A stretch of DNA of 63,720 nt, the filler included, from Bonamia ostreae (taxonomy: Eukaryota), in the NCBI GenBank assembly GCA_040357525.1. It is 51 parts of 51 records of this genome, joined end to end, with 100 filler letters (N's around TTAATTAATTAA, not from the genome) between each part and the next. Parts side by side here need not be neighbours in the genome. Positions count along the whole stretch, not along the records: positions 3,776 to 4,933 come from JBDODL010002495.1; 50 more parts are not named here. One strand, 5' to 3'. A program made the translations under genes and the position numbers. Numbering within the stretch: position 1 is the stretch's first letter; each line of letters opens with the position of its first letter. Positions 1 to 63,720 of the stretch are shown here, one piece after another. The notes beneath the pieces were generated by a model. That model was not told where the DNA came from, made no database searches, and saw nothing but the letters and a program-made list of their open reading frames with translations.

Positions 1-133
1 TTGCTAATCGCGCGGTCATTTTTAATAGCTTGGTGTTTTGCTCAAAAAGATCATGGTTACGCTCTGTTAGTTCGTGCTTTTCAGCGTTAAGCCTGATCAC
101 TTCCTTTTTAAGCTCTCGAACTTTACTTTCCAT
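1..133 (-). CDS. Partial small coiled-coil protein, phage/prokaryote-like (MESKVRELKKEVIRLNAEKHEL...)
   Basis: ATG at 133-131 overlaps the end of the upstream ORF; open to the contig edge. Confidence 0.55.
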   Translation of the reverse strand, partial: MESKVRELKKEVIRLNAEKHELTERNHDLFEQNTKLLKMTARLA

Positions 134-263
134 TTTTAGAGCCCTTATTTGTTGATGCGGTACCACCAAAAAGAATGCGCAGGAATAGGACCACGCACAC
201 GGAAACAATGAGAAAATAGGCTAGTGCGCCTGGACTGCTTAAAGTCTTGTGCAACTCATACAT
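123..263 (-). CDS. 46-aa small membrane protein, phage-like (MYELHKTLSSPGALAYFLIVSVCVVLFLRILFGG...)
   Basis: Manual translation; single hydrophobic segment; AGGA upstream; 5 nt from the previous stop. Confidence 0.55.
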   Translation of the reverse strand: MYELHKTLSSPGALAYFLIVSVCVVLFLRILFGGTASTNKGSKNGK

Positions 264-268
264 TTTTT

Positions 269-544
269 TTAATGTCCTTTGTTATTGCTATAAAACATTG
301 AAATATAATCTTGCGCTAATGCTGGCGTATTTGAGTGACGATAATAATTCACATTGATAGACCACACGATCGCGGGGCCTATGCGCGCCACCAGCTTTGC
401 GCTCTGGTAGTCACGAGAAAATCTAGCGAATGAATCGACAATCAAAAACGAAAGCTTAACGCAAACCCACGTAAGGGCCGCGCTAGGACCCAAGGCGCCT
501 AACCATTCATAGAAAAGCGCCGTGATATTTAGTGATTCAAACAT
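269..544 (-). CDS. 91-aa hypothetical membrane protein, phage-like
   Basis: ORF track; TAATG stop/start coupling at 544 with the upstream ORF. Confidence 0.6.
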   Translation of the reverse strand: MFESLNITALFYEWLGALGPSAALTWVCVKLSFLIVDSFARFSRDYQSAKLVARIGPAIVWSINVNYYRHSNTPALAQDYISMFYSNNKGH

Positions 545-909
545 TAGTTATAACTTGTCGTTACCTGGCAAATATCATCCTTGCCGCCATAAACGCCACA
601 GATTAGTGGTAAAACTTCGTAATTCTCCATCACTCCACCAGTACGCTTGTTTATAGCCTTTGCTCCTCGAGTTACGTATTTACCATTAACGAAACACTTT
701 TCAGAAAGGCAAGGTTGCCACCAGTAGCGCCAGTTGGCAGAAACGATATTTTTAAAATCGTCTCTTGAATCCTCGAGCACTTCGAATTCATCCTCTAGCT
801 GTTCAAGGCTATTTGCTGCAAAGACTTCACTTTCTTCACTGTGCCAAATTGCCTTGCGACCTTTTAACACGATACTTACTAGCATTTGTTTGTATTGTTT
901 ATTTTTCAT
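544..909 (-). CDS. 121-aa hypothetical protein, phage-like
   Basis: ORF track; AGGTG Shine-Dalgarno-like sequence before the ATG; intronless, co-directional packing. Confidence 0.65.
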   Translation of the reverse strand: MKNKQYKQMLVSIVLKGRKAIWHSEESEVFAANSLEQLEDEFEVLEDSRDDFKNIVSANWRYWWQPCLSEKCFVNGKYVTRGAKAINKRTGGVMENYEVLPLICGVYGGKDDICQVTTSYN

Positions 910-920
910 AACGGCACCTG

Positions 921-1040
921 TTAATATTCAAACCAAGGGTAACTTGTCGCTTCGATTTTTTTCTCTAACTTATCTTTTAGTTCGTCAGAAGAAAGAGTTT
1001 TACTTACCGCGGCAATTGCAATTTGCTCTAGATTTAACAT
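921..1040 (-). CDS. 39-aa hypothetical protein (MLNLEQIAIAAVSKTLSSDELKDKLEKKIEATSYPWFEY)
   Basis: Manual translation; AGGA upstream; same operon-like array. Confidence 0.45.
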   Translation of the reverse strand: MLNLEQIAIAAVSKTLSSDELKDKLEKKIEATSYPWFEY

Positions 1041-1159
1041 GATTTAATCCTATCTATTTTTAGTTGTTTGCTTATGGTCATTTCTGCTTTTCCCACTTAA
1101 AAGTAGGTGGAGTAGTAAAGCATTTCGAACCGTTAAAATGATAATGGACCTTTTTGGTC

Positions 1160-1259
1160 NNNNNNNNNNNNNNNNNNNNNNNNNNNNNNNNNNNNNNNNN
1201 NNNTTAATTAATTAANNNNNNNNNNNNNNNNNNNNNNNNNNNNNNNNNNNNNNNNNNNN
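1160..1259. other. Artificial contig spacer (first of 50; N44-TTAATTAATTAA-N44, recurring every ~1.25 kb to 62476-62575)
   Basis: Identical 100-nt cassette with a six-frame stop 12-mer; flanking contigs are unrelated and shrink steadily from ~1158 to ~1145 nt. Confidence 0.99.
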
Positions 1260-2105
1260 CAACAAACGGTGTAGGAAAAGTCTGTGATTTTACATTAAAA
1301 GAACTTTTATCATTTGACGCTGGATACAAATACAAAAAAATAGACAAAAACGGCACTAAGATTTTTCCGTACAGGTCAATTCAATTTGTCAATAATCATT
1401 TTTCAGAAATTTGAATTTTCAATAAAAATTGAATTTAGGAACAAAGGGCTAAAAATACCTCAATTCGAAGAGGTCATTATCGCTTTAAAAAACAACAAAA
1501 ACAAATACGGTTTTCCGCTGCGATTTTATCTCGATTTCAAGTCAAAATTAATCATCAAAACAGCCCTCGATTTTATCAAAAAACAAGATTTATCACAACG
1601 CGTCATTCTCGGCGCAAATAACTATTCTGTTAACAAAGAACTGCTAAAATTTCGAGTTTGTAATTTTCAAATTTTTTGTTTGTTCTTCAAAACAATTTCG
1701 TATGTTCAAATTTAAAAATTGTTAAAACTTTTTGTAAAAGAACCCGAGAATGCCAATAAGTTGCGATTTGTGGACAGGAATTTTAGTGATAATTTTGTCA
1801 AAATTGGGGCTTTTGGATTATTACCATTTGAAACATGATATTTACGGATCTTACGAATCAGGAAATTTTATCCAATTTACAGAAAAAAGATTTATTGAAA
1901 AAATACACAAAAGAAAAAAATTTTACGGTTAATTTGCAATTTTTTACAAAAAAAAATTTATTTTAATAAAAATGGCTCTAACAATTTAGCCGTTTTTGGA
2001 GAAAAGATGGATGATTCAAATTTTATCCAAAAAATGTTCGATTCGAATGTTGACTTGTTGCTAACAAATAAACCAAAAACGATGAAAAGAATAATTGATA
2101 AATAA
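1260..2105 (+). CDS. Glycerophosphodiester phosphodiesterase (GDPD family), 5'-partial; introns 1375-1438, 1656-1740, 1928-1989
   Basis: Spliced product has TNGVGKVCDFTLKELLSFDAG...KIPQFEEV and C-terminal VDLLLTNKP, typical GDPD motifs. Confidence 0.85.
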
Positions 2106-2262
2106 AAATGAACATTTTTTATAAAAACATTTATTAATACAAAAAAGCCAAATCTAAAAAATGACCAAAATTTTTATTGACTAAAAAATAAGACAATAAA
2201 AGACTAAAATTTAAACAAGCTAAATTTCAAATCATATAGAAAAGGTTAAGCGATTATATTTA

Positions 2263-2340
2263 ATGTCAGGTTTTGCACGTCAGCGGTTGATTGAAGAAAG
2301 AAAAGTTTTATTGCGTTTATGGAAGGCTTGGAGGAAAGAT
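2263..2340 (+). CDS. UBC9: SUMO E2 conjugating enzyme, N-terminus; 21-nt intron 2305-2325
   Basis: Spliced MSGFARQRLIEERKAWRKD matches the conserved Ubc9 N-terminus (RLxxERKAWRKDHP). Confidence 0.85.
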
Positions 2341-2517
2341 TTTTATTTTTTATTTTTAGATCTTGCAAAATTTTTTATTTTTCTGCGATTTTTAGATCTT
2401 GCAATTTTAACTTTCTTNNNNNNNNNNNNNNNNNNNNNNNNNNNNNNNNNNNNNNNNNNNNTTAATTAATTAANNNNNNNNNNNNNNNNNNNNNNNNNNN
2501 NNNNNNNNNNNNNNNNN

Positions 2518-2626
2518 AAATGCGATTTTAAATGAATTGAAGTTGGAGTCGGCGAAGATGAAAATATCGTTGCGTAAAAGAGAAGCAGAAAATGTGAAGA
2601 AGTGGTTAACTGAAAACGGATATTAA
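2518..2626 (+). CDS. 3' end of a small protein, possibly mitochondrial ribosomal protein L49/Img2-like
   Basis: Ends ...ENVKKWLTENGY*, resembling the mL49 C-terminal xxWLxxxGF; fragment is short. Confidence 0.35.
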
Positions 2627-2716
2627 ATGAGGAGCTGTTGCAATTTTAGATATTTTTATAAAAAAGTCTAATTTGAGAATTAGCCAAAATTATTTAGTTT
2701 ACAAATTTTTCTGAAA

Positions 2717-3328
2717 ATGGAGCCACCCAAAGTTCCACCGAAACCGCAACTGAAAAAAATAGCGGAAAACATAAATTCCGCTCAAAACAACGCAAAAAAT
2801 TTAGAAAACGAAAAAGAAGGAAAAATATCTTTTTCTTCTACTTCGACAATATCTTCTTTAAAGCCATCTACCAATATCTTCTTGTTTGAGAAGACAAAGT
2901 CGGTTTCTTCCGAAAACCCCTTCGACTTTAGAAGATCAACTTCGAATAGAAAGAAAACTCGCAGAAAACAAGAAGGAAAAAATCAATCTTTTCCAGCTCT
3001 TGATAAAGAGAAGGCTAAAAAGCCTTCTTTAAATAAAAGCGCAACGGATGATGTGAACAACGAAAACGCAGTTGTATCTGCGAGCAGCCGTTTCGGCTAC
3101 TCGATTGACCATCTGAAGAAAAACAAACCGAATTTTAGTATCTTGTTAAAAGATGAGAACGTGATGGAAAACGATTCAGATGAAGGAAAGATGGTGAGTT
3201 TTCCAGAGGAGATGCCAAGTTTAAAAACGAACAAATTCTTCAAAGATATTAAAGTTGACTCTGACGAATACAAAAAGTATTTTAGTGCTGATTTGCGATT
3301 TTCGACGCACAGAGAGTTCGACGATTAA
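2717..3328 (+). CDS. 203-aa low-complexity hypothetical protein (N-terminal PPKVPPKP proline motif)
   Basis: Complete ATG-to-stop ORF in a protist-type contig. Confidence 0.6.
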   Translation: MEPPKVPPKPQLKKIAENINSAQNNAKNLENEKEGKISFSSTSTISSLKPSTNIFLFEKTKSVSSENPFDFRRSTSNRKKTRRKQEGKNQSFPALDKEKAKKPSLNKSATDDVNNENAVVSASSRFGYSIDHLKKNKPNFSILLKDENVMENDSDEGKMVSFPEEMPSLKTNKFFKDIKVDSDEYKKYFSADLRFSTHREFDD

Positions 3329-3775
3329 ATAATTTTTGAGAAAAAGTTTATTGATCAAATAATTTTTGGAATGTTTTGTCAATGTTAAAAATTTGATCAA
3401 ATAAATTTTTGTTTAACCATTTTTACGTGAATTCGAGTTAAGTCTGCGCGTTCCACATTTTTTATTTGAAAATTTCAGCGCCGACTTTAATTTCGGCTTT
3501 GGCTGCGTGGAAAGGCCATTTTGCCATAAAGGATTTTAATAAATATATCACCATTTTTGAGTAAACAAATTTTGGCTGTACATTTACATTCGCCAAGTCA
3601 CTTATCACATACGCTCTTCGCAAAAGCTCCTTGTTCCTGGACACATCTGGATCCCAGATGACAGCCATGTTCAGCNNNNNNNNNNNNNNNNNNNNNNNNN
3701 NNNNNNNNNNNNNNNNNNNTTAATTAATTAANNNNNNNNNNNNNNNNNNNNNNNNNNNNNNNNNNNNNNNNNNNN

Positions 3776-4390
3776 TTTGAAACAATTTTAAAAATTTTTG
3801 TTTAAAATTCGCAACAAAACCTGTGAAAGCTATTAACCAACACAACAATCCTTTGATTTCGGAAACAAACAACAAAACAACAAAAACAACTTTCAATTTA
3901 TCAAAAAAATTTATTAAAAATAAGTTAAAATCCGAAAAGCTAAAATCATTTTAAGCTAATTAATATAATAAAACCGATTGAATAAATAATGTTCAAAACA
4001 GTTTTATCGATCGTAAAATCACCCATTTTGACTTCAACGCCAAAATATTGAACATAAAAAACATAAGCTCCTTCATATAATTAAACAAATTGTAACTCCG
4101 AAATTTAAAATGGCTCTCGAAATTACAAAAAACCTATTGCCGCTAAAAGCACAAGCCAAATAAACATTTTTGGCGCTAAGAAACCATTCAAAACAAAAGC
4201 GAATATTAAGAAAATTAAATAGTTTAAAGAATAATAAGCTCTTTTGGATTTTTAGATTTTTTATTGAAAATAACAAGTTCGAATCGATTCTTTTAGTAAC
4301 TGTAGAATAATTAGGCGATCTAAATTCGTTAAAAAATTCATTCCATTTTCTTAATTTCATTAGAAGACTTTGATATGATAATTTAGCCAT
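3776..4390 (-). CDS. PRA1: PRA1-family (prenylated Rab acceptor) membrane protein, 3'-partial; first intron 4241-4274
   Basis: Spliced MAKLSYQSLLMKLRKWNEFF...KRIDSNLAYYSLNYLIF matches the PRA1 LRxWxEF and RxxxNLxYYxxNY motifs, followed by hydrophobic segments. Confidence 0.8.
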
Positions 4391-4933
4391 GTCTATTTTT
4401 GTTGATTCGAATGGCAGTCCTCTGCGATTTTTAATAATTCCCAAAAACAAAACATTCAAATTGGTAAAAGAAAACATTATCGTTTTCTTAAAATTTAGCA
4501 ATTATTAGGAAAATGGAGGGAAATTATCAAAAACTCACAAAAATTCGATAATTTTGTGCACCGATAAAAATTATCTTTTTGGACTTTCCTTAAAAGCTCG
4601 AAAAAATAAAAAATTTTATGACAAATGTTTTGTAGAAGATTGCATTAAAACGAACAAACTTTTAAAAATTGAAAATTATTTGATAAAACCATTTTCTGAA
4701 AAACCGGTTTTGGCTAAAAAGCATTCCGCAGTGGTTTTAGACACGGATTTAGCCAAAACGAAAATTGATTATAAAAAGATAAATAAGTTTGGAAATGAGA
4801 GGCAAAAACTTTTAGGGCGGAAAGTTTATGATCGAGAAGATGATTTGGGGATTATTAATTATTTGAAAGAAATGAAAGAAAAAGGAATTACAAAATTCAA
4901 AGGGAAAAATGTTTGGCTAAATTTGGCTAATTC
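4389..4933 (+). CDS. RAP1: Telomere protein RAP1 (TERF2IP), BRCT + Myb, 3'-partial; 27-nt intron 4482-4508
   Basis: MSIFVDSNGSPLRFLI..IIENGGKL..FVEDCIKTNKLLKIENYLI (BRCT) and GRKVYDREDDLGIINYLKE..GKNVW (Myb) parallel the TERF2IP domains. Confidence 0.85.
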
Positions 4934-5069
4934 NNNNNNNNNNNNNNNNNNNNNNNNNNNNNNNNNNNNNNNNNNNNTTAATTAATTAANNNNNNNNNNN
5001 NNNNNNNNNNNNNNNNNNNNNNNNNNNNNNNNNATAAATGAGGAAACATCATTCAATGAGATATCTGAA

Positions 5070-6104
5070 TTGGCAAAAAAACGTATAACGTTATTTGAAG
5101 TAGATCCGGATGCATTGAATAATGGAAATCGTGGTTCCATTGACTCTGGCGGTATTATGGATACTACAAATACCGATGATCCTGGTGATGAAATAGGAAG
5201 TGAACAATTACCAAAACCTCAATCGATATTTTCATTGGATTTATGTAGTATAGTTACGTTGTATAATGAAGAAAAATTACTAATTAATGTTACCGATCCT
5301 ATAATTATCGCTACAGTTGAATCAGAAGAAACAAATCTTGGGATTAGAATTATTAAGAGAGATCAAGTAAGAATTATAGAAGAAGAAATAAATCGGTTGC
5401 TTGCAAATTCGATCCCGTTTGCAATGGCTATTAAGACAGACCCTAAAGAGATTTCGGGGGTTACATTTACAGAAGTATTTTATTCAGGTTATAATTTAAC
5501 GAGTCTTACAATGGGAAATATCAACGATTTAAAATGTTTAAGAGATGAATTACTTAAACGAAGAACATTATGCACTCTTCCGTGTATAGACGTCCCTGAA
5601 AGTTACCTTCCTAATGAAATACTCATTTTAGGATCAAAGTATATTTCCCTTCAAGAATATTATGATAGTGGCAAAACTTTATCAACAGACGATTTTATTC
5701 AAATGCTTTATCAAACTCTTGATTTTGTTAAGACATTAGACAGATTAAATTTGTGTCTACAAAAAACAGGCTTAAGCGATTTTTGTAGAAACAAGAAAGG
5801 GAATTTCTTTTTTGTTCCACTCCATTTACTTAAAAGAGTTGGTAATCCTGTTGAAAATTTCAAAAATTATTGGGAATTTATCGTAAATGCATTTGAATCC
5901 CAAAAATGGAGTAAAGCAGGGTGGATGATTATAAATATAAAAGTCTTTTTAAAATCACTTATAGAAGAAGCTAATGGAGAACTTAAACGTGTGAATTTGG
6001 AAGAAACATTTTATAAGTTATTTAATCGACAGCTAAATATTGAAAAAACTGGTTTACTTAAAAGAAATACTCGAAAACAAAAGCGTTCAAAATTTGAATA
6101 CTAA
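5070..6104 (+). CDS. Intronless >=344-aa hypothetical protein, possibly a degenerate kinase-like fold
   Basis: Long ORF; C-terminal FIQMLYQTLDFVKTLDRLNLC resembles kinase helix E but lacks HRD/DFG. Confidence 0.6.
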   Translation: MAKKRITLFEVDPDALNNGNRGSIDSGGIMDTTNTDDPGDEIGSEQLPKPQSIFSLDLCSIVTLYNEEKLLINVTDPIIIATVESEETNLGIRIIKRDQVRIIEEEINRLLANSIPFAMAIKTDPKEISGVTFTEVFYSGYNLTSLTMGNINDLKCLRDELLKRRTLCTLPCIDVPESYLPNEILILGSKYISLQEYYDSGKTLSTDDFIQMLYQTLDFVKTLDRLNLCLQKTGLSDFCRNKKGNFFFVPLHLLKRVGNPVENFKNYWEFIVNAFESQKWSKAGWMIINIKVFLKSLIEEANGELKRVNLEETFYKLFNRQLNIEKTGLLKRNTRKQKRSKFEY

Positions 6105-7274
6105 AGCGAAATATTAAATTTATTGTTAATTTTTGATCGAATCATTATTTTTTATTTTTAGATTTTTTTGTTTTTAAACTTTTTATTTTTANNNNNNNNN
6201 NNNNNNNNNNNNNNNNNNNNNNNNNNNNNNNNNNNTTAATTAATTAANNNNNNNNNNNNNNNNNNNNNNNNNNNNNNNNNNNNNNNNNNNNAAATACATT
6301 GAAAAATACCTTTGAAGATCACAATCTCTGAACAATAGGACCAAGATGACTCAGTGGAACGATGAGACCCATGGGCGTCGTGTTTTTAAACATTTTCGAC
6401 TGTTATAAAAAGTAATTGTTAAGCAATATCCATTGTTTTAGATCAGGAGTGCTACCGTTTTTTAAGCCTAGTAACAGAGAATACCTTCACAGAAATGTCT
6501 TCTGACAGGCCATATTCCACAAGAAGAACAGAGTATGTTTTGTACATAGTGCTTATCAAGAATGGTTATGTTGCGTGTACTTTTAGATACTGCATAAGTT
6601 TTCTTTCAATGCAGCAGCATATGAATTATAACAAGTAATGTTGAGAAGTCTGAAAAAGCAAAGTTATTTTTATTATGATCATAGATATATTCTAATTTCT
6701 AAGTAACTGGTGTTATTTCTTTTACTTCCAATCGTGATTCATTGCAGTGATGGATTTCTTTGTAACACTATGTTAATTATGGTTGGAACGACTGTCGCCG
6801 TTGGCTCCATCATCTTTCTTATTAAAAAAAGGAGGTACTGCAGAGAAAAATGGAATCAATGTCTTAGTTGGATATACGGTACGTTGCAGGAAAAATTTCA
6901 TATATAGGCATATATCTATAGAGTGCAATAATTGTGTTAGTTTTAATTGAGATAGGGATATCTAGTTTTTATCACAGACCAACAAGCGCAAATGCATATA
7001 GTATCAATGTATCAGTTCAAGTCTGAGCCGTCCATTTCTGTTTCTTCCAATGCTTCCACGTTGTAGTGAAAGTGTCACAAATCTAAACCCTATTATGGCG
7101 CTTAGGGCCGAAGTATGTAATGGATGTTCTCAATTTGCTCCACCTGTTGCATTATGGACCACAAAGTCTAATGTCTCATGATAAAGACCCGAAATTTGAA
7201 CTTTCTAAATATCATTCGCTTTACGAAGGGGTACCCGCACAATACTTTAGAATTTTGGGTGAGATAGGTAAAAT

Positions 7275-7345
7275 AACGAAGTATTTGACAAGGTCAAGGT
7301 ACGAATGGGACTCGAGCCCACCCCAAATATTAAAGCAAATGTTTT
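7275..7345 (-). mobile_element. Degenerate tRNA-derived SINE head (host)
   Basis: Reverse strand reads GGTGGTTCAGTGGATAA...GGGCTCGAGTCCC, A-box/B-box-like. Confidence 0.45.
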
Positions 7346-7603
7346 ATCCACTGAACCACCTCTCCATAAGTGTTTTCGTTTGTTTCCCTACAAGAAATAT
7401 TTATGTTTGGTTTTCAAACTGTCATTTTTCACCACTTGCCGCGGTAGCTNNNNNNNNNNNNNNNNNNNNNNNNNNNNNNNNNNNNNNNNNNNNTTAATTA
7501 ATTAANNNNNNNNNNNNNNNNNNNNNNNNNNNNNNNNNNNNNNNNNNNNAACCCCGAAAATACAACAAACTGCAAAGTGAGCTTTAAGATTCTTATATAA
7601 AAA

Positions 7604-8666
7604 ATGTCGAAAAATGGTGAAAGCACATTTAAAATAGTAATAGCGACAGACAACCATTTGGGTTGCTACAGCAACGACGCCATTCGTTCAGACGACTCAT
7701 TTGCCACTTTCGAAGAAGTCTTGAAACAAAGCGTTGCGGAACAAGCTGATTTTCTGCTTCTCGGAGGAGACCTTTTTCATCACAACAGACCATCGCAGCC
7801 AACAGTGCACAGATGTCTTCGTTTGCTGAAAAAGTATTGTTTGGGAAGCAGAGAAGTCGGTTTTGAAGTGGTAAGTGACCAATCTTTTAATTTTGCGGAA
7901 AAGTTTGAAAATTTTCGATTTTTTAAAGGAGAGCGAATTTTGAAGACCCAAATTTGAAAATATCGCTTCCGATTTTTTCGATTCACGGCAATCATGACGA
8001 TCCGACGGGAGTAAAATTGTAAATAATAAAAGATTGAAAATTTGTCTGTGATGGACATAATGTCGACGGCGAATTTTGTGAATTATTTTGGGAAAGCGGT
8101 CGACATTTCTAAGATCAATATTAAACCTGTTTTGATGCGAAAAGGGAGAACAAAGTTTTAATTTTTTGCGACGAATTTTTGGGATTTTTTTAAATTTTGT
8201 TTTTGCGACGAATTTTTGTTCTTTTTTTTTTTAATTTTGTTTTTGCACGAATTTTTGGGATTTTTTAAATTTTGTTTTTGCGACGAATTTTTGGTCTTTT
8301 TTTTTAATTTTGTTACAAAAAAGATTGGCTGTTTATGGCTTGGGATCCATAAAAGATGAGCGTTTACATCGTCTTTTTTTGGACAGAAAAGTAAAATTTT
8401 CTCGTCCAGCGGAAGACAAAGAAGATTGGTTTAATATCTTTGTTATTCACCAAAACAGGTTTATTGATTTATTGAAACAGGTACAAGCATTCTTTCAATA
8501 GACTCAATTACATTCCAGAAAACTTTATTCCGTCTTTTATTGATCTAGTGGTTTGGGCGCACGAACACGAATCCATTATGCAACTTAACCAAAATAACGA
8601 TTTTTATGTTGTGCAGCCTGGGAGCACCACCAGAACATCTCTTTCCAAAAATGAGTTGACGGAAAA
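7604..8666 (+). CDS. MRE11: Double-strand break repair nuclease MRE11, 3'-partial; introns 7903-7928 (26 nt), 8011-8032 (22), 8155-8323 (169), 8459-8480 (22)
   Basis: Spliced motifs [39 protein letters not shown]. Confidence 0.97.
8156..8312 (+). repeat. Intronic minisatellite, ~40-nt unit x4 (TTAATTTTGTTTTTGCGACGAATTTTTG...)
   Basis: Direct tandem copies visible inside MRE11 intron 3. Confidence 0.9.
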
Positions 8667-10064
8667 GTTTTGAAGATACTTCTAAAAACAATAAAAAAAC
8701 AAAAAATNNNNNNNNNNNNNNNNNNNNNNNNNNNNNNNNNNNNNNNNNNNNTTAATTAATTAANNNNNNNNNNNNNNNNNNNNNNNNNNNNNNNNNNNNN
8801 NNNNNNNGTTAGTTAGTTAGTTAGTTAATTTGCATAATTTGCATTGCACCATTGTAAATTTCGTGAAGCATTTATGTAACAGTTGCCTTAGACATACCAC
8901 ATCTTTCTCTCTTTTTTTTTTTTTGAAATTTGTATGCAATGTTTAATTCCAGGCTGGTCGCACGTTTTGCATCTTAAGATTCCCTACCATCTTGTTGTTA
9001 CATGGATGTGTCATTGTAAAAATCATGGCATTTTTTTAACATTTAATTTCGGCAACTATAATCTGGAGCAATTTTGAGATTGACATGATGTTTCGTCTTG
9101 GTGATTTATAACGTAAAACAGCTTTACATTCAATGATATCTTTCTTCCTGTTTATCAGGAACATACATCTAATATTCATGATTTTCTAGAATCTCATTGT
9201 TGTATTTAGTTATATGACTGGAAATGAGGAAATTATTTCCGAATTTGTTTCTAATTTTACTTTTCGCTTTGTCACCGGCAGTAAATATTGATGTTTGAGC
9301 TGATATGATATCAATATTAATCCATTTAGCATCAACCATCGTTACATTATATTTTGAACCATTGTATATAAAAAAAAAAACAACTAACAAAATAGACAAA
9401 GGGACATTCACACTGTTGCAAATATAGTAAGCTTTACTCACCGTCTGAAAACGCTTCTCTTAGGGGTAAGCCTTTGTGCGAGTGAATAAAGCTGTTTATA
9501 CCCCTCATTATAATGCATCCTCACCTTTCTTTTTGTAGACCTGTAGCTCATTTGGAGAAATGGGACAAATCACAACGCTACAGATCCACTATTATGTCAA
9601 AGGGTCCGTATTTGCCTTTCTCCCAATTTTGTTATTTTGTATGCATTGTTTAAGCAGAAATAGAAAACTCCCGATTGATGTCATAGTTTTCCACTCACGA
9701 TTGATGTCTTATATCCCGAAATAATTACACCGCCCATTAAAGGCCCATGTGAACCCAATCACAGCTTCAATTTTGTATAGTGACTTAGGTATATTACATG
9801 TAGGTAGCTATTTAAGTCGAACCTCTTTGATCACTGGTACGTACCTATTCATAATTGCGAAATTATGTACGTATTCTGTTTGCCTTTATTTATAAACATT
9901 GGTGATTGATATAATAATTCTTCTGGACGTAAAATAAGTCCTTTAGTATTGAAAAAGTATTCCTNNNNNNNNNNNNNNNNNNNNNNNNNNNNNNNNNNNN
10001 NNNNNNNNTTAATTAATTAANNNNNNNNNNNNNNNNNNNNNNNNNNNNNNNNNNNNNNNNNNNN

Positions 10065-10440
10065 CTCACCAGTTCCGTAATTATAAACAGAAAATGGATC
10101 AAATTTATCAGAGATAATTTTTCGATGACGAATTTTTTTGATTTGCTTTAAGCTATTTTTGTCCAATTTTATTGTTCGATTATTCTTTTCGTCGTCGATA
10201 ACAAAACTAAATTTACTGATAAAACTTGTTATGTTTGGCCATTTTCAATTGCTTTTTGATGTCTAGTTTTTCGATTCTTCTCTCGACTTTCTTCCCTCGG
10301 ACGTTGTAACCGATGTGATTAAAATTTTTGTACCATTCAAGAGGCACTTCGCCTATTCTCGCCAACGCGCCTTCCGTTTCCGATGAATCTGATTCTGCTC
10401 TTATGACTTGTTTTTTTGTTGCTCCATCCACGGAAACCAT
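10065..10440 (-). CDS. BOP1: Ribosome biogenesis protein BOP1/Erb1, N-terminal part; 19-nt intron 10207-10225
   Basis: DSSETE..IGEVPLEWY..HIGYNVRGKK and downstream FDPF match the BOP1 N-terminal domain. Confidence 0.9.
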
Positions 10441-10646
10441 TTTAAGCTAAATTTAGGGTTTTGTTTATAAGCGATTTGACATATAACAAATTATAACATT
10501 TTGCTTGTCGTTATAAATATCAAATAAACAAACGATTTCTTGGTATTAGCAAGAAAACTAAATTTCAAATGCATTCTTATCAACAACTTACAATATAATC
10601 CCAAAAAACATAAAATATATTCAAAAACAAAATCCGAAGAGCTATA

Positions 10647-11221
10647 ATGTTGAATAAAGTAAAAAGCGCTTTTATAAATCAAGAGAAACTGTATGAAAGC
10701 GAAATGAACAAAATTTTAATTTCCTTCGACCAAACCGATCAATGGCTCGATTTGGTCAAATCGCTAAAAAATCTTGACATTTTCTTAAAAGAGATCATCA
10801 AAATAAAGCAAAAGAACTCCCAAAAAACAATATTTTCTTTCCAACCATTTCTTAGACAAATCTTCATTTCTTTAAACAAATGTCTTGACTCTAAGATGCC
10901 CTCAGGCATTCACCAAAAAACTCTAGAAACTTACGATACATTTTTTGTAGCTTTAAATAATGAACAAATTGCCGAAAACTTGGCATTTTTTTCATTTGGA
11001 CTTTTTAATGTTCTCGAAAACGCGAGTGAACGCGTTTTGGACATGTTTTGACAATTTTTCGTTATTGCCATTTTCCAACAAAATATTTTTAATCTAACCG
11101 ACTTTAAAAATTAGCTTTTTTGAGATTTACAACAACCATTTTTTGCCCATCTCAAATGAAATTGGCTTCGCTTTAGACGGATTAATGCTATCTTTATTGC
11201 CCGGGTTGTCAGAACCCCATT
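10647..11221 (+). CDS. DOP1: Dopey/DOP1 protein, N-terminal domain; intron 11045-11114
   Basis: CLDSKMPSGIHQKTLETY..GLF..GLMLSLLPGL matches the Dopey_N motifs (CLxPxLPSGVHxKALE, LLPGL). Confidence 0.88.
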
Positions 11222-12409
11222 NNNNNNNNNNNNNNNNNNNNNNNNNNNNNNNNNNNNNNNNNNNNTTAATTAATTAANNNNNNNNNNNNNNNNNNNNNNN
11301 NNNNNNNNNNNNNNNNNNNNNATGCACTATCCGCGAAATTAGTCAGGGTTTGGCCAATAGTGTATGAGCCATGGGTGTAGTACATACAAGGCATCACGTC
11401 ATTGCTATTAACATATTAACTGTATTTGAATTAAAATAACATATCTGGTAATCTTTACATTTCAGTGGAGGTAAGGGTGATAGTTCCATCTGCACTTTTC
11501 TTATTGATTGGTGCGGATATTTCTAGTGAAATTCCGATTAGTTTGCTATTGTATAGGAGTATAATTATTACAAATGAATGACAACTCATCAACATATTTT
11601 TTTTTTCATTATGGCAGTTATGCTAGTGGTGAACAACATGTATATACAATTTTTACCCAAACAATTCATACCCGACTCTTGTATAACTGCGGTGGTGTAA
11701 TGAATAACCCGGGCTCAATCTGCCAATGATCAATTTTTTTTAAAATAAACGGATTTAGTTGTAAATATGAAAAATTTTAAGAAAACAAAAATGTAAAGTT
11801 ACACAACAATTGCGATTATGGGCATTAACATATAATCGTGCAAGATGCTAAAATAGATACAAATTAACAAGGATCATGATATAGTAATATGTCACATTGG
11901 AATCAACTTCTGAACACAACTTCTGAACACTTAATACATATAAGGTGATTTGGTTGGGATTAACTCAACCAGTGTATTTTTACATGTATAGATGTATCAA
12001 TACCAGTCATATACATGTAGAATGAGACAAATCTATAACAGACACATAAAAGAAGAATAAAATATAACAGACACATACAATCAGAAAATTTTGAAGTTCT
12101 CGGGGAGTGTACGGGCAGCTGAATGAACACCTTGCAGTATTTTATTCGTATATTCATTTAACGCGGGAAATATAACGTATTTAGTCTATATAGTGCATTG
12201 TGATGGCGCATAATTCACTCGTATCTTTCATCATCATATTCATAATAAAGCTTAACAACATACAGAATGTACGCAGATCTCACAACCCGCAAATGCTTTA
12301 CATGATGAGATCAAAATAACGGCGCTCAGGGTGAGGCGAAGAATGTCTTCGTGATAGTACTCTAACTTTCATTGTTTATTTGAACAATTATTTCTTATCC
12401 ACTTATCTA

Positions 12410-12477
12410 CCGTGAGGATCTGAGTCAGAATAGGACCTTAGTATCCCCTACATGTCATAAGAGGCGACTAAATGGAC
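12410..12477 (+). mobile_element. Mollusc Meta/MESC-domain SINE fragment (host)
   Basis: CGTGAGGATC..AGAATAGGACC..TAAGAGGCGACTAAAT core; a related copy lies on the opposite strand at ~13200-13320. Confidence 0.7.
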
Positions 12478-13059
12478 NNNNNNNNNNNNNNNNNNNNNNN
12501 NNNNNNNNNNNNNNNNNNNNNTTAATTAATTAANNNNNNNNNNNNNNNNNNNNNNNNNNNNNNNNNNNNNNNNNNNNCATATAACAGTGTGGTGTCGTCC
12601 GGAAAATACACTCAACCATTTCTAAAAGAAAATATGTATTGTAACTGCGCATTTTTTATTTGCTTTCAATTGAAAATCAAACGTATAATCCCTTCTAATT
12701 ATGAGGAAAAGGTGAATCCACATAAAAATGATTGTGTATTTCAGATTTTCTATTCCCAGATTCTTTAAGAAAAAAGTCTTACAAAGCGATTTCTGTTGAG
12801 ATCAGGTATCATCTTTTATAAAACACATTTCGAAATAAGTACCTTTAAACGAGTTTGTGCATGAGTGATTTATTTTATTCTTGCACAATGTCCTAGATCT
12901 TATCCACGAATATATTTAAAAGGGAACATTTGCTCATTTTGTCAGAGAAGTCACTGTTCGTTGACATCACCTTTCATGCAGACGTGAATGTAGATTCGCA
13001 ATAACTGTAAGTATATCGATTGTAGCTAGATTGCAATTATCGTGCATCTTACATGCAGA

Positions 13060-13320
13060 GTAAATATTGTTTAATGTCCCGTTAGAAACTTGTTTACTCA
13101 TGATACGAGGGTCTTACCATTGCCAGAAATGGGATGCAAAATTTGCGCCTATGCTCGGTGCCTACGACCTTTTAGCAGGAAGGAATCTTTATCGTGNNNN
13201 NNNNNNTGCCACGCCTGCTGTGACAAGGGGGCTCGGTTTTTGCGGTTTGCCCCATTTAGTCGCCCCTTACGGAAACCAAGCAAGGAGTACTGGTAACCTA
13301 TTTTAACCCGGATCCCCACA
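13060..13320 (-). mobile_element. Mollusc Meta/MESC-domain SINE copy (host)
   Basis: Reverse strand GGGGATCCGGGTTAAAATAGG..GTAAGGGGCGACTAAATGGGGC..CACAGCAGGCGTGGCA; same family as 12410-12477. Confidence 0.7.
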
Positions 13321-13954
13321 GAATAATTTCTCTTTTGCAACGATATATATATACGCTGTAATGGATTTTTTTGTATTAAGGATATATTTGTCAGATGTTG
13401 TTTATCATGTCTTCACACTCAACTTGTGAAAAATCACAATACTGTTATATAAATGTACTTATTTGCACTTCACACTTGATGAATTCATTGTGAAGAAGTA
13501 CGTCAAGAGGTACAAAAACTTATAGTTGTGTCGCGGAAAGAATGTCATAATTTTTTGTCGTTATGTACTACCGTTATCTAGTGATAAGCTGTGAGTGTGA
13601 TTTTTTTGTTAAACAATTCTATTTTATTTCATCTTCATGTCAAATTACTCTCCAATTTATTCAAACAACTCTACATGAGTAGAAAATATTTTGCTGTGAC
13701 CTTCAATGCGACATTTCTATAATTTGACAATGTNNNNNNNNNNNNNNNNNNNNNNNNNNNNNNNNNNNNNNNNNNNNTTAATTAATTAANNNNNNNNNNN
13801 NNNNNNNNNNNNNNNNNNNNNNNNNNNNNNNNNATTTACGTTTAATGATAAAATATTTTTTATACAAAAGCGATAATAATTAGCAAAAAGAAAAGTCCGA
13901 TTGGCTAATTTTTGCGATAGAGAAAATTTTAAAATTTGAAAATTGGAAGAAAAT

Positions 13955-14431
13955 TTATTTTAGAATTTTGGACATTTTTGCCAATTTTTCTTTTATTTTC
14001 AGTTTTTTAACGTCTTTTTTGCTAATTTTTTTGTGTGATTCTTGCTGAGCCATTAGTTTGTTTTTGTGTTCAGAGCAGCTAAATTTTAGATTTTTAATAT
14101 TTTGTGCGTGATTTTTATTGCTAATTTTTGTTGATTTGAGGTTTCTGATTTGAGTTTCTGTCAAAAATTGTCCATTTGTTTCCGAATTGAATTTTTTTAC
14201 GTCGGTTTCAGAAAAATCACTCAAATTCGTTATTACTGGTTTTTCGTGGTCATAAAACGGTCTTTCTTTGACCTCCTTTTCAACTGCTTTTCTTTTGTTT
14301 ATAAAATGAAACATTTCTGTTAAAGACAAAGGATTAGCGCTTTTGGTTTCTGAAATGTTGAGGTCTTTCTTGATTTCTCTGAGAAAAGTTGGCGTTCTTT
14401 CCTTGTATTCTATGTTTGTCAATTGTGACAT
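13955..14431 (-). CDS. 158-aa basic hypothetical protein (protist)
   Basis: Complete ORF, head-to-head with the ORF at 14680. Confidence 0.55.
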   Translation of the reverse strand: MSQLTNIEYKERTPTFLREIKKDLNISETKSANPLSLTEMFHFINKRKAVEKEVKERPFYDHEKPVITNLSDFSETDVKKFNSETNGQFLTETQIRNLKSTKISNKNHAQNIKNLKFSCSEHKNKLMAQQESHKKISKKDVKKLKIKEKLAKMSKILK

Positions 14432-14679
14432 AAAAGTAAGCTCAAGTCAGAAAATAATTTAAGGGATTAGATGTAATTGTGTTTTTAGACAAAGCAATTT
14501 ATCAAATTGCAAATTTGGATATATCACAAATATATTCAATATCCATTTATCGCAAATTTACATTACAAAAAAATTATATCAAATAACCTAACAAAGCATT
14601 AGCCAAAGTTTAAACTACTCAACAAAAAACCATATAAAATATTAAATAATTGTATTAAAAAAATTCGATAATTTATAAA

Positions 14680-14930
14680 ATGATAAGCTCTTCACATCCG
14701 AAACGAATTTACACGAAGAATGAAAAGGTTTTTCCGGGATGCGGTTACAATTACCTTTCTCAGATTTCGACGGAAAACAGCGTATTCTCGTCTGTGTCAA
14801 AATTCAGAAAATCGAGTCGATTCCTTTATTCGAAAAACATTGCCGAGATGATCACAAGAAAAGTCTCTTCTTATGACAGCGGTCCTTCGATCTTTGAAGA
14901 AAGCAGCAAAACCTTTGTCACTTCTGATTT
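14680..14930 (+). CDS. Hypothetical protein, first exon (protist)
   Basis: ATG-initiated ORF running into an AT-rich intron-like tail. Confidence 0.45.
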
Positions 14931-16345
14931 TGTTTTCCGAATTTGCAATTTTTCAAATTCTAACTATTAAAATTTTATCCAAAATTTAANNNNNNNNNNN
15001 NNNNNNNNNNNNNNNNNNNNNNNNNNNNNNNNNTTAATTAATTAANNNNNNNNNNNNNNNNNNNNNNNNNNNNNNNNNNNNNNNNNNNNTAAACAATATA
15101 AAATCAATCAATCTAAATGGTTCCATAACTTGTCCAGAGCTTTTTGTAGTTAGATGCAAATATGTTCACTACATTTTTCATGGATTAAGGTCCGCAATAT
15201 CAAATTTAAAAAACACAGCTTCGTTTCAAAACTCGATCTCTGTTTGACCATACTGGAAGAGAAAACTGGTCATTATCTACAATCCGTGCGACAAAACCAT
15301 TTGTTCTTCTTTCATATTTTGCAGGTTTGTCACTTAATCTTTTATTGAGAGTACCATTTAGTGTCTCGTTTTTCACATCCAAAGCCTTCATACCACACAC
15401 CAAGTTCTCCTTTCATACCAAGCCATTCTGCATCAGCTGCAGCAGCTTTTTTCCGTACTGAAAGAAAATCCTTTTTTCTTTTAGCACCTTTTCCTTTGTC
15501 GCTTCTCTCTTTGCGCACTGACGTCCTATAATGTATGTGCATTTGATTGCATTCAGGGTCGACTTAAAGAGTATTTTTCAGATTTAAAGGTGTTGGATTT
15601 AGCTTTGGCATCTGGAATTGCACATATGCTCTCAATGTTTGTCTGGAACTGTTCTACACGTCGGGCATAGCTGACCTTGCTGAGAATAAAGCTGACCTAG
15701 CTCTGTAATGCACAAGAACGTTCAAACAGTCAGAGCTCAAAATTCCATAACTTTTGTAAATGTATGACACATGATGTAATAACAATTGCACATCTGGTTC
15801 ATCGTGTAGTTTTGTACACAGAAGACCATCTAGACCTTTTCCAAATTTTGTGAACTTATTGGATAATCGTTACAATTAAAGTAATGGTGTCCTTTCTCTA
15901 TAAATGACCGCTGCTTCCTCATCCCCATGCTTGGTTAGATTCTTCCAAAGTATTCCCAAGTGACTCATGTGGTTGTGACGTTTTGTTTTCCTAGATTTTA
16001 TAAATCAAAAGATTTTTCATTTTGAATATTCATATTTGACGAATTTTAGTAAATGTAGTAAGAAAATGCAAAAATGATGATGATAATAAACTAGCGGCCT
16101 GTAGATGACATCGTTCACATGAATCACCTTGGACCTGCTTTTGTTATTTTAGTGAGCTTATCATTTGGCCCAGGACTCGTATGCGGTGTACGTAAACTTT
16201 TTAGAATTTAGGCCGTATTTCAAAAATGTTGATTGCGCTTCGTTCNNNNNNNNNNNNNNNNNNNNNNNNNNNNNNNNNNNNNNNNNNNNTTAATTAATTA
16301 ANNNNNNNNNNNNNNNNNNNNNNNNNNNNNNNNNNNNNNNNNNNN

Positions 16346-17501
16346 ATCAAAAATATTTTTTCCTGGAAAAATTTGTTTGATAAGACTGACAGGGACAAAG
16401 AAGCGCTTACTGCTAGTTTTATCTACAATTGCGATTTTTATTAGAAAAAATTGCAAATTTACAAAATTTAAATTCGCAAAAACATTAAAATACCAAAGCC
16501 AATTTTCCAAAAATCTTTTGTTTTTGGAAAAAATAGGAATGCACAAACAAATTGGAACCGAAAGAATGTCCAATAAAGCCAATAATTCCTTCGAAACAAA
16601 TTTGCGATCGACCGAATAAGAGTTTAATAAAAACATATTTGGCGCAAACGGTGCAACAGAAGTTAGCGCTATAAAAACGATTTGGCGAATATTGCTATTC
16701 GAAATCATTGTTACAATGGAAGAGTAAGCCTCCTTTGTCGAATGATCTTTTTCTTTTTCTATTTTTTAATTGTTGCAAAAATGCGTAAAGTTTACAACAA
16801 AGCGAAATCGTTCTTGCAACAAATCTTTGTTGCAAAAATAAGTAAATCCTTTCAAAAAGACCGTTTTTATAAGGCGATTCAGCGACAAAAAACAAAATCC
16901 AAAAATTCAGGAAAATGGCAAAAAAGCCCACAAACAAACAGAAACCGCCCACTGTCACCGGTTTGAAACTTGTCAGAGACGAAAATTTGTCTGAAGTAAG
17001 TAGAATTACAGCGTTGTATCCAATGGCGTTTCCTAGGTTGAGACCGGCAGTCTGGCATGTTGACACAAGGTGGTTTATCTCTCCCGGTAACAGTTGCAGT
17101 CCCCAAGCGTCGAGAGCTATATCTTGCGTCGAAGTGCAGACGAACAACAACATAAAAATTGACGTTAGAATCGCGATTTCGTTCTGATTAATGAGCGCTT
17201 CGATTAAACTAAATTCGCTTTTTTGGTTTTCGCGCATAAAAAAATGGGCCGGCGTGCCGAGTGCGATAAACGCAATGGCTGTTACAAACTGGGTCGGCAG
17301 AATCCAAGATCTTCGCCGCCCAATCTTCTTCCAGAAAATTGAATCTACTAATGGCGACCACAAAAGCTTTAAACTATAAGGATAATATGTAGTGGAAAAA
17401 ATCGCTATGTCTTTGTAGCTACTTTTTGCAGAAAGGAGAAGGAGCACCATTAAATTTGAAAATCCCTTTAAATGGCGGGTTGAAAATGGGAGGAAAACTT
17501 G
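16346..17501 (-). CDS. Acetyl-CoA transporter 1 / AmpG-like MFS permease, partial; intron ~16757-16862
   Basis: YPYSLKLLWSPLVDS..GRRRSWILPTQ..STQDIALDAW..STCQTAG are SLC33A1/AT-1 signature motifs. Confidence 0.92.
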
Positions 17502-18939
17502 NNNNNNNNNNNNNNNNNNNNNNNNNNNNNNNNNNNNNNNNNNNNTTAATTAATTAANNNNNNNNNNNNNNNNNNNNNNNNNNNNNNNNNNNNNNNNNNN
17601 NAACGCAGTTATCATGAAGATTTAGTTCTTGCAGAGAGCTTGAAAGAAATAAAAAATATTTGCATCTACTCTTCAATGCCTTTCATTAAAAAATAGCGCT
17701 AGTCCTTTTTAGACTCTATAACGGAAATGCAACTTACACATGATGTCATGTGATGTCACAGCCTAGACTGTGTCTCATCCGTTTCAAACTTGAAGAGACG
17801 GATCAAGGATAAAAGTGTAAAATATGTAACAGAACTGGGCTTCCCTCAACGGTCACACCATAAAACATCCATACTTCAACTTATAATAAATTCCTTTCTA
17901 TTCATGAAGGAATTGTAAATAAGATTTGCAATCAGGAAATTGTTAAGTACCTAGTGTTTGAAGCTCACATTAATTCGTCATCAACATAGACATATTTACA
18001 TGTTTATCAAATATCTGAATTTAAAGACACTCAGTGTAGTCAGACTAGCCTTATTTATACAGCCTCCTCCATCCCAAAGTTGTTTATGTTAGGTCACTGG
18101 ATCAACTTTTGAAGTTCTCTTAGATTAGATTTATTACACCTAAATAGTATCATATTATATGTAACAGGGGATTGTTTTTCCTAATAAATTAAGCATATTA
18201 AATAAATATTAGAGACATCGCTATTGGATCAAAGAATAAATTAAAATACTTTTCTGTGAGGAGAATAAAGTTTGTCACATGAGAACACTAACCAAACATC
18301 ATGCATGGTTTTACCATTGATAATCTTTTTTTATGCCGTTGACATTCTAGCATTCAATTGTGTCAACTTTTTTTTTATATACCAGAGTGCTTTATTCTTC
18401 ACANNNNNNNNNNAATAGAAAATGTACTAGACACTAAGTGGTTTTAAGAATTTCCTTGAATTATTTTCCCACTGAACCATTTTATAAAGTATGTGCTATA
18501 TTTAAGTTGTTATTACCTCTACTTTTGAGATGTGCATTTATTATGGTCTTTTTTATCATCATGATTAATTATAATGAGGAAATCTTAGTTCTGAAAGTGA
18601 AATTAACAACATTGTTGCCCAATCAGCATGTAAATAATTCATGCAGTTAGGAAAGTGAATATTTTTATTGTGCAACAAATTAAGAATTGATGATATGTTT
18701 TTTAAATTGACTGCATTATCAATCATTTCCTCATTTTGTAATTAATTTCAAACATTNNNNNNNNNNNNNNNNNNNNNNNNNNNNNNNNNNNNNNNNNNNN
18801 TTAATTAATTAANNNNNNNNNNNNNNNNNNNNNNNNNNNNNNNNNNNNNNNNNNNNAATTTTTCAAAAAGAAAGTTTCAGCGAAACCGAAAAGGATTAAA
18901 TTTATTTTTAAATTTACAAAAAATATAAAAATGACAAAA

Positions 18940-19849
18940 TTTATTCCGAATTGACCACAGAAAGAACTTTTGACAGAAAAAGTGGCAACTGGAAAATATC
19001 GAATTCAATTCTTTTTATCAAATTATTAAAATTTAGTTTATGACAAACTTGTGTTTCAGTTCATCGGGTAAAACATTCGCCGGATCAACAAGACGCAGTG
19101 GCTCAAAATTAGCTTTGTTTGTTGACAAATCTATTTTCATTTCGAATTCCAACACTTTTAAAAATTTAAAAATTTGCTTTTCGTTAAAAAAATATTTAAA
19201 ATTTAGCTTTTTATAAATTTTGGTTTTTAAGAAAATTGGAAACTTTTTGTATTTTTGTAATTAACAGATTTACATCGAAAATGTCGAATCGATTCATTTT
19301 CAAAATATTTTTCAATTTCTTCAATTTTCATTCCGCACATCAAAGTAAAACATTCGCACAGTTTTTCAAAATTTTTAAACTTTTTGCCATTTTGATTTTT
19401 TTCTGTTTCTTTATAGTTAATTTTTTTTAAAATTTGACTAATTTTTAATTTTCGACAAATTTTTAAATTACGAAAATTTGACTAATTTTTAATTATTTAA
19501 ATTTTGATTTTTTTAAAATTTTTTTTTATTTTTAACTGTTCTTCAAATCTGAAATTTGTTCCATTAATTCGTTTTCTCTTTTTTCATATTTTCTGACTAA
19601 TTTTTTACAAAATTTTAAAATTTAGCCAAAACTGAGATAATCTTTGTCTTCACATTGAATTTTTAAATTATTTCTTTCGTTTATCAAAATTTCTTGTTGT
19701 TTTTCAGTTTCTTTCGTTTCTTCTCGGTTGTACTCGAGACTAACGCCGACTGCCATCAACTTCTTTTCGTATTGCCGAACGCGATTTTCCATTTTTAGCG
19801 CCTCTTTGTTCCAATGCGCTACTTCGTCCAACATTTCTTTTTTTAACAA
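18940..19849 (-). CDS. Multi-exon coiled-coil hypothetical protein (protist); boundaries approximate
   Basis: Heptad-rich exon 19622-19849 plus short downstream exons separated by AT-rich GT-AG introns. Confidence 0.45.
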
Positions 19850-19854
19850 TTTTT

Positions 19855-20011
19855 TGATTTTAATGTCAATTTTTTTCGACCGATTTTAATAAATTTTTTG
19901 TTTTTAATGTCAATTTTTTCGACCGATTTTAATAAATTTTTTGTTTTTAATGTCGTTTTTTTCGACCGATTTTAATAAATTTTTTGTTTTTAATGTCGTT
20001 TTTTTCGACCG
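19855..20011. repeat. ~45-nt tandem repeat x3-4 (TTTTAATGTC..TTTTCGACCGATTTTAATAAATTTTTTG)
   Basis: Near-identical direct copies up to the contig end. Confidence 0.9.
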
Positions 20012-21366
20012 NNNNNNNNNNNNNNNNNNNNNNNNNNNNNNNNNNNNNNNNNNNNTTAATTAATTAANNNNNNNNNNNNNNNNNNNNNNNNNNNNNNNNN
20101 NNNNNNNNNNNTGATGATTCGATGTCAATTTGTCAAAAGCTTAGTGCTATTATCTATTGAATCAAAACTATTTGAATTCATATCAAATAGTGAATCATTC
20201 ATTTATGATAGGCCTTTGTACATTCAGTTAGTTGAATATAATGAATTTAATTTGAGAAAGCTATGGTATGAGTTAGTTTGCAAAGAAACCGAATTTTACT
20301 ACCAACTAACTTCCTTTTCATGCCATCTCTGCTACATATGTAGCAGGCAGCAACGTTTTTGCCCCATTGTTTATATATCTATAACCATCGACACCATTGA
20401 GGGACCAGACTGCCACCAGTTCGTTCCAATATACATTATATGGCATCTTAAAAACGGTTGTGGGTACTCCAAGTTGAGGAAAAGGACGCCCGAGGGCCAA
20501 ACAGTGCAGTCAAAGCACCCTTGATTCTAAGTCATGCCTGACATTGATACCTTCTTTGCTTTCGACGGAAGACAACGATACATTTGTTGCACAAAATCCT
20601 GAGAACGCGTCATCGGAAGTATCCAGGGCACTCCTCGGTCTTCGAACGTTAGAAAGTAGTAGTCTACGTTGCAACCTCATCAACAAATAAGTTGTTATGA
20701 GTCGTTAGGGTCACGCGCACCTCTTACACGTAAAACAAAATTTAGGAAGGCAAATCTATAGATCTCTCTGCTGACAACGTCGGCCTACGAATTGCAAGAC
20801 CAAGATCCACGGGATTTAGAACGTGGTGACCGTTCGGATAGGGCTCTTGTGTTTTCAACCCCCCCCCCCCTGTATGCCCATTGTTATCGTGGTACACTTG
20901 CAGGTATCCTCAGTCCCCCGCAAAAACTGTGACCTTTATCTTCCAATCCTTATTGTTCATCAAAGGTGTTGTATGCATTTTCATGTTCAATGACAATTAA
21001 AATGGAACTTCTCAAAAGCGTTATCATTTGGGCTTTCATGCATTCAGAGTCTGGATCAAGTATGTTTGTCTGTAAACAGGTTGTAAGGATCACATCTTCC
21101 TGGATCTATAAATAATGTTTTGGCGAATGCAGCCAGTGTATACTTTTGTGTAGATTTATTCATAACAGGCACGTAGAATAAGAAATTTTTAAAGTTACTT
21201 GGATGCGTATGGAAAGCTGTAAAAACATTGGGACATCACTTTAGGGATTTCATCCGCCTTTTCATTNNNNNNNNNNNNNNNNNNNNNNNNNNNNNNNNNN
21301 NNNNNNNNNNTTAATTAATTAANNNNNNNNNNNNNNNNNNNNNNNNNNNNNNNNNNNNNNNNNNNN

Positions 21367-22455
21367 CTTATTCTCTTTCAGCATTTTGAGTGCGTGCTCC
21401 AAATGGTGCCGGAACAACTCCTCGTTGTTCCAAACCTGCTGGAAAGCTGCGTTGTCCATCTCCAGGAACATCCCCGTTATCTTCGGAGCGTGCTCCGGCG
21501 ACACCTGGTTCACCCGCGCGAAGATCATGTCTCCCCGGTGCGACTCGTCCGGCGCCGCCCGCTCCACCTGCTGCTCCGCCGCCCTCGGAACCGCCCCCAC
21601 CATCGCCTGCTGCCTCCCTCCCACCGCCATCTGCGGCACCCGCGCGCCTCCCCACCTCGAAGGCCCTCCTCCGTACATGTAGCCCTGCGCCAGCTGCTGC
21701 GGGTAGATCAGCGGCGCCGCCGACTGGTACATCCCCGCGCCGAACTGCGGCGGCGCCTGCATGAACTTGCGGTTGCTCTGCGCCTGCATCTCCAACTGCT
21801 GCTTGCGCACGTGCTTGCGCTGCCAGAAGGCCACGAAGAGCACCTTCCCGACCCACATCTTCCCGTGCAGCGCCTTGATCCCGCTCGCCGCGTCCTCCTT
21901 CGTCGCGTACAGCACGAAGCCGAAGCCCTTCGAGACGCCGCGTTCGTCCATCCGCACCTTCGCGGAGACGACCTGCCCGTACTTGGAGAACTCCTCGCGG
22001 AGGAGATCGTCATCGACGCTCTCGGGGAGGTTCTTGACGTAGACGTTGCGCCCGGCGGTGTTCGTGTCCATCTCCTCGCGCCACTTCAGGTACTGCTGGT
22101 GCAGCTTGTTGCGGCGCATCGACTTGCTCAGCGCTTTTGCGACGTAGAGCTTCTCGGGATCTTTTTCGTGGAGCTCTTCGATGACGCGCTTGGAGACGAG
22201 CGGGTCCTTGAAGTTCACGAAGCCGAAGCCGGCGGGGACGGAGTCGTGCACGGGGAAGTGGACGCTGGTCACCTCGCCGTGTTTCTGGAAGAAGGCGAGG
22301 AAGGCGGCTTCGTCGGGGAAGAGGCTCGCGTTGAAGTTTTTGACGTAGACGTTTGTGAACTTGGGCTCGCCGGTGTTGCGGGAGCCGCTCGGTTTGAAGG
22401 GGCAGACTTCGACGACCCTCGAGGCGATTTCCATGTTGTTCACTTTTTCTATCGC
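21367..22455 (-). CDS. PABPC: Polyadenylate-binding protein (RRM3, RRM4, linker, MLLE), partial, GC-rich exon
   Basis: FTNVYVKNF, GRNVYVKNLPESVDD, SKGFGFV and MLLE motif APKITGMFLEMD; acceptor ...AATCGAAAG at 22456. Confidence 0.96.
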
Positions 22456-25108
22456 CTTTCGATTATTGGATTTGTTCGAAAAAAATTTGATAAAAATAAT
22501 TTTTGATCGATTTATTGACANNNNNNNNNNNNNNNNNNNNNNNNNNNNNNNNNNNNNNNNNNNNTTAATTAATTAANNNNNNNNNNNNNNNNNNNNNNNN
22601 NNNNNNNNNNNNNNNNNNNNAAATAATGAGTCAAACATCGGATCATGTTTAAATAGCAATGCCAATAAAACTTCCTTATGAACAGGAAGACGAAACACCA
22701 GAGACGTGGTGCTCAACGTATGTTATTTAAATATTTATATATATTATGATTTTCTTCTTTGTATTTTCTATTTTCAAGAATTTTAGGACTGATGTTATAG
22801 CATACACATGTACTTTTCTTCTGAATGATATTTACTCCAGGAAAAATAATGGTCCAAGGATATATTTCTTCCCAAAGAATACTGAATCGAGATTGAAATT
22901 TCTTCCTAGAAAACATCCCCAGTATAATATATGTCCCTAAAGGACAGTACTTAACCCCCATCCCCAATCTAGCAATTATCTAGTTTTGATCCATGCAGTT
23001 CGTCAAATTTATTCATAGATGGAGATTACTATAGTAATCAATGTAGGCTATAGTAGATCTAACTTAAATCAAGTTTTTATTGATCAATACGTCTGTCTGA
23101 AACTTTAACCTCTCATTGCCTTTGCTCATAACATTTGAATGGAGCGCGAAAGGGCNNNNNNNNNNTACATTCCTTGTGGCAAGACCTTTTATTATTTTAT
23201 AGTTTGACCCACTTCTTAAAAAAAAGAATCTTACCAATTGCGAGGCAATATACCGTGTGGTATTTAAAGTAATGATTTCATATTTTGTACATGCTTGTAT
23301 ATGCAGATTATTCATGGCACAACTTTTTATTTCATCCTTGACCCTGCATTGAGTTGAACTCAATTTTTCAAACTTTAACCTTGCCCATACCCTTTGAATG
23401 GTCTTACATTTCTTGTGACAAGACAGTTCTTTCAGAACAAAAGTATTTTTTTTTATCTTGTAGCATTTATCGAAGAGATTAACCTATTTTTAAGAAAATC
23501 TAAAATAATCTAGACAATATCTTCTGCACAACTTTAGGATATACTTCTCATATTGTGTTTATTGAGCTATTATGGCAAGACCCCCCCCCCCCTTTTATGG
23601 ATATCATGATCTTTAACCTTAATTAATTAATTAACTTTGGTCCAAATTCCAGAACTTTAACATTGCTTATAATTTCGTGTGAGACTCATCGTCGTAACGA
23701 AGTGTGATACTTTACCATGCAACTTCTCATTAAATTATGTTTTTGTCTTTTGCCTTTTAATAATTATTCCAATANNNNNNNNNNNNNNNNNNNNNNNNNN
23801 NNNNNNNNNNNNNNNNNNTTAATTAATTAANNNNNNNNNNNNNNNNNNNNNNNNNNNNNNNNNNNNNNNNNNNNAAAATATATGTGTGACATTTTGGGAC
23901 GTTTATATGAAAATACAGTCTGCTCTTTCCTTGATGGACCTTTCACGTTATCTTTCACTTCACCCTTACCACATAACATCGGGGTACAAATGCCACCTAG
24001 TAATGAATGATAAAGGCTTGGCATCGATGTAAATTGAGAACACAACTGGGCACACGAGGTAATTAAAAAGTGCTTTATTATAACACCAAAAGTGACAATG
24101 AAGCATTGGTTTTAAGCTGTGATCCGATAGGTTAGTACTAAGTTTCATACCTGATGTCGATCTAAACAGTTATTAGATTGCTCTAGTAATTCCAAAGGTT
24201 TACTACAAACTGGTTCGAACTCAATGAAGATCATGCAGTTCTAAAGAAAATTCAAGGGAAATTGACTCCTGATTTAAGAACCGTCAAATGTGTAGACTGG
24301 ATCATAAATTGCCACGGAAAGACACCACATTGTATCTGCTGTATGAGGTTTAGTATTGTCATTATTATGCATAATATTGTAAGAAATGTATCAAATTGTT
24401 GTGTTTGATAACATGCATCGACAAAACACAATATGCACAAACTAAAAATATGAAGTATGGCCACCACGTCAAATAGCGCGTGCTCTGACTCTATGATGTC
24501 ACAGAATATTATGTTTTTACACAGATGTTAAAGTGTCTTGAAAATTGTCCAGAAAGTTTGGTATCATTTTAATCACATGTCCCTGCCAGTCTAAATACTT
24601 AGCTGAAGTAAAAATAAGACATAGATTATGTTGCATTGCAATTTAGTGTTAAACAATAGAATGTGAAGTTTGCATGTTCATGCAAGTATGTAATAGTGAC
24701 ATAATTTACTTGTCATACAATGCTAATTCTTTTCAAAAACAGTTTTAGTGAGTTTGAGATATTTACAAATAGCTTGTCTAGACAAGGAAGTCAGAGAACA
24801 TTTGAAATTCATTGGCTTAAAACCAGCAAATCGTTGGACATATAAGTCGGTGTTCTTTATATGTCAGTTTGAAAACAAAACGTATACGATCAATTGCAAA
24901 TCATGTGAAAAGAAATTCTTATCTAAACATTACCTATAACAAAGATACATTGTATATCGTTTTATAGAACCCAAACAATTCAACTGAAAAGCAAACTCTA
25001 AGTGTTGAATTGCTATATCCCAAATATANNNNNNNNNNNNNNNNNNNNNNNNNNNNNNNNNNNNNNNNNNNNTTAATTAATTAANNNNNNNNNNNNNNNN
25101 NNNNNNNN

Positions 25109-25225
25109 NNNNNNNNNNNNNNNNNNNNTCTTTACGTTTTTAGTTTGAAGTGGCCATGGCACGGGCGAGCTCAAACTCCCAACCTTACGGTGGCGACGCA
25201 AACTTTCTACCACAGAGCTACCGTA
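25109..25225 (-). mobile_element. tRNA-derived SINE head (host)
   Basis: Reverse strand CGGTAGCTCTGTGGTAGA..GGGAGTTTGAGCTC, A/B-box-like, followed by non-tRNA body. Confidence 0.6.
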
Positions 25226-27369
25226 ATTGCATCAATGACCCTATAAGGTCTCCATACCCTATAACGCTGAAAATTTCTTACTTTTTTTTTTAGAGTGATA
25301 TGTCCTTTGATGTGACTGATAACCTAAAGTGCTATAGATGGCAATGATTGGAAATTTTCGAATCATTATATAAGACAAAGAAAAGATTCTTTGCGTCGTC
25401 AGTGTATTGTTGATGTACACATGTAAAGAAGTCTAAATCCTATAAACAATGTTTCTTTGTTTTTCAAAATTTGTCTCAAGGAAGGTGTTCTTTGAAATGG
25501 AATTCAATGAACACATTTACAGTGCCGTAAATGATACTCAGAACATATGTATGTACATCGTAGATATCTATTTACCATAAAATTAGATGACTTGTTTAAA
25601 ATGAAAGAATATTAATAGCATATCCCACTCTGTCATCTGTGTTTTTGTATTTCATAAGATTCTTTTTTTCTGCAGCTATCATTAAAACGAGGGATAAGAA
25701 ACCCATTGTTATTTATGCATTACACTGGATCTAAATACAAGTAAATTTAACGAATGAATATGTTCGATTCTCAATTCCAATATTGTGTAAAATTATGTAA
25801 TTCATTGCTTGGTCGGGTGAACACCACAAACTGTAATGCAGACATTGAAATCGTTTCTTCATAATACCACGTGTCTGTTCAATGAGTGCCCTTGTTCTAC
25901 AGAGGTAACGGGTAAACTTTTCTTGCGTTGGATTACTGAAAGCATTTTATGGGGTCATGAAGAAGCGGGAGCAGGGATAACCGAAGCCCCTAAGTGGTAT
26001 CCCACTGTGAAATCCTGTTGGAGAAATTGGTCGAAAAATCAATTCAAATGATTCATATTCTCACAATCATAGACACAAATTACCCCCTCATTGCAATGCA
26101 TAATGAATTTCTATTGCTTTTCAAAATTGATCTCTCGTATATACATATACATGTACCTTTTCCAACTGATGACTTAGTGCTTGTTTTGTTTACTACATTA
26201 ATTCATGATTGGACAAAATTTGTGGGAGGGGTTTATCAATATAAGCACGTGTACTCTTAGCCTTTTTCCATACAGTTAAAGNNNNNNNNNNNNNNNNNNN
26301 NNNNNNNNNNNNNNNNNNNNNNNNNTTAATTAATTAANNNNNNNNNNNNNNNNNNNNNNNNNNNNNNNNNNNNNNNNNNNNAGCAAATTACACTGCAAGT
26401 GATCTACAAGTAGTATACGAGCTGTTGAGTAATTTCATTTTTTTTTCCATGAGGCAATTGAGACCAACAACACCTGATGAATTCCAGTGTGGTAGTGGCT
26501 CAGCTAATCAGGGAATAGAATTCTGGTTGTGTTTCCTTCGGAGCCAGTGCACTGAGTTTTGGGTCTCTTTTTAATAAAAAAAATTACGGCAATCTGGTGT
26601 GTTTAATGGGGAGCGTATGGAACAGAAACTTATTTGTTTTGTATCTACAGATATTATTTAGATTCGTTTTTACGCACAAGTTATTCTAATTAATGTTGTT
26701 AAATCAGAATTACAAGTGCAGACATCAGACATACAAGTAAATGTGTATTTCTTTAATTTTCAAACTTTTGTTACATTTGTCATAGAATTTGTGAATTGTG
26801 ATTTTATTTATTTTGAAGTCAATGCCGCAATTTATTAAATTGTTTGCAAAGAAAACAGCTCATTATTTTAAAATTTGAATATATCAGTGGTCCCAACCTA
26901 CCCTCCCCCTCCCCTAGTGGGTAAAAATTCCTTCAAATTTGAAGTTACACCAACTGAGGATGATTCTATATCACTTTGACTAATCATGGCTTTAGAATTT
27001 TTAAAAAGAATTCTTCCATAAAAATCCCCCTGTAAAAGTTTGATCCCCTGCTGTAACCCCACCCTACCTCTGGGATATCATGATTTTCACAAGCTTGAAT
27101 ATACAATGCCGTAGGATTCGTCCACGTGGCTTTGCTGTTCTTGAGGGGAAGCTCTTTAAAAATGTTTCCTACTTACATGATTCAAATTTAATATAAATAT
27201 CCTAATTACCACAAACTCACATAAAACAAATCCAATCTTTCTTTTAAAGTGTTTGAAATAGGCCAATATAACCAGAGATATCATTTAAACAATTATCGGA
27301 TAGCATTGCTACTTCGTTCTCACGAAAGCCCATTGAACTCATTTTCAAAGCTGAAAAAAAAAAATCATT

Positions 27370-27534
27370 TTTTTCGCGTTGTAACGCGAAGCTTATGCGA
27401 ATCATTGCAAAACTTTCGCGTTATAACGCTGAACTTTCGCAAATTAATGCGAAACATCTGCGTTCTAACTTTTGCGTTCTAACTTTCGCGAATCAAAGCG
27501 AAGCTTACGCGAATTAATGGGGAACTTTCGCATA
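27370..27534. repeat. Degenerate ~21-nt tandem repeat (AACTTTCGCG core)
   Basis: Repeated AACTTTCGC / AAGCTTAYGCGAAT units. Confidence 0.75.
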
Positions 27535-27724
27535 NNNNNNNNNNNNNNNNNNNNNNNNNNNNNNNNNNNNNNNNNNNNTTAATTAATTAANNNNNNNNNN
27601 NNNNNNNNNNNNNNNNNNNNNNNNNNNNNNNNNNGATGTTATAGTGATTTCAAAATATCGTGTAAAGTCAGCATTTTCACAAATTCTATAATCGTTATTT
27701 AACTATCTAGCTTGCCAATGTCAG

Positions 27725-27935
27725 CCATTTTAGTGGTTTATATATATTTGATATGTGTGTCTGACTACATGTATGTGTTTCTATATATATATGTGTTTGT
27801 CTATATGTATATGTATGTGTGTGGTCTATCTATGTGTATGGTTTGTCTTTGTGTATTTGTCTGTCTATTTAATTGCACCTATCTATATTTGTGTGTTGTT
27901 TGTTATGTGTGTGTATGTTTGTGTGTGTGTGTTAT
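27725..27935. repeat. Degenerate (TG/TA)n microsatellite
   Basis: Low-complexity TG/TA dinucleotide run. Confidence 0.85.
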
Positions 27936-28886
27936 ACAGATCTATCATTTAATCCGTAATTTCACCAACCTGCTTACATTTCTTGTATACCAAAAGAAGA
28001 TAAATGTCACTTTAATTTACTCCAGGCAAAATATTTTAATTGTTCAGAATCTCATAACTTAAAATCCCAATATCAAACTAAATATACTGGTGTATATTCA
28101 TCTGAAAAAAAAATTATGCATGGGGTACATGGATGTATGAATGTACTTCATGTATTTATTTACCAAAGAGGTTTCCAGTGCAATCTTGATTTGTAGTGAT
28201 AATTGATAATGATACTCTGTCATGATGGTATGAAACCTTTAAAGAAATATACCTTAGCTCAATATGATTTATGCACAAAAAGCTTCAGTGTGAATAATAT
28301 GTTTCTTATCAAATATATATATATTCATTAGCCGAAGTATAGATCACATCAACCCCATGATCATGATTGAGGCAAAATTTTATAATTAGCATGGAGATCT
28401 AAAAAGAAATTGAAGTGATCACTTAATTTTAGTGTTATTGATTATGAAGATTTGTAATTAATATCGTGAAGTTTTTGACAGCAAAATTCTTAATGTGTAA
28501 ATATTTGAACTTAAAAGTACCGAAATATGCCGACTCGACGACATGTTGCTCGATCTTCATTGTTGGTTGCTCCATACACGGTCTACATGATTCCGTGACT
28601 GCAGGAACGCCAGATGCATGTCAATGTCTTTCTGACAATCCCCGGGGGTAAAGAAGCCCGTTTCTTTTAGATAAGGCTTGAAGGTAGATTACACCCTTTA
28701 GCAATATTGTCCTACACTACATAAAAGGCTGAAACAAACTTTAGGATCCACCATATTCCCCGCACTTAGCGTGCTTGATAACTTAGNNNNNNNNNNNNNN
28801 NNNNNNNNNNNNNNNNNNNNNNNNNNNNNNTTAATTAATTAANNNNNNNNNNNNNNNNNNNNNNNNNNNNNNNNNNNNNNNNNNNN

Positions 28887-30034
28887 TATATTCGCCCGGA
28901 AGCACTCTCGCCAGCACAATTTTAAAGGTTTGTGCTTTTTTATCCGTTTTCGCAAAATTGTGCGAATACTTCGGATTTATGCTAAAGTAAGCTCCTTTTC
29001 CCAATCTCGTTGCGTTTTTGCCGTTCAGTCGAATATCAAAGCCTTGGTTCGATATTCCTTCTATCGACAAATGATCTGCTCCGTGATATAACAAATATTC
29101 GTTAAGTGATTTTTGGTTTAGCAAACTTTCTTTAATTTCCTTTTTTTGAAAAATTTTGTTTTTGACATATTTTATTTAAAAAGATGTTTTTAAATTTTAA
29201 AATAATCGTTAAATTTAAAAAAAAAACTTGTAACATTGTTTGATATTTTGTCAAAAATAGGATTGCCAAAAGTTTGTTTTGAACTCTTGTAATCGATTTT
29301 ATTCTCGAATTTGTAAAATTGTCTAAAAATTAATTTCAAGATCGCAAAAAAATCGCAAAATTGAAAAAAATTAAATTTCAAAATAAATTGCTAAATTGAA
29401 AAAAAGAAAATTTAAAAAGACGTCGAAATTTTTGGCTAATTTTTTGATGTTCTTCCGACATAAAATTTGTCTCATAAAAAGAAATGTTCGATTTTTGATA
29501 TTTCCAATTTGTTAATATCCATTCCAAAAACGATTCTTTAATCTAAAATGTTCAAAAATTACATTGTTTTCGTGTTTTTGCATAATCTCTCTTTTAATAA
29601 ATCGTTTAAATCCCGTTTTTGTGTTTTTCTGGCAAAAAAGTATTTCATTTTTTGATTTAATTGGATAAAGCTCTATTAAATAGTCCAAATTGTTTTCAAA
29701 GAAGCCTTTTGTCGGACGAAAAGCCAAAACTGAATTACCTTTAAAATAGTTTTCAATTTCTTTGCTAGCTTCCACATCAAATCGTTCCCATTTGTTTTTG
29801 TTGTCTAATTTTTTCGAATTTAGTTTTTATTTGGAAAATTTAGCTTTTGACAAATTTAGTTTTTTGACCTTTATATAACCAAACGGCATTTGCAAAACTT
29901 AAATTTTGACTATTTTCAATTTTTTTAAAAGACTCAAAAATCATTTTGTCTGTTAATCTAAAATGGCTTTCTTGTGTTAATCCAAGAAATTTAGACAATT
30001 TACTTTTTATTTTATAAAAATTTTTATCCGCCAT
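28887..30034 (-). CDS. WWE-domain + PARP catalytic domain ADP-ribosyltransferase, 3'-partial; four introns including 20-nt 29543-29562
   Basis: Spliced VWLYKDNKNKWERFDVEASKEIE..QKNTKTGFKRFIKR (WWE), then ITRVQN..LLYHG..GFD..LGKGAYF..LARVLPG (PARP). Confidence 0.9.
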
Positions 30035-30889
30035 TTTTNNNNNNNNNNNNNNNNNNNNNNNNNNNNNNNNNNNNNNNNNNNNTTAATTAATTAANNNNNN
30101 NNNNNNNNNNNNNNNNNNNNNNNNNNNNNNNNNNNNNNTTTTTAATTGTGATCTACACTACGTTAGTAAGTGGGAACATGAGTTGATATTATATGTACTT
30201 TTATCTAATGAGGTCAATTTCTTCAAATTTTTTAAAGCATCATAATTGAATTCAAAAGGTTAAAAATTGCACTATTCTAATATTTATAAATGTAAGTTGA
30301 ATTATTGTCAATCTCTCTAACTTATTCGCAAGGTGCAAGTGTGTATTTTGTGAAATGATGGAGAACAGGATAGCTATGCTTTATCTGTGCTTAGCTTCTA
30401 TATAAACGTTTCTCGCAATTTAACTGAGCCTTTGTCTAAATCCTTTGCGGGAAAAGTGTATGGACAATGGCGATTGATTTTCGTTGCAAAGCAATCGCAC
30501 TGACAAATAAATTAATCAAGTCGGTTTCCTCATATCGCTCTTCGAAAAGTGGAAAAAGACCACTACACGTCCATACTTCGGACAACTACATTTAGCACAC
30601 ACAAAAGCGCTACAACACTCCAATGAAAAGTTATATTTAAGTCCTTAATATGAAAACTGGATTGTTTATTGATTAAATCTAATCTGTTTATAAAATGGTA
30701 AAAATGTTGTCAGACCTTCTTGTTTTAAGAGGCATATTATGACGTTACACATTATGGCGCGTAAAATGTCGAAGGTAAATATACACACCACAATACATAT
30801 GTACTTTAATTCGGTCACTTTCAAACTCGAATGCACAAACTATTCCTTTTCAATTTTGATAATACGCGGTATGTCTTTTAATGTAATAC

Positions 30890-31033
30890 CTGTAGCTTCA
30901 TTCAGTTCAGCACATCCTGCTGCAAAGTGGCAAACATCACTTGAACAGTCACATACGGCATTACACATCCATCCATAATATGGAAATGGGCACTTGTATG
31001 AACAGTTGGGCCCGAGGTGTCCCACATCACATT
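30890..31033 (-). CDS. EGF-like repeat exon of a MEGF10/scavenger-receptor-like protein (host)
   Basis: Phase 1-1 exon CDVGHLGPNCSYKCPFPYYGWMCNAVCDCSSDVCHFAAGC with AG/GT ends. Confidence 0.8.
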
Positions 31034-31389
31034 CTTCAAAACCCACAGAAATATTTCGTCGAGACACATGTTGTATGTTCACAATTATACAAGTTATATG
31101 TAAACATAGTGTCTTAAGTTTTCAATGGAAATTGTATACACTCTAACAGATTCATTATCAAACCAAAATATATATAAAAGCCCTTTCCTTTAGTAAATGA
31201 ATCGTGCTTTTCTTGAGAAAAAAATAATAGATACTCATTTCATTTGTAACAATAAGGTGATGTACATTCAAAACATTGTATCAATTATCNNNNNNNNNNN
31301 NNNNNNNNNNNNNNNNNNNNNNNNNNNNNNNNNTTAATTAATTAANNNNNNNNNNNNNNNNNNNNNNNNNNNNNNNNNNNNNNNNNNNN

Positions 31390-31560
31390 TTTTTGAAATT
31401 GTTAATTTTTGTTTTTGTAAAACTTTTGTTTTTTGAAATTATTAATTTTTGTTTTTGTAAAACTTTTGTTTTTTGAAATTGTTAATTTTTGTTTTTGTAA
31501 AACTTTTGTTTTTTGAAATTGTTAATTTTTGTTTTTGTAAAACTTTTGTTTTTTGAAATT
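31390..31560. repeat. Intronic ~40-nt tandem repeat x4 (TTTTGAAATTGTTAATTTTTGTTTTTGTAAAACTTTTGTT)
   Basis: Near-perfect direct copies at the contig end. Confidence 0.92.
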
Positions 31561-31586
31561 ATTACAAAAGTTAAAAGAAACAAAAC

Positions 31587-32450
31587 CTGCCACGACCAAA
31601 TTTCTTTGTTCCTAAAAATTTCGCAGTCTTTCCAAAAAAAGCCATTTTTGTCAAAATTTTGCGAAAACAAAAATTTTCTAGACGAAAATGTTTTTTCTAA
31701 AAAAGAATTTCGAGTCAGCAACAAACTTAAGCCAAAGTTTGATTGCCATTTTATCCAATCCGTTGAATGAACACTTTAAAATTTTATCTTCCAAACATTT
31801 TTTTGTTTAGACAATCCGCCAAATTTCGAAAATAAAATAAAGAAATGTCAATGTTCCCGTGGACAACTTTGATTTTTCGGAGGATAAAAGCGCATCTCAA
31901 AATTTGGTGCGCCAAAAAGAAGACGATTTTTTCGTCCATTTTTGCATTTTTCGAGTTGTTTTGTAGAAAGTTCTTTTGTCGTCGCAAAATAAAATATTTT
32001 TTAATGACAACTTTTAAACATTTCGACCCGAAAGGAATTCTTGTGTCTAAAACCTGAACGCCGTCGTTGAACGAAAATAGTCGACGCGGAGATATTACAA
32101 AACTCTTTTCAGAAGATTTAAGCTTTTTTCGGATTTCGGTTCCCAATAAAAATAAATATTTTAATTTTGAGTTTTTGATATTTGTGATGTCAAGTCTGTG
32201 AGTGACCATTTCGTAACTATCTTCTCTCTAAATTTTAATTTTACTTATTTTAAAATTTAGGCGTTGGACCAAATTTTTTTGAAATTTTAATGTTTTGAAA
32301 TTAATGTTTTGTAAATTTTGACTTGTGAAAATATTTCAAAGTCGGTTTTGCCTTTTGAAAATTGTGAGATCTTTTTACAATAATAATCTTCGTCGATTAC
32401 TATTTTTCTCGCTAATTGGATTGTTCCGGGTGCTCTTATTAAAATATTGT
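31587..32450 (-). CDS. BUB1/BubR1-like kinase domain, degenerate (probable pseudokinase), partial; 5' boundary approximate
   Basis: MDEKIVFFLAHQIL..VVHGNID..FGLSLLL..CEIFRNKEIWSWQ follows the Bub1 layout (MDE..IIHGDIK..GLxLIDFG..CxEM..WxYQ). Confidence 0.65.
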
Positions 32451-32822
32451 TATTTTTGCAGTTTATCGATTTTTTTTTGAATTTTGCAAATAAACCGATA
32501 ATTTTTTTTGCAATTTATCAATTTTTTTGAATTTTGCAANNNNNNNNNNNNNNNNNNNNNNNNNNNNNNNNNNNNNNNNNNNNTTAATTAATTAANNNNN
32601 NNNNNNNNNNNNNNNNNNNNNNNNNNNNNNNNNNNNNNNAAACTTTTCCCCGTGAATCGTTAAAATCAAGTGAGATCAACATTGTACTCTGAGACTGTCT
32701 CAACGAGAAATCGTAAATAAAAAAAATCGCTTTTCATTTTAAGGATTTCCACATATTTCTTCATTCATATTAACTTCACCATAATAAATTAAACTAAACC
32801 ACATATAATTTAAAGCTCAAAA

Positions 32823-33671
32823 ATGAGCTTTATAAGTATAAAAACAAATAATTCATCCAGAGAAAAAATACTTTTGCAAATGGAAGATTTCAAAAATATT
32901 CAAACAGTCGTTATAAAAAGTTTTGATTAAAAAATTTTTCTCGTAAAAAGCGTTCGGAATGAACATCTTTTCAAGCGAAGACAGTGTTCTCAAAGAAACA
33001 ACAAAAGTTGCTTTACGATTCTCAAACAAACACTTTTCTTCGTCAAAAGAAGTGCCTGTTCACGTTCTAAGATGCAACGACACTGAAGTATATAGAATCG
33101 ACGCAAAATTTTACACGTTCTTTACAACAATAAAAGATATCTCAAAAAAAATGGAGTCGACCAAAAAAGATCTTCATTTCATAGAAACTCTTCAAATTCA
33201 GTGAAAAGTTCAATTGAGCTTAAAAGCAATTCTTTTCTGCTCGAAATATTTAAAGTCTCTTCCAAGAAAGACAATTTATTAGAATTCTTTGGAAAATGTC
33301 GAATCGATGCAGATCGAATCGCAGATTCTGCTAATCTGTGTAAATGGTTTGAGATAACAGATAAAGAAGGTTTGAAGCAAGTCGGAAGTTTCTATCTCGG
33401 TGTTTTGACTGAAATACAAAAAGTTAAATTAACTAAAATATAAATTGTCTTAAAAATATAAATCGTCATTAAATAACAGTTCGATTTGCAATTGTTCATA
33501 GAAGTTAATGATGTTATCGATGAAATAGCAAAATATAAAAAAAGCAGTTACAAAAGAAAAAAAGTTAATTTTTTAATGTTAAGAAGCGAATGAACAATGT
33601 TTTTATAATCGATTCTTTTATCGAATATTTTATTCAAAAAACCACGGACAAAGATGAAATTATTTTTGAAG
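32823..33671 (+). CDS. Hypothetical multi-exon protein with a C2-like segment; introns 32920-32950 and 33117-33136 (20 nt)
   Basis: Removing the 20-nt GT-AG intron fuses the two track ORFs; LLEIFK..FFGKCRI..KWFEI..VGSFYL is C2-like. Confidence 0.55.
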
Positions 33672-35150
33672 GTTTATATTTTAATTTTTTTAAAACAAAT
33701 TTCAAATTGAAAAAAAATCGTCAATTTTTTAATAAAACGACAAATTTTTAATAAACGACAAATTTTTGTTTTACGACAAATTTTTGTTTNNNNNNNNNNN
33801 NNNNNNNNNNNNNNNNNNNNNNNNNNNNNNNNNTTAATTAATTAANNNNNNNNNNNNNNNNNNNNNNNNNNNNNNNNNNNNNNNNNNNNAAATCGAAAGC
33901 AGTTGAAATCATATCTACGAGACTAGAGGGTAGGGAAATGGTAATACGAACAAAAAAATTTATCTTAATCGAGTCAAGGGTGTGACTTTTCTGGGGATAA
34001 AATAGATAGATAATTTTAAAAATCGAATTGGAGATCGGACATTCATTGGTTTACAAATGTTTTCATATTTAACGACTTGCAAAATTATTTTGTGTTGTCA
34101 TAAATAAGAATACCGCACATGTAATGGATGATTCATCCAAATCGATATTACATTTTAGCTTGTTAGATAAGCTTTTGAATGCTATATTCAACATGTATTA
34201 TTTAGTTAAACCATAGACCTAAAGCAAAGGGATCGTATAGAAATTAGCCTGGAAATTATGTCGCTAGACAAACGACATATTTTTAATCGGTGAACTTTCA
34301 TGGTTGGTCTTAATTTATATGTGAAAGTATTTTGATAAAAAAGAAATTGCGAAACCAAGCTCGAATGTTCTGGAATTCTGTAGTATGTCTTCAAAGTATT
34401 ATGATAGTTCGCATTAATTGTTTCCTCCCTGATATAGACTCCTAACCTAGGCTATCAACCCGTAAACTAAAACAAATAGAGATGCATGCAGATAATGTTG
34501 AAAAACTATCCCTTACATTTTGTCAAGATTATCAAAATACTAATGAGATATAAAGTGATCGTGCTTTTAGTTTATCTCCAAACTCTGTAATGTTGAGAAA
34601 CTGACAAAACGTTTAATCAAAAAGAACATTTCGATGAGGTCTTTACACTTTTTTTTATTATCACTTTGATTTAAGAGTAGATAAGTTTTTTACATATCAC
34701 TATTTATGCAGACAGTATTTGAAGTGGTTTTATCACTGCTATACAAACTTTTTCAGGCTGGTCTTCCTTATGAACATGTTTTAGTTATACCCCATTCAAG
34801 AGATGCAGCAATACTTTCTGTGGCTTATAATGATCATGAGGCAGGGGACCATCAGACAGTGGAAGTTCTGAGAAATGGCAAGTTCTTACTGTTGAAATGT
34901 GGAGGTATGAGTCTCTTTCTCACTAATGTAGTTAGTATAGTTATGTGATATAAAACTCATTTTTCGTGAAACAAAAGGATCTGCATGGAAACGTTCCGGA
35001 TACAACGTGACGTTATTGCAATCTAACTACAGACAAAGGNNNNNNNNNNNNNNNNNNNNNNNNNNNNNNNNNNNNNNNNNNNNTTAATTAATTAANNNNN
35101 NNNNNNNNNNNNNNNNNNNNNNNNNNNNNNNNNNNNNNNGTCATAAAAAG

Positions 35151-36260
35151 AAAGACAAGTTCGTTCAATAATGGACCAAATAAGACCCGATCGACAAAGT
35201 TACCAAATCCAAACTTTTTAGCAATGATGTTCAGCGCCACTTTCCCGCGGGAAATACAACTTTTGGCCAACGAAAACTTGGAAAACCACATCAAAATAAT
35301 CGTCGGCCGAATCGGAGCGGTTTGACAAAATGATTTTAAGGCCAATACGAACATTCGACAAGTCGTCGAAGTGCTTTTGAACGAAGATTTGAAAATGGAA
35401 TGGCTTAAAATTCGCCTCAAAAAATTTATTGATTTCGGTCCTGTGCTCATTTTTGTGTCGAAGATAAAAGATTGCGAAGAGCTGACGAGCAAAATCAGGA
35501 AAATGAAAATTCCGTGTAAAAAATTGATTCCAAAAAATTAATTTTGAAAAGACCAAATTTTCGACCAAAATTTTCGATAATAAAAAGGCGGTTTGATTCA
35601 CGGCGATTTTGACCAACGAAAAAGAGAAGAAGTTCTGAAAAAATTTTCCACCGGAAATTGTAAATTGTTGGTCGCGACCGATGTTGCTGGTTTCGCCGAA
35701 TAAGAATTTTTACCAAAAATAAAATTTTGCTTTCATAAAAATTTGAGAAAATTAAAATTAAAAAATTAAAAATTAAAAATTTGGTAAAAAATTAAAATTT
35801 TCTTTTTCATAAAAAGCGAGAGGATTGCATATCGACAATTTAAAGACGGTCGTCAATTTTGACGCACCACGCAACTTGGAAACTCACATTAATCGGGTTG
35901 GGCGAACCGGCAGAGCAGGAAAGAACGGGATCGCTTACACTTTGTTGACCCCAAACAACAAAAAAGAAGCTTCTTTCATCAAAGCGAATTTGATCCAATC
36001 GAAACAACCGGTCAATTCGCAATTGGAAAATTTGATCAAAGACGTTTTTATTTTTGGATTAAATCGCAAAAATTAAATGTCAAATATACAATTTGAAGAA
36101 AAATGTTTCAGAAACGACAAATTTGAAGAAAGGAATGCAATTTACAAAAGAGAGCAGCAATAAAAATTTTAGGAAACGGAAAGCGGTGACATTTGAAAAA
36201 AGTAGTTTAAGCAAATCTGCTTTTTCAAAGGGATTTATAAAATCGAACGGAAATAAATAA
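35151..36260 (+). CDS. DEAD-box RNA helicase, DDX42-like, 5'-partial; five introns including 35199-35221 (23 nt) and 35320-35340 (21 nt)
   Basis: [51 protein letters not shown]. Confidence 0.88.
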
Positions 36261-36389
36261 AAATGACCAAATTTTGAAATTTAATTTTTNNNNNNNNNNN
36301 NNNNNNNNNNNNNNNNNNNNNNNNNNNNNNNNNTTAATTAATTAANNNNNNNNNNNNNNNNNNNNNNNNNNNNNNNNNNNNNNNNNNNN

Positions 36390-36685
36390 GATCAAAATAT
36401 ATCAAATTTGTTTTTTAAGATCTGGAAATTCAATTTTTTATAAAAAAATAACGGAGTAAATGGTATTGCGATAGTTGCTAGCATGAGAAGAGAATGCATT
36501 TTCTCCTGAGACGCGTTTTCTTTGAGTGAATCCGACGATTGAAGGCGTTTTTCGATTGGAATAATCGTTTGTTGCGATATTTATTCCGCATTTTTTGGCG
36601 ACTCCGATGATCGAATTGTTGCTTCCAAAGTCAATTCCAGCGACTCCTACGTTCTTTATTTAAAGTAAATTTGATTTGGAACCAT
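36390..36685 (-). CDS. Hsp110/SSE-type Hsp70-family chaperone, N-terminus; ATG-only first exon, intron 36654-36682
   Basis: Spliced MNVGVAGIDFGSNNSIIGVAKKCGINIATNDYSNRKTPSIVGF; absent from the ORF track. Confidence 0.88.
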
Positions 36686-36860
36686 TAAATTTGCGGTGCG
36701 AAAGTTTTTACGAAACTATATGGTTGGTTGTTGACATTAAATATTTAGATTATAAAATTGAGCAATTTTTTAAATTTTGATAAAATTTTGTCATCGTTGA
36801 AAACATAATAATAGAAAAGCTTTTTGATTTTGATAAAGGTTTTATCAATTTTAATATCCG

Positions 36861-37049
36861 ATGGATTTCCTCGACAATGAAGAAACGGTCTACAGAATCA
36901 AAATTTTCAGAAGAAGTTTGTGTGTGCTTAAGGAAAACATCAAATTGGAATCAAACTGTTTAACAACGGAAGAATCGTTAGATATTCTAAAAAAGATTTT
37001 GCTAAAATTGGATAAATTTATTGTCAGTCTGTTTAGTCCTCCGATTTGA
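36861..37049 (+). CDS. 62-aa hypothetical protein
   Basis: Short ORF between the Hsp110 and TTI1 genes, with protist-like codon usage. Confidence 0.4.
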   Translation: MDFLDNEETVYRIKIFRRSLCVLKENIKLESNCLTTEESLDILKKILLKLDKFIVSLFSPPI

Positions 37050-37222
37050 TAAATTTTATTTTGTCAAATTTTATTTGATCGTTATTTTGCAATTTTTGTA
37101 ATATTTGATCGTTTTTTGTTTAAATTGCGAAAATTGACATTTTTAACTTTATTTAAATCGACCTTTTGTCGTTTTTTTGTTTATTTAAATTGCGAAAAAT
37201 AAAAAAAGGAATAATAAAAACA

Positions 37223-37490
37223 CTAAAATTTATCCAAATTGTCGATTATCTGTAAAACTTTGTTGATATTTTCCAAAAACAACGTTTTTTCACTAAAGTT
37301 CAATTTGTTTTTGTGAATAGTTAAAACATACCAAACACAATCAGAATCAATTTGAGCCAAATTTGAGTAAATTTTAAAAATCGTTTCCGTCATTTCCTTA
37401 TAAAATTTTTTTGTCAAAAATTTTGTGCATTCAACGCTTATTTCTTTTATTTTGTTCTTTATCACGTCTTTATCGTATTTTAGCAATTTG
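37223..37490 (-). CDS. TTI1: TELO2-interacting protein 1, last exon
   Basis: CTKFLTKK..LAQIDSDCVWYVL..FLENINKVL matches the TTI1 C-terminal LxxxDxDxxWxxL motif. Confidence 0.65.
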
Positions 37491-38905
37491 GTCAGATTTT
37501 TTATTATTAAATTTAAAAGTGTCTAAATAAATTGTAAACNNNNNNNNNNNNNNNNNNNNNNNNNNNNNNNNNNNNNNNNNNNNTTAATTAATTAANNNNN
37601 NNNNNNNNNNNNNNNNNNNNNNNNNNNNNNNNNNNNNNNTAAACTGATATCGCATAGAAAATGAAAATGCTCAAAGTTCTTGGTCATCAGATGAACAATG
37701 ACATTGATCTAATAATATTGATCTACGCCAGCTAGGCATTTGATTTATTTGTCATGAGTATTTCCCATTGTTTACATATTTATATATATGTTATAAAAAT
37801 CGTATTATTACATTTCTTTTTAGACCAATTGGAAAGAGAGAGAAGGGACTTTCAAGGTTTGTTAATATAAAACAGAATGTGATGCCAAATAATGATGAAT
37901 TCTAATGTATTATATCTCCACAATCGGTATTTTTACTTTTTATCTTTCCCAGTTCAAATTACAACAACAAAAATGAAATAGAAGTTTTCAAATGCTAATA
38001 TATTTTACTAAAATATATTTTGCTAAAAAGCTGAAATATTATGAAATAAAGTCGAAAGTACATCCATTTTGTGCATATTTTCAGGTTGTTGATTGTCCGA
38101 AACAAGAAATATACAAAATACTGAATATTCATAAAATAATAGATGCAGATTAGATACTACATTGTACGTCATGCTATTTTCAGATAACCTTCGAAGAACA
38201 AACGAAAAGTACGGTAAGTACAAAATGTGTGTAGGTCAGTGTCATCAATAAACTGGTTCCCCGTTATTGATCTTTTTTTTAAAGTGTCATCATTAGATTG
38301 GCTCCTTTTATTGATGTTTTGAAAGAAAAGGTATACCGTCATAGTGTAAAATGTTTGAATATGTACATTACTGATCTTCCATCAATATTCAGTTAGACAA
38401 CCATTTTAGTAAGGAATTGGAAGCTTAGAATTATGACCAATTCCAAGACTGGCATGTGTAACGGGGAGATGAGTCGGTGAATGATTCGCAGCAGAGTAGG
38501 ATTACAACTTGGAGCCTCTCATTCTCTACGCCAAATGTTTTTTCACCTTCGATACCAGTCCACCGGCGAGGTAGACTATCTGACTGCTACGTTCCACTTC
38601 CCTCCCATCAAAAGTCAGATCGTCCCTGATCAATCCGTTATTTTCTTGACGAGACAAGTCTGGAACACGAATTTGGGCCCTTTGAATCTATAAACAAGTC
38701 CTATTTCTATACACATATAAGTCAAGGTCAGTTACATTTCTTTTCATACAAATGAGAATTTAAGAAACCCAAAACCAACATGTTTTAAANNNNNNNNNNN
38801 NNNNNNNNNNNNNNNNNNNNNNNNNNNNNNNNNTTAATTAATTAANNNNNNNNNNNNNNNNNNNNNNNNNNNNNNNNNNNNNNNNNNNNAGATACAGTGC
38901 AGAGT

Positions 38906-39802
38906 TTACTCCGCCTCGTTTCCGTTTACAGCATTCTCCTTCTCGTTTTCGCCTCCCCCGCGCCGGTTTCTCCTGCGGCCGCGGCCTCGACGCCCTCTCC
39001 CTCCTCGGAAGCGGCTGGACCCAAACAGCATCGACTTCGGCGCCGCGACTGCCATGAGAGTCTTGTCGTTCACCTTCGCGCCGTTGATGTTGGCGATCGC
39101 CTTTTCGGCCATTTTCGGGTTTTTGTAGGCGACGATGGCGTGATCCTTCGAGAACCGGAAGGAAACGACCTCCCCGTTGCCTTCTGCCTGCTTCCGGATG
39201 GATTCCTTCGGCACAGAGGCGTCATAGTTGGCGATCATCACCGCGTTTCGGAGAGGAGCGCCGGTCGACCGGAATCTCGGCGTGAATCGCTTCGGCCGAG
39301 ACTGTTCCACAACGGCCTTCTCGCCTTCGAGCTCGACTCCTTCTTCCGCGGCCTTCTCCGCGGAGGAGACATCTTCGAACTTGATGAAGGCGTAGGGCTT
39401 GTTGTCTTTCGCGGGGCTGCGCAGCAAGATGACTTCGTCGATGGTCCCATATTTCTCGAAAGCTTTGCGCAGGTTCTCCTCCGTGACTTCATCGCCGAAC
39501 TCCGCCACGTACACTTTGCGCTTGGATTCCTCCGCGCGAATCTGTCGAATCGACTTTTTGTAATCGGCGACAGTGCAGCTCTTTCCCTGCAGCTTCTGCT
39601 CGATAACAGCTTTCTCCGAGTTTTTCTTGTTTTCGTCTTCGTAGGTGAGGATGCAGAAGTTGGCGCCCTGAATGACTGCGTCTTCTTTGTAGTCGGCGAC
39701 GAGAGCCAAAAGGTCGTCTTTCGTGTCCTCGCCGAACCGGATGTAGATGCTCCTCTCCTCGCTGGGCTCTATTTTCTTGCTTTTGGTTTCGCTGTCTGAC
39801 AT
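38906..39802 (-). CDS. Multi-RRM RNA-binding protein with C-terminal RGG tail (nucleolin/Gbp2-like), intronless, GC-rich
   Basis: RNP motifs KVYVAEF..KPYAFIKF; three RRM-like units; FRGGRGRRGRGRR tail. Confidence 0.85.
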   Translation of the reverse strand: MSDSETKSKKIEPSEERSIYIRFGEDTKDDLLALVADYKEDAVIQGANFCILTYEDENKKNSEKAVIEQKLQGKSCTVADYKKSIRQIRAEESKRKVYVAEFGDEVTEENLRKAFEKYGTIDEVILLRSPAKDNKPYAFIKFEDVSSAEKAAEEGVELEGEKAVVEQSRPKRFTPRFRSTGAPLRNAVMIANYDASVPKESIRKQAEGNGEVVSFRFSKDHAIVAYKNPKMAEKAIANINGAKVNDKTLMAVAAPKSMLFGSSRFRGGRGRRGRGRRRNRRGGGENEKENAVNGNEAE

Positions 39803-40138
39803 TTCTGTCTAGTGGTATTCCGTTGCCTGTTTAGCTTATTATTTAAATTTTAGCTTTCGGTATATGGGACAGAGTTAACGAAAGTGTTTCTAAATTGGAG
39901 TTAGGTTAGCAATAAACAGTTTTTGCTTTATCTTGTTTTCACGTTTATCGGGATCGAGTAAGTTTTGGGTTTGTTCGTTCGATTTTTAACTTTCTAAATC
40001 TTGGGACTTATTATTTTTTTTTAACAATTTTGGAATTNNNNNNNNNNNNNNNNNNNNNNNNNNNNNNNNNNNNNNNNNNNNTTAATTAATTAANNNNNNN
40101 NNNNNNNNNNNNNNNNNNNNNNNNNNNNNNNNNNNNNG

Positions 40139-40240
40139 CACCTGACATCACCTCTGGTATACCCAGGGATATGTGTTTGCACAGATCTTTATTTGGTAGT
40201 GCTTATACGAGTTAAGAGATTCATCACAGTTCATGATCTT
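40139..40240 (+). repeat. Interspersed oyster-type repeat fragment (GCACCTGA..CACCTCTGGTATA..GAGATT..TCAC)
   Basis: Recalled similarity to an abundant bivalve retroelement 3' tail; not verified. Confidence 0.45.
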
Positions 40241-41385
40241 AAATCTATGTATTAAACAATAATATTTAAGTGATAATATCTGTTGTCAGTTTAATAGGAG
40301 AGTATCGAGTTACTGCCAAAACTCCGTCTTTACAATTTGATAGCCCTAATATGATTTCCTGGTTTTTAGTTATGGAGGAATATCGGTGCCACAATTATAT
40401 TTTTCAACAATGCTTTGCTTTAAAATCAATTCTATATTTTTGTTTTCACATTTTATCATTTTGGTTTCTGTTTTTAATTTGATTCTTCTATATTTAGTCG
40501 TTACAATCTTAATATTTTTACGGCACTATTGCAGGGGTGTGCGCACCCAGTGTATACACAATATCGACTCAATGACATGGTCTGATACTTGTTTAATATT
40601 ACTCAAACTTGCAAGGGATGACAAGTAGACTAATGAGGTAAACTGTCAAAACACAGGCAGATAATTAAAACTTGGAAGTCTTTTAAAAATAAAACCAAAC
40701 CCGTACACTTAATTGATGAACAAGAAATAAAGAAATTAGATGAAGGAAAATAATGAAATTCAATAAACCCAACTATAATGAGCACAAAACGGGCCCTGGT
40801 TAAGATTAATTAAATTTTTCAACATTGTGATAACATAACTGATACTATTCGAAAAATGCAGGGGCTCAAACATGCCCGCCATTTTCAAAGAAGGGCGGCT
40901 TGTATTCCCACTGCCCCCATTCTTCTACGCCTTAATATAAGTAGCGGCTGCGTGAGGTAGTTTTTCAGTAACTTTGCAAAAGGTCCTAAATATAAGAATA
41001 TTGCTACACTAATTTTGGAGTTATCGGAAGTAAAGAGCATTTGGAACAATACTAAATATACAAATGTAATTGAAGGAAATGCTATGCATGAACCAGAAAA
41101 AAATAGTATAACAAATATAGCCGTTTTGATTATATCGATACCCGAAGACAAAGAATCGCGCTTCGTACTCGGTCTATGCGGTTGGATATTTTAAAAGTCG
41201 ATATATTGACTCCGTATACCAATGGGGTTAGCAATTATGACATTACCGTATACTTCTATCTCGCAAATCTCCAGCACAGGTCCAGNNNNNNNNNNNNNNN
41301 NNNNNNNNNNNNNNNNNNNNNNNNNNNNNTTAATTAATTAANNNNNNNNNNNNNNNNNNNNNNNNNNNNNNNNNNNNNNNNNNNN

Positions 41386-42208
41386 ACAGTCGACGTTCAT
41401 ATGAATGCCCCCAGTTTTTCGTTCACAACTGATGGAATAACCGCGCCAAATTCTGATGTCCGGACAACCTCGCTCGCGGATATCAAAAAGTCCTTTTCCC
41501 GAAAACAACGATTCGTTTCGTTCAAAATAATTTTGACCGATTCTTACGAGATCTGATCCTCTGATCACTTTGTTGAGCATCAAATGGATAATTTGTTCGT
41601 GTTGGTTCTTTTTTGGTCGTTTTTAGTAAAAAAATTGGTCGATTTGATAAAATTGTCCCGCGAAGAACAACGTCGAAAATGTCTAAAAACAATATGTTGA
41701 GAAGTGAGATCATTGAGATCGATCGATTTCAAATATTTTACTGTGATTGTTTGAGTGAGGTCTTCGTTGGTAAACTGATTTTCGGCCTCCTTTTTGCGCA
41801 AACACAACAAATGTTTGTTTTCGAAGAAATAAGGGCCGTACGTGTTGATAATTTTGTCGCGAACGCTTTTGCTGTTTTTATTAAATTAGTTTTATTAAAT
41901 TTTATCCAATTTGGATAAATGTTTATCGCAATTGAAGTAAGCGAAAACTTGTTTATGGCGCTTAGACGTTGGTCCTTGGCATCTTCGGGGATATCCGGAG
42001 TGAACTCGATCAAATGCAAATGGATTTGGTCAAGCGGTGTTCTCACAACGAAAGAATTTGTGATGACAGTAACTTCTTTGCCAATTTTGCCTTTTTGGGG
42101 GCGTTTGGCAACCAAGGCGAGTTTTTCGTCGATGATCGGTTGTTTTTCCTTTTCGTCGACCTTTTTTGGCGCATCCTTGGTTTTAACAGGAGAGTCGTTT
42201 TTCTTCAT
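41386..42208 (-). CDS. Piwi/Argonaute-family protein, N-terminal half; introns 41872-41948 and 41608-41690
   Basis: KRPQKGKIGKEVTVITNSF..HLIEFTPDI (ArgoN) and LVRIGQNYF..IRIWRGYSIS..GIHMNVD (linker 1). Confidence 0.88.
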
Positions 42209-42715
42209 TCTTTTTAGGCGCGTTTTTGCTAATATTTAGGTTTGAAGAATAATGTTAATACTATTTAGGTAATTTGATATGTTTTAGTTTAGTGAAATTT
42301 AGGAAATTTTTGTTTATTTTGGATGTCTAATTAATGCTTTTAAGAAATTTGGAAATTGTGGTGCAAAATTTCGATAAAGCCACAAAATTTTAGTAAAGTG
42401 AGTTTTCTTAACAAGAATTTTTAATTATTAAAGCAATTTTCATTCAATAATTTTTATTCTTTTGATTCGAAATCAGAATCTAAAATGGTTATTGTCAAAC
42501 CAATGGCTAGACATAATGTAATTTATAAATAATNNNNNNNNNNNNNNNNNNNNNNNNNNNNNNNNNNNNNNNNNNNNTTAATTAATTAANNNNNNNNNNN
42601 NNNNNNNNNNNNNNNNNNNNNNNNNNNNNNNNNTTTGGTCAATAAAACGACAAAAAATGACAAAAATGTCGTAAAAAAATTTATGTAAATACAATTTGAA
42701 AAATGTTAATGTCGT

Positions 42716-43781
42716 TTACATATTTTTGCCGTGAATATATTTGTTTGTGGCGAGGTCTTCTGGATCCTTTGGACAATTGTCTTTTAGCAATATCACTCCA
42801 AATCCCTTTTACGTTAAAATTGATGATTTACCTTTTTGATTGTGCGATAACGTTGTTGTACAAACTCACCGACTTCTTTTCTCTGTTTTATAGTGATTCG
42901 ACACGGATTCTTTAGAACGCAATTTTTCAACGCCTTCTCCACTTTTAGCGCTGTTTCTTCTTCTTTCGACTTCTCTTTTTCATCCTTTTTGTCTGCGCTC
43001 GCTATTCCATTCTTTTTCATCGCTTCTTCGCGAGTAGAAGAAACAGCGTCAGTAGACGGCTTGGCATTAGATGAAGACGCAGTCGTCTCTTCGCCAGTAG
43101 AAGAAACAGCGCCGGGAGACGGCACTGCTTTAGAAGACGCGACAGTGTCATCGCCGAGTTTTTTCGTAGAAGCGATGGCCGAACTCTTTTGGAGAAGACC
43201 CGATTTCTTGTTTTTGCTTCTCCTCCTGTAGCGCTCCAATTTGCTCTTCTCCGAAATCGATAATGTCACCTCTGAAGCTTCCGTCTTCTTCTTCTCTTCT
43301 TCCAACTTGAATTCCGGGAACTCGTAATTTTGCGCGTTTCGGCAAAACAAACGGAAATGTTTTGGCATTTTAAGTGCGCTCGTTATTCCTATAAAAGCTG
43401 TCGGTTTTACCGCCAAAGACAGAAAGTGGTTGAAAGGATACCAATGCCACGATTGCATAAACAGCAAAACGCCAGCTACCGCCACCGGTCTTATTATGTT
43501 TCCGTTGTCGCCGCCGAAGAGACTTTTGTGGCCGTTGTCGGAGAGCATGGACACAGTGCAGTTGTTCCCTCCGAGAGTGAGGAGGCCCATGGAAAGGATG
43601 GCGCCGGATTTGGAGAAGGAAGGGAAGTCCCCGGAGGAAGTGTTTTTGATGTATTTGGAGATTTCTTGGATGTGTTCTTCGACGCGAGATTTTTGAGAAG
43701 AAGTGGTTTGGGCGAAGACGAGGGATTTTGCCATAAGAGCGGCGTTTCGGACGAAATCGATTTTGTCTTTTGTGAGCAGAG
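42716..43781 (-). CDS. RPN2: 26S proteasome regulatory subunit RPN2/PSMD1, C-terminal part; 26-nt intron 42806-42831
   Basis: GAILSMGLLTLGGNNCTV..AVAGVLLFMQSWHWYPFNHFLSLA..LKNPCR..GVILLKD. Confidence 0.94.
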
Positions 43782-43881
43782 NNNNNNNNNNNNNNNNNNN
43801 NNNNNNNNNNNNNNNNNNNNNNNNNTTAATTAATTAANNNNNNNNNNNNNNNNNNNNNNNNNNNNNNNNNNNNNNNNNNNN

Positions 43882-45029
43882 TGCTTTGATTGCCAAAAAA
43901 TTTTGCGCAGATCAGTTTAATCAATGGCTTCGAGTCCAAATTCAATTCTTTTCTTTTTAAAGTTATCCCCAAATTTTCCAAGAACAAGGACATTGTTTCG
44001 CCTTTAAATAAATTTTAATCATTTTTTTAATATTTTATAAATTGGAAGAGTAATTTTTACTGTTTTTAAACTTTTCGGTTCGTTGCTAATTGCGACGGAA
44101 TAGATTTTGTAAAGCGGTTCTAGAACAAACTCGACGAAAGATCTTTTCGAATTTGAATTTGGCGGTGTGTTGTGGAATTTTCCTTTCGAGAAGTATTTGT
44201 TTCCCCAAAGTTTTGATGCAAATTTTTTTGCTTCTAAACCTTCTTGACATTTAATTTTTGCGTCAAAAACAAATTAAAGAATATCAAAATTTTTTGAGAA
44301 CAACAAATTATCGAAAATTATCAAATTTTGTTCTTCGCATCAAAAACAATTTTATTGAACAACAAATTTTGATCAAAACAAATTATCGAAAAATTGCAAT
44401 AAACCATTTCGATCTTGATATTTTCTGGACAGAGAATCTAAAGTAAAACTCCAACCAAAAAGAGCGCTTGAAAAACAAACATTTCCTCTTTCCGGAGAAA
44501 TTTGAGCGGGATATTTAAGATTCGTCAAAAGATCGTTAATCTCTTTGAAAATGCCAAACAATTTATGGTAGCTGTCTTTCGGCGGCAATTTTAATTCCAA
44601 AATTAATCTGTCCATTTTTGTCATTACAACAACTATTGGAACCCCATTTTCGACTAATTTATGTTTAAATTTTAGCAAATTAATTTTATTTTCCAATATA
44701 GAATGGCTAAATTTTATTTTTCGACAAATTTGTTTTCAATTTTTTTAGCCAAATCAAAATTTTAAAATTTTGTCAAATAAACTTGAATGTTTGATTGAAC
44801 GAATAGTTTGTTTCATTACGCCTTCAACGACGTCAATAAAAATGACAGCGCCGTCACTTATTCGAAGAGCAGCTGTTTGCTCATCAGAAAAGTTGACGTG
44901 TCCGGGAGTATCCATTATGTTCAACAGAAAAGATTTTTCTTTTCCAAAACCGGTTTCCAAAATTAGCGAGATTGGAGATGATTTTATGCTCAATCCTCGT
45001 TCCTGTTCATCTTTTCCAACATCCTTTAT
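43882..45029 (-). CDS. EFTUD2: U5 snRNP GTPase Snu114/EFTUD2, internal part with three introns
   Basis: [59 protein letters not shown]. Confidence 0.96.
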
Positions 45030-47623
45030 NNNNNNNNNNNNNNNNNNNNNNNNNNNNNNNNNNNNNNNNNNNNTTAATTAATTAANNNNNNNNNNNNNNN
45101 NNNNNNNNNNNNNNNNNNNNNNNNNNNNNGAGGAGTAAGCATCTCCTGTCGAAATATATTTCTAAAGATCAACAGCTTGACGATATTCTGCTCAAACAAA
45201 AGAAATTATGTTTCGGCATGTCATTGACAAATCCTGAGATCCACAGTTCAACTCGTATTGTTAACCAGACAAAAACTTGAATAAGTCGTAAAATATAAAA
45301 ATTAGTAACAATCACACTATCAACAGTGTTATTTGGGAACTAGTCATCATTTAATGTAAGTTGAAGGCTGGATACGCGCTTGGTATACAAACAAGAATGT
45401 TTTATAGGTTGTGATTCTGAGCTTGATCGATTAAATAGGGTCCTTGAAAAATTGGTAGGAAATACTCTTAACTGTAATATATATAAATACCATTTTTTGT
45501 TTATATATTTGATATACAGAACGAAATGATGTATTCCGTCGTGACACACGTCTGTGCCGTGGTATGCGTTTGTGCTAAACATATATGTCTGAATTTGCTG
45601 ATCTTCATCTACACCTGGTGAAAAATCTCGAAGGGATGTAATATGAGCAAACAAACATTAATCTGTTACAAATTTGTTCCTGAATGTTATGGTCTGAAAG
45701 TTGTAATATACATACTGAAACCCTTCACTTTGTGACTTTCAACTTTTATACCTCTCCAATAAATGAGGAAGATAAGGTGAAATGTTTACCGTATATATAT
45801 CTGTAGACATCTATTGAACGATTCAATGGAAATAAAAACTATGACAATAAGCACCACGTTTGGAAGGGGGACTATTGGATATTATCTGTCACGGCCTACG
45901 ACAATTAGCATTAGTTTGCATGGTTTTCCAATTTCAATTTTTAGACCAATCAACAACGGTGGAAACGACTGCTACTACGCACGAACAGAGCTCAGTAGGT
46001 AAGGAGCTTTTGTAAATATGCGTTTTCGTCATTTGACTAGTTGAATTGAATGCATAAAAGAAACTTGATTAAATCATTAATATATATTTTATGCAGAAAT
46101 ACCTGTATCGTGCAAGAATCATAGTATATGAATGTAGTGTATTCTACACTATGTTATGAATATTAGCGCTCTTTTTTCGCAAACTATTTTTACAATGTAT
46201 ATGCTGTTTTATGGTGTCATATAATTCTGACAAAAATGAAACTATTTTTTTTCACTTTCATTTCAAAGGTTACTCANNNNNNNNNNNNNNNNNNNNNNNN
46301 NNNNNNNNNNNNNNNNNNNNTTAATTAATTAANNNNNNNNNNNNNNNNNNNNNNNNNNNNNNNNNNNNNNNNNNNNATTCAATCTCTGCTTAATGTTTTT
46401 GTTTTTTCAGAATTTTCGTCTGTACGTTTTGGGTACAAAAGTTTTAAAGATCGCAGCCGTCCCCTTGTCATAATCTGAACTCTCAGCGATAACCAACACC
46501 GAGTAAACATAAGCTACATGTACTTTGCTAATCAATGCACTTTGTAACATGACTGACCACAGCTGCTTCAAATTATTTGCGACTTTTTCAAAACGTCAAA
46601 AATATTTGTACTCTGACGTTTCTTGAAATGTTGGTAATTACATAATACTTTTTGCAGCATCAAATTCAGTCCTAACAAGTCGGCTCCGTAAGTTTGATTT
46701 CCCCAATTCAGATTGTCTTTCTTTTTCTCTTTCCGTTCATTCATTTTTGAAGTTCTTTTTCTCAATATGCATTTTCCTATTGTCTCTTTCTACTTTTACT
46801 TCTACTAATTATAGGCCTAATTGAAATTTGGATTCCGTCATTTTCACTAGTCCAAATGTTTGTTTAGGTCAGCCATATGACTCAAAAATGTTTTTTCTAC
46901 AAGTTTTGTAGGAACCGTAGGTTGTGTATTTTTGATAAAAAATGAAGCCTTGGGAATATTGAGGAAGGACATTGTTATACATTTAGTGTTACGTCATCTT
47001 TCTACTTCAATGATAAACATCGAACTTCAGAACAATATATGTCCAAGGTGTTGATCAAGTGCAAGTACTACACATCACAACCAAATTTTCAACATTCTTA
47101 ATGCAAGGACACTATTGTTAGCCTCGATGTTATGTAAGCAAGACACAAGCCATGTTTATATCTACAAACTAATGTAATGTTTGAACAGACAGATACACAA
47201 AGTCACCTTTCAAATAGCACATTTTACCTAAAGAATACTTGAATTGAGATGTATTTGTATATAAGTGAATCGATAACCATACCTTGTCAAAATTTTGTAA
47301 ACAATAGCATTTTGTGCAACCTTTTAAACACGTTAGGCTGTAGCTTTTGATCAATAAAACTGAAAAACAAAATTTTGAGAGAATTTTTGAATCAGTTCAT
47401 TTCAGGTATGATATAGCAGTAAATAATTACATACACCGTTATTCGAAAAGCTCATGTCATACACATGCTTATATGTATATGATTACGGATACACATAATA
47501 CATCTAACATGTTTTTCCATGAANNNNNNNNNNNNNNNNNNNNNNNNNNNNNNNNNNNNNNNNNNNNTTAATTAATTAANNNNNNNNNNNNNNNNNNNNN
47601 NNNNNNNNNNNNNNNNNNNNNNN

Positions 47624-48669
47624 ACAAAAAATTAAGAAAACATCAGATTTTGAGATTATTGGAAGCAAATTCCAAAGCAAAAAATATTTTTAAACTTATA
47701 AAAAATAAAATTTATATTTCGCACGAAGGACTTATTTTAGATTATGAAAATGCTTTGAGCTCTAAGATGAAAAATAACTTTTATAATCGATCTGCTCATT
47801 TTCTCTGGATTGGTGACAGAACTAGAAATTTGTTAAAAATTTTTCAAAAATAATTAAAATTGCTAAAAATTTGAAATGGAAAAAATGATTAAAATCGTTA
47901 AAAATTTGAAATGGAAAAAATGATTAAAATTGTTAAAAATTGTAAATTGATTAAAATTTAACAAAAATTTAAAAATGGCTAAAACGACAAAAATTTGCAA
48001 AAATGACTAAAATTTGTTAAAAATAGAAAAAGTGCGCACATCGATTATTTTAAAAATATTGAAAATCCTTTGGGAATCAAAATAGGACCTGTTTAATTGA
48101 AATAATATTTTAAAAAAAGAATCACGATTCAAATGAAATTGTCCAAATTTGCAAAATTTTAAATCCAAAAAATGTTTTCGGCAAAATTGTTTTAATAACA
48201 AGGTCTAATTTGTTATTAAAAATTAGATTTTTTATAAATTCAACGATCGAACATTAAAATTTAGTCGCAAATTCTTAAATTTTTAAAAAGGTTGTCTTCT
48301 GAAAAAGTAACAAGATTATTGCCTAATCTCGTAAGAGCGATAAAACAAAACAAATTAGAAGTGATTTGGCAATGCGACCCAATGCACGGGAACACAACAA
48401 AGTATAAAAATATAAAAACGCGATATTTGTCAAAAATTAAAGAAGAGATTTTAAAAACTGTCCAAATTTTAGCCAAATTTTCAATTTTGTTAATGGGTTT
48501 GCATTTGGAAATGACTTATGAAAACGTTTTTGAGTGTGTTAGCGAATTGGATTCTGTTGAAAAATTGGGGAGAAATTATAGATCGCTTTGCGATCCGAGG
48601 CTAAATTTTAACCAAGCTAAACAAATTGTGTCGTTTTACGGCGATGCTGTAAATAAATATTTTAAATAA
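47624..48669 (+). CDS. Class II DAHP synthase (shikimate pathway, first step), 5'-partial; introns 47832-48026, 48091-48119, 48203-48290
   Basis: SHEGLILDYE..SAHFLWIGDRTR..NPLGIKIGP..WQCDPMHGNT..GLHLEMT..YRSLCDPRLN are AroA-II signatures. Confidence 0.95.
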
Positions 48670-48870
48670 TTTTCTTTATTAGAATTTTAAAAAATTATTG
48701 CAATTTTATCGCTTTACAAAATCAAATAAAAATTGCAAAAATTGTTGTTTAATCGCTTTACAAAATCAAANNNNNNNNNNNNNNNNNNNNNNNNNNNNNN
48801 NNNNNNNNNNNNNNTTAATTAATTAANNNNNNNNNNNNNNNNNNNNNNNNNNNNNNNNNNNNNNNNNNNN

Positions 48871-49945
48871 TTTATTTGTTTATTAGTTTAGTTGTCTGTC
48901 TGTTTAGGTGTCTGTCTTATTAATTGTATGTCTGTTTAGTTGTCTGTTTAATTGTCTGTCTGTTTTGTTGTTTGTTTGTTTAGTTGTCTATAAGTTTAGT
49001 TGTCTATCTTTTTCTTTAATTGTCTATCTCTTTAATCGTCTGTCTATTTAGTTGTTTATTTGTTTAGTTGTCTGTCTGTTTATGTGTATGTCTGTTTAGT
49101 TGTCTGTCTGTTTAGTTGTTTATGTGTTTAATTGTCTATCTGTTAAGTTGTCCATTTCTTTAGCTATTTAGTTGTCTATTTGTTTTGCAGTCTGTCGGTT
49201 TAGTTGTCAGTCTGTTTAGTTGTCTGTCTGATTACTTTTCTGCCTGTTTAGTTGTCTGTCTGTTAAGTTGTGTGTCTGTTTAATTGTCTGTCTTTTTAGT
49301 TGTCTATTTGTTTAGTTGTTTGTACGTTTAGTTGTCTATTTGTTTAGTTGTCTGTCTGTTTAGTTGTCTCTTTGTTCAGTTGTCTATCTGTTTAGCTGTC
49401 TGTCTGTTTAGTTTCTCTTTATTTAGGTGTTTGTCTGTTTAGTTGTTTATTTCTTTAGTTGTCTGTCTGTTTAGTTGTCTGTTTGATTAATTGTTTGTCT
49501 GTTTAGTTTCTTGTTTGTTTAGTTGTCTGATTGTTTAGTTGTGTTTTGTTTAGTTGTATGTCTTTTTAGTTGTCTATTTTTTAATTGTTTGTACATTTAG
49601 TTGTCAATTTGTTTAGTTTCTCTTTATTTAGTTATCTGTATGTTTAGTTGTCTATTTGTTTAGTTGTCTGTCTGTTTAGTTGTCTGTCTGTTTATCTGTC
49701 TGTCTGTTTACTTTTCTGTTTGTTTAGGTTTCTGTCTGTTTAGTTATATGCGTGTTTATGTGTCTGTCTGTTTAGTTGTATATCTGTTTAGTTGTTTATC
49801 TGTTTAGTTGTCTTTCTGTTTAGATATCTGTCTGTTTAGTTGTTTGTCTGTTTAGCTGTCCGTGTGTAAAATTTTCTGTTTGTTCAAATGTCTATTTGGC
49901 TAGTTATTTGTCAATTTAGTAGTCGGTTTAGCTGTCTCTCTGTTT
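48871..49945. repeat. Degenerate 18-nt satellite (GTTTAGTTGTCTGTCTGT-like unit, phase arbitrary)
   Basis: Dozens of imperfect tandem units. Confidence 0.95.
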
Positions 49946-50117
49946 AGATGTTGATATATAATTAAAGCGCTTGGTTTTGTTTGATAGAAAAACTAGCAAG
50001 TAAATCAGCATTCAGTGNNNNNNNNNNNNNNNNNNNNNNNNNNNNNNNNNNNNNNNNNNNNTTAATTAATTAANNNNNNNNNNNNNNNNNNNNNNNNNNN
50101 NNNNNNNNNNNNNNNNN

Positions 50118-50793
50118 AATTTTCCCCCTGTTCCAGAGCTTTGCGAATTGATAATATACCAGATGGTGTAAAACAATTTATCTCAAACAATGCTCGCACT
50201 TTCCTTTTCTTTTTAGTCAATCTATGACTTACATTTTCTATTAGAGAATTTTTTATTTCGTTAGGAACATCATATTTTTCTAAAAATTCTTTAGGATAAC
50301 TTAATATTTTTAAAATTAACGTGTTAAGATAGTCAAGTCCGTCTATAGCGTGAGGGAAATCATCATATAACTGCCAACCAAATGACTTGTATGTTTCCTC
50401 TATGGAAAAATTGCATTTTACACAAACTTGCCTAAAAATTGAATGTACCTTTCTACTGTTTTTATATCTTTCCAAAAATCGGGACCTTTCTGTGGGAGGA
50501 ACTCGTTTTTTGCTTAAGTCAACATATCCTTTTTCTCTATCAACTCTCATAACCATAACAATTTCTTGACGATGAACCTGAACCATTTTACTAACTGTTC
50601 TCCATCGTCTTTTCGACAACTCGCTATGCATCATTAGTCCTTCTAGATTTTGATACTCAAGTAGAGATAAGTAAACACCTGTATCCTCTATTCTTGTAAC
50701 TTTAGCCATAACCAAATCATCTATTTTTGGGTATTCGTTCCTGTACATTCTAAATTCTGGCAGTTTTACGGAATTTTTTTTGTTTTTCTTCAT
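50118..50793 (-). CDS. EIF2S1: Translation initiation factor 2 alpha, 3'-partial; 21-nt intron 50300-50320
   Basis: RMYRNEYPKIDDLVM..LLEYQNLEG..SELSKRR..RVDREKGYVDLSKKRV. Confidence 0.97.
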
Positions 50794-51534
50794 TGTAATG
50801 TTAAAGTATGTTTAGGTTATATTAATATTTTAATGTATATCCATAAATTAAATTTATTAAGAATACAATATATACACATTATTAAACTTTAATCCTTCAT
50901 GTTCTGGCCTGATTAGACGGATGCAAGTAGCCACCCATCCTAAAACTCCACGAATGTCCATACTTTATTATCTATGTATCCAATACATAGATGTCAATCT
51001 GGTCTGATTTAATTACCTTTTTGATTTATACATTCAAATCAAACTTGGGTATTGTTTCAACAATTCTTTCTCTAAATCTTTTATTTATCACTGTTTAAAC
51101 AATCATTTGTCGTCTTTGCATAAACAATAGCTGGATATAACTACCGATCTTTAATTTCTATTTTTTTATTTAATTTTTGATGCGTAAATAATTTCTCTTA
51201 ATTTTCAACCCATTAATAGTCAAATTTTTATTTATTTTCATGACTTGTAGCATCCTAAAATTTTNNNNNNNNNNNNNNNNNNNNNNNNNNNNNNNNNNNN
51301 NNNNNNNNTTAATTAATTAANNNNNNNNNNNNNNNNNNNNNNNNNNNNNNNNNNNNNNNNNNNNAAAATGGAATTCGCTTTATGTGCTTAGATTGATTTA
51401 TCCTTGTATATATACAGGCACTAAAGAATATCATGGATGTTCTCCTGGTAAGAATATAACATTGTAATGTCCTGATTTTCATTTTTGCACCGGTTGCTAA
51501 ACTTCGTGGTTGCAGCATTCGCTTCATAAACAGT

Positions 51535-51725
51535 TGCACCAAACCTTAGACATAGGTACAGGTAGCGACGGTGCATTCTCCAAAGGCTTGGTATCTAGAA
51601 GTTAGAGGCAGAGTCTTTCCGATAGAATAAAGAATTATCACTGCAATAAACATAAGAGCTAAGCTTATGGTACTTGCATTACAGGTGGTGACGTCTCAAT
51701 ATCAGTACAGTGTAAGTGAAAAACC
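51535..51725 (+). mobile_element. Degenerate bivalve SINE body (host)
   Basis: CAAACCT..GACAT..GGTAG..TAGAAGT..GGTGACGTCTC..AGTGAAAAA resembles the 3' part of the SINE families in this window. Confidence 0.4.
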
Positions 51726-53066
51726 ATGTAAGTGACACTGTGAATTATCTAGTGGGCAAAGTGCAGATAGAATTGATAATGAAATTTAGATAAATCTATA
51801 GGGAGGTAGGGAGGTAGGTCGGTAGNNNNNNNNNNTCTTGTGATTTTCTTCTTGTAATCAACACTATATAAAATGTTGCGAAAATACCATGTCCTTGATT
51901 TGTTTTCAAAACATGTAAAAAAAAATTTGGGAGGACAGATGACCAATTCAGGGGATACTTTACATTTGTTGTGCGATGCTCCTACAGAGCCAGTAACCTG
52001 GTCGTATCTACTTTCCTTGCAACCCCTGTGCAATACAGTCTGTCTTGTCATCTGGAGAATAGACTCACCACTAGATGCGTTTGCTGTTACAATCTGGATG
52101 GATTCCAAATCATAATATTTCTGACGTTCCTTGCTGGAAAATAGGACGCTTTTCTTTCTAGACGTAAAGAGACCCATTGCTGCACTGGGTTGATTCTTCC
52201 CTTAATTGTTCTCCCAGCTTCGCGTGTTTGCATCATTTTCAATGCTTTAGACGGTTGTTACTCAGAGATCAGCTGGATAGATATCAGACACCAAGGAGAC
52301 GACAATACACTTTCTACCAAGTTTGATCGATTTTCAGCCTCATGCATGAAATTAACTGTAGCTTTGATTTTTCTCTGTTCTTGCTGAGTACTTCTATCAA
52401 CTGGGCGTTGCGTTAATTCTGGTATACCTCTGGAACTGTTTTCTAACATTGATTTAGTTATGATGCATTGTCTCCTCATATGTGTCAAAGGCTCCAGTTG
52501 TTTGCTTGACNNNNNNNNNNNNNNNNNNNNNNNNNNNNNNNNNNNNNNNNNNNNTTAATTAATTAANNNNNNNNNNNNNNNNNNNNNNNNNNNNNNNNNN
52601 NNNNNNNNNNGAATGTGCGGGGTACATTACTGTATAGAGAAAGAGTCTATTATGGGTCAATTCTAAACCAGAAGTTAGTTTTGGTAAGAGAATACAAGCA
52701 CATAATACGCTATCCCTGTATATATCATTAAAAGCGGAGCATGCTGAGATGTTGAACAAAACGTAAAGCATTTATAGCAATAGGACAGATTAGAATGACA
52801 ACGAGGTGTCCTACTGAAGACTGAATATCTTGATACTATCTTGCAAAAAGAAAACAGTAGATTAGCAATAAAATATTAAACTTATATGAGACAACACAAA
52901 AACGGTAGGAATTTAAGAAGAAAACAAAATAATTTAGATAATGTTATCTCCTTCATTAAAGAAAAAAGGTAATCATCGTTTAAAGAAAGACGAGGACGAA
53001 ATCAGAATACGTGTGATTACTTTTTGGTCTGTGGTCAAGTTCAGAAAATTTTGATTCAGAAATTAC

Positions 53067-53513
53067 CTTTACACCTGCAAAAAATTTATCACTTTTTACT
53101 GATATTGGACCTGGCAAGCCTCTCGGATGGTACTTGAGCCTGACTGAACAGGAAATCTATAAAATAAAGTTTTTGTTTCGTGTAGAATAGAAATTATGCT
53201 TTTGAATACAAATATGAAACACGGAAGTAAACGATATTTTTATGTACCCTGATTCCCATTTTCAGTATCCCATTTTTTTCATTCAGATATGTGTCATTAA
53301 ATTTCCTCTCTTCCACTGCATCTGATACAAAGGCGTTGACATCATCGATGTACCAGTATATTTGATAATGAAGAGTTTGGTTTGAACTAGTTGGACGAGT
53401 TAGAAATGGAAATACGCATTTGAAGTTATTGAGCTGGCGTGGAATGAAACCATATTCTTTGGTGAATACGTGTTCGACAGTCGGCTTTGAAGCTTGCTGA
53501 GTAGGAGGAGTAT
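53067..53513 (-). CDS. Two exons (53248-53513, 53067-53156) of a VWDE-like protein (host)
   Basis: FKCVF..YQIYWYI..LKMGIR / ISCSVR..SDKFFAGVK with canonical GT-AG and a polypyrimidine-type acceptor. Confidence 0.65.
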
Positions 53514-53941
53514 CTATTAAAATTAAAACAAAATATCCTGCCTTAGCAAATATGAAAAACAAAATCTTTGTGGGTTTAAATTATCGTTATCTTTTTATGG
53601 GGTGGGTATCTAAATGCAATCACAAATTGCAATCCTCAACAAGGTCGAAAAACTGAAGCACAATAAAGAATAACATATGTTTAACCACAAATTCAAAACC
53701 TCTTAGTTTTGTTAACCTGCGAACAGACAAATGGGGAATACGTAACTACACTCAACNNNNNNNNNNNNNNNNNNNNNNNNNNNNNNNNNNNNNNNNNNNN
53801 TTAATTAATTAANNNNNNNNNNNNNNNNNNNNNNNNNNNNNNNNNNNNNNNNNNNNGTGCAAAATTATTAAAATATTTTTTGTTACAACATTCGATAATT
53901 TTGTTCAAATCGACATTTTCACAAAATTTAACAATACGAAT

Positions 53942-54984
53942 TTACTCTTCTTCCCAAGCAACGTTTCGTGGTATGAAATCGGTGTCTATTTCTTGGCAAT
54001 TTCTTATCGCGTACAACAACTTTTCCTTCAAAACATTTTTCGATGTGTATTTTGGCAAATCCAAGCTGAAAAAACAAGTGTCTATAAGAATTAGCATCGA
54101 TTATTTCAAGATTAATGACAACGGAGAAAAGAGAATAACTGTTCTCAAAACTCTCACAACAAAACAAATTTTTGAAAATTTAATGGAACAAAAACAAAAA
54201 AGCACAAATTCAATGTTACAAAAACTCAAAAAAAAAGCACAAATTCATTGTTACAAAAACAAAAAAAACAAATTCAATGTTACAAAAACTCAAAAAAAAC
54301 ACAAATTCAATGTTACAAAAACTCGAAAAAAAAAACAAATTCAATGGTAAAAAAAAAAAAAAAACAAATTCATTGTTACAAAAAAGCACAAACTCATTGT
54401 TACAACAACAAATAAAAACGCGAAGCCGGCAAACTCTCGTCAAACTGTTCTTCTCTCAAACAGACCACAAACTTCTCCTTAAATCCTTCCCGCGAAAGCG
54501 GCAAGCGACTTTGCCCCCACACGAACCGCAAGAACCTCTGTCGATCTTCTTGGCCAAACTCCTCTAGAGCCACCCAAAGCCACTTTATCTGATCACTCTC
54601 TTCTATCGACGGCGGTCGGTACCTCGTGTTCTCTCGCAAAACTCGCAAGTCGATTCGCCGATTTCCGCAAACCATTTTTTCAAGTTCTTCCGCCGAGAAG
54701 AACCGCAGAATCGACGCGGGGACGATCGTCGCTAGCCCTGCGGCGATGGCGTCTATTTGGAGACGAGATTCGTCTCGGCGCGCTTTCTGGAGCAAAATGG
54801 CGTAATGACCACATTGCGATTCCTTCACGTCAATGAGAGCTCCGTTTGGTTTCAATGGGGTTTCGGAGCCGTCTAGAAGGGTTGCAGTGAACGTGAGAGG
54901 TTGCAACGACGCAAAGTCGGAGTTGTCGCCGGCGGCGACTTTTTCGAGCGCTTTGAGACGGGCTTCGAAGCCGGAGTCGATGCT
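53942..54984 (-). CDS. HECT E3 ubiquitin ligase (HERC-like), C-terminal part; 338-nt intron 54082-54419
   Basis: [45 protein letters not shown]. Confidence 0.95.
54190..54410. repeat. Intronic ~30-nt tandem repeat (AAAAAAACACAAATTCAATGTTACAAAAACTC)
   Basis: About seven imperfect copies inside the HECT intron. Confidence 0.9.
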
Positions 54985-55102
54985 CTTTTTGTTGTTGTAA
55001 CANNNNNNNNNNNNNNNNNNNNNNNNNNNNNNNNNNNNNNNNNNNNTTAATTAATTAANNNNNNNNNNNNNNNNNNNNNNNNNNNNNNNNNNNNNNNNNN
55101 NN

Positions 55103-56129
55103 GAGAAAAATTGATCTTAAAAAACCAGAATAAAATGGATCAAAAAGAGCCTTAAAATATTTCATAACCGAATTTTCTTTCAAACCGTTCTCCATATATT
55201 CTTCCAAAAGTCCGCTTTCCAACAAAGCTTCGGAGTTGTCTGCTACAAAACCGGCCAAATATTTTTTTATTCGGGCAGAGCGATATCTGGAAGGCTGAGT
55301 AAGCCCATCTTTCATTTCATCCGATTCGTCCTCTCCTTTCACATTCGAAAGCACATGTAACTGGTATCCGAGAGCGTTAAAAAGAGTGTTCGATCGCTCA
55401 TTTCGCTCCATTCGGATTATTTCAATATTCCTGTAGACCGTTTTGTTGACTTCTGGACTCACTCCTTTCCACTCTTTTCGCAAAGAAGCGTTCCAAGAAT
55501 CTCTATCGAACCTTTCCGGTTTTGGCGATTTTGGGAATTTTTGCAGAACAGCGCGAATTCTTTCAACGACGATGTATTGGCCGGTCAAAAACAGCGGAAA
55601 CATTACTTCATTTTCCTCCAAATCGACAAACTGATTTTTTATAAAATTTGGAACATTCAATTTTACATTTTCCGTGATAGTACTTTGTACATCATTTGCA
55701 ACAAAAACGTGTGGGATGTGGTCTCTATACGCGCTTCTGTTGAATGGATCGTAATTCTTCGTCATAAATTCTTCATATTGAGTCTGATCCCACAATCTGA
55801 ACTGATTGACTGGCCATCGCAACGCAATCGAGACTTTCTCTTTCATTTCCAAAAACGTGATTCCTTTGTTCAATCCTTTCAATTGCAGCAACTCTCCTCC
55901 GTAAGGCGGGTCTTTTTTAATGGCGTCAAAAATAGAACATGATGGTTGCTTTTTAGAGTGATCTTTGCCACGAGCGTCAATGACGACCATCGTCAATTCG
56001 GCGAGATCAAGTTCCTAAAAATTTACTTAAAACTTGATAAATGTCTTTCAATGACTCGTCTTCATCGTCCTTTTCGGGGAAGTCGTTAACGATGACGGTG
56101 TGAGGATAAGATTTGTTTTTTGCCGGCAT
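55103..56129 (-). CDS. Hypothetical protein with a degenerate OTU-like segment, 3'-partial; 19-nt intron 56015-56033
   Basis: Spliced MPAKNKSYP..DIYQELDLAELTMVV..; ERSNTLFNALGYQL resembles OTU DGNCLFRALxxQL. Confidence 0.6.
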
Positions 56130-56348
56130 TTCTTTTTGTTGTTTTATTGAAAAACTTTAAAGTTTTAGTTTTTGCTTTTGAATGACGAAGATGAAAAGAA
56201 ATGATAAATCTTTATCAAATCTCATTACTTTTCATCTTTTGTCGATATNNNNNNNNNNNNNNNNNNNNNNNNNNNNNNNNNNNNNNNNNNNNTTAATTAA
56301 TTAANNNNNNNNNNNNNNNNNNNNNNNNNNNNNNNNNNNNNNNNNNNN

Positions 56349-57488
56349 TAATGGGATAGATTCTTTATTGCGCATTCCACATGGGTCACTCGTATCACAC
56401 CGCAGAAACTCATCGATTGGCACATTCGTTATTTTCCTTCTATCCACCCGTCGTGAAACACGTTTAATCCGATCATCCTCAACCCCATCTAAAACCGCAT
56501 CCTCAACTCTTTTTTCTGTAAACTCAAATTCGTTGTTATCAGAATCATCTATTATGATCGATTCGGCATCACTATTGTTGTAAAAACGTTTGTCTTCATC
56601 ACTACAGTGATTAACCCGTTTTATAAATTCGCTTAACATATTGGTCATATTGCCCATTGGTCCATCCTCGTCAGAGAAGTCCATCGATTGCTCGTCTTCG
56701 TGATAACTAAATTCCATATGGTCTACATCTTCATCATCGCAACAGCGGTTCGGCGATGGTTCGGGAGATTCACGTAAATGCTGATCACCATCGTCAATAT
56801 CGGTACCACCACCACCATTACTAAGAGAATCGTCCGATGAAGATGAACTGAGCTGTGTACGAGGCGATGATTGATCACGGTTCGGACTTTCAGGCGTTTC
56901 ACCGATCTGTGAACGAGGTGGTGTTCGGATTGGACTTTCATACGCTTCAACGAGCCGTGCGGAAGGCGATGTTCGATCAGGTCTTGAATCTTGGATCTTG
57001 GATCTTGGATCATGTCTTGGAAATTCAAACGCTTCATCCATTGTATTATTGGATTCGTCATCACTGGGATAACTATAGTAGTGTCCACCCTCATAATATC
57101 CCCAATCATTACGATCCAGCTCACGATCGTAATTGGAACCGAGGCCTTTGAGATAGATTTCCAAATCTGGGAATCTTCTGTCTTGTTTGGTATAGTCATT
57201 CGATTCATCGTCCGCAGAGCTAGCGCATCGATGTTCCGCACCTTCACGCTCTGTTGATTCACTATCGGTCGATTCATCCTCGTAGTCCGGCAATTCTTCA
57301 CCATCGTCTTCACGAGGCCCTGGGTCCAATACAGTAGGCGTATCGTCGATACCAAGATATGGTGACATAAGCGGTTTCTCACACGATATCGGTTGTAATT
57401 GCGACTGTGGTTGCGGTTCGGGTCGATATGCTAATGTAAATGGTAGCGATTCGGAATGAGATCCAAAATTAAATTCTGATCGCACCAA
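56349..57488 (-). CDS. Intronless acidic, Ser/Pro-rich disordered protein, partial; origin unknown
   Basis: ORF spans essentially the whole contig; composition differs from both the protist and host contigs. Confidence 0.6.
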
Positions 57489-57594
57489 TTTATTNNNNNN
57501 NNNNNNNNNNNNNNNNNNNNNNNNNNNNNNNNNNNNNNTTAATTAATTAANNNNNNNNNNNNNNNNNNNNNNNNNNNNNNNNNNNNNNNNNNNN

Positions 57595-58620
57595 CCGTCA
57601 AAATTTGAGAAAGACGAATTGCGATTTGAACATAAACTTTCAAAATCCGACAATATTGGAAAAGTGTTGCTGATCGAAGAAGTTTTTAAAATTTGAAAAT
57701 TTTTGTAAAATCAAATTTCCAAATTTGAAGATCTGCAAAATTGACGCAAAAATGTCCAAAACGTTCAAAAACAACAAAGAACTGCTGAAATCCGGAAACC
57801 TTGAAAAATTTTTACAAATCTTTGACGAAAAAACCGATTTTTTGGTGACCAAAAAAATTAATTCGATTTATAACGAGTTTTTATAAAAACGGCCAATTTT
57901 CGCAAATTTTAATTTTGAGTGATCAATTTTAATCCGATTTTGCGATTAAAAATAAAATTTTAAAAAGACTCAAATTTGAAACTTCCAATTTGTGGGAAAA
58001 CAGATGCGCTAACACTAAATGCCTCAAAACTTCAAAATTCCAATCGTTTTGCGATAAATGTGGAAATGCCCAAACATTACAGAAAATAAAGTCCGAACAA
58101 AAAGAAATCGGCTTAAATTTTAATTTCTCTCAAAATGAGAAAATAAAAATGATTGAAAAATCATTTGACATAATTCTGGAAATGACTCGAAAACAGAAAA
58201 GCAAAAACAAAATCCGCAGAAATGGCGGCGACATTGTATTTTTATTGCGCAACGTGTTGATAAACGCTTCCGCCAAAATCAAAGTTTTCTAAAATAAAAA
58301 TCAGAAAACGACCAAATTGGCATTCGACGAAATAATGAAAAAAATTCGAAAAGTGACCAAATTGCACGACAACTCAAATCCTTCGGTAATCAAAACATAA
58401 CTTAAATTTTGGCTAAATTTTAAAAATATCAAAAATTAAAAATTTTTATTTACAAAAAGGAACTTTTGGTTAATTTGGAAATGATTCACGCGATGAGCAG
58501 TGTAGGAGACGAAAATGTTGGAGAATTGAAGGAACAAATAAAAAGATCGCTTGCGAAAACAAGAGGATCTGTGATCGTCTTTTCTTCGATCAAAAATAAC
58601 GTCCCGCCGTTCATTTCTGT
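57595..58620 (+). CDS. Multi-exon hypothetical protein with a CxxxxC..CxxC motif; introns include 57682-57730 and 58284-58304
   Basis: GT-AG splicing restores a continuous frame; CANTKC..FCDKC is a putative zinc site. Confidence 0.55.
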
Positions 58621-58859
58621 TTTTAATTGATTTTTCTTCAAAGCTTAAAACTATCCAAAAAAAATCGATAAATTACAATAAAAACGAAAATTTCGATAAC
58701 AAAATTTTCGATAAATTACAATAAAAACAAAAATTTTGATNNNNNNNNNNNNNNNNNNNNNNNNNNNNNNNNNNNNNNNNNNNNTTAATTAATTAANNNN
58801 NNNNNNNNNNNNNNNNNNNNNNNNNNNNNNNNNNNNNNNNTGTCTGACATTCTTTGAGT

Positions 58860-59230
58860 GATTTTGTGACTTTGTTGATTCCTTGTGTGTGATTTCCCTT
58901 GAGGTATTGCTAGTGTGTGTCTTTCCGTAGGTGATTATTTGTATGTGATTATTTCATGGGTTTGTGCTAATTCTACAGTCATGAATGGTTAATGTACTAC
59001 ATCCCTGTGATCATTGCTAATGTGTGCTTCTCTTATGTTATTGGTTGCCTGTGATTTTCCTTCTGTGTTTGCTTGTGTGTGACTCCCTTTCATTTATCAT
59101 TAGCGTGTGACTTTCCTTGTGATAATCCCTGCGTAATTACTGATGTGAGATTATTCATGAGTGATTACTAATGTCTTCTTTCCCTCTAGTGTGACATCCC
59201 TCAAGTTATTGTTAGTATACGATTTTCCTT
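58860..59230. repeat. Degenerate tandem repeat (GTGTGATTTTCC-like units)
   Basis: Recurrent GTGTGA(C/T)T motifs. Confidence 0.55.
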
Positions 59231-61639
59231 AGATTGTTTCCTAACTCTAAACTATAATGAAGTTTTTCATCAACTGTCACACTCCGTGTCACATTTGTAT
59301 GTGCATTGTAGCAGTTCAATGTTTTCCACAACAACCCTAATAATACGTAATTCATGACAACTCTTCATTACGATGACACGGTTCACACTTTGAACTGAAG
59401 GATTCTTCACGGCAAGTTCATGTACAGAGTGTAACAGTCAATTTCAAGCTCGCTGTTTAATTTCCACATACATTAAGTTATCTTGTATACATTGGCATCA
59501 ATAATACATTATATATAATTTGCTTCATTGCATGTATTTGCGATGTTTTTAATCATCTTTGCAAAATGATTTTAAAACAGTCTTTCCATTACAATGCTAA
59601 CTTTTTGTGACAAGAACCTGAACATCACTGGTTTGAACCTAAGCGCCACGAAAGAGTATAAAACTTTAAGATATTTGTAATATCATTAGATAAGCTACGA
59701 ATTCTATCTTTGAAAATTTGATTACATTAAGTTGTCATTTGTGTGGACATTTCCAACTTTGTTGGAAAATTTCGATGTAAGTAGAAGAATGTTTATATAT
59801 AAGGAACGAGGTAAAAAAAATTATGTCCTGTACTGGAGCATTATCATCTGAGTGTAACAACAAATGGAATTCCACTAGCGTACCATGTGTTAATTATCAT
59901 ACAGTTTTTACGTCTTTTGGGTGGATATCCGTACTATTCTTCACAGTGTTCATTTCGTATTTTACAGTCCCAAATGGTGATCTTGNNNNNNNNNNNNNNN
60001 NNNNNNNNNNNNNNNNNNNNNNNNNNNNNTTAATTAATTAANNNNNNNNNNNNNNNNNNNNNNNNNNNNNNNNNNNNNNNNNNNNATCAGTATTCTTAAT
60101 AAGCATACCGTTACTAAGTACGATTCTTTAAACGGGCATAAAAATAAACAACCAAACGTCTTTCATTGTCTGTTAATGTCAATGCAGAATTAACAATTGT
60201 AACTATTGTAGAATAAAATTATACAAGTGGGATAAGTATATATATATATATATATCTTCTGCAAACGTTAATTCCTGCATTAACAAAGAAAGTATTTTAT
60301 TCTTTAATTTAATGCAAGATTCATACATGAGCCGCTATCAAAGAATGACTTGAACTGGTTAAATAGACGAATTTCACATTCCTAAGAGTTATATCTCTTT
60401 GTCGGTGTAATGCTTATTTTTCTCACTGTATCTTTAGTAACTTACCTGTAAATATTTTAAACCTTTATAGGCTTTCGGAAAAGTTTGTATCGTTCCTACA
60501 TGTATATTGACATAGGTTGGGGTATGAAAGAAAACATAATTAACATACATGTATGTATAGAGATTTAATTTGTAAGAAACTGACCCATAAAGTTAGTAGT
60601 ATTATAGAGGGAAAACAGTAGGTTACGCTGATTGACCCCACCCACAAAGGGAAATAACTTTTGTAAATGTGAAAGTCGTCTATTTGTATCACAAACTTTT
60701 CACATGAAGGACAAATGGTTGCTAAGCAGTAAGCCTTTTACAATTTACAAGTGACAGTCTGAAAGGAAAATTTTAAGCATTGTTTTCTAAAAAGATGGGC
60801 GAATCAAGGTCCATTTCTAATCTTAAGTGATCTTTCTAACATGCATATGACACCCCCCCCCCCCCAACACACACACACATACTCCCCGCTAGACCCACTA
60901 TTGGATGAGTATTCTCTTTACAGTATTCCTGTTTTATGAAATAAATACCTACCAATATATCTGAAACCTGAATATATTGTACACTTAGGCCTACATTTCT
61001 CAAAGTAACTTTGAGTCAAAGGAGCAAAAAGACGACGATGCTCCGCTAGAACTGGTGCAGCTCCTACATTTCCACTATTTGACCTCGATGTTGTGACGGT
61101 ATGGGCATCATCGTGGTGATCTCCAGATGTACATGTAGATCTATATGTACTCAAAAGATTTACAGCCCTCCCCAAAAGCGAGGAGGCTCCCCCTCCTGTG
61201 AGTGCGTTTGCTCTGCCATTTGGAATGAGANNNNNNNNNNNNNNNNNNNNNNNNNNNNNNNNNNNNNNNNNNNNTTAATTAATTAANNNNNNNNNNNNNN
61301 NNNNNNNNNNNNNNNNNNNNNNNNNNNNNNTATATATATATATATACAAGAATTGGTCAACGGTATAACATTTTAGTACTTGGTTCTAGTTTATACTTTA
61401 AAAAATACATTAAAACAGGAATACAATGAATGATTTGCATAAATGGCATAATAAATCAATTCATTTTCAATGACCATCGCTGTACTTATATTGATGATTG
61501 GCATTTACATCCTATACATGTTGCATCATATCTATTTTCAAAAAGACTATTGGTAGTCTACATGTATTCTGTAAGTTTCTGAGTATAAAGTGAGTTACAG
61601 AAATATATGGAGAAGATTGAATAAATGGAATCCACCGAG

Positions 61640-61710
61640 CGCTTGTCAATGGTTGCTGGTCATGGCTTACACATCTCCAGTCGCTTGTCAATGGTTGCTG
61701 GTCATGGCCG
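61640..61710. repeat. Direct duplication, ~43-nt period (CGCTTGTCAATGGTTGCTGGTCATGGC)
   Basis: Two adjacent copies of a 27-nt core. Confidence 0.85.
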
Positions 61711-62575
61711 CTTGGCTTCTTGTGCGGTTCGTGATCGGTATAATTGAGAATTTTAAAATACACGAGGACATGCACTACGGCACTTCAGGCCAACATACTT
61801 CACATCGCAGTTCATGAAAACTATGTCAGCACGAAGCATCACAGTTTACGCCCTCAGGAAATTTATTTTTGATATTTACATTATCTTTTAATTTCTGTCC
61901 GAATTTTCAGTCGTTAAAAAGGGTGTGTTATATCTATCAATATTCATGTGCACAGTGTTTACAAATACAGTACATTCAAGGGGAAATGGTTCTTATTGCA
62001 ATTAGTAAAAGTATCGAAGGCAAAAAACATTTAAATGTAAATCTTTAACGGCGAATGCACTATATATTGGCGAATCCTGAGCGGAGAGATTAAACGCATG
62101 GGTGCCTGGTAGCTGTCTTGAGGCCCCCAGTGGGNNNNNNNNNNTTGACAAAACATGGCGTATATCTTCTAGTGTTTTGAACATATTTATATATAATGTA
62201 CATGTATAAATCTATAAGAATGGGAGGTCGGACGCGCCAGCACTGGATCCGCCACTGCTATATAAGTGGTCATATCAGGTTTTCAGAAGTGGTGCAGCTT
62301 TCCAAAAACAAATTGTGAAAAGAACGTTTTAGACTCCGGCTGGGAGTTTTAAAACCTAATAATTTTCAGGAGGGCAGTTTTTAAACAGTTTTACTGTCTA
62401 TGCAAAATATTCTATAGCTATTCATATATGATAAGAAATTTAATTTCATGTCAGGAATTATACAGAACCACACCCNNNNNNNNNNNNNNNNNNNNNNNNN
62501 NNNNNNNNNNNNNNNNNNNTTAATTAATTAANNNNNNNNNNNNNNNNNNNNNNNNNNNNNNNNNNNNNNNNNNNN

Positions 62576-63230
62576 CATAGTCAATCATATCTTCTAGCAT
62601 CTTCATTGTAGGGATCGGATGGCGTTCTCGTTTCACAGCGGTATTGGCGCGAAACATCTCGATGGAGTTGACACAAATTTGAAGTTCATCATCTTTCTTT
62701 TGGACTTTAACTAGCGGTATCAGAAAAGCTAAGGATTCATTCACCTTCTCGATTATGTCCTTTTCCTCTAGCTCCTTCAGGTACTGCTTTTCTGGCGTTG
62801 ATTGATAAAAGCCTAAGCGGCTGAGGAATAGGTACTATGGTGTCATCAACATGGATATTAAAACAATTTTTAGCTTTCCTATTTTATCGAATATACCTTT
62901 CCTCTGTCCAACAATTGTCAATTTCGGCAGTAAGTGAGGAGATATTGTCTGCACCTCAGTACAAAGAAGCAAGACTCCACGAAAGACCGCAGTATGTTTG
63001 CCGAGCAGTGGAATGTTATCACTTTGAACTACTGTGAACTCGGCATTTACTTTTACATGGTCCATGTTTATCTGTGTTTAATGTCTTTTCCATCTTCAAT
63101 TGATCCATAAGTTAATAATCTTCTTGGGCTCTCTGAAAATTGCATTAAGATTTTGTTGGCACTCAGATATCTTCTTGTTTAGAATATTATACCCAGTGCC
63201 CAACTCAATCAATATTTCCACATACTTCTT
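62576..63230 (-). pseudogene. Decayed Ty3/Gypsy LTR-retrotransposon pol (protease to RT N-terminus)
   Basis: AEFTVV..PLLGK then PLVKVQKKDDELQICV..ANTAVKRERHPIPT, interrupted by stops and frameshifts. Confidence 0.85.
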
Positions 63231-63720
63231 TCAGCCTACTTAAAGTTTTATAAAATACATTAATATTCTAATCTTTAATAGTGGATACAAAGTCATCCTC
63301 TGAAGTGAAACAGTCTCACTGCTTCAATGTATTTATGATCGTAGTCCTTACCTGGTTTTCCTCGTCTGACCAAATGTGTTTCGCACATTTTCGCGAAATG
63401 TCCTTTCTTTCTTTGTTATATGTTTTGTCTTTTGTTATTGTACAATCTTTGGCCACGTGGTTTTTGCATTCACAACGGAATATTATCGTCGATGCCGTAT
63501 AAATTATAATTAGTTTGAGAGTATTCGTTGAGTTTGGTTTTATAGTACCGTCTACATCGTCTCCCATATCCTGTAGGGTATCAAATATTTCCTAGGCATT
63601 GTCACCTGCAGAGTGTAAATATAGCACTCCGTTGTGCCGTGCCCTTAATTCCGGGATCGGTCAAGTAAAAACAAAAGTTTTCTTCCATTTATTCCACCTT
63701 TGTGAAACACTTATATAGTA

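Follow-up and report, generated by a model that had tools for sequence, protein, structure and literature searches.

The region 1375-1740 lies in a scaffold (positions 1260-2417) of Bonamia ostreae, a haplosporidian (Ascetosporea, Rhizaria) that parasitizes the flat oyster, and contains two ordinary GT-AG introns of the U2 type, which belong to a protein-coding gene. By window we mean the whole stretch of DNA that was analysed, that is, 63,720 nt made of 51 scaffolds of 1145-1159 nt each, ordered by length and separated by linkers of the form N44-TTAATTAATTAA-N44. Contigs of two RNA runs (X1 and X2) were placed on the scaffold at 1260-2417, the one scaffold with RNA evidence, and they skip three GT..AG joints of 64, 85, and 62 nt, corresponding to three out of three introns of this gene. 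The spliced four-exon model is identical, letter for letter, to a 210-aa protein at NCBI (P0001), where it is named 'hypothetical protein MHBO_003775, partial [Bonamia ostreae]'. The features of the gene are the following, with MFE z-scores calculated here and below from 200 dinucleotide shuffles per intron:

1262..1374, plus strand: exon 1, whose coding sequence comes in from the scaffold edge (RNA contig piece 1260-1372, cut +2; identical to P0001)
1375..1438, plus strand: intron 1, 64 nt, GT..AG, 19% GC (joint in X1; MFE -6.5 kcal/mol, z -0.32)
1439..1655, plus strand: exon 2 (RNA contigs and identity to P0001)
1656..1740, plus strand: intron 2, 85 nt, GT..AG (RNA joint; MFE -5.8 kcal/mol, z +0.52)
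1741..1927, plus strand: exon 3 (RNA contigs and identity to P0001)
1928..1989, plus strand: intron 3, 62 nt (joint in X1 and X2; z +0.09)
1990..2105, plus strand: last exon, with a TAA stop at 2103-2105 (RNA contigs and P0001)

The poly(A) tail begins around position 2116, as indicated by the loose A12 end of an RNA contig. A preliminary description of this DNA had named the host gene GDPD, a name that the profile search does not uphold, as P0001 reaches 13 bits (E 0.11) against PF03009, for a cut-off of 23.6. The single exons gave no Pfam match and exon 2 gave no PDB match, and we describe the product as weakly GDPD-like.

The inverted repeats that had drawn attention to these introns are present in the sequence. 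Intron 1 contains, exactly as claimed, a perfect 10-nt inverted repeat located 3 nt from each of its ends, together with a direct repeat:

1378..1387, plus strand: 5' arm of the intron 1 inverted repeat, AATTCAATTT (repeat search)
1426..1435, plus strand: 3' arm of the intron 1 inverted repeat, AAATTGAATT (repeat search)
1378..1430, plus strand: two direct copies of a nearly self-complementary A/T word, 23 nt, 74% identical, 30 nt apart

Both arms of the inverted repeat sit inside the 23-nt direct-repeat copies and, because the repeated word is nearly self-complementary, the direct repeat is at the same time an inverted repeat. In intron 2, the first 19 nt do pair, albeit imperfectly, with a segment shortly before the acceptor (nt 53-73), leaving the last 12 nt free, and the best inverted repeat spans 13 nt with 92% identity (1662-1674 / 1708-1720). 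In the MFE fold of intron 3 (1928-1989), the 22 nt at the 3' end are unpaired. The 10-bp terminal repeat of intron 1 is rare in shuffles of its own sequence (P 0.003, 1000 shuffles). Nevertheless, 10 bp are also reached by 6 of 552 (1.1%) non-cognate pairs of natural intron ends, which makes a single such case among 24 introns unremarkable. The inverted repeats of the focal introns are thus real sequence, yet they are weak pairings consisting of A/U pairs only.

Comparable stems had been reported in several other genes of the window, whose mapped or predicted introns include the following:

7903..7928, plus strand: MRE11 intron, 26 nt (flanking exons align to human MRE11 29-122 and 129-154; z -0.87)
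8011..8032, plus strand: MRE11 intron, 22 nt (flanking exons align to human MRE11 129-154 and 158-194; MFE 0)
8155..8323, plus strand: MRE11 intron, 169 nt (flanking exons align to human MRE11 158-194 and 197-239; z +0.86)
2305..2325, plus strand: candidate in-frame intron of a UBC9-like gene, 21 nt (read by eye; gene start 2263; MFE 0)
16747..16861, minus strand: AT-1 (acetyl-CoA transporter) intron, 115-nt version (z -2.64)
41608..41690, minus strand: Argonaute-gene intron, 83 nt (mapping of P0002 and P0003; z -0.37)
41872..41948, minus strand: Argonaute-gene intron, 77 nt (mapping of P0002 and P0003; z -4.20)
57682..57730, plus strand: predicted intron, 49 nt (gene finder only; z +0.02)

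The scaffold at 41386-42533 encodes a protein named 'argonaute 5, partial [Bonamia ostreae]' at NCBI (P0002), and both of its introns are supported by P0002 and by a collinear 703-aa homolog with PAZ and Piwi domains (P0003), which attests to a relative with about 80% identity. The stems described for this Argonaute (Piwi) gene, GTTTTTAG/CTAAAAAC in 41608-41690 and TTTATCCAA/TTGGATAAA in 41872-41948, both occur in the computed folds. In the former intron, an 8-bp stem joins the 5' splice site to nt 65-72; in the latter, a strong local hairpin, matched by 0 of 200 shuffles, leaves the ends unbridged. In 57682-57730, 26 of the 49 nt are paired; a protein search for the gene on the 57595 scaffold gave no match, and its five predicted introns come from the gene finder alone. 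For the AT-1 intron, the hairpin appears in the fold and the boundary is ambiguous, as a 52-nt version (16747-16798) is equally compatible with the reading frame as the 115-nt one. The Pfam Acatn match of the upstream exon ends at residue 213 and its PDB match at residue 202, and a homolog search with the downstream exon gave none.

The tiny introns had also been thought to pair end to end, which the folds do not bear out. The 26-nt MRE11 intron has an MFE of -2.8 kcal/mol, well within its shuffles, and the candidate in the gene starting at 2263, which looks UBC9-like from its N-terminus, has no stable fold. More generally, the MFE is 0 at 37 C in 11 of 17 tiny introns and none of them clearly beats its shuffles (lowest P 0.04). 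The tiny intron attributed to eIF2-alpha was not located; the exon aligns without a 7-residue insertion, and the sole candidate upstream is a 20-nt GT..AG stretch.

We assembled introns over the whole window with a gene finder that combines a codon score, GT..AG ends, and an AT-composition term. A naive gene finder without the AT-composition term called introns in excess and was replaced. The gene finder recovers the three RNA-confirmed introns exactly, and it overruns gene ends. For this reason, predicted introns at gene ends were dropped by judgement before counting, namely 2049-2244, 10447-10529, the 255-nt intron of 13834, 19837-19923, 31423-31543, three on 36390-37539, three on 47624-48770, 50788-50877, 53157-53220, 54151-54403, and 62835-62864. 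The retained set comprises 24 introns of 49-169 nt, here called long, and 17 of 19-38 nt, here called tiny, in addition to the 21-nt UBC9-like candidate. RNA, NCBI, or homology support exists for 12 of the 24 long introns, and the other 12 are calls of the gene finder alone. Independent support comes from Pfam profile coordinates that continue across introns 11045-11114, 35690-35816, and 44654-44782, and the exon alignments to human MRE11 validate the 26-, 22-, and 169-nt introns. Long introns are therefore no rare exceptions in the window (24 long versus 18 short). Tandem-repeat arrays overlap half of them (12/24), which points to growth by local duplication; the 169-nt MRE11 intron, for instance, is made of a 75-nt unit in two copies (TRF array 8163-8314).

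Most scaffolds of the window have a GC content of 24-36% and contain eukaryotic genes with introns, two are GC-rich, and several are apparently non-coding. Proteins from the AT-rich scaffolds carry the label Bonamia ostreae at NCBI. A dicyemid origin, suggested by the tiny introns and by an RNA run labelled 'mollusc metagenome', was discarded in view of these labels on P0001 and P0002. The published draft genome of this species amounts to 12.24 Mb in 9,705 scaffolds, with an N50 of 1,417 bp and 33.3% GC, and is described as having about two introns per mRNA, termed 'canonical introns' (PMC11069148). In the literature on intron folding or intron length in Bonamia and haplosporidians, this statement is all that we found, the supplement of that paper being covered in part. 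For the mikrocytids, which are relatives of B. ostreae, all introns are reported to be 16-17 nt long (PMC10245619).

The preliminary description had proposed that the spliceosome of this organism is tuned to introns of 20-25 nt and that longer introns are tolerated only if folding restores this effective length. If so, longer introns might be expected to fold better than shuffled sequences and intergenic DNA. At the scale of the window, we observe no such excess. The 24 long introns have a mean MFE z of -0.45 and a median of -0.15, with z < -2 in three of them; folding at 20 C gives a mean of -0.56 and a median of -0.36, likewise with 3/24 below -2, and the z-scores given by the fold tool itself, for the 22 of 24 introns within its size limit, are concordant. 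Strong hairpins are as frequent outside introns: 61 intergenic windows of 85 nt from the same scaffolds show a mean z of -0.29 and a median of -0.09, with 8/61 below -2. The only outliers among the introns are 41872-41948 (-4.20), 29323-29421 (-2.92), and the 115-nt version of the AT-1 intron (-2.64), and all three owe their stability to local hairpins, not to end-to-end stems.

Comparison with natural windows matched for length and GC, possible for 23 of the 24 introns, gives the same picture, both for the MFE (rank 0.44, P 0.35) and for the MFE-based end distance (rank 0.40, P 0.13). The MFE-based end distance also equals that of the shuffles (25.0 versus 26.4, mean rank 0.46). Among the 24 long introns, length and z are not related (Spearman rho -0.22, P 0.30), and the sense strand folds more stably than the antisense strand in just five of them. 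Furthermore, in 11 of the 24 MFE folds the GU at the start of the intron takes part in pairing, an arrangement that would hinder its recognition and not help it. The introns and their repeats are thus real, they have no excess stability, and hairpins occur at an equal rate in the intergenic DNA.

The reading that we favour, with a probability of roughly one half, is that these are ordinary introns whose repeats derive mainly from the make-up of the non-coding DNA, folding being a by-product that at most nudges the ends together. The non-coding DNA of this genome has 10-24% GC, with A-runs alternating with T-runs, and is rich in nearly self-complementary AATT..AATT words and in frequent short tandem duplications; according to this model, it would generate inverted repeats by itself. 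The introns begin T-rich (GTTT...) and finish A-rich (...AAAG or TTTAG), and intron 1 consists of two copies of about 30 nt of one nearly self-complementary word. Such introns would most likely be recognised by their splice-site signals and removed without any fold, the fold then probably playing no part in splicing.

Two other origins of the stems were considered. The longer introns could derive from introner- or MITE-like mobile elements, the pairing of their ends being a relic of terminal inverted repeats. Elsewhere, inverted ends have been described for 72 of 177 families of introners (PMC9860276), and such an origin would fit the perfect 10-bp repeat lying 3 nt inside both ends of intron 1, as well as the trend of the same sign that we observe on the antisense strand in the end-matching analysis below, which DNA-level repeats would produce. 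Nevertheless, a Blast search of the 24 introns against the window returned 94 non-self matches, the longest being 26 nt at 92%, all of which are A/T words and do not define a family; the absence of a family is weak evidence, as the search covered only about 64 kb of the genome. In addition, the bases flanking the repeat arms of intron 1 are GTC and TAG, which is not a target-site duplication, and in other introns the stems are asymmetric about the ends. The mobile-element alternative, which had been put forward along with the folding proposal, thus receives no support from the 64-kb window, and we regard it as improbable.

It could also be imagined that the folded introns host small RNAs, either mirtron-like hairpins bound by Argonaute or intronic box C/D snoRNAs with terminal stems, given that the genome encodes an Argonaute and that intron 1 is 64 nt long and has paired ends. 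In mirtrons and Argonaute-bound short introns, the entire intron of about 60 nt forms a hairpin that is bounded by the splice sites. The Bonamia introns differ from them in having no long continuous stem, as their stems consist of 8-10 A/U pairs around large loops, compared to 20-30 bp in precursor hairpins. Across the whole window, Rfam gave 0 matches at the gathering score, and on the focal scaffold it gave nothing relevant at E values up to 1. A TGATGA C box occurs in none of the 24 long introns. A role as small-RNA hosts is therefore highly improbable.

The analysis that departs from this picture concerns the match between the two ends of the same intron. The length of the terminal inverted repeat over the 24 introns shows a slight difference, with a mean of 6.04 bp for cognate ends versus 5.66 bp for non-cognate ends (permutation P 0.066), and duplex energies do not differ between cognate and non-cognate ends (P 0.22). 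Because single MFE structures hold merely 0.1-17% of the ensemble, we adopted Boltzmann sampling at 20 C, using as a measure the shortest path from the first to the last base averaged over the sampled structures. With this measure, the ends of real introns are closer than those of dinucleotide shuffles (14.9 versus 17.6, mean rank 0.36, P 0.026), and also closer than those of versions in which only the interior is shuffled (rank 0.37, P 0.031) or rotated (rank 0.33, P 0.008). Chimeras carrying the last 12 nt of another intron likewise have more distant ends (rank 0.33, P 0.013). At 20 C, permutation P values are 0.004-0.02 when 8, 12, or 16 nt are swapped at the 3' end, or 12 nt at the 5' end, and at 37 C the value is 0.048. 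The end-swap effect persists when the analysis is confined to the 18 introns absent from the preliminary description (permutation P 0.035), or to the 12 introns with the best support (P 0.022). These end-distance tests are not independent of each other, as they reuse the same 24 introns.

Intergenic controls are flat. In 35 intergenic windows, the sampled end distance shows no effect (ranks 0.46 and 0.48), and intergenic GT..AG pseudo-introns give a rank of 0.54 in the swap test and of 0.47-0.53 in the rotation test; introns differ from pseudo-introns with P values of 0.01-0.06. A match of the ends in introns, with none in intergenic controls, is not obviously predicted by a pure by-product model.

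This signal brings forward a weak form of structure-assisted splicing, in which a spliceosome suited to introns of about 20 nt would leave longer introns selected, or filtered, for pairing of their ends. Consistent with it, the shortening of the sampled end distance is specific for cognate ends and specific for introns, and yeast offers an established precedent for the concept (Rogic 2008, PMC2536676). The expected number of terminal base pairs points in the same direction, being 2.95 when the ends are cognate and 1.97 when they are swapped (P 0.031 by permutation, P 0.30 by the Wilcoxon test). The values diverge among introns, however: 11 of the 24 have at least 3 expected terminal pairs, as structure-assisted splicing would have it, and another 11 have fewer than 0.5, which contradicts the requirement that longer introns be tolerated only if folded.

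Several other observations weigh against structure-assisted splicing. The shortening of the path is small, at about 2.5 units of about 17, and shuffled, swapped, or rotated versions have an effective distance nearly as short (about 17 versus 14.5). It comes with no excess stability and no relation to length, and with a GU that is often in stems. There is no preference for the sense strand, the end match on the antisense strand having the same sign in a weaker form (rank 0.45, permutation P 0.07). When donor ends are matched for composition, the signal is not significant (rank 0.41, P 0.25, for the 14 of 24 introns that could be assessed). As it shrinks in this comparison, part of it may come from joint variation, from one intron to the next, in how purely T-rich the start and A-rich the end are. 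The signal is also absent from the MFE-only and perfect-repeat tests. Moreover, the sampled tests came after several negative ones and form part of many related tests on 24 introns, in a window that had been flagged since stems had been noticed there. What remains is a faint hint, pooled over introns, of an intron-specific and so far unexplained tendency of the ends of long introns to match.

Considering both sides, we find structure-assisted splicing in its weak form conceivable, though rather unlikely. A stronger generalization, that introns longer than about 45 nt obey a genome-wide rule according to which their ends are matched and the folded RNA offers the spliceosome a short span, appears doubtful to us. 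Such a rule could have arisen if tiny introns survive expansion only when the expanded form closes on itself, or if selection keeps the pairing. The categorical proposal that longer introns are tolerated only if folding restores a length of 20-25 nt is unsupported, and is refuted on the very points by which it had asked to be judged, folding relative to shuffles and the relation of length to structure. Of the interpretation as a whole, one result, the faint sampled end-distance signal, points in its favour, and excess stability, the length relation, and the 'only if' fall. Ordinary introns, with repeats that mainly reflect the composition of the non-coding DNA, thus remain our preferred reading.

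A close parallel is with the yeast introns containing a 'zipper stem' (RPS17B/RP51B type), which likewise are longer than typical and have complementary segments near their ends, and in which the stem brings the branch point nearer to the 5' splice site (Rogic et al. 2008, PMC2536676). The path length that we computed is of the same kind as the structural distance used for yeast. In that system, however, the stems occupy the stretch from the splice site to the branch point, both of which are left free, and mutants have shown that they affect splicing (PMC2536676). The Bonamia stems, in contrast, consist of A/U pairs only, have shuffle-level stability, often include the GU, and are seen here from sequence alone.

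Introners are introns that stem from transposons and carry terminal inverted repeats as well as target-site duplications (Gozashti et al. 2022, PMC9860276), and intron 1 resembles them by its inverted repeat just inside both splice sites. Unlike introners, the Bonamia introns form no multi-copy family in the window and show no target-site duplication, and their arms are low-complexity A/T words. The mikrocytids belong to the same class of parasites as Bonamia, and very short introns are found in both, those in the Bonamia window (19-27 nt) being supported by homology for MRE11. Nevertheless, mikrocytid introns are described as uniform and conserved in sequence (PMC10245619), whereas those of Bonamia range from 19 to 169 nt with no sharp limit, the long ones being rich in repeats.

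The main value of these results is one of caution: in DNA as AT-rich as this, neat inverted repeats and end pairings are expected by chance, and tests based on the MFE structure only and tests based on sampled structures can disagree. If the end matching were real, it would add one more example of the structural shortening known from yeast and would not amount to a new mechanism. If it were found genome-wide, it would extend the concept of structural intron length from yeast to a protist lineage heading to ultra-short introns, and a simple sequence rule could then improve the gene models of poorly annotated shellfish parasites. Should the rule hold true, B. ostreae would represent a natural experiment in which a spliceosome adapted to short introns copes with long ones.

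The window is a composite and not a single molecule: 51 scaffolds, each 1145-1159 nt long, follow one another in order of length, with N44-TTAATTAATTAA-N44 linkers between them. Genes that appear adjacent across it are therefore unlinked. Several scaffolds (for example 6292-7449, 8808-9964, and 11322-12477) have 33-36% GC and lack long ORFs; they look non-coding and may be host DNA. Two others differ from the AT-rich scaffolds of the window and probably derive from another organism in the sample:

21367-22520, 61% GC, scaffold with an intron-less gene for an RRM protein
38890-40037, 51% GC, scaffold with an intron-less gene for an RRM protein

One of these two RRM proteins has an MLLE domain and a PABP-like character. 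Most of a further scaffold is occupied by a satellite of about 1 kb (48886-49860), in which a 16-nt unit, GTTTAGTTGTCTGTCT, is repeated about 61 times, with strong GC and AT skew.

Gene spacing is tight, as seen at 10065-11221, where a BOP1-like gene (-) and a Dopey-like gene (+) diverge from a common spacer of about 170 nt, and on scaffold 36390-37539, where a TTI1-like gene ends and an HSP70 gene begins. At 47626-48648 (+), on an AT-rich scaffold, a gene for class-II DAHP synthase, of the shikimate pathway, is broken up by long repeat-rich non-coding stretches, and about 44 profile positions between its two matched exons are not accounted for.

Tandem-repeat arrays (period 7-75 nt) overlap 12 of the 24 long introns (49-169 nt), which suggests that these introns were enlarged through local duplication of A/T-rich units, like intergenic DNA:

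8163-8314, 19424-19531, 29345-29418, 35748-35797, among others: arrays overlapping long introns
19841-20011, 31390-31564, 54188-54416: intergenic examples of such duplication

Two unrelated introns also have in common an exact 19-nt word (19613-19631 and 58407-58425), in the form TTTTGGCTAAATTTTAAAA or its complement, and shorter words resembling GCTAAATTT are found again in other introns and in spacers. A dispersed micro-repeat is one possible explanation of this word; a signal, for instance a branch site, is another. At three exon positions (1480, 1508, and 1514) the window is mismatched by the spliced RNA contig from run X1, and this run thus represents a different strain or allele.

Some introns in the window belong to a very short class, 19-27 nt in length, including:

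7903-7928 (+), 26-nt MRE11 intron
8011-8032 (+), 22-nt MRE11 intron
10207-10225, very short intron
35320-35340, very short intron

For the 26-nt and 22-nt introns, support comes from the MRE11 exons, which align contiguously with human MRE11. Since the accessible part of the published B. ostreae genome description mentions only 'canonical introns' (PMC11069148), the 19-27-nt class may be under-described or under-annotated.

Follow-up and report, generated by a model that had tools for sequence, protein, structure and literature searches.

A divergent PRA1-family and RAP1-like gene pair of Bonamia ostreae with start codons that touch or lie at most 28 bp apart

The DNA analysed here (the window, 63,720 nucleotides) consists of 51 unrelated scaffolds from Bonamia ostreae with G+C contents of 0.24-0.61, joined by linkers of N and TTAATTAATTAA. 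One short scaffold carries two divergent genes, a minus-strand gene for a PRA1-family membrane-traffic protein and a plus-strand RAP1-like gene with a BRCT region followed by a putative Myb-like region, and the candidate start codons of the two meet in a single CATG palindrome. No telomere repeats were found at the scaffold ends, and the idea that the scaffold is a nanochromosome was dropped on that ground. The scaffold and its junction are as follows.

3776-4933: scaffold of 1158 bp carrying the PRA1/RAP1-like pair
3676..3775, no strand: artificial linker at the left scaffold end, 44 N + TTAATTAATTAA + 44 N
4934..5033, no strand: artificial linker at the right scaffold end
4388..4391, both strands: CATG palindrome, with the RAP1-like ATG at 4389-4391 (plus) and a PRA1 candidate ATG at 4390-4388 (minus)

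Four sequencing runs (X1-X4) were compared as assembled contigs, which cannot show the ends or the strand of an RNA. X3 is taken to be RNA-like from its spliced contigs and an automatic guess. Four introns are removed in X3 contigs; three of these (34, 63 and 85 nt) have CT..AC ends, as expected for the minus strand, and one of 27 nt has GT..AG ends, as expected for the plus strand, so that opposite-strand introns removed in one RNA-like run give the orientation of the pair. Both genes carry tiny introns starting with GTT, a feature that the original prediction had missed, as it had the make-up of the window from unrelated scaffolds. There is no unspliced cover in X3 for the 34-nt PRA1 intron or the 27-nt RAP1 intron, and PRA1 intron 2 is removed in some X3 contigs (depth 8907) and retained in others (depth 3568). 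The PRA1 gene is built as follows.

4275..4390, minus: exon 1, if the start is ATG 4390 (profile, contigs, reading frame)
4241..4274, minus: intron 1, 34 nt, GTTATT...AAAG, spliced in X3 (joint 4240/4275, side 84)
4134..4240, minus: exon 2 (spliced X3 contigs, reading frame)
4071..4133, minus: intron 2, 63 nt, GTTTTT...GAAG, with three in-frame TAA
3975..4070, minus: exon 3 (spliced X3 contigs, reading frame)
3890..3974, minus: intron 3, 85 nt, GTTTTA...AAAG, spliced in X3
3821..3889, minus: exon 4, hydrophobic, candidate for the second hydrophobic hairpin (X3 contigs, frame)
3776..3820, minus: start of intron 4, GTTTTG donor at 3820, where an X3 contig departs from the scaffold

The deposited spliced PRA1 model (P0004) scores 54.6 bits on Pfam family PF03208, whose cut-off is 30.1 (E 1.1e-14), its residues 39-142 aligning with profile positions 3-107 of 143; single exons alone reach only E 0.011 and 0.02. 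An alignment of P0004 with 25 of 45 homologues, picked for having N-terminal sequence, contains the signature R-x-W-x-E-F-F and the N...Y..NY core common to the homologues, with invariant P55, N67, N74 and Y75 and near-invariant W45, F48, R63 and P91. Word-based homologue searches recovered solely the deposited PRA1 protein (1/1 and 1/64 candidates). The deposited model, MHBO_003777, is assigned to Bonamia ostreae and to a contig of 1158 bp; it runs into intron 3 and stops at TGA 3948-3946. The exon after exon 4 is off the scaffold, but the 30 loose letters of an X3 contig beyond 3820, read by eye in frame, give an H..FRPR motif that resembles the alignment consensus HxxFRxR. Both the start and the 3' end of the deposited model are probably wrong.

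The RAP1-like gene, which appears to be unannotated in the deposited data, has the following parts.

4389..4481, plus: exon 1, 31 codons, from the first in-frame ATG after TGA 4371-4373
4482..4508, plus: intron, 27 nt, GTTTTC...TTAG, missing from the X3 contig (depth 2685 of 2685)
4509..4933, plus: exon 2, with the remaining BRCT, a linker and the start of a putative Myb-like region, running off the scaffold
4375..4386, plus: out-of-frame mini-ORF, ATG + 2 codons + TAG, before the RAP1 ATG

Its start is firmly placed at ATG 4389: the frame is closed by the TGA at 4371-4373, and this is the sole in-frame ATG before residue ~150. Ribosomes would meet the mini-ORF first only if the RAP1 mRNA begins left of 4375. 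For BRCT_2 (PF16589) the score is 29.2-29.5 bits, above the cut-off of 27.3 (E ~1e-6), over profile positions 28/29-85 of 86, and the match opens at the start of exon 2, with ~27 profile positions remaining for the 31 codons of exon 1. Exon 1 by itself gives no match to a Pfam family, nor to a solved structure at E up to 10, and no Myb_Rap1 Pfam match is found in the RAP1-like protein at E up to 1, the scaffold ending ~45 residues into the candidate region. Among solved structures only human TERF2IP matches, weakly (E 0.094), over a stretch that opens in the last part of the BRCT and reaches the first part of the Myb. The protein Atlas cluster nearest to exon 2 (score 0.82; Myb_Rap1 and BRCT_2 at 87% each) is a lead only, and a word-based homologue search with the RAP1 exon returned nothing among 30 candidates of 77-247 aa.

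Given this very fragmented assembly of 9705 scaffolds (N50 1417 bp; PMC11069148, Table 1), one alternative is that the junction is an assembly chimera, or that the locus comes from a ciliate reading TAA and TAG as Gln (translation table 6), a code first hinted at by three TAA in frame ahead of a TGA stop in PRA1. However, CATG 4388-4391 is bridged by contigs of three DNA runs from two studies (X1, 3979-4933; X2, the whole stretch; X4, 3776-4440), as well as by the RNA-like run, and because the DNA contigs bridge it we conclude that the junction is not chimeric; a chimera was what the original prediction had named as fatal to it. The ciliate code is excluded since PRA1 intron 2 holds the three TAA and the RAP1 intron holds a TAG, and both introns are removed in X3; the spliced PRA1 and RAP1-like frames are open under the standard code (table 1), and the lack of telomere repeats also argues against a ciliate source. 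We regard this alternative, in either form, as having almost no chance of being correct.

As a bare pattern, a CATG with two open frames is not beyond chance: of the 157 CATG sites in the window, six open into ORFs of at least 35 codons in both directions, compared with a mean of 1.6 and a maximum of 7 in 200 shuffles, and five of the six belong to scaffolds with a G+C of 0.435-0.606, a range in which long ORFs arise readily. We count the pair as real because of homology, splicing and synonymous variants, and not on the ORF pattern. Eight of nine differences between runs are synonymous, third-position changes making up six of seven in RAP1 exon 2 and both of those in PRA1 exon 1, and by this measure both frames are under purifying selection. 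The variant-free interval 4317-4516 was considered as a sign of constraint and dropped, there being variant gaps of 200 and 322 nt elsewhere on the scaffold. A search for inverted repeats around CATG gave only short A+T-rich matches. Both products are recognisable, as had been claimed, PRA1 by passing the PF03208 cut-off and the RAP1-like protein by its BRCT domain, and the two genes are real, divergent and expressed, with start codons that touch or lie at most 28 bp apart.

The exact spacing depends on which of three in-frame ATGs starts PRA1: 4477 (as deposited in MHBO_003777), 4390, or 4360 (MKLRKW). The features that bear on this choice are as follows.

4393..4455, minus: out-of-frame upstream ORF, 20 codons + TAG, before ATG 4390
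4361..4388, no strand: 28-bp spacer between the coding sequences if the PRA1 start is 4360
4391..4477, minus: N-terminal extension of 29 codons in MHBO_003777, antisense to RAP1 exon 1
4380..4387, plus: AATTTAGC motif, separated from the RAP1 ATG by 1 nt, a candidate initiator
4492..4499, plus: second copy of AATTTAGC, within the RAP1 intron; relative to ATG 4477 on the minus strand it lies 15-22 nt upstream

ATG 4390 is the likeliest of the three, although we place no more than even confidence in it. Homologue alignments extend upstream of Met 4360 in 28 of 45 cases and come within 3 residues of Met 4390 in 12 of 45; 35 of the 45 homologues have at least 10 residues before the position equivalent to Met 4360, and two have none. 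The base at -3 of ATG 4390 is G, compared with A in five of eight starts read by eye (two of the eight having been found via the motif and three being without Pfam support). The upstream ORF at 4393..4455 matters only if the PRA1 mRNA begins right of 4455. With this start, the three nucleotides 4388-4390 sit just before or within the RAP1 ATG, and two of them, 4389-4390, are common to both start codons.

An alternative, tentative but to be taken seriously, is that PRA1 starts at ATG 4360, in which case the coding sequences would not overlap, the CATG would hold a chance in-frame upstream ATG outside the mRNA, and the A+T-rich 4361-4388 would be a shared minimal bidirectional initiator. The PRA1 Pfam profile aligns from its position 3 at the residue directly before Met 4360, 17 of 45 homologue alignments begin at or past Met 4360, fewer than 10 residues precede it in ten of the 45 homologues, and an intergenic span of ~30 bp falls in the range described as "typical" for Giardia (PMC1885649). 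The upstream alignments and upstream residues of the majority of homologues (28/45 and 35/45, above) point the other way, as do the -3 base, which is C, and the X3 contigs, in which continuity of 31-letter words requires a transcript overlap of ~30 nt that exceeds the 28-bp spacer; the RAP1 leader would then begin at or left of ~4359 and bear the upstream ATG at 4375.

A start at ATG 4477, as in the deposited model, would make 89 nt (4389-4477) coding on both strands, and would fit the expectation that an upstream in-frame PRA1 ATG enlarges the coding overlap, but we consider this start improbable. It is the first ATG in the open frame, its -3 base is A, a reverse-oriented copy of AATTTAGC lies 15-22 nt upstream of it, and at least 39 residues precede the conserved core in 8 of 45 homologues. 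However, residues 1-21 of the extension are reached by none of the 45 homologue alignments, and the openness of the antisense frame follows simply from the lack of Tyr, His and Gln codons in RAP1 exon 1, as no other codons could place a stop there. Gene predictors default to the longest ORF, and this model also overlooks intron 3. The bases of the RAP1 intron are uncovered by X3 contigs, and a PRA1 mRNA beginning well right of 4482 would include them; one with a very short leader escapes this objection. The original prediction of start codons interlocked in CATG is therefore firm for RAP1 at 4389, with 4390 only the likeliest choice for PRA1, and its statement that there is no intergenic DNA at all holds for starts at 4390 and 4477 and fails for 4360.

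Record 16 of X3 (730 nt) runs from 4157 to past 4933 with the 34-nt and 27-nt introns removed and is unbroken across CATG. A continuous RNA-derived contig through both spliced genes weakly suggests that their 5' ends overlap, since at least one mRNA 5' end would probably lie inside the coding sequence of the partner, although a contig over two genes is not one transcript and, with a depth of 2685, the bridge could come from occasional read-through RNA or a trace of DNA. The proposal that the 5' ends are antisense to one another is to this extent weakly supported.

The AATTTAGC sequence at 4380..4387 has a complement that supplies PRA1 codons 2-4 in the ATG-4390 model. It occurs 14 times in the window compared with 4.71 expected, a count reached in none of 100 shuffles, although at least seven of the 14 exact copies have no obvious gene start downstream. 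The shorter AATTTA is found no more than 30 nt upstream of four of eight homology-defined ATGs, compared with a background of 4.2%, for a motif picked after looking and a sample of eight gene starts in one window. The closeness of AATTTAGC to start codons hints at start-proximal initiators.

We also considered whether the 5' ends are made by splicing, with AATTTAG|CC at 4380-4388 being the 3' splice site of a 5'-UTR intron or of a spliced leader and the promoters possibly distant. The motif does end in AG, 1-24 nt before several ATGs, and there is a GTT donor at 4328, 59 nt upstream; a contig assembler would moreover clip short leader tips. Nevertheless, X3 has neither a joint nor a loose end at 4386/4387, the four RNA-supported introns end in AAAG, GAAG, AAAG and TTAG and none in AATTTAG, and two motif-bearing upstream regions have no GT in the ~45-53 nt before the motif. 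Among ten papers listed in a search for the term spliced leader together with Ascetosporea, Haplosporidia or Bonamia, nine lack the term; the other, on fatty-acid and polyketide synthesis, also names Rhizaria and Haplosporidia. We think splicing at the 5' ends very unlikely.

The best explanation of the locus as a whole, and one to which we give even confidence, combines interlocked start codons, short leaders, start-adjacent initiators and complementary mRNA 5' ends. Translation of RAP1 would begin at ATG 4389 and that of PRA1 most probably at 4390, with no untranscribed spacer between them, and by analogy with other compacted protists the leaders of both genes would be very short, with a small initiator beside each start. 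For RAP1 the candidate initiator is AATTTAGC at 4380-4387, which would double as PRA1 codons 2-4 on the opposite strand. Transcription of each gene would then begin within the opening tens of nucleotides of its partner's coding sequence, making the 5' ends of the two mRNAs complementary for some tens of nucleotides. The PRA1 ATG, the transcription start positions and the role of the motif are what we infer here; the sequence, gene identities, splicing, DNA continuity and RNA k-mer continuity are observed.

More speculatively, B. ostreae, and perhaps haplosporidians generally, may produce mRNAs that are almost leaderless, using as initiator a compact A(A)ATTTAGC element 1-25 nt ahead of the start codon, an independent Giardia-like design in Rhizaria. 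At this locus the first PRA1 codons (Ala-Lys-Leu) would serve as initiator for the RAP1-like gene, each core promoter would be the 5' coding sequence of the partner, and the initial tens of bases of the two mRNAs would pair. We put this forward as a possibility that is less likely than not.

The suggested connection with a Piwi/Argonaute in the same organism finds no footing in the window: there is no Piwi/Argonaute Pfam match in 364 stop-to-stop ORFs of at least 50 aa (135 + 229), and five short Piwi residue patterns were not found there. Co-occurrence would in any case not show one organism, as the window is 51 unrelated scaffolds. Promoters, UTRs and RNA interference have 0 occurrences in the main text of the B. 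ostreae genome and transcriptome papers. RNA libraries of the species that are poly(A)-selected and paired-end are described in PMC11069148.

An RNA-supported locus whose start codons are 0-28 bp apart limits the DNA needed for a haplosporidian core promoter and leader, and it supplies a candidate initiator motif that is testable genome-wide. It is also a warning for annotation, with a doubtful PRA1 model beside an apparently unannotated RAP1-like gene, and for this reason published intergenic distances may be biased upward. General principles are unchanged, comparable packing being already known in compact protists.

Within the window, the sole other definable head-to-head pair is BOP1 (ATG 10440, minus) and Dopey (ATG 10647, plus), on a scaffold of G+C 0.315, and rather than zero spacing it has a spacer of 206 bp; the AATTTAGC motif also occurs 5 nt before the BOP1 ATG. 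This spacer is near the published median intergenic distance of 218 bp (PMC11069148), so PRA1/RAP1 stands at the tight end and is not the rule.

A close likeness is to Giardia lamblia, with its tiny intergenic regions and its antisense transcripts into the coding sequence of the neighbour. Teodorovic et al. 2007 (PMC1885649) give 30-177 bp as a "typical" intergenic length there and ~3-25 nt as the length of 5' UTRs; promoters fire both ways and into the neighbour's coding sequence, initiation takes place in a small A+T-rich element beside the start codon, to which the candidate motif would be the counterpart here, and in the head-to-head pair ran/phd one short region serves both genes. The Giardia head-to-head example has 153 bp between the genes, compared with 0-28 bp in Bonamia. 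Giardia has few introns whereas PRA1 and the RAP1-like gene are both spliced, and its start sites are mapped whereas the Bonamia pair is known from sequence and contigs. As Bonamia is a rhizarian, any likeness to Giardia would be convergent.

Microsporidia are likewise compacted parasites whose mRNAs overlap neighbouring genes, with 5' UTRs among the shortest known, and overlapping transcription in microsporidia and nucleomorphs is attributed to Williams et al. 2005 and Corradi et al. 2008, as cited in PMC3629993. The microsporidian overlap belongs to the extracellular spore stage, however, according to the same paper, and B. ostreae is overall less compact, with a coding content of 32% and the median distance given above (PMC11069148). 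In mammals, PMC11890862 describes INO80E/HIRIP3 as divergent protein-coding genes with overlapping 5' ends and sense/antisense interplay; the Bonamia pair differs in that its start codons touch or nearly so, in a genome with tiny introns. Like packing in Giardia and microsporidia, as far as these sources describe it, means that calling the arrangement extreme for a eukaryotic nuclear genome was an overstatement, and we conclude that the PRA1/RAP1-like pair is a case of genome compaction that is tight yet not unprecedented.

The PRA1/RAP1-like locus lies entirely within a single scaffold (3776–4933; 1158 bp, G+C 0.263), in which the two genes are arranged head to head about the palindrome CATG at 4388–4391. 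Both ATGs of the original prediction are present and meet there, one at 4389–4391 on the plus strand and one at 4390–4388 on the minus strand, in frame with PRA1. The deposited spliced PRA1 model (P0004) scores 54.6 bits on the PRA1 profile (PF03208), for which the cut-off is 30.1, and the plus-strand product scores above the cut-off for BRCT_2. Among solved structures the plus-strand product matches only human TERF2IP/RAP1, weakly (E 0.094) and over a stretch that spans the BRCT end and the beginning of the Myb domain, and the Atlas lead also points in the RAP1 direction. We refer to this gene as RAP1-like, and its Myb and C-terminal parts would lie beyond the scaffold end. None of 30 candidate deposited proteins of 77–247 aa, from a collection of 5.8 billion, contains RAP1-like exon 2, and the gene (4389–4933, plus strand) seems to be absent from the deposited proteome and unannotated. 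A search of deposited proteins with the first PRA1 exon gave one match, MHBO_003777 of Bonamia ostreae, encoded on a contig of 1158 bp.

Features of the PRA1/RAP1-like scaffold.
4389–4481, plus strand: RAP1-like exon 1, 31 codons
4482–4508, plus strand: RAP1-like intron, 27 nt
4509 to past 4933, plus strand: RAP1-like exon 2, leaving the scaffold
Start (one of three ATGs) to 4275, minus strand: PRA1 exon 1
4241–4274, minus strand: PRA1 intron 1, 34 nt
4240–4134, minus strand: PRA1 exon 2
4071–4133, minus strand: PRA1 intron 2, 63 nt
4070–3975, minus strand: PRA1 exon 3
3890–3974, minus strand: PRA1 intron 3, 85 nt
3889–3821, minus strand: PRA1 exon 4
3820, minus strand: donor of PRA1 intron 4 (GTTTTG), where an X3 contig exits the scaffold

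Contigs of X3, a public run that is RNA by its guessed label, contain three joints at which the omitted stretch is bounded by CT..AC, corresponding to minus-strand introns, and a 27-letter omission at 4482–4508 that fits a plus-strand GT..AG intron. For the 34-nt and 27-nt introns only the spliced contig appears in the X3 depth table, and the 63-nt intron, which is in frame, is found both spliced (depth 8907) and retained (depth 3568). Short sides of 26–27 letters flag two of these joints as weak, but both show canonical splice ends, preserve the reading frame and bring back homology. All five introns begin GTT, with lengths of 27–85 nt, and beyond 3820 the X3 contig reads by eye as H..FRPR, resembling the homologue consensus HxxFRxR. 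A ciliate code was considered in view of three in-frame TAA codons followed by TGA on the minus strand and one TAG on the plus strand; the 63-nt intron contains every TAA and the 27-nt intron the TAG, so both genes follow the standard code and the ciliate reading is rejected. The deposited MHBO_003777, a 144-aa 'hypothetical protein', begins at ATG 4477, reads past exon 3 and terminates within intron 3 at TGA 3948–3946, whereas the RNA-like contigs have 3974–3890 spliced out, exon 4 kept and a further exon off the scaffold. Its 3′ end is probably wrong, and we think that its 5′ end is wrong too. No telomere repeats were found at the scaffold ends.

Words of this scaffold occur in five public runs, in four of them at least half of the words; runs X1–X4 were compared as contigs. 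Continuity across CATG, for which reads spanning 4300–4500 were proposed earlier as a check, is confirmed by DNA contigs that bridge it in X1 (record 5; 3979–4933), X2 (record 7; all 1158 bp, 8 letters differing) and X4 (record 17; 3776–4440). X1 and X4 share a study, X2 belongs to a second one, and one run may be the assembly's own sample. Eight of nine coding differences between runs are synonymous, the sole exception being K to Q: six of seven in RAP1 exon 2 and both in PRA1 exon 1, all eight at third positions, the two in PRA1 coming from a single low-depth contig (depth 4.6). Both the PRA1 and RAP1-like frames are under purifying selection. A second haplotype of the scaffold (4301–4898) is common to X2 and X4, with 7 sites in RAP1 exon 2, so at least two parasite strains or alleles are represented in the public data.

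The RAP1 start is firmly placed at ATG 4389: the frame is shut by a TGA (4371–4373) six codons 5′ of it, no other in-frame ATG occurs over about 150 codons, and the BRCT profile match opens at position 28–29, at the exon 2 start, leaving space for exon 1. PRA1 has three in-frame ATGs, at 4477, 4390 and 4360 (P0004 residues 1, 30 and 40). Forty-five PRA1 homologues at E ≤0.001, all predicted proteins and some perhaps truncated, came from a full HMMER search against 1.84 billion representatives; their alignments open at residues 22–42. Initiation at 4390, leaving 0 bp between the coding sequences, is the reading we marginally favor; 28 of the 45 alignments start ahead of residue 40 (12 no later than residue 33, 6 no later than residue 29), and the homologues have a median of 24 residues preceding the residue-40 position, with at least 10 in 35 of them. 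P0004 residues 30–39 also match a stretch found in every row of an alignment with 25 of the 45 homologues, which were picked for N-terminal sequence and so are biased on that point. A start at 4360, with a 28-bp gap, is a possible but weaker candidate, in keeping with the 10 homologues that have fewer than 10 preceding residues (none in two). Initiation at 4477, with an 89-nt coding overlap, is improbable: although at least 39 residues precede the residue-40 position in 8 of the 45, no alignment opens before residue 22, and the frame upstream of 4390 is open, on our reading, only because RAP1 exon 1 contains no Tyr, His or Gln codons. The proposed absence of any intergenic DNA thus holds for a start at 4390 or 4477, and fails for 4360. 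None of the three leaves space for a pair of conventional promoters and their leaders.

X3 record 16 (730 nt) covers 4157–4240 and then 4275 to past 4933, without either the minus-strand 34-nt intron or the plus-strand 27-nt intron; a contig over two genes is no proof of a single transcript. The X3 contigs were presumably assembled from 31-letter words. All of the junction's 31-letter words are present in X3, which requires an overlap of about 30 nt between the PRA1 and RAP1 transcript populations, unless the junction is bridged by rare read-through RNA or DNA traces, as is possible at a depth of 2685. No X3 contig covers bases of the 34-nt or 27-nt intron, which places the starts of abundant RAP1 transcripts no further left than about 4245 and those of abundant PRA1 transcripts no further right than about 4510. 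An overlap of about 30 nt is too long for a 28-bp spacer, so even a start at ATG 4360 would put one 5′ end within coding sequence of the partner gene. Upstream ATGs further limit the leaders: an ATG at 4375 (plus strand), with a mini-ORF to 4386, would come ahead of the RAP1 ATG whenever the leader exceeds 13 nt, and one at 4455 (minus strand) opens a 20-codon ORF ending at 4393; both are bypassed by short leaders. PRA1/RAP1-like is a real and expressed divergent pair, packed very tightly in the compact genome of a parasite; its best explanation is start-proximal initiation, in which the very short leaders of the two genes would overlap each other.

The 8-mer AATTTAGC at 4380–4387 ends 1 nt short of the RAP1 ATG, with a second copy within the RAP1 intron (4492–4499). 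The window holds 14 copies (these two, 10446–10453 and 14078–14085 on the minus strand, 1983–1990 and 9 others) against 4.71 expected (sd 2.41), a number reached in 0 of 100 shuffles. TAA or AAA often stands just before a copy and ATG 1–24 nt after; one copy is 5 nt ahead of the BOP1 ATG (10440, minus strand), and two lie 16 and 24 nt ahead of ATG-led ORFs whose discovery depended on the motif, which makes them non-independent. AAATTTA abuts the ATG of the Hsp70-like and Acatn-like genes. Among eight homology-defined starts (RAP1, PRA1 at 4390, MRE11-like, BOP1, Dopey, Hsp70, Acatn and eIF2-alpha), four carry a sense-strand AATTTA in the 30 nt preceding the ATG, compared with 4.2% of all 30-nt segments of the A+T-rich scaffolds (binomial P 2e-4, optimistic as the motif was picked post hoc). 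At least 7 of the 14 exact copies have no obvious gene start after them, and an intron may end at the copy in 44706–44713. The motif is unlike the usual 3′ splice site, to judge by the four RNA-supported introns, which end AAAG, GAAG, AAAG and TTAG. X3 contigs show no joint or loose end at 4386/4387 suggesting a 5′-UTR intron or spliced leader, and among the papers listed for spliced leaders together with Ascetosporea, Haplosporidia or Bonamia the term may occur in one, on fatty-acid/polyketide synthesis, which also names Rhizaria and Haplosporidia. We propose AATTTAGC as a candidate initiator-like element; this testable motif and the corrected gene models are the most useful by-products of the locus.

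The 63,720-base window comprises 51 unrelated, length-sorted scaffolds of 1145–1159 bp (G+C 0.241 to 0.606) and 50 linkers of 44 N, TTAATTAATTAA and 44 N (e.g. 3676–3775 and 4934–5033). As the scaffolds are unrelated, statements about the organism drawn from other scaffolds are unsafe, and as they are artificially joined, genes flanking a linker are not genomic neighbours. The suggestion that the organism encodes a Piwi/Argonaute finds no backing here: no Piwi/PAZ Pfam match occurs among the window's 135 ORFs of at least 75 aa and 229 of 50–74 aa, nor any match to five short Piwi residue patterns. Long ORFs with RRM_1 together with MLLE (poly(A)-binding-protein-like), and with RRM_1, lie on the scaffolds richest in G+C, 21367–22520 (0.606) and 38890–40037 (0.514), which probably come from an organism other than that of the A+T-rich Bonamia scaffolds. 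A DDE_Tnp_4 transposase fragment (25734–25946, minus strand; E 5e-5, slightly below the cut-off) sits on a scaffold whose G+C is 0.35. The Hsp70-like gene (Pfam HSP70 profile 1–65, E 1.2e-15) has, as read by eye, an apparent 29-nt GTT...AAAG intron right behind ATG 36685–36683 (36654–36685, minus strand), removal of which would give M-NVGVAGIDFG.

As a bare ORF pattern head-to-head CATG is not unusual, with ORFs both ways at 6 of 157 sites in the window against a shuffle mean of 1.6. The only other definable head-to-head pair in the window, BOP1-like (ATG 10440, minus strand) and Dopey-like (ATG 10647, plus strand), has a 206-bp spacer and provides the ordinary case for comparison. The published B. 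ostreae assembly (PMC11069148) has 12.24 Mb in 9705 scaffolds (N50 1417 bp, 33.3% G+C) and 5253 gene models; its intergenic distances have a median of 218 bp, and mRNAs average 2 introns. Since the median is 218 bp and BOP1/Dopey are 206 bp apart, PRA1/RAP1 is at the tight end of the B. ostreae range; by rough inference, roughly exponential distances with this median would put several per cent below 30 bp. The main texts of the B. ostreae genome and transcriptome papers contain no occurrence of promoters, UTRs, Argonaute, Dicer or Piwi, nor that of the genome paper (PMC11069148) of 'overlapping'. The view that such an arrangement is extreme for a eukaryotic nuclear genome is overstated, as the design is already known among eukaryotes: microsporidian transcripts overlap and have 5′ UTRs among the shortest known (PMC3629993), and overlapping head-to-head protein-coding pairs are under study in human cells (PMC11890862).

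Follow-up and report, generated by a model that had tools for sequence, protein, structure and literature searches.

The contig at positions 7550–8707 of the window (the whole 63,720-nt stretch of Bonamia ostreae DNA analyzed here) carries the 5′ part of an MRE11 gene, which spans positions 7604–8673 on the plus strand according to the gene model and is interrupted by four introns. The encoded fragment is 100% identical to the NCBI Bonamia ostreae protein P0001, and its remaining named matches are MRE11-type proteins. P0001 is misnamed by NCBI as 'Dynein heavy chain 3, axonemal'. The first intron (7903–7928, plus strand, 26 nt) has a GTTT donor and an AAG acceptor, and the second (8011–8032, plus strand, 22 nt) belongs to the minority GTAA class. 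Both are spliced in P0001; the first is part of the best form against the MRE11 profile, and retention of the second shortens the protein. The third intron (8155–8323, plus strand, 169 nt, GTTT donor), which the initial annotation did not list, comes from the gene model and contains a tandem repeat (8158–8310); similar AT-rich stretches occur on other contigs. The fourth (8459–8480, plus strand, 22 nt) is absent from the public annotation, as P0001 runs through it and then stops. On an MRE11 profile built from 60 homologues, the form with the 7903, 8011, and 8459 introns spliced scores 418.0 bits, the best of 14 splice forms, compared with 351.9 bits for the form that keeps 8459. The closest rival, with a 29-nt version of the 7903 intron, scores ~2 bits lower (415.8 bits).

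The window is composed of 51 contigs of ~1.15 kb each, joined by N runs that flank a linker with stops in every frame, and taken from a mixed assembly that is fragmentary (10.3 Mb, 7503 contigs). Parasite-like composition (CpG observed/expected >1.3, TA observed/expected <0.6) is found in 21 of the 51 contigs, and most of the others have the appearance of host or other DNA. An Rfam search of the whole window gave no match. The initial annotation had listed 16 ultra-short spliceosomal introns in the window, and all 16 segments run from GT to AG where it had placed them and at the lengths it had assigned, six of them on the minus strand; 15 of the 16 sit on the 21 contigs with parasite-like composition. 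Nine have support from homology or a profile, five from reading frame or gene model only, and two are in-frame, stop-free 21-nt candidates. Our gene finder recovered five of the 16 exactly.

Several of these introns interrupt recognizable genes. In a BRCT/Myb (RAP1-like) gene, the intron is 27 nt long (4482–4508, plus strand), and a 17-nt form of it hits a stop after 22 codons; the exon downstream matches Pfam BRCT_2 positions 29–85, and Myb_Rap1 only at E 0.21. The exons flanking a 19-nt intron (10207–10225, minus strand) match Pfam BOP1NT positions 1–31 and then 41–79. A helicase-like gene, presumably of the DEAD-box type, has two introns on the plus strand. The first (35199–35221, 23 nt) leaves a single open frame once the second is also removed, and the second (35320–35340, 21 nt) contains an in-frame stop and is supported by model and frame. 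A 29-nt intron directly after the start codon of an HSP70-family gene (36654–36682, minus strand) places the ATG just ahead of the start of the HSP70 profile. Another 29-nt intron (48091–48119, plus strand) separates exons that match Pfam DAHP_synth_2 positions 268–290 and then 293–320. Positions 48007–48254 hold an intron-bearing B. ostreae gene for a class II DAHP synthase, of the shikimate pathway.

The other listed segments are candidates. A 19-nt candidate (56015–56033, minus strand) is supported by model and frame only. Frame only supports a GTAA-class candidate of 26 nt lying 3′ of an RPN2_C exon (42806–42831, minus strand), a GTAA-class candidate of 20 nt (29543–29562, minus strand), and a further 20-nt candidate (33117–33136, plus strand). 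For a 21-nt candidate at 58284–58304 (plus strand), the gene model agrees on the donor and prefers a later acceptor. The two in-frame, stop-free candidates of 21 nt lie at 2305–2325 (plus strand), between short exons without a Pfam or PDB match, and at 50300–50320 (minus strand), in an eIF2-alpha gene. Left unspliced, the eIF2-alpha frame is seven residues longer than one homologue and one residue longer than another. Its contig lacks parasite-like composition and may not be from the parasite.

The donors of the 16 introns read GTTT in nine cases, GTAA in three, GTTC in two, and GTTA in two, and none reads GTAAG. The claim that donors are mostly GTTT rather than GTAAG is borne out, as GTT also begins 174 of 206 short introns (18–30 nt) in an unbiased genome-wide set described below. 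The acceptors are AAG (nine), TAG (five), and CAG (two), with AAAAG in 4/16 and TAAAG in 2/16. GT..AG ends alone are weak proof of an intron, because 435 of the 1160 GTs (37.5%) on 13 parasite-like contigs of the window have an AG 19–29 nt downstream; 48% of the GTs with such an AG read GTT.

For genome-wide statistics, we sampled contigs C1–C60 (573 kb), on which the gene finder was trained, and 86 searched-out loci (179 kb, overlaps included) of the 10.3-Mb assembly. In its first pass, run with uniform lengths and without splice matrices, the gene finder called 353 introns, three of 18 nt, 28 of 19 nt, and 43 of 20 nt, with GTTT donors in 182. An unbiased set was then drawn from C1–C60 and the 86 loci without matrices for donors or acceptors and with a flat prior on length; it comprises 337 introns whose two exons each reach 40 nt or more. 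Lengths of 13, 14, 15, 16, 17, and 18 nt occur 7, 5, 1, 6, 7, and 5 times, respectively, 19 nt occurs 38 times, and 20 nt 58 times. The 31 introns shorter than 19 nt are evenly spread, 152 fall at 19–23 nt, and 80 exceed 40 nt. The length histogram therefore steps sharply at 19 nt without a length prior, in agreement with the floor near 19 nt proposed in the initial annotation. A motif-distance test without gene models gave a slight bump at 19–20 nt and no overall excess at 18–30 nt.

The initial annotation had based this floor on an AG skipped 17 nt into the RAP1-like intron. The skipping is real there, but it is no evidence for a floor, as skipped AGs are equally frequent at 19–30 nt (40/1592) and at 10–18 nt (60/2620). 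The 19-nt floor rests on the length histogram instead. A 'first AG beyond 19 nt' rule is present in the trained model and absent from the unbiased one, and was dropped as evidence. Nor are these introns the smallest known: shorter ones are described in Mikrocytos (16–17 nt) and heterotrich ciliates (15–16 nt), and those of the nucleomorph measure 18–21 nt (PMC10245619). Their length distribution is not the narrowest known either, with 80 of 337 predicted to exceed 40 nt.

A 2084-nt contig of run X1, a run presumed to be RNA-derived, aligns to contig C16 with gaps of 21, 19, 24, 21, and 23 nt, and all five gaps are GT–AG. Four of them coincide with introns predicted beforehand, and, among the records listed, these four are the only ones bridged of the 23 introns predicted on C16. 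The fifth gap (G000:C16 3273–3293) is a 21-nt intron, GTTT..AAG, that runs antisense to the genes on either side, where no gene is predicted. Homology continuity, RNA-like gaps at predicted places, and the 19-nt step together indicate real spliceosomal introns, and the observation of ultra-short GT..AG introns is confirmed.

Most donors begin with GTT, and a smaller class reads GTAA. When the short introns of the unbiased set are counted, A at +3 is followed by A at +4 in 16 of 18, and T at +3 is followed by A at +4 in 14 of 174. The linkage of +3A and +4A exceeds the dinucleotide background of 0.543 (p 0.002), so dinucleotide bias explains part of it, not all. In the GTT donors, +4 is T in 118 of 174 (background 0.38), +5T (76/174, p 0.14) is not significant, and +6G is marginal (p 0.054 with context). 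G at +5 is found in only 1/16 of the GTAA class, though a canonical U1 should favour it, and in 16/174 of the GTT donors. T at +6 looked like a mark of the GTAA class in the trained set (21/32), was not reproduced in the unbiased set (7/16 versus 54/174), and was rejected. GTAA and GTTT introns coexist in single genes, namely MRE11 and the RNA-bridged gene on C16.

Two U1 genes accompany these two donor classes. The variant U1 (G000:C1288) matches the Rfam U1 family (RF00003) over model positions 1–166 with 47.4 bits and an E-value of 2.7e-10. This is below the Rfam gathering score of 69.5, as the changed 5′ arm costs score. It has helix H, stem-loops SL1–SL3 with U1-70K-type and U1A-type loops, the Sm site, and SL4, and its centroid fold has four stems (z −1.94). 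Its arm reads AAAAC instead of ACUUAC in the same register, making it the complement of GUUUU. In the register of the Rfam consensus, the pairing C is kept four bases ahead of helix H and the preceding bases are AAAA. The second U1 (G000:C414) has the canonical arm ACUUAC (arm region ACUUACCUG) and both protein-binding loops, those of SL1 and SL2. It scores 23.5 bits (E 0.023), its contig ends within SL3, and its partial fold is no better than shuffles. It also carries a small extra hairpin in the 5′ strand of SL1, and its U1-70K-type loop is unlike that of the variant. The two U1s diverge by ~27%. A loop-pattern search of the assembly for a third U1 gave these two and one unstructured match only.

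The same 12-base upstream element precedes both U1 genes and the U3, U4, and U5 genes, with a TATA-like box 29–33 nt on. The assembly contains 13 exact copies of the element, five of them ahead of snRNA or snoRNA genes, and none of the reversed control. The A run of the variant U1 begins 60 nt from the element and the U4 start lies at 59 nt; by this spacing, the A run should lie inside the variant RNA, whose mature 5′ end is placed by inference. One further copy of the element (G000:C2018 1312–1323, minus strand) stands with a TATA-like box at the usual spacing before a short AT-rich inverted repeat without an Rfam match. The initial annotation had predicted altered U1 pairing. A variant U1 gene does exist, but a canonical one is present as well, indicating that U1 was duplicated rather than replaced.

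U4 (94.4 bits) and U5 (68.2 bits) are both conserved. For U5 (G000:C1871, upstream of position 335, minus strand), promoter spacing implies that the RNA starts ~31 nt ahead of the Rfam start, on an additional 5′ hairpin, and loop 1 has the canonical form. A U2 candidate (G000:C951 368–514, minus strand) is weak (21 bits) and has no upstream element within 150 nt. It is the assembly's only exact U2 branch-pairing core, with two extra bases before the core and an enlarged first loop. For U6, the family search of this incomplete assembly gave three weak matches, two of which resemble related coding sequence, and neither three motif searches (one derived from the U4 complement) nor two promoter-element searches, with 30 of 40 one-mismatch places inspected, found a gene. 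U11 (RF00548) has no match at E 1 in the incomplete assembly, and the gene finder allowed GT–AG introns only. Genes for U1-70K, U1C, LUC7, and a METTL16-family protein are present, and U1C looks conserved. An RRM protein encoded in the window (38909–39808) was considered as a U1 protein and rejected, as its best PDB matches say otherwise. A metagenome scan for U1s with an AAAC arm returned 92 stretches; the four checked by Rfam were two animal-type U1s, one non-match, and one other variant U1, and no relative of Bonamia was recognized. The other variant (Ga0210315_1009706 374–536) is a eukaryotic U1 (52.9 bits) with GCAAAC at the pairing site.

At the 3′ end of the introns, A is found at −8 in 119 and at −7 in 108 of the 206 short introns, likely representing a degenerate branch point. 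With a branch A 7–8 nt from the end, four or five bases before the AG, a short intron has no room for a pyrimidine tract. The long introns show no T rise ahead of the AG. The reported lack of a polypyrimidine tract is supported. The GTRAG donor and pyrimidine tract that are typical of U2-type introns, though not obligatory in them, are not found here. The base at −3 is A in 50, T in 35, C in 24, and G in two of 111 unambiguous short introns. This is indistinguishable from interior NAG (p 0.58) except for G (p 0.0004). The long introns lean to A (46/80 at −3, 43/80 at −4). The acceptors had been described as A-rich; this reflects mostly base composition and the branch-like A at −8/−7, and only G is excluded at −3. 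The actual feature of the acceptor is the lack of a YAG preference together with the exclusion of G.

U2AF35, which the initial annotation did not name, is the best candidate for the cause of the −3 pattern. An orthologue of this protein, whose family is characterized by ZF1–UHM–ZF2 with Ser34, was identified by best PDB matches (E 7e-33) and is split over contigs C6198 and C1098. Zinc finger 1 of U2AF35, found once in the assembly, has Leu at the position of Ser34 of fission-yeast U2AF23 (Tyr in the mutant structure). Among 150 relatives, one of which looks like another zinc-finger protein, this position is Ser in 133, Thr in eight, another residue in nine, and Leu in none. The Leu34 codon is two changes away from the nearest Ser codon. 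The S34F/Y proteins are reported to show 'little discrimination ... except for rejecting guanosine' at −3 (PMC7505975). By analogy, Leu34 may be linked to the −3 pattern seen here, though the stacking described for Tyr34 and Phe34 need not apply, as Leu is not aromatic.

There are two U2AF65 genes. One (C938; our model is identical to NCBI's) encodes an RS region, RRM1, a linker, and a UHM, with no RRM2. The other (C5771) encodes RRM2 and a UHM, and its 5′ part is off the contig. No second RRM1 for U2AF65 was found in the assembly, and the C5771 fragment retrieved no homologue at E 1e-15. The suggestion of an altered U2AF65 is supported by the paralogue that lacks RRM2, but the second gene keeps this domain. 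P0123, possibly from another haplosporidian, is 63% identical to the RRM2-less U2AF65. An SF1 match on C2601 was not relied upon, as that contig lacks parasite-like composition.

Taken together, these are probably major-spliceosome GT–AG introns that have shrunk to a floor of ~19 nt and are read by a modified recognition set that includes two U1s and a Leu34 U2AF35. The interpretation offered in the initial annotation is partly supported. The chemistry would be the standard two steps, acting on introns near the smallest span that a spliceosome can hold. After U1 duplication, the variant would pair with GUUU(U) donors, ~85–90% of introns, and the canonical ACUUAC copy would serve the GUAA minority, ~7–9%. 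The branch site and AG would be read together by SF1/U2AF with little input from a tract, U2AF35 with Leu34 would accept A, U, or C at −3 and reject G, and the loss of RRM2 in one U2AF65 paralogue would fit relaxed tract reading. The intron features and the genes with their sequences are shown directly, whereas we infer from sequence that both U1s are expressed, where their mature 5′ ends lie, how they divide the work, where the branch point sits, and what Leu34 and the missing RRM2 do. More tentatively, this could be a split major spliceosome, in which two U1 snRNPs descended from an old duplication would each serve one donor class, with about nine in ten introns taken over by the new arm; U2AF35, in its wild-type form, would mimic the Ser34 change of human cancer, and the two U2AF65 proteins would have lost part of their tract reading.

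The fit of the two arms to the donors is consistent with this division. In the trained set, the variant arm pairs better with 312 of 429 GTT donors and the canonical arm with 65, and the canonical arm pairs better with 30 of 32 GTA donors. The held-out loci contain only one short GTA donor, too few for a repeat of the +3/+4 linkage test. The exon base at −1 is T in only 70 of the 429 GTT donors, although the variant arm would favour U there. A different reading, which we consider unlikely, is that the canonical U1 reads all introns, with GUU tolerated through exon-side pairing, U-rich binders (U1C, LUC7, or TIA-1 type), or U6, and that the variant is a pseudogene or has another job. As this reading predicts, an exon −1 G goes with fewer T at +5 (56/143 versus 155/286, p 0.004). 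The U1C, LUC7, and U1-70K genes are present, with U1C looking conserved, and several lineages altered their donors without altering U1 (bioRxiv 10.1101/2022.06.08.495308; PMC10581693). However, at ~27% divergence the variant still has the promoter element, the TATA-like box, every stem, and the Sm site, and its changed bases complement the dominant donor.

It is less likely still that the variant U1 works for all introns and the canonical copy is a remnant, the GTAA 'class' arising from AA bias or from an effect of U6 m6A and METTL16 on +4. The background probability of A after TA is already 0.54, the GTAA class lacks +5G, and its +6T is not reproduced; a METTL16-family gene is present, and METTL16 has been tied to the choice of A or U at +4 (PMC10581693). 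Against this, 16/18 is still above background (p 0.002), and the canonical copy has lost neither its promoter element nor its two protein-binding loops, and its arm is intact.

The presence of only 21 parasite-like contigs among the 51, in an assembly fragmented into 7503 contigs, raises the prospect that the two U1 genes, and the two U2AF65 genes, come from two organisms, such as a co-infecting relative, with one U1 each. We judge this very improbable, as the two U1 contigs are alike in composition and share an identical promoter element; U3, U4, U5, U1-70K, and the U2AF35 zinc finger are each found once in the assembly; and single genes (MRE11, C16 gene) contain both GTAA and GTTT introns. 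Finally, that the short segments are artefacts of frameshifts or assembly, or coding sequence that is retained, as the two in-frame stop-free candidates of 16 and the retention of 8459 in the NCBI model might suggest, is hardly credible given the RNA-like gaps at predicted places, the profile continuity, and the sharp 19-nt step without a prior.

The published genome paper credits B. ostreae with 'canonical introns' (PMC11069148). The term 'snRNA' does not occur in its main text, nor 'intron' in the four supplement files that were text-searched, and its supplement file 1 places OG0001317 (GO 'U1 snRNA binding') among the gene-cluster gains of B. ostreae, not significant after correction (PMC11069148). 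A literature search, with subscription journals largely outside its reach, returned nothing on Bonamia splice signals, U1 genes, or a natural Ser34 change. What is new here is the two U1 genes and the splicing machinery of Bonamia beside GTT(T) donors. The gene models of this parasite need redoing, since its introns have been called canonical (PMC11069148) and the public annotation misses some of them, such as 8459. The lack of U1 change despite altered donors in other lineages has been termed a mystery, in a preprint that gives a matching U1 only for Entamoeba and Mastigamoeba (bioRxiv 10.1101/2022.06.08.495308). A genome with both an old U1 and a new one, and with two donor classes, offers a route to donor rewriting, namely duplication followed by takeover. 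If true, the split spliceosome would be a living intermediate, in which the donor consensus has been rewritten and the old introns kept. A natural Leu at position 34 of U2AF35 would likewise let a cancer hot spot be studied across a whole genome as a natural experiment.

One of the closest known systems is that of Entamoeba, where GUUUGU(U) donors go with a co-evolved U1 whose arm reads ACAAAC (bioRxiv 10.1101/2022.06.08.495308). Both systems have U at donor positions +3 and +4 and a U1 arm changed to the complement, and the candidate branch point of Bonamia, like the branch point of Entamoeba (−8 in E. invadens), lies near the AG. In Entamoeba, each species has a single U1 candidate, donors are strict (~88% GUUUGU), introns are few, and U1C has diverged, whereas Bonamia has two U1s, a loose donor without +5G or +6U, many introns per gene, a length mode of 19–20 nt, and a conserved-looking U1C. 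The likeness is convergent, as the two belong to different supergroups. The genome of the diplonemid Sulcionema specki, like that of Bonamia, has a canonical U1 gene and an alternative one (PMC12621601). Its two U1s have comparable complementarity to a canonical logo, and the alternative one has a C run (PMC12621601). In Bonamia, by contrast, the two arms match different donor classes, with the variant matching the larger one.

Very short GT–AG introns with a hard lower limit are shared with the mikrocytids, members of the same group (Ascetosporea), and with the nucleomorph (PMC10245619). Mikrocytids have few introns (224), which are uniform and conserved, and of their snRNAs U2, U4, and U6 alone are identified (PMC10245619). 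The U2AF35 change resembles the U2AF1 S34F/Y of cancer, in which the same residue becomes large and hydrophobic and the same −3 pattern is seen (PMC7505975). Unlike in cancer, the residue in Bonamia is Leu, in apparently the sole copy of the gene and as the organism's normal state, and its effect is predicted. Compared with the mikrocytids, Bonamia has many introns, a long tail of lengths, and degenerate intron sequences, and it keeps U1, U4, U5, U1-70K, U1C, LUC7, and both U2AF subunits. The division between U2-type and U12-type introns, in which U1 and U11 are two 5′-site-reading snRNAs for two intron classes, is a further parallel. Unlike U1 and U11, however, both Bonamia RNAs are U1 by their loops and by Rfam, and there is no sign of a separate U2, U4, or branch site.
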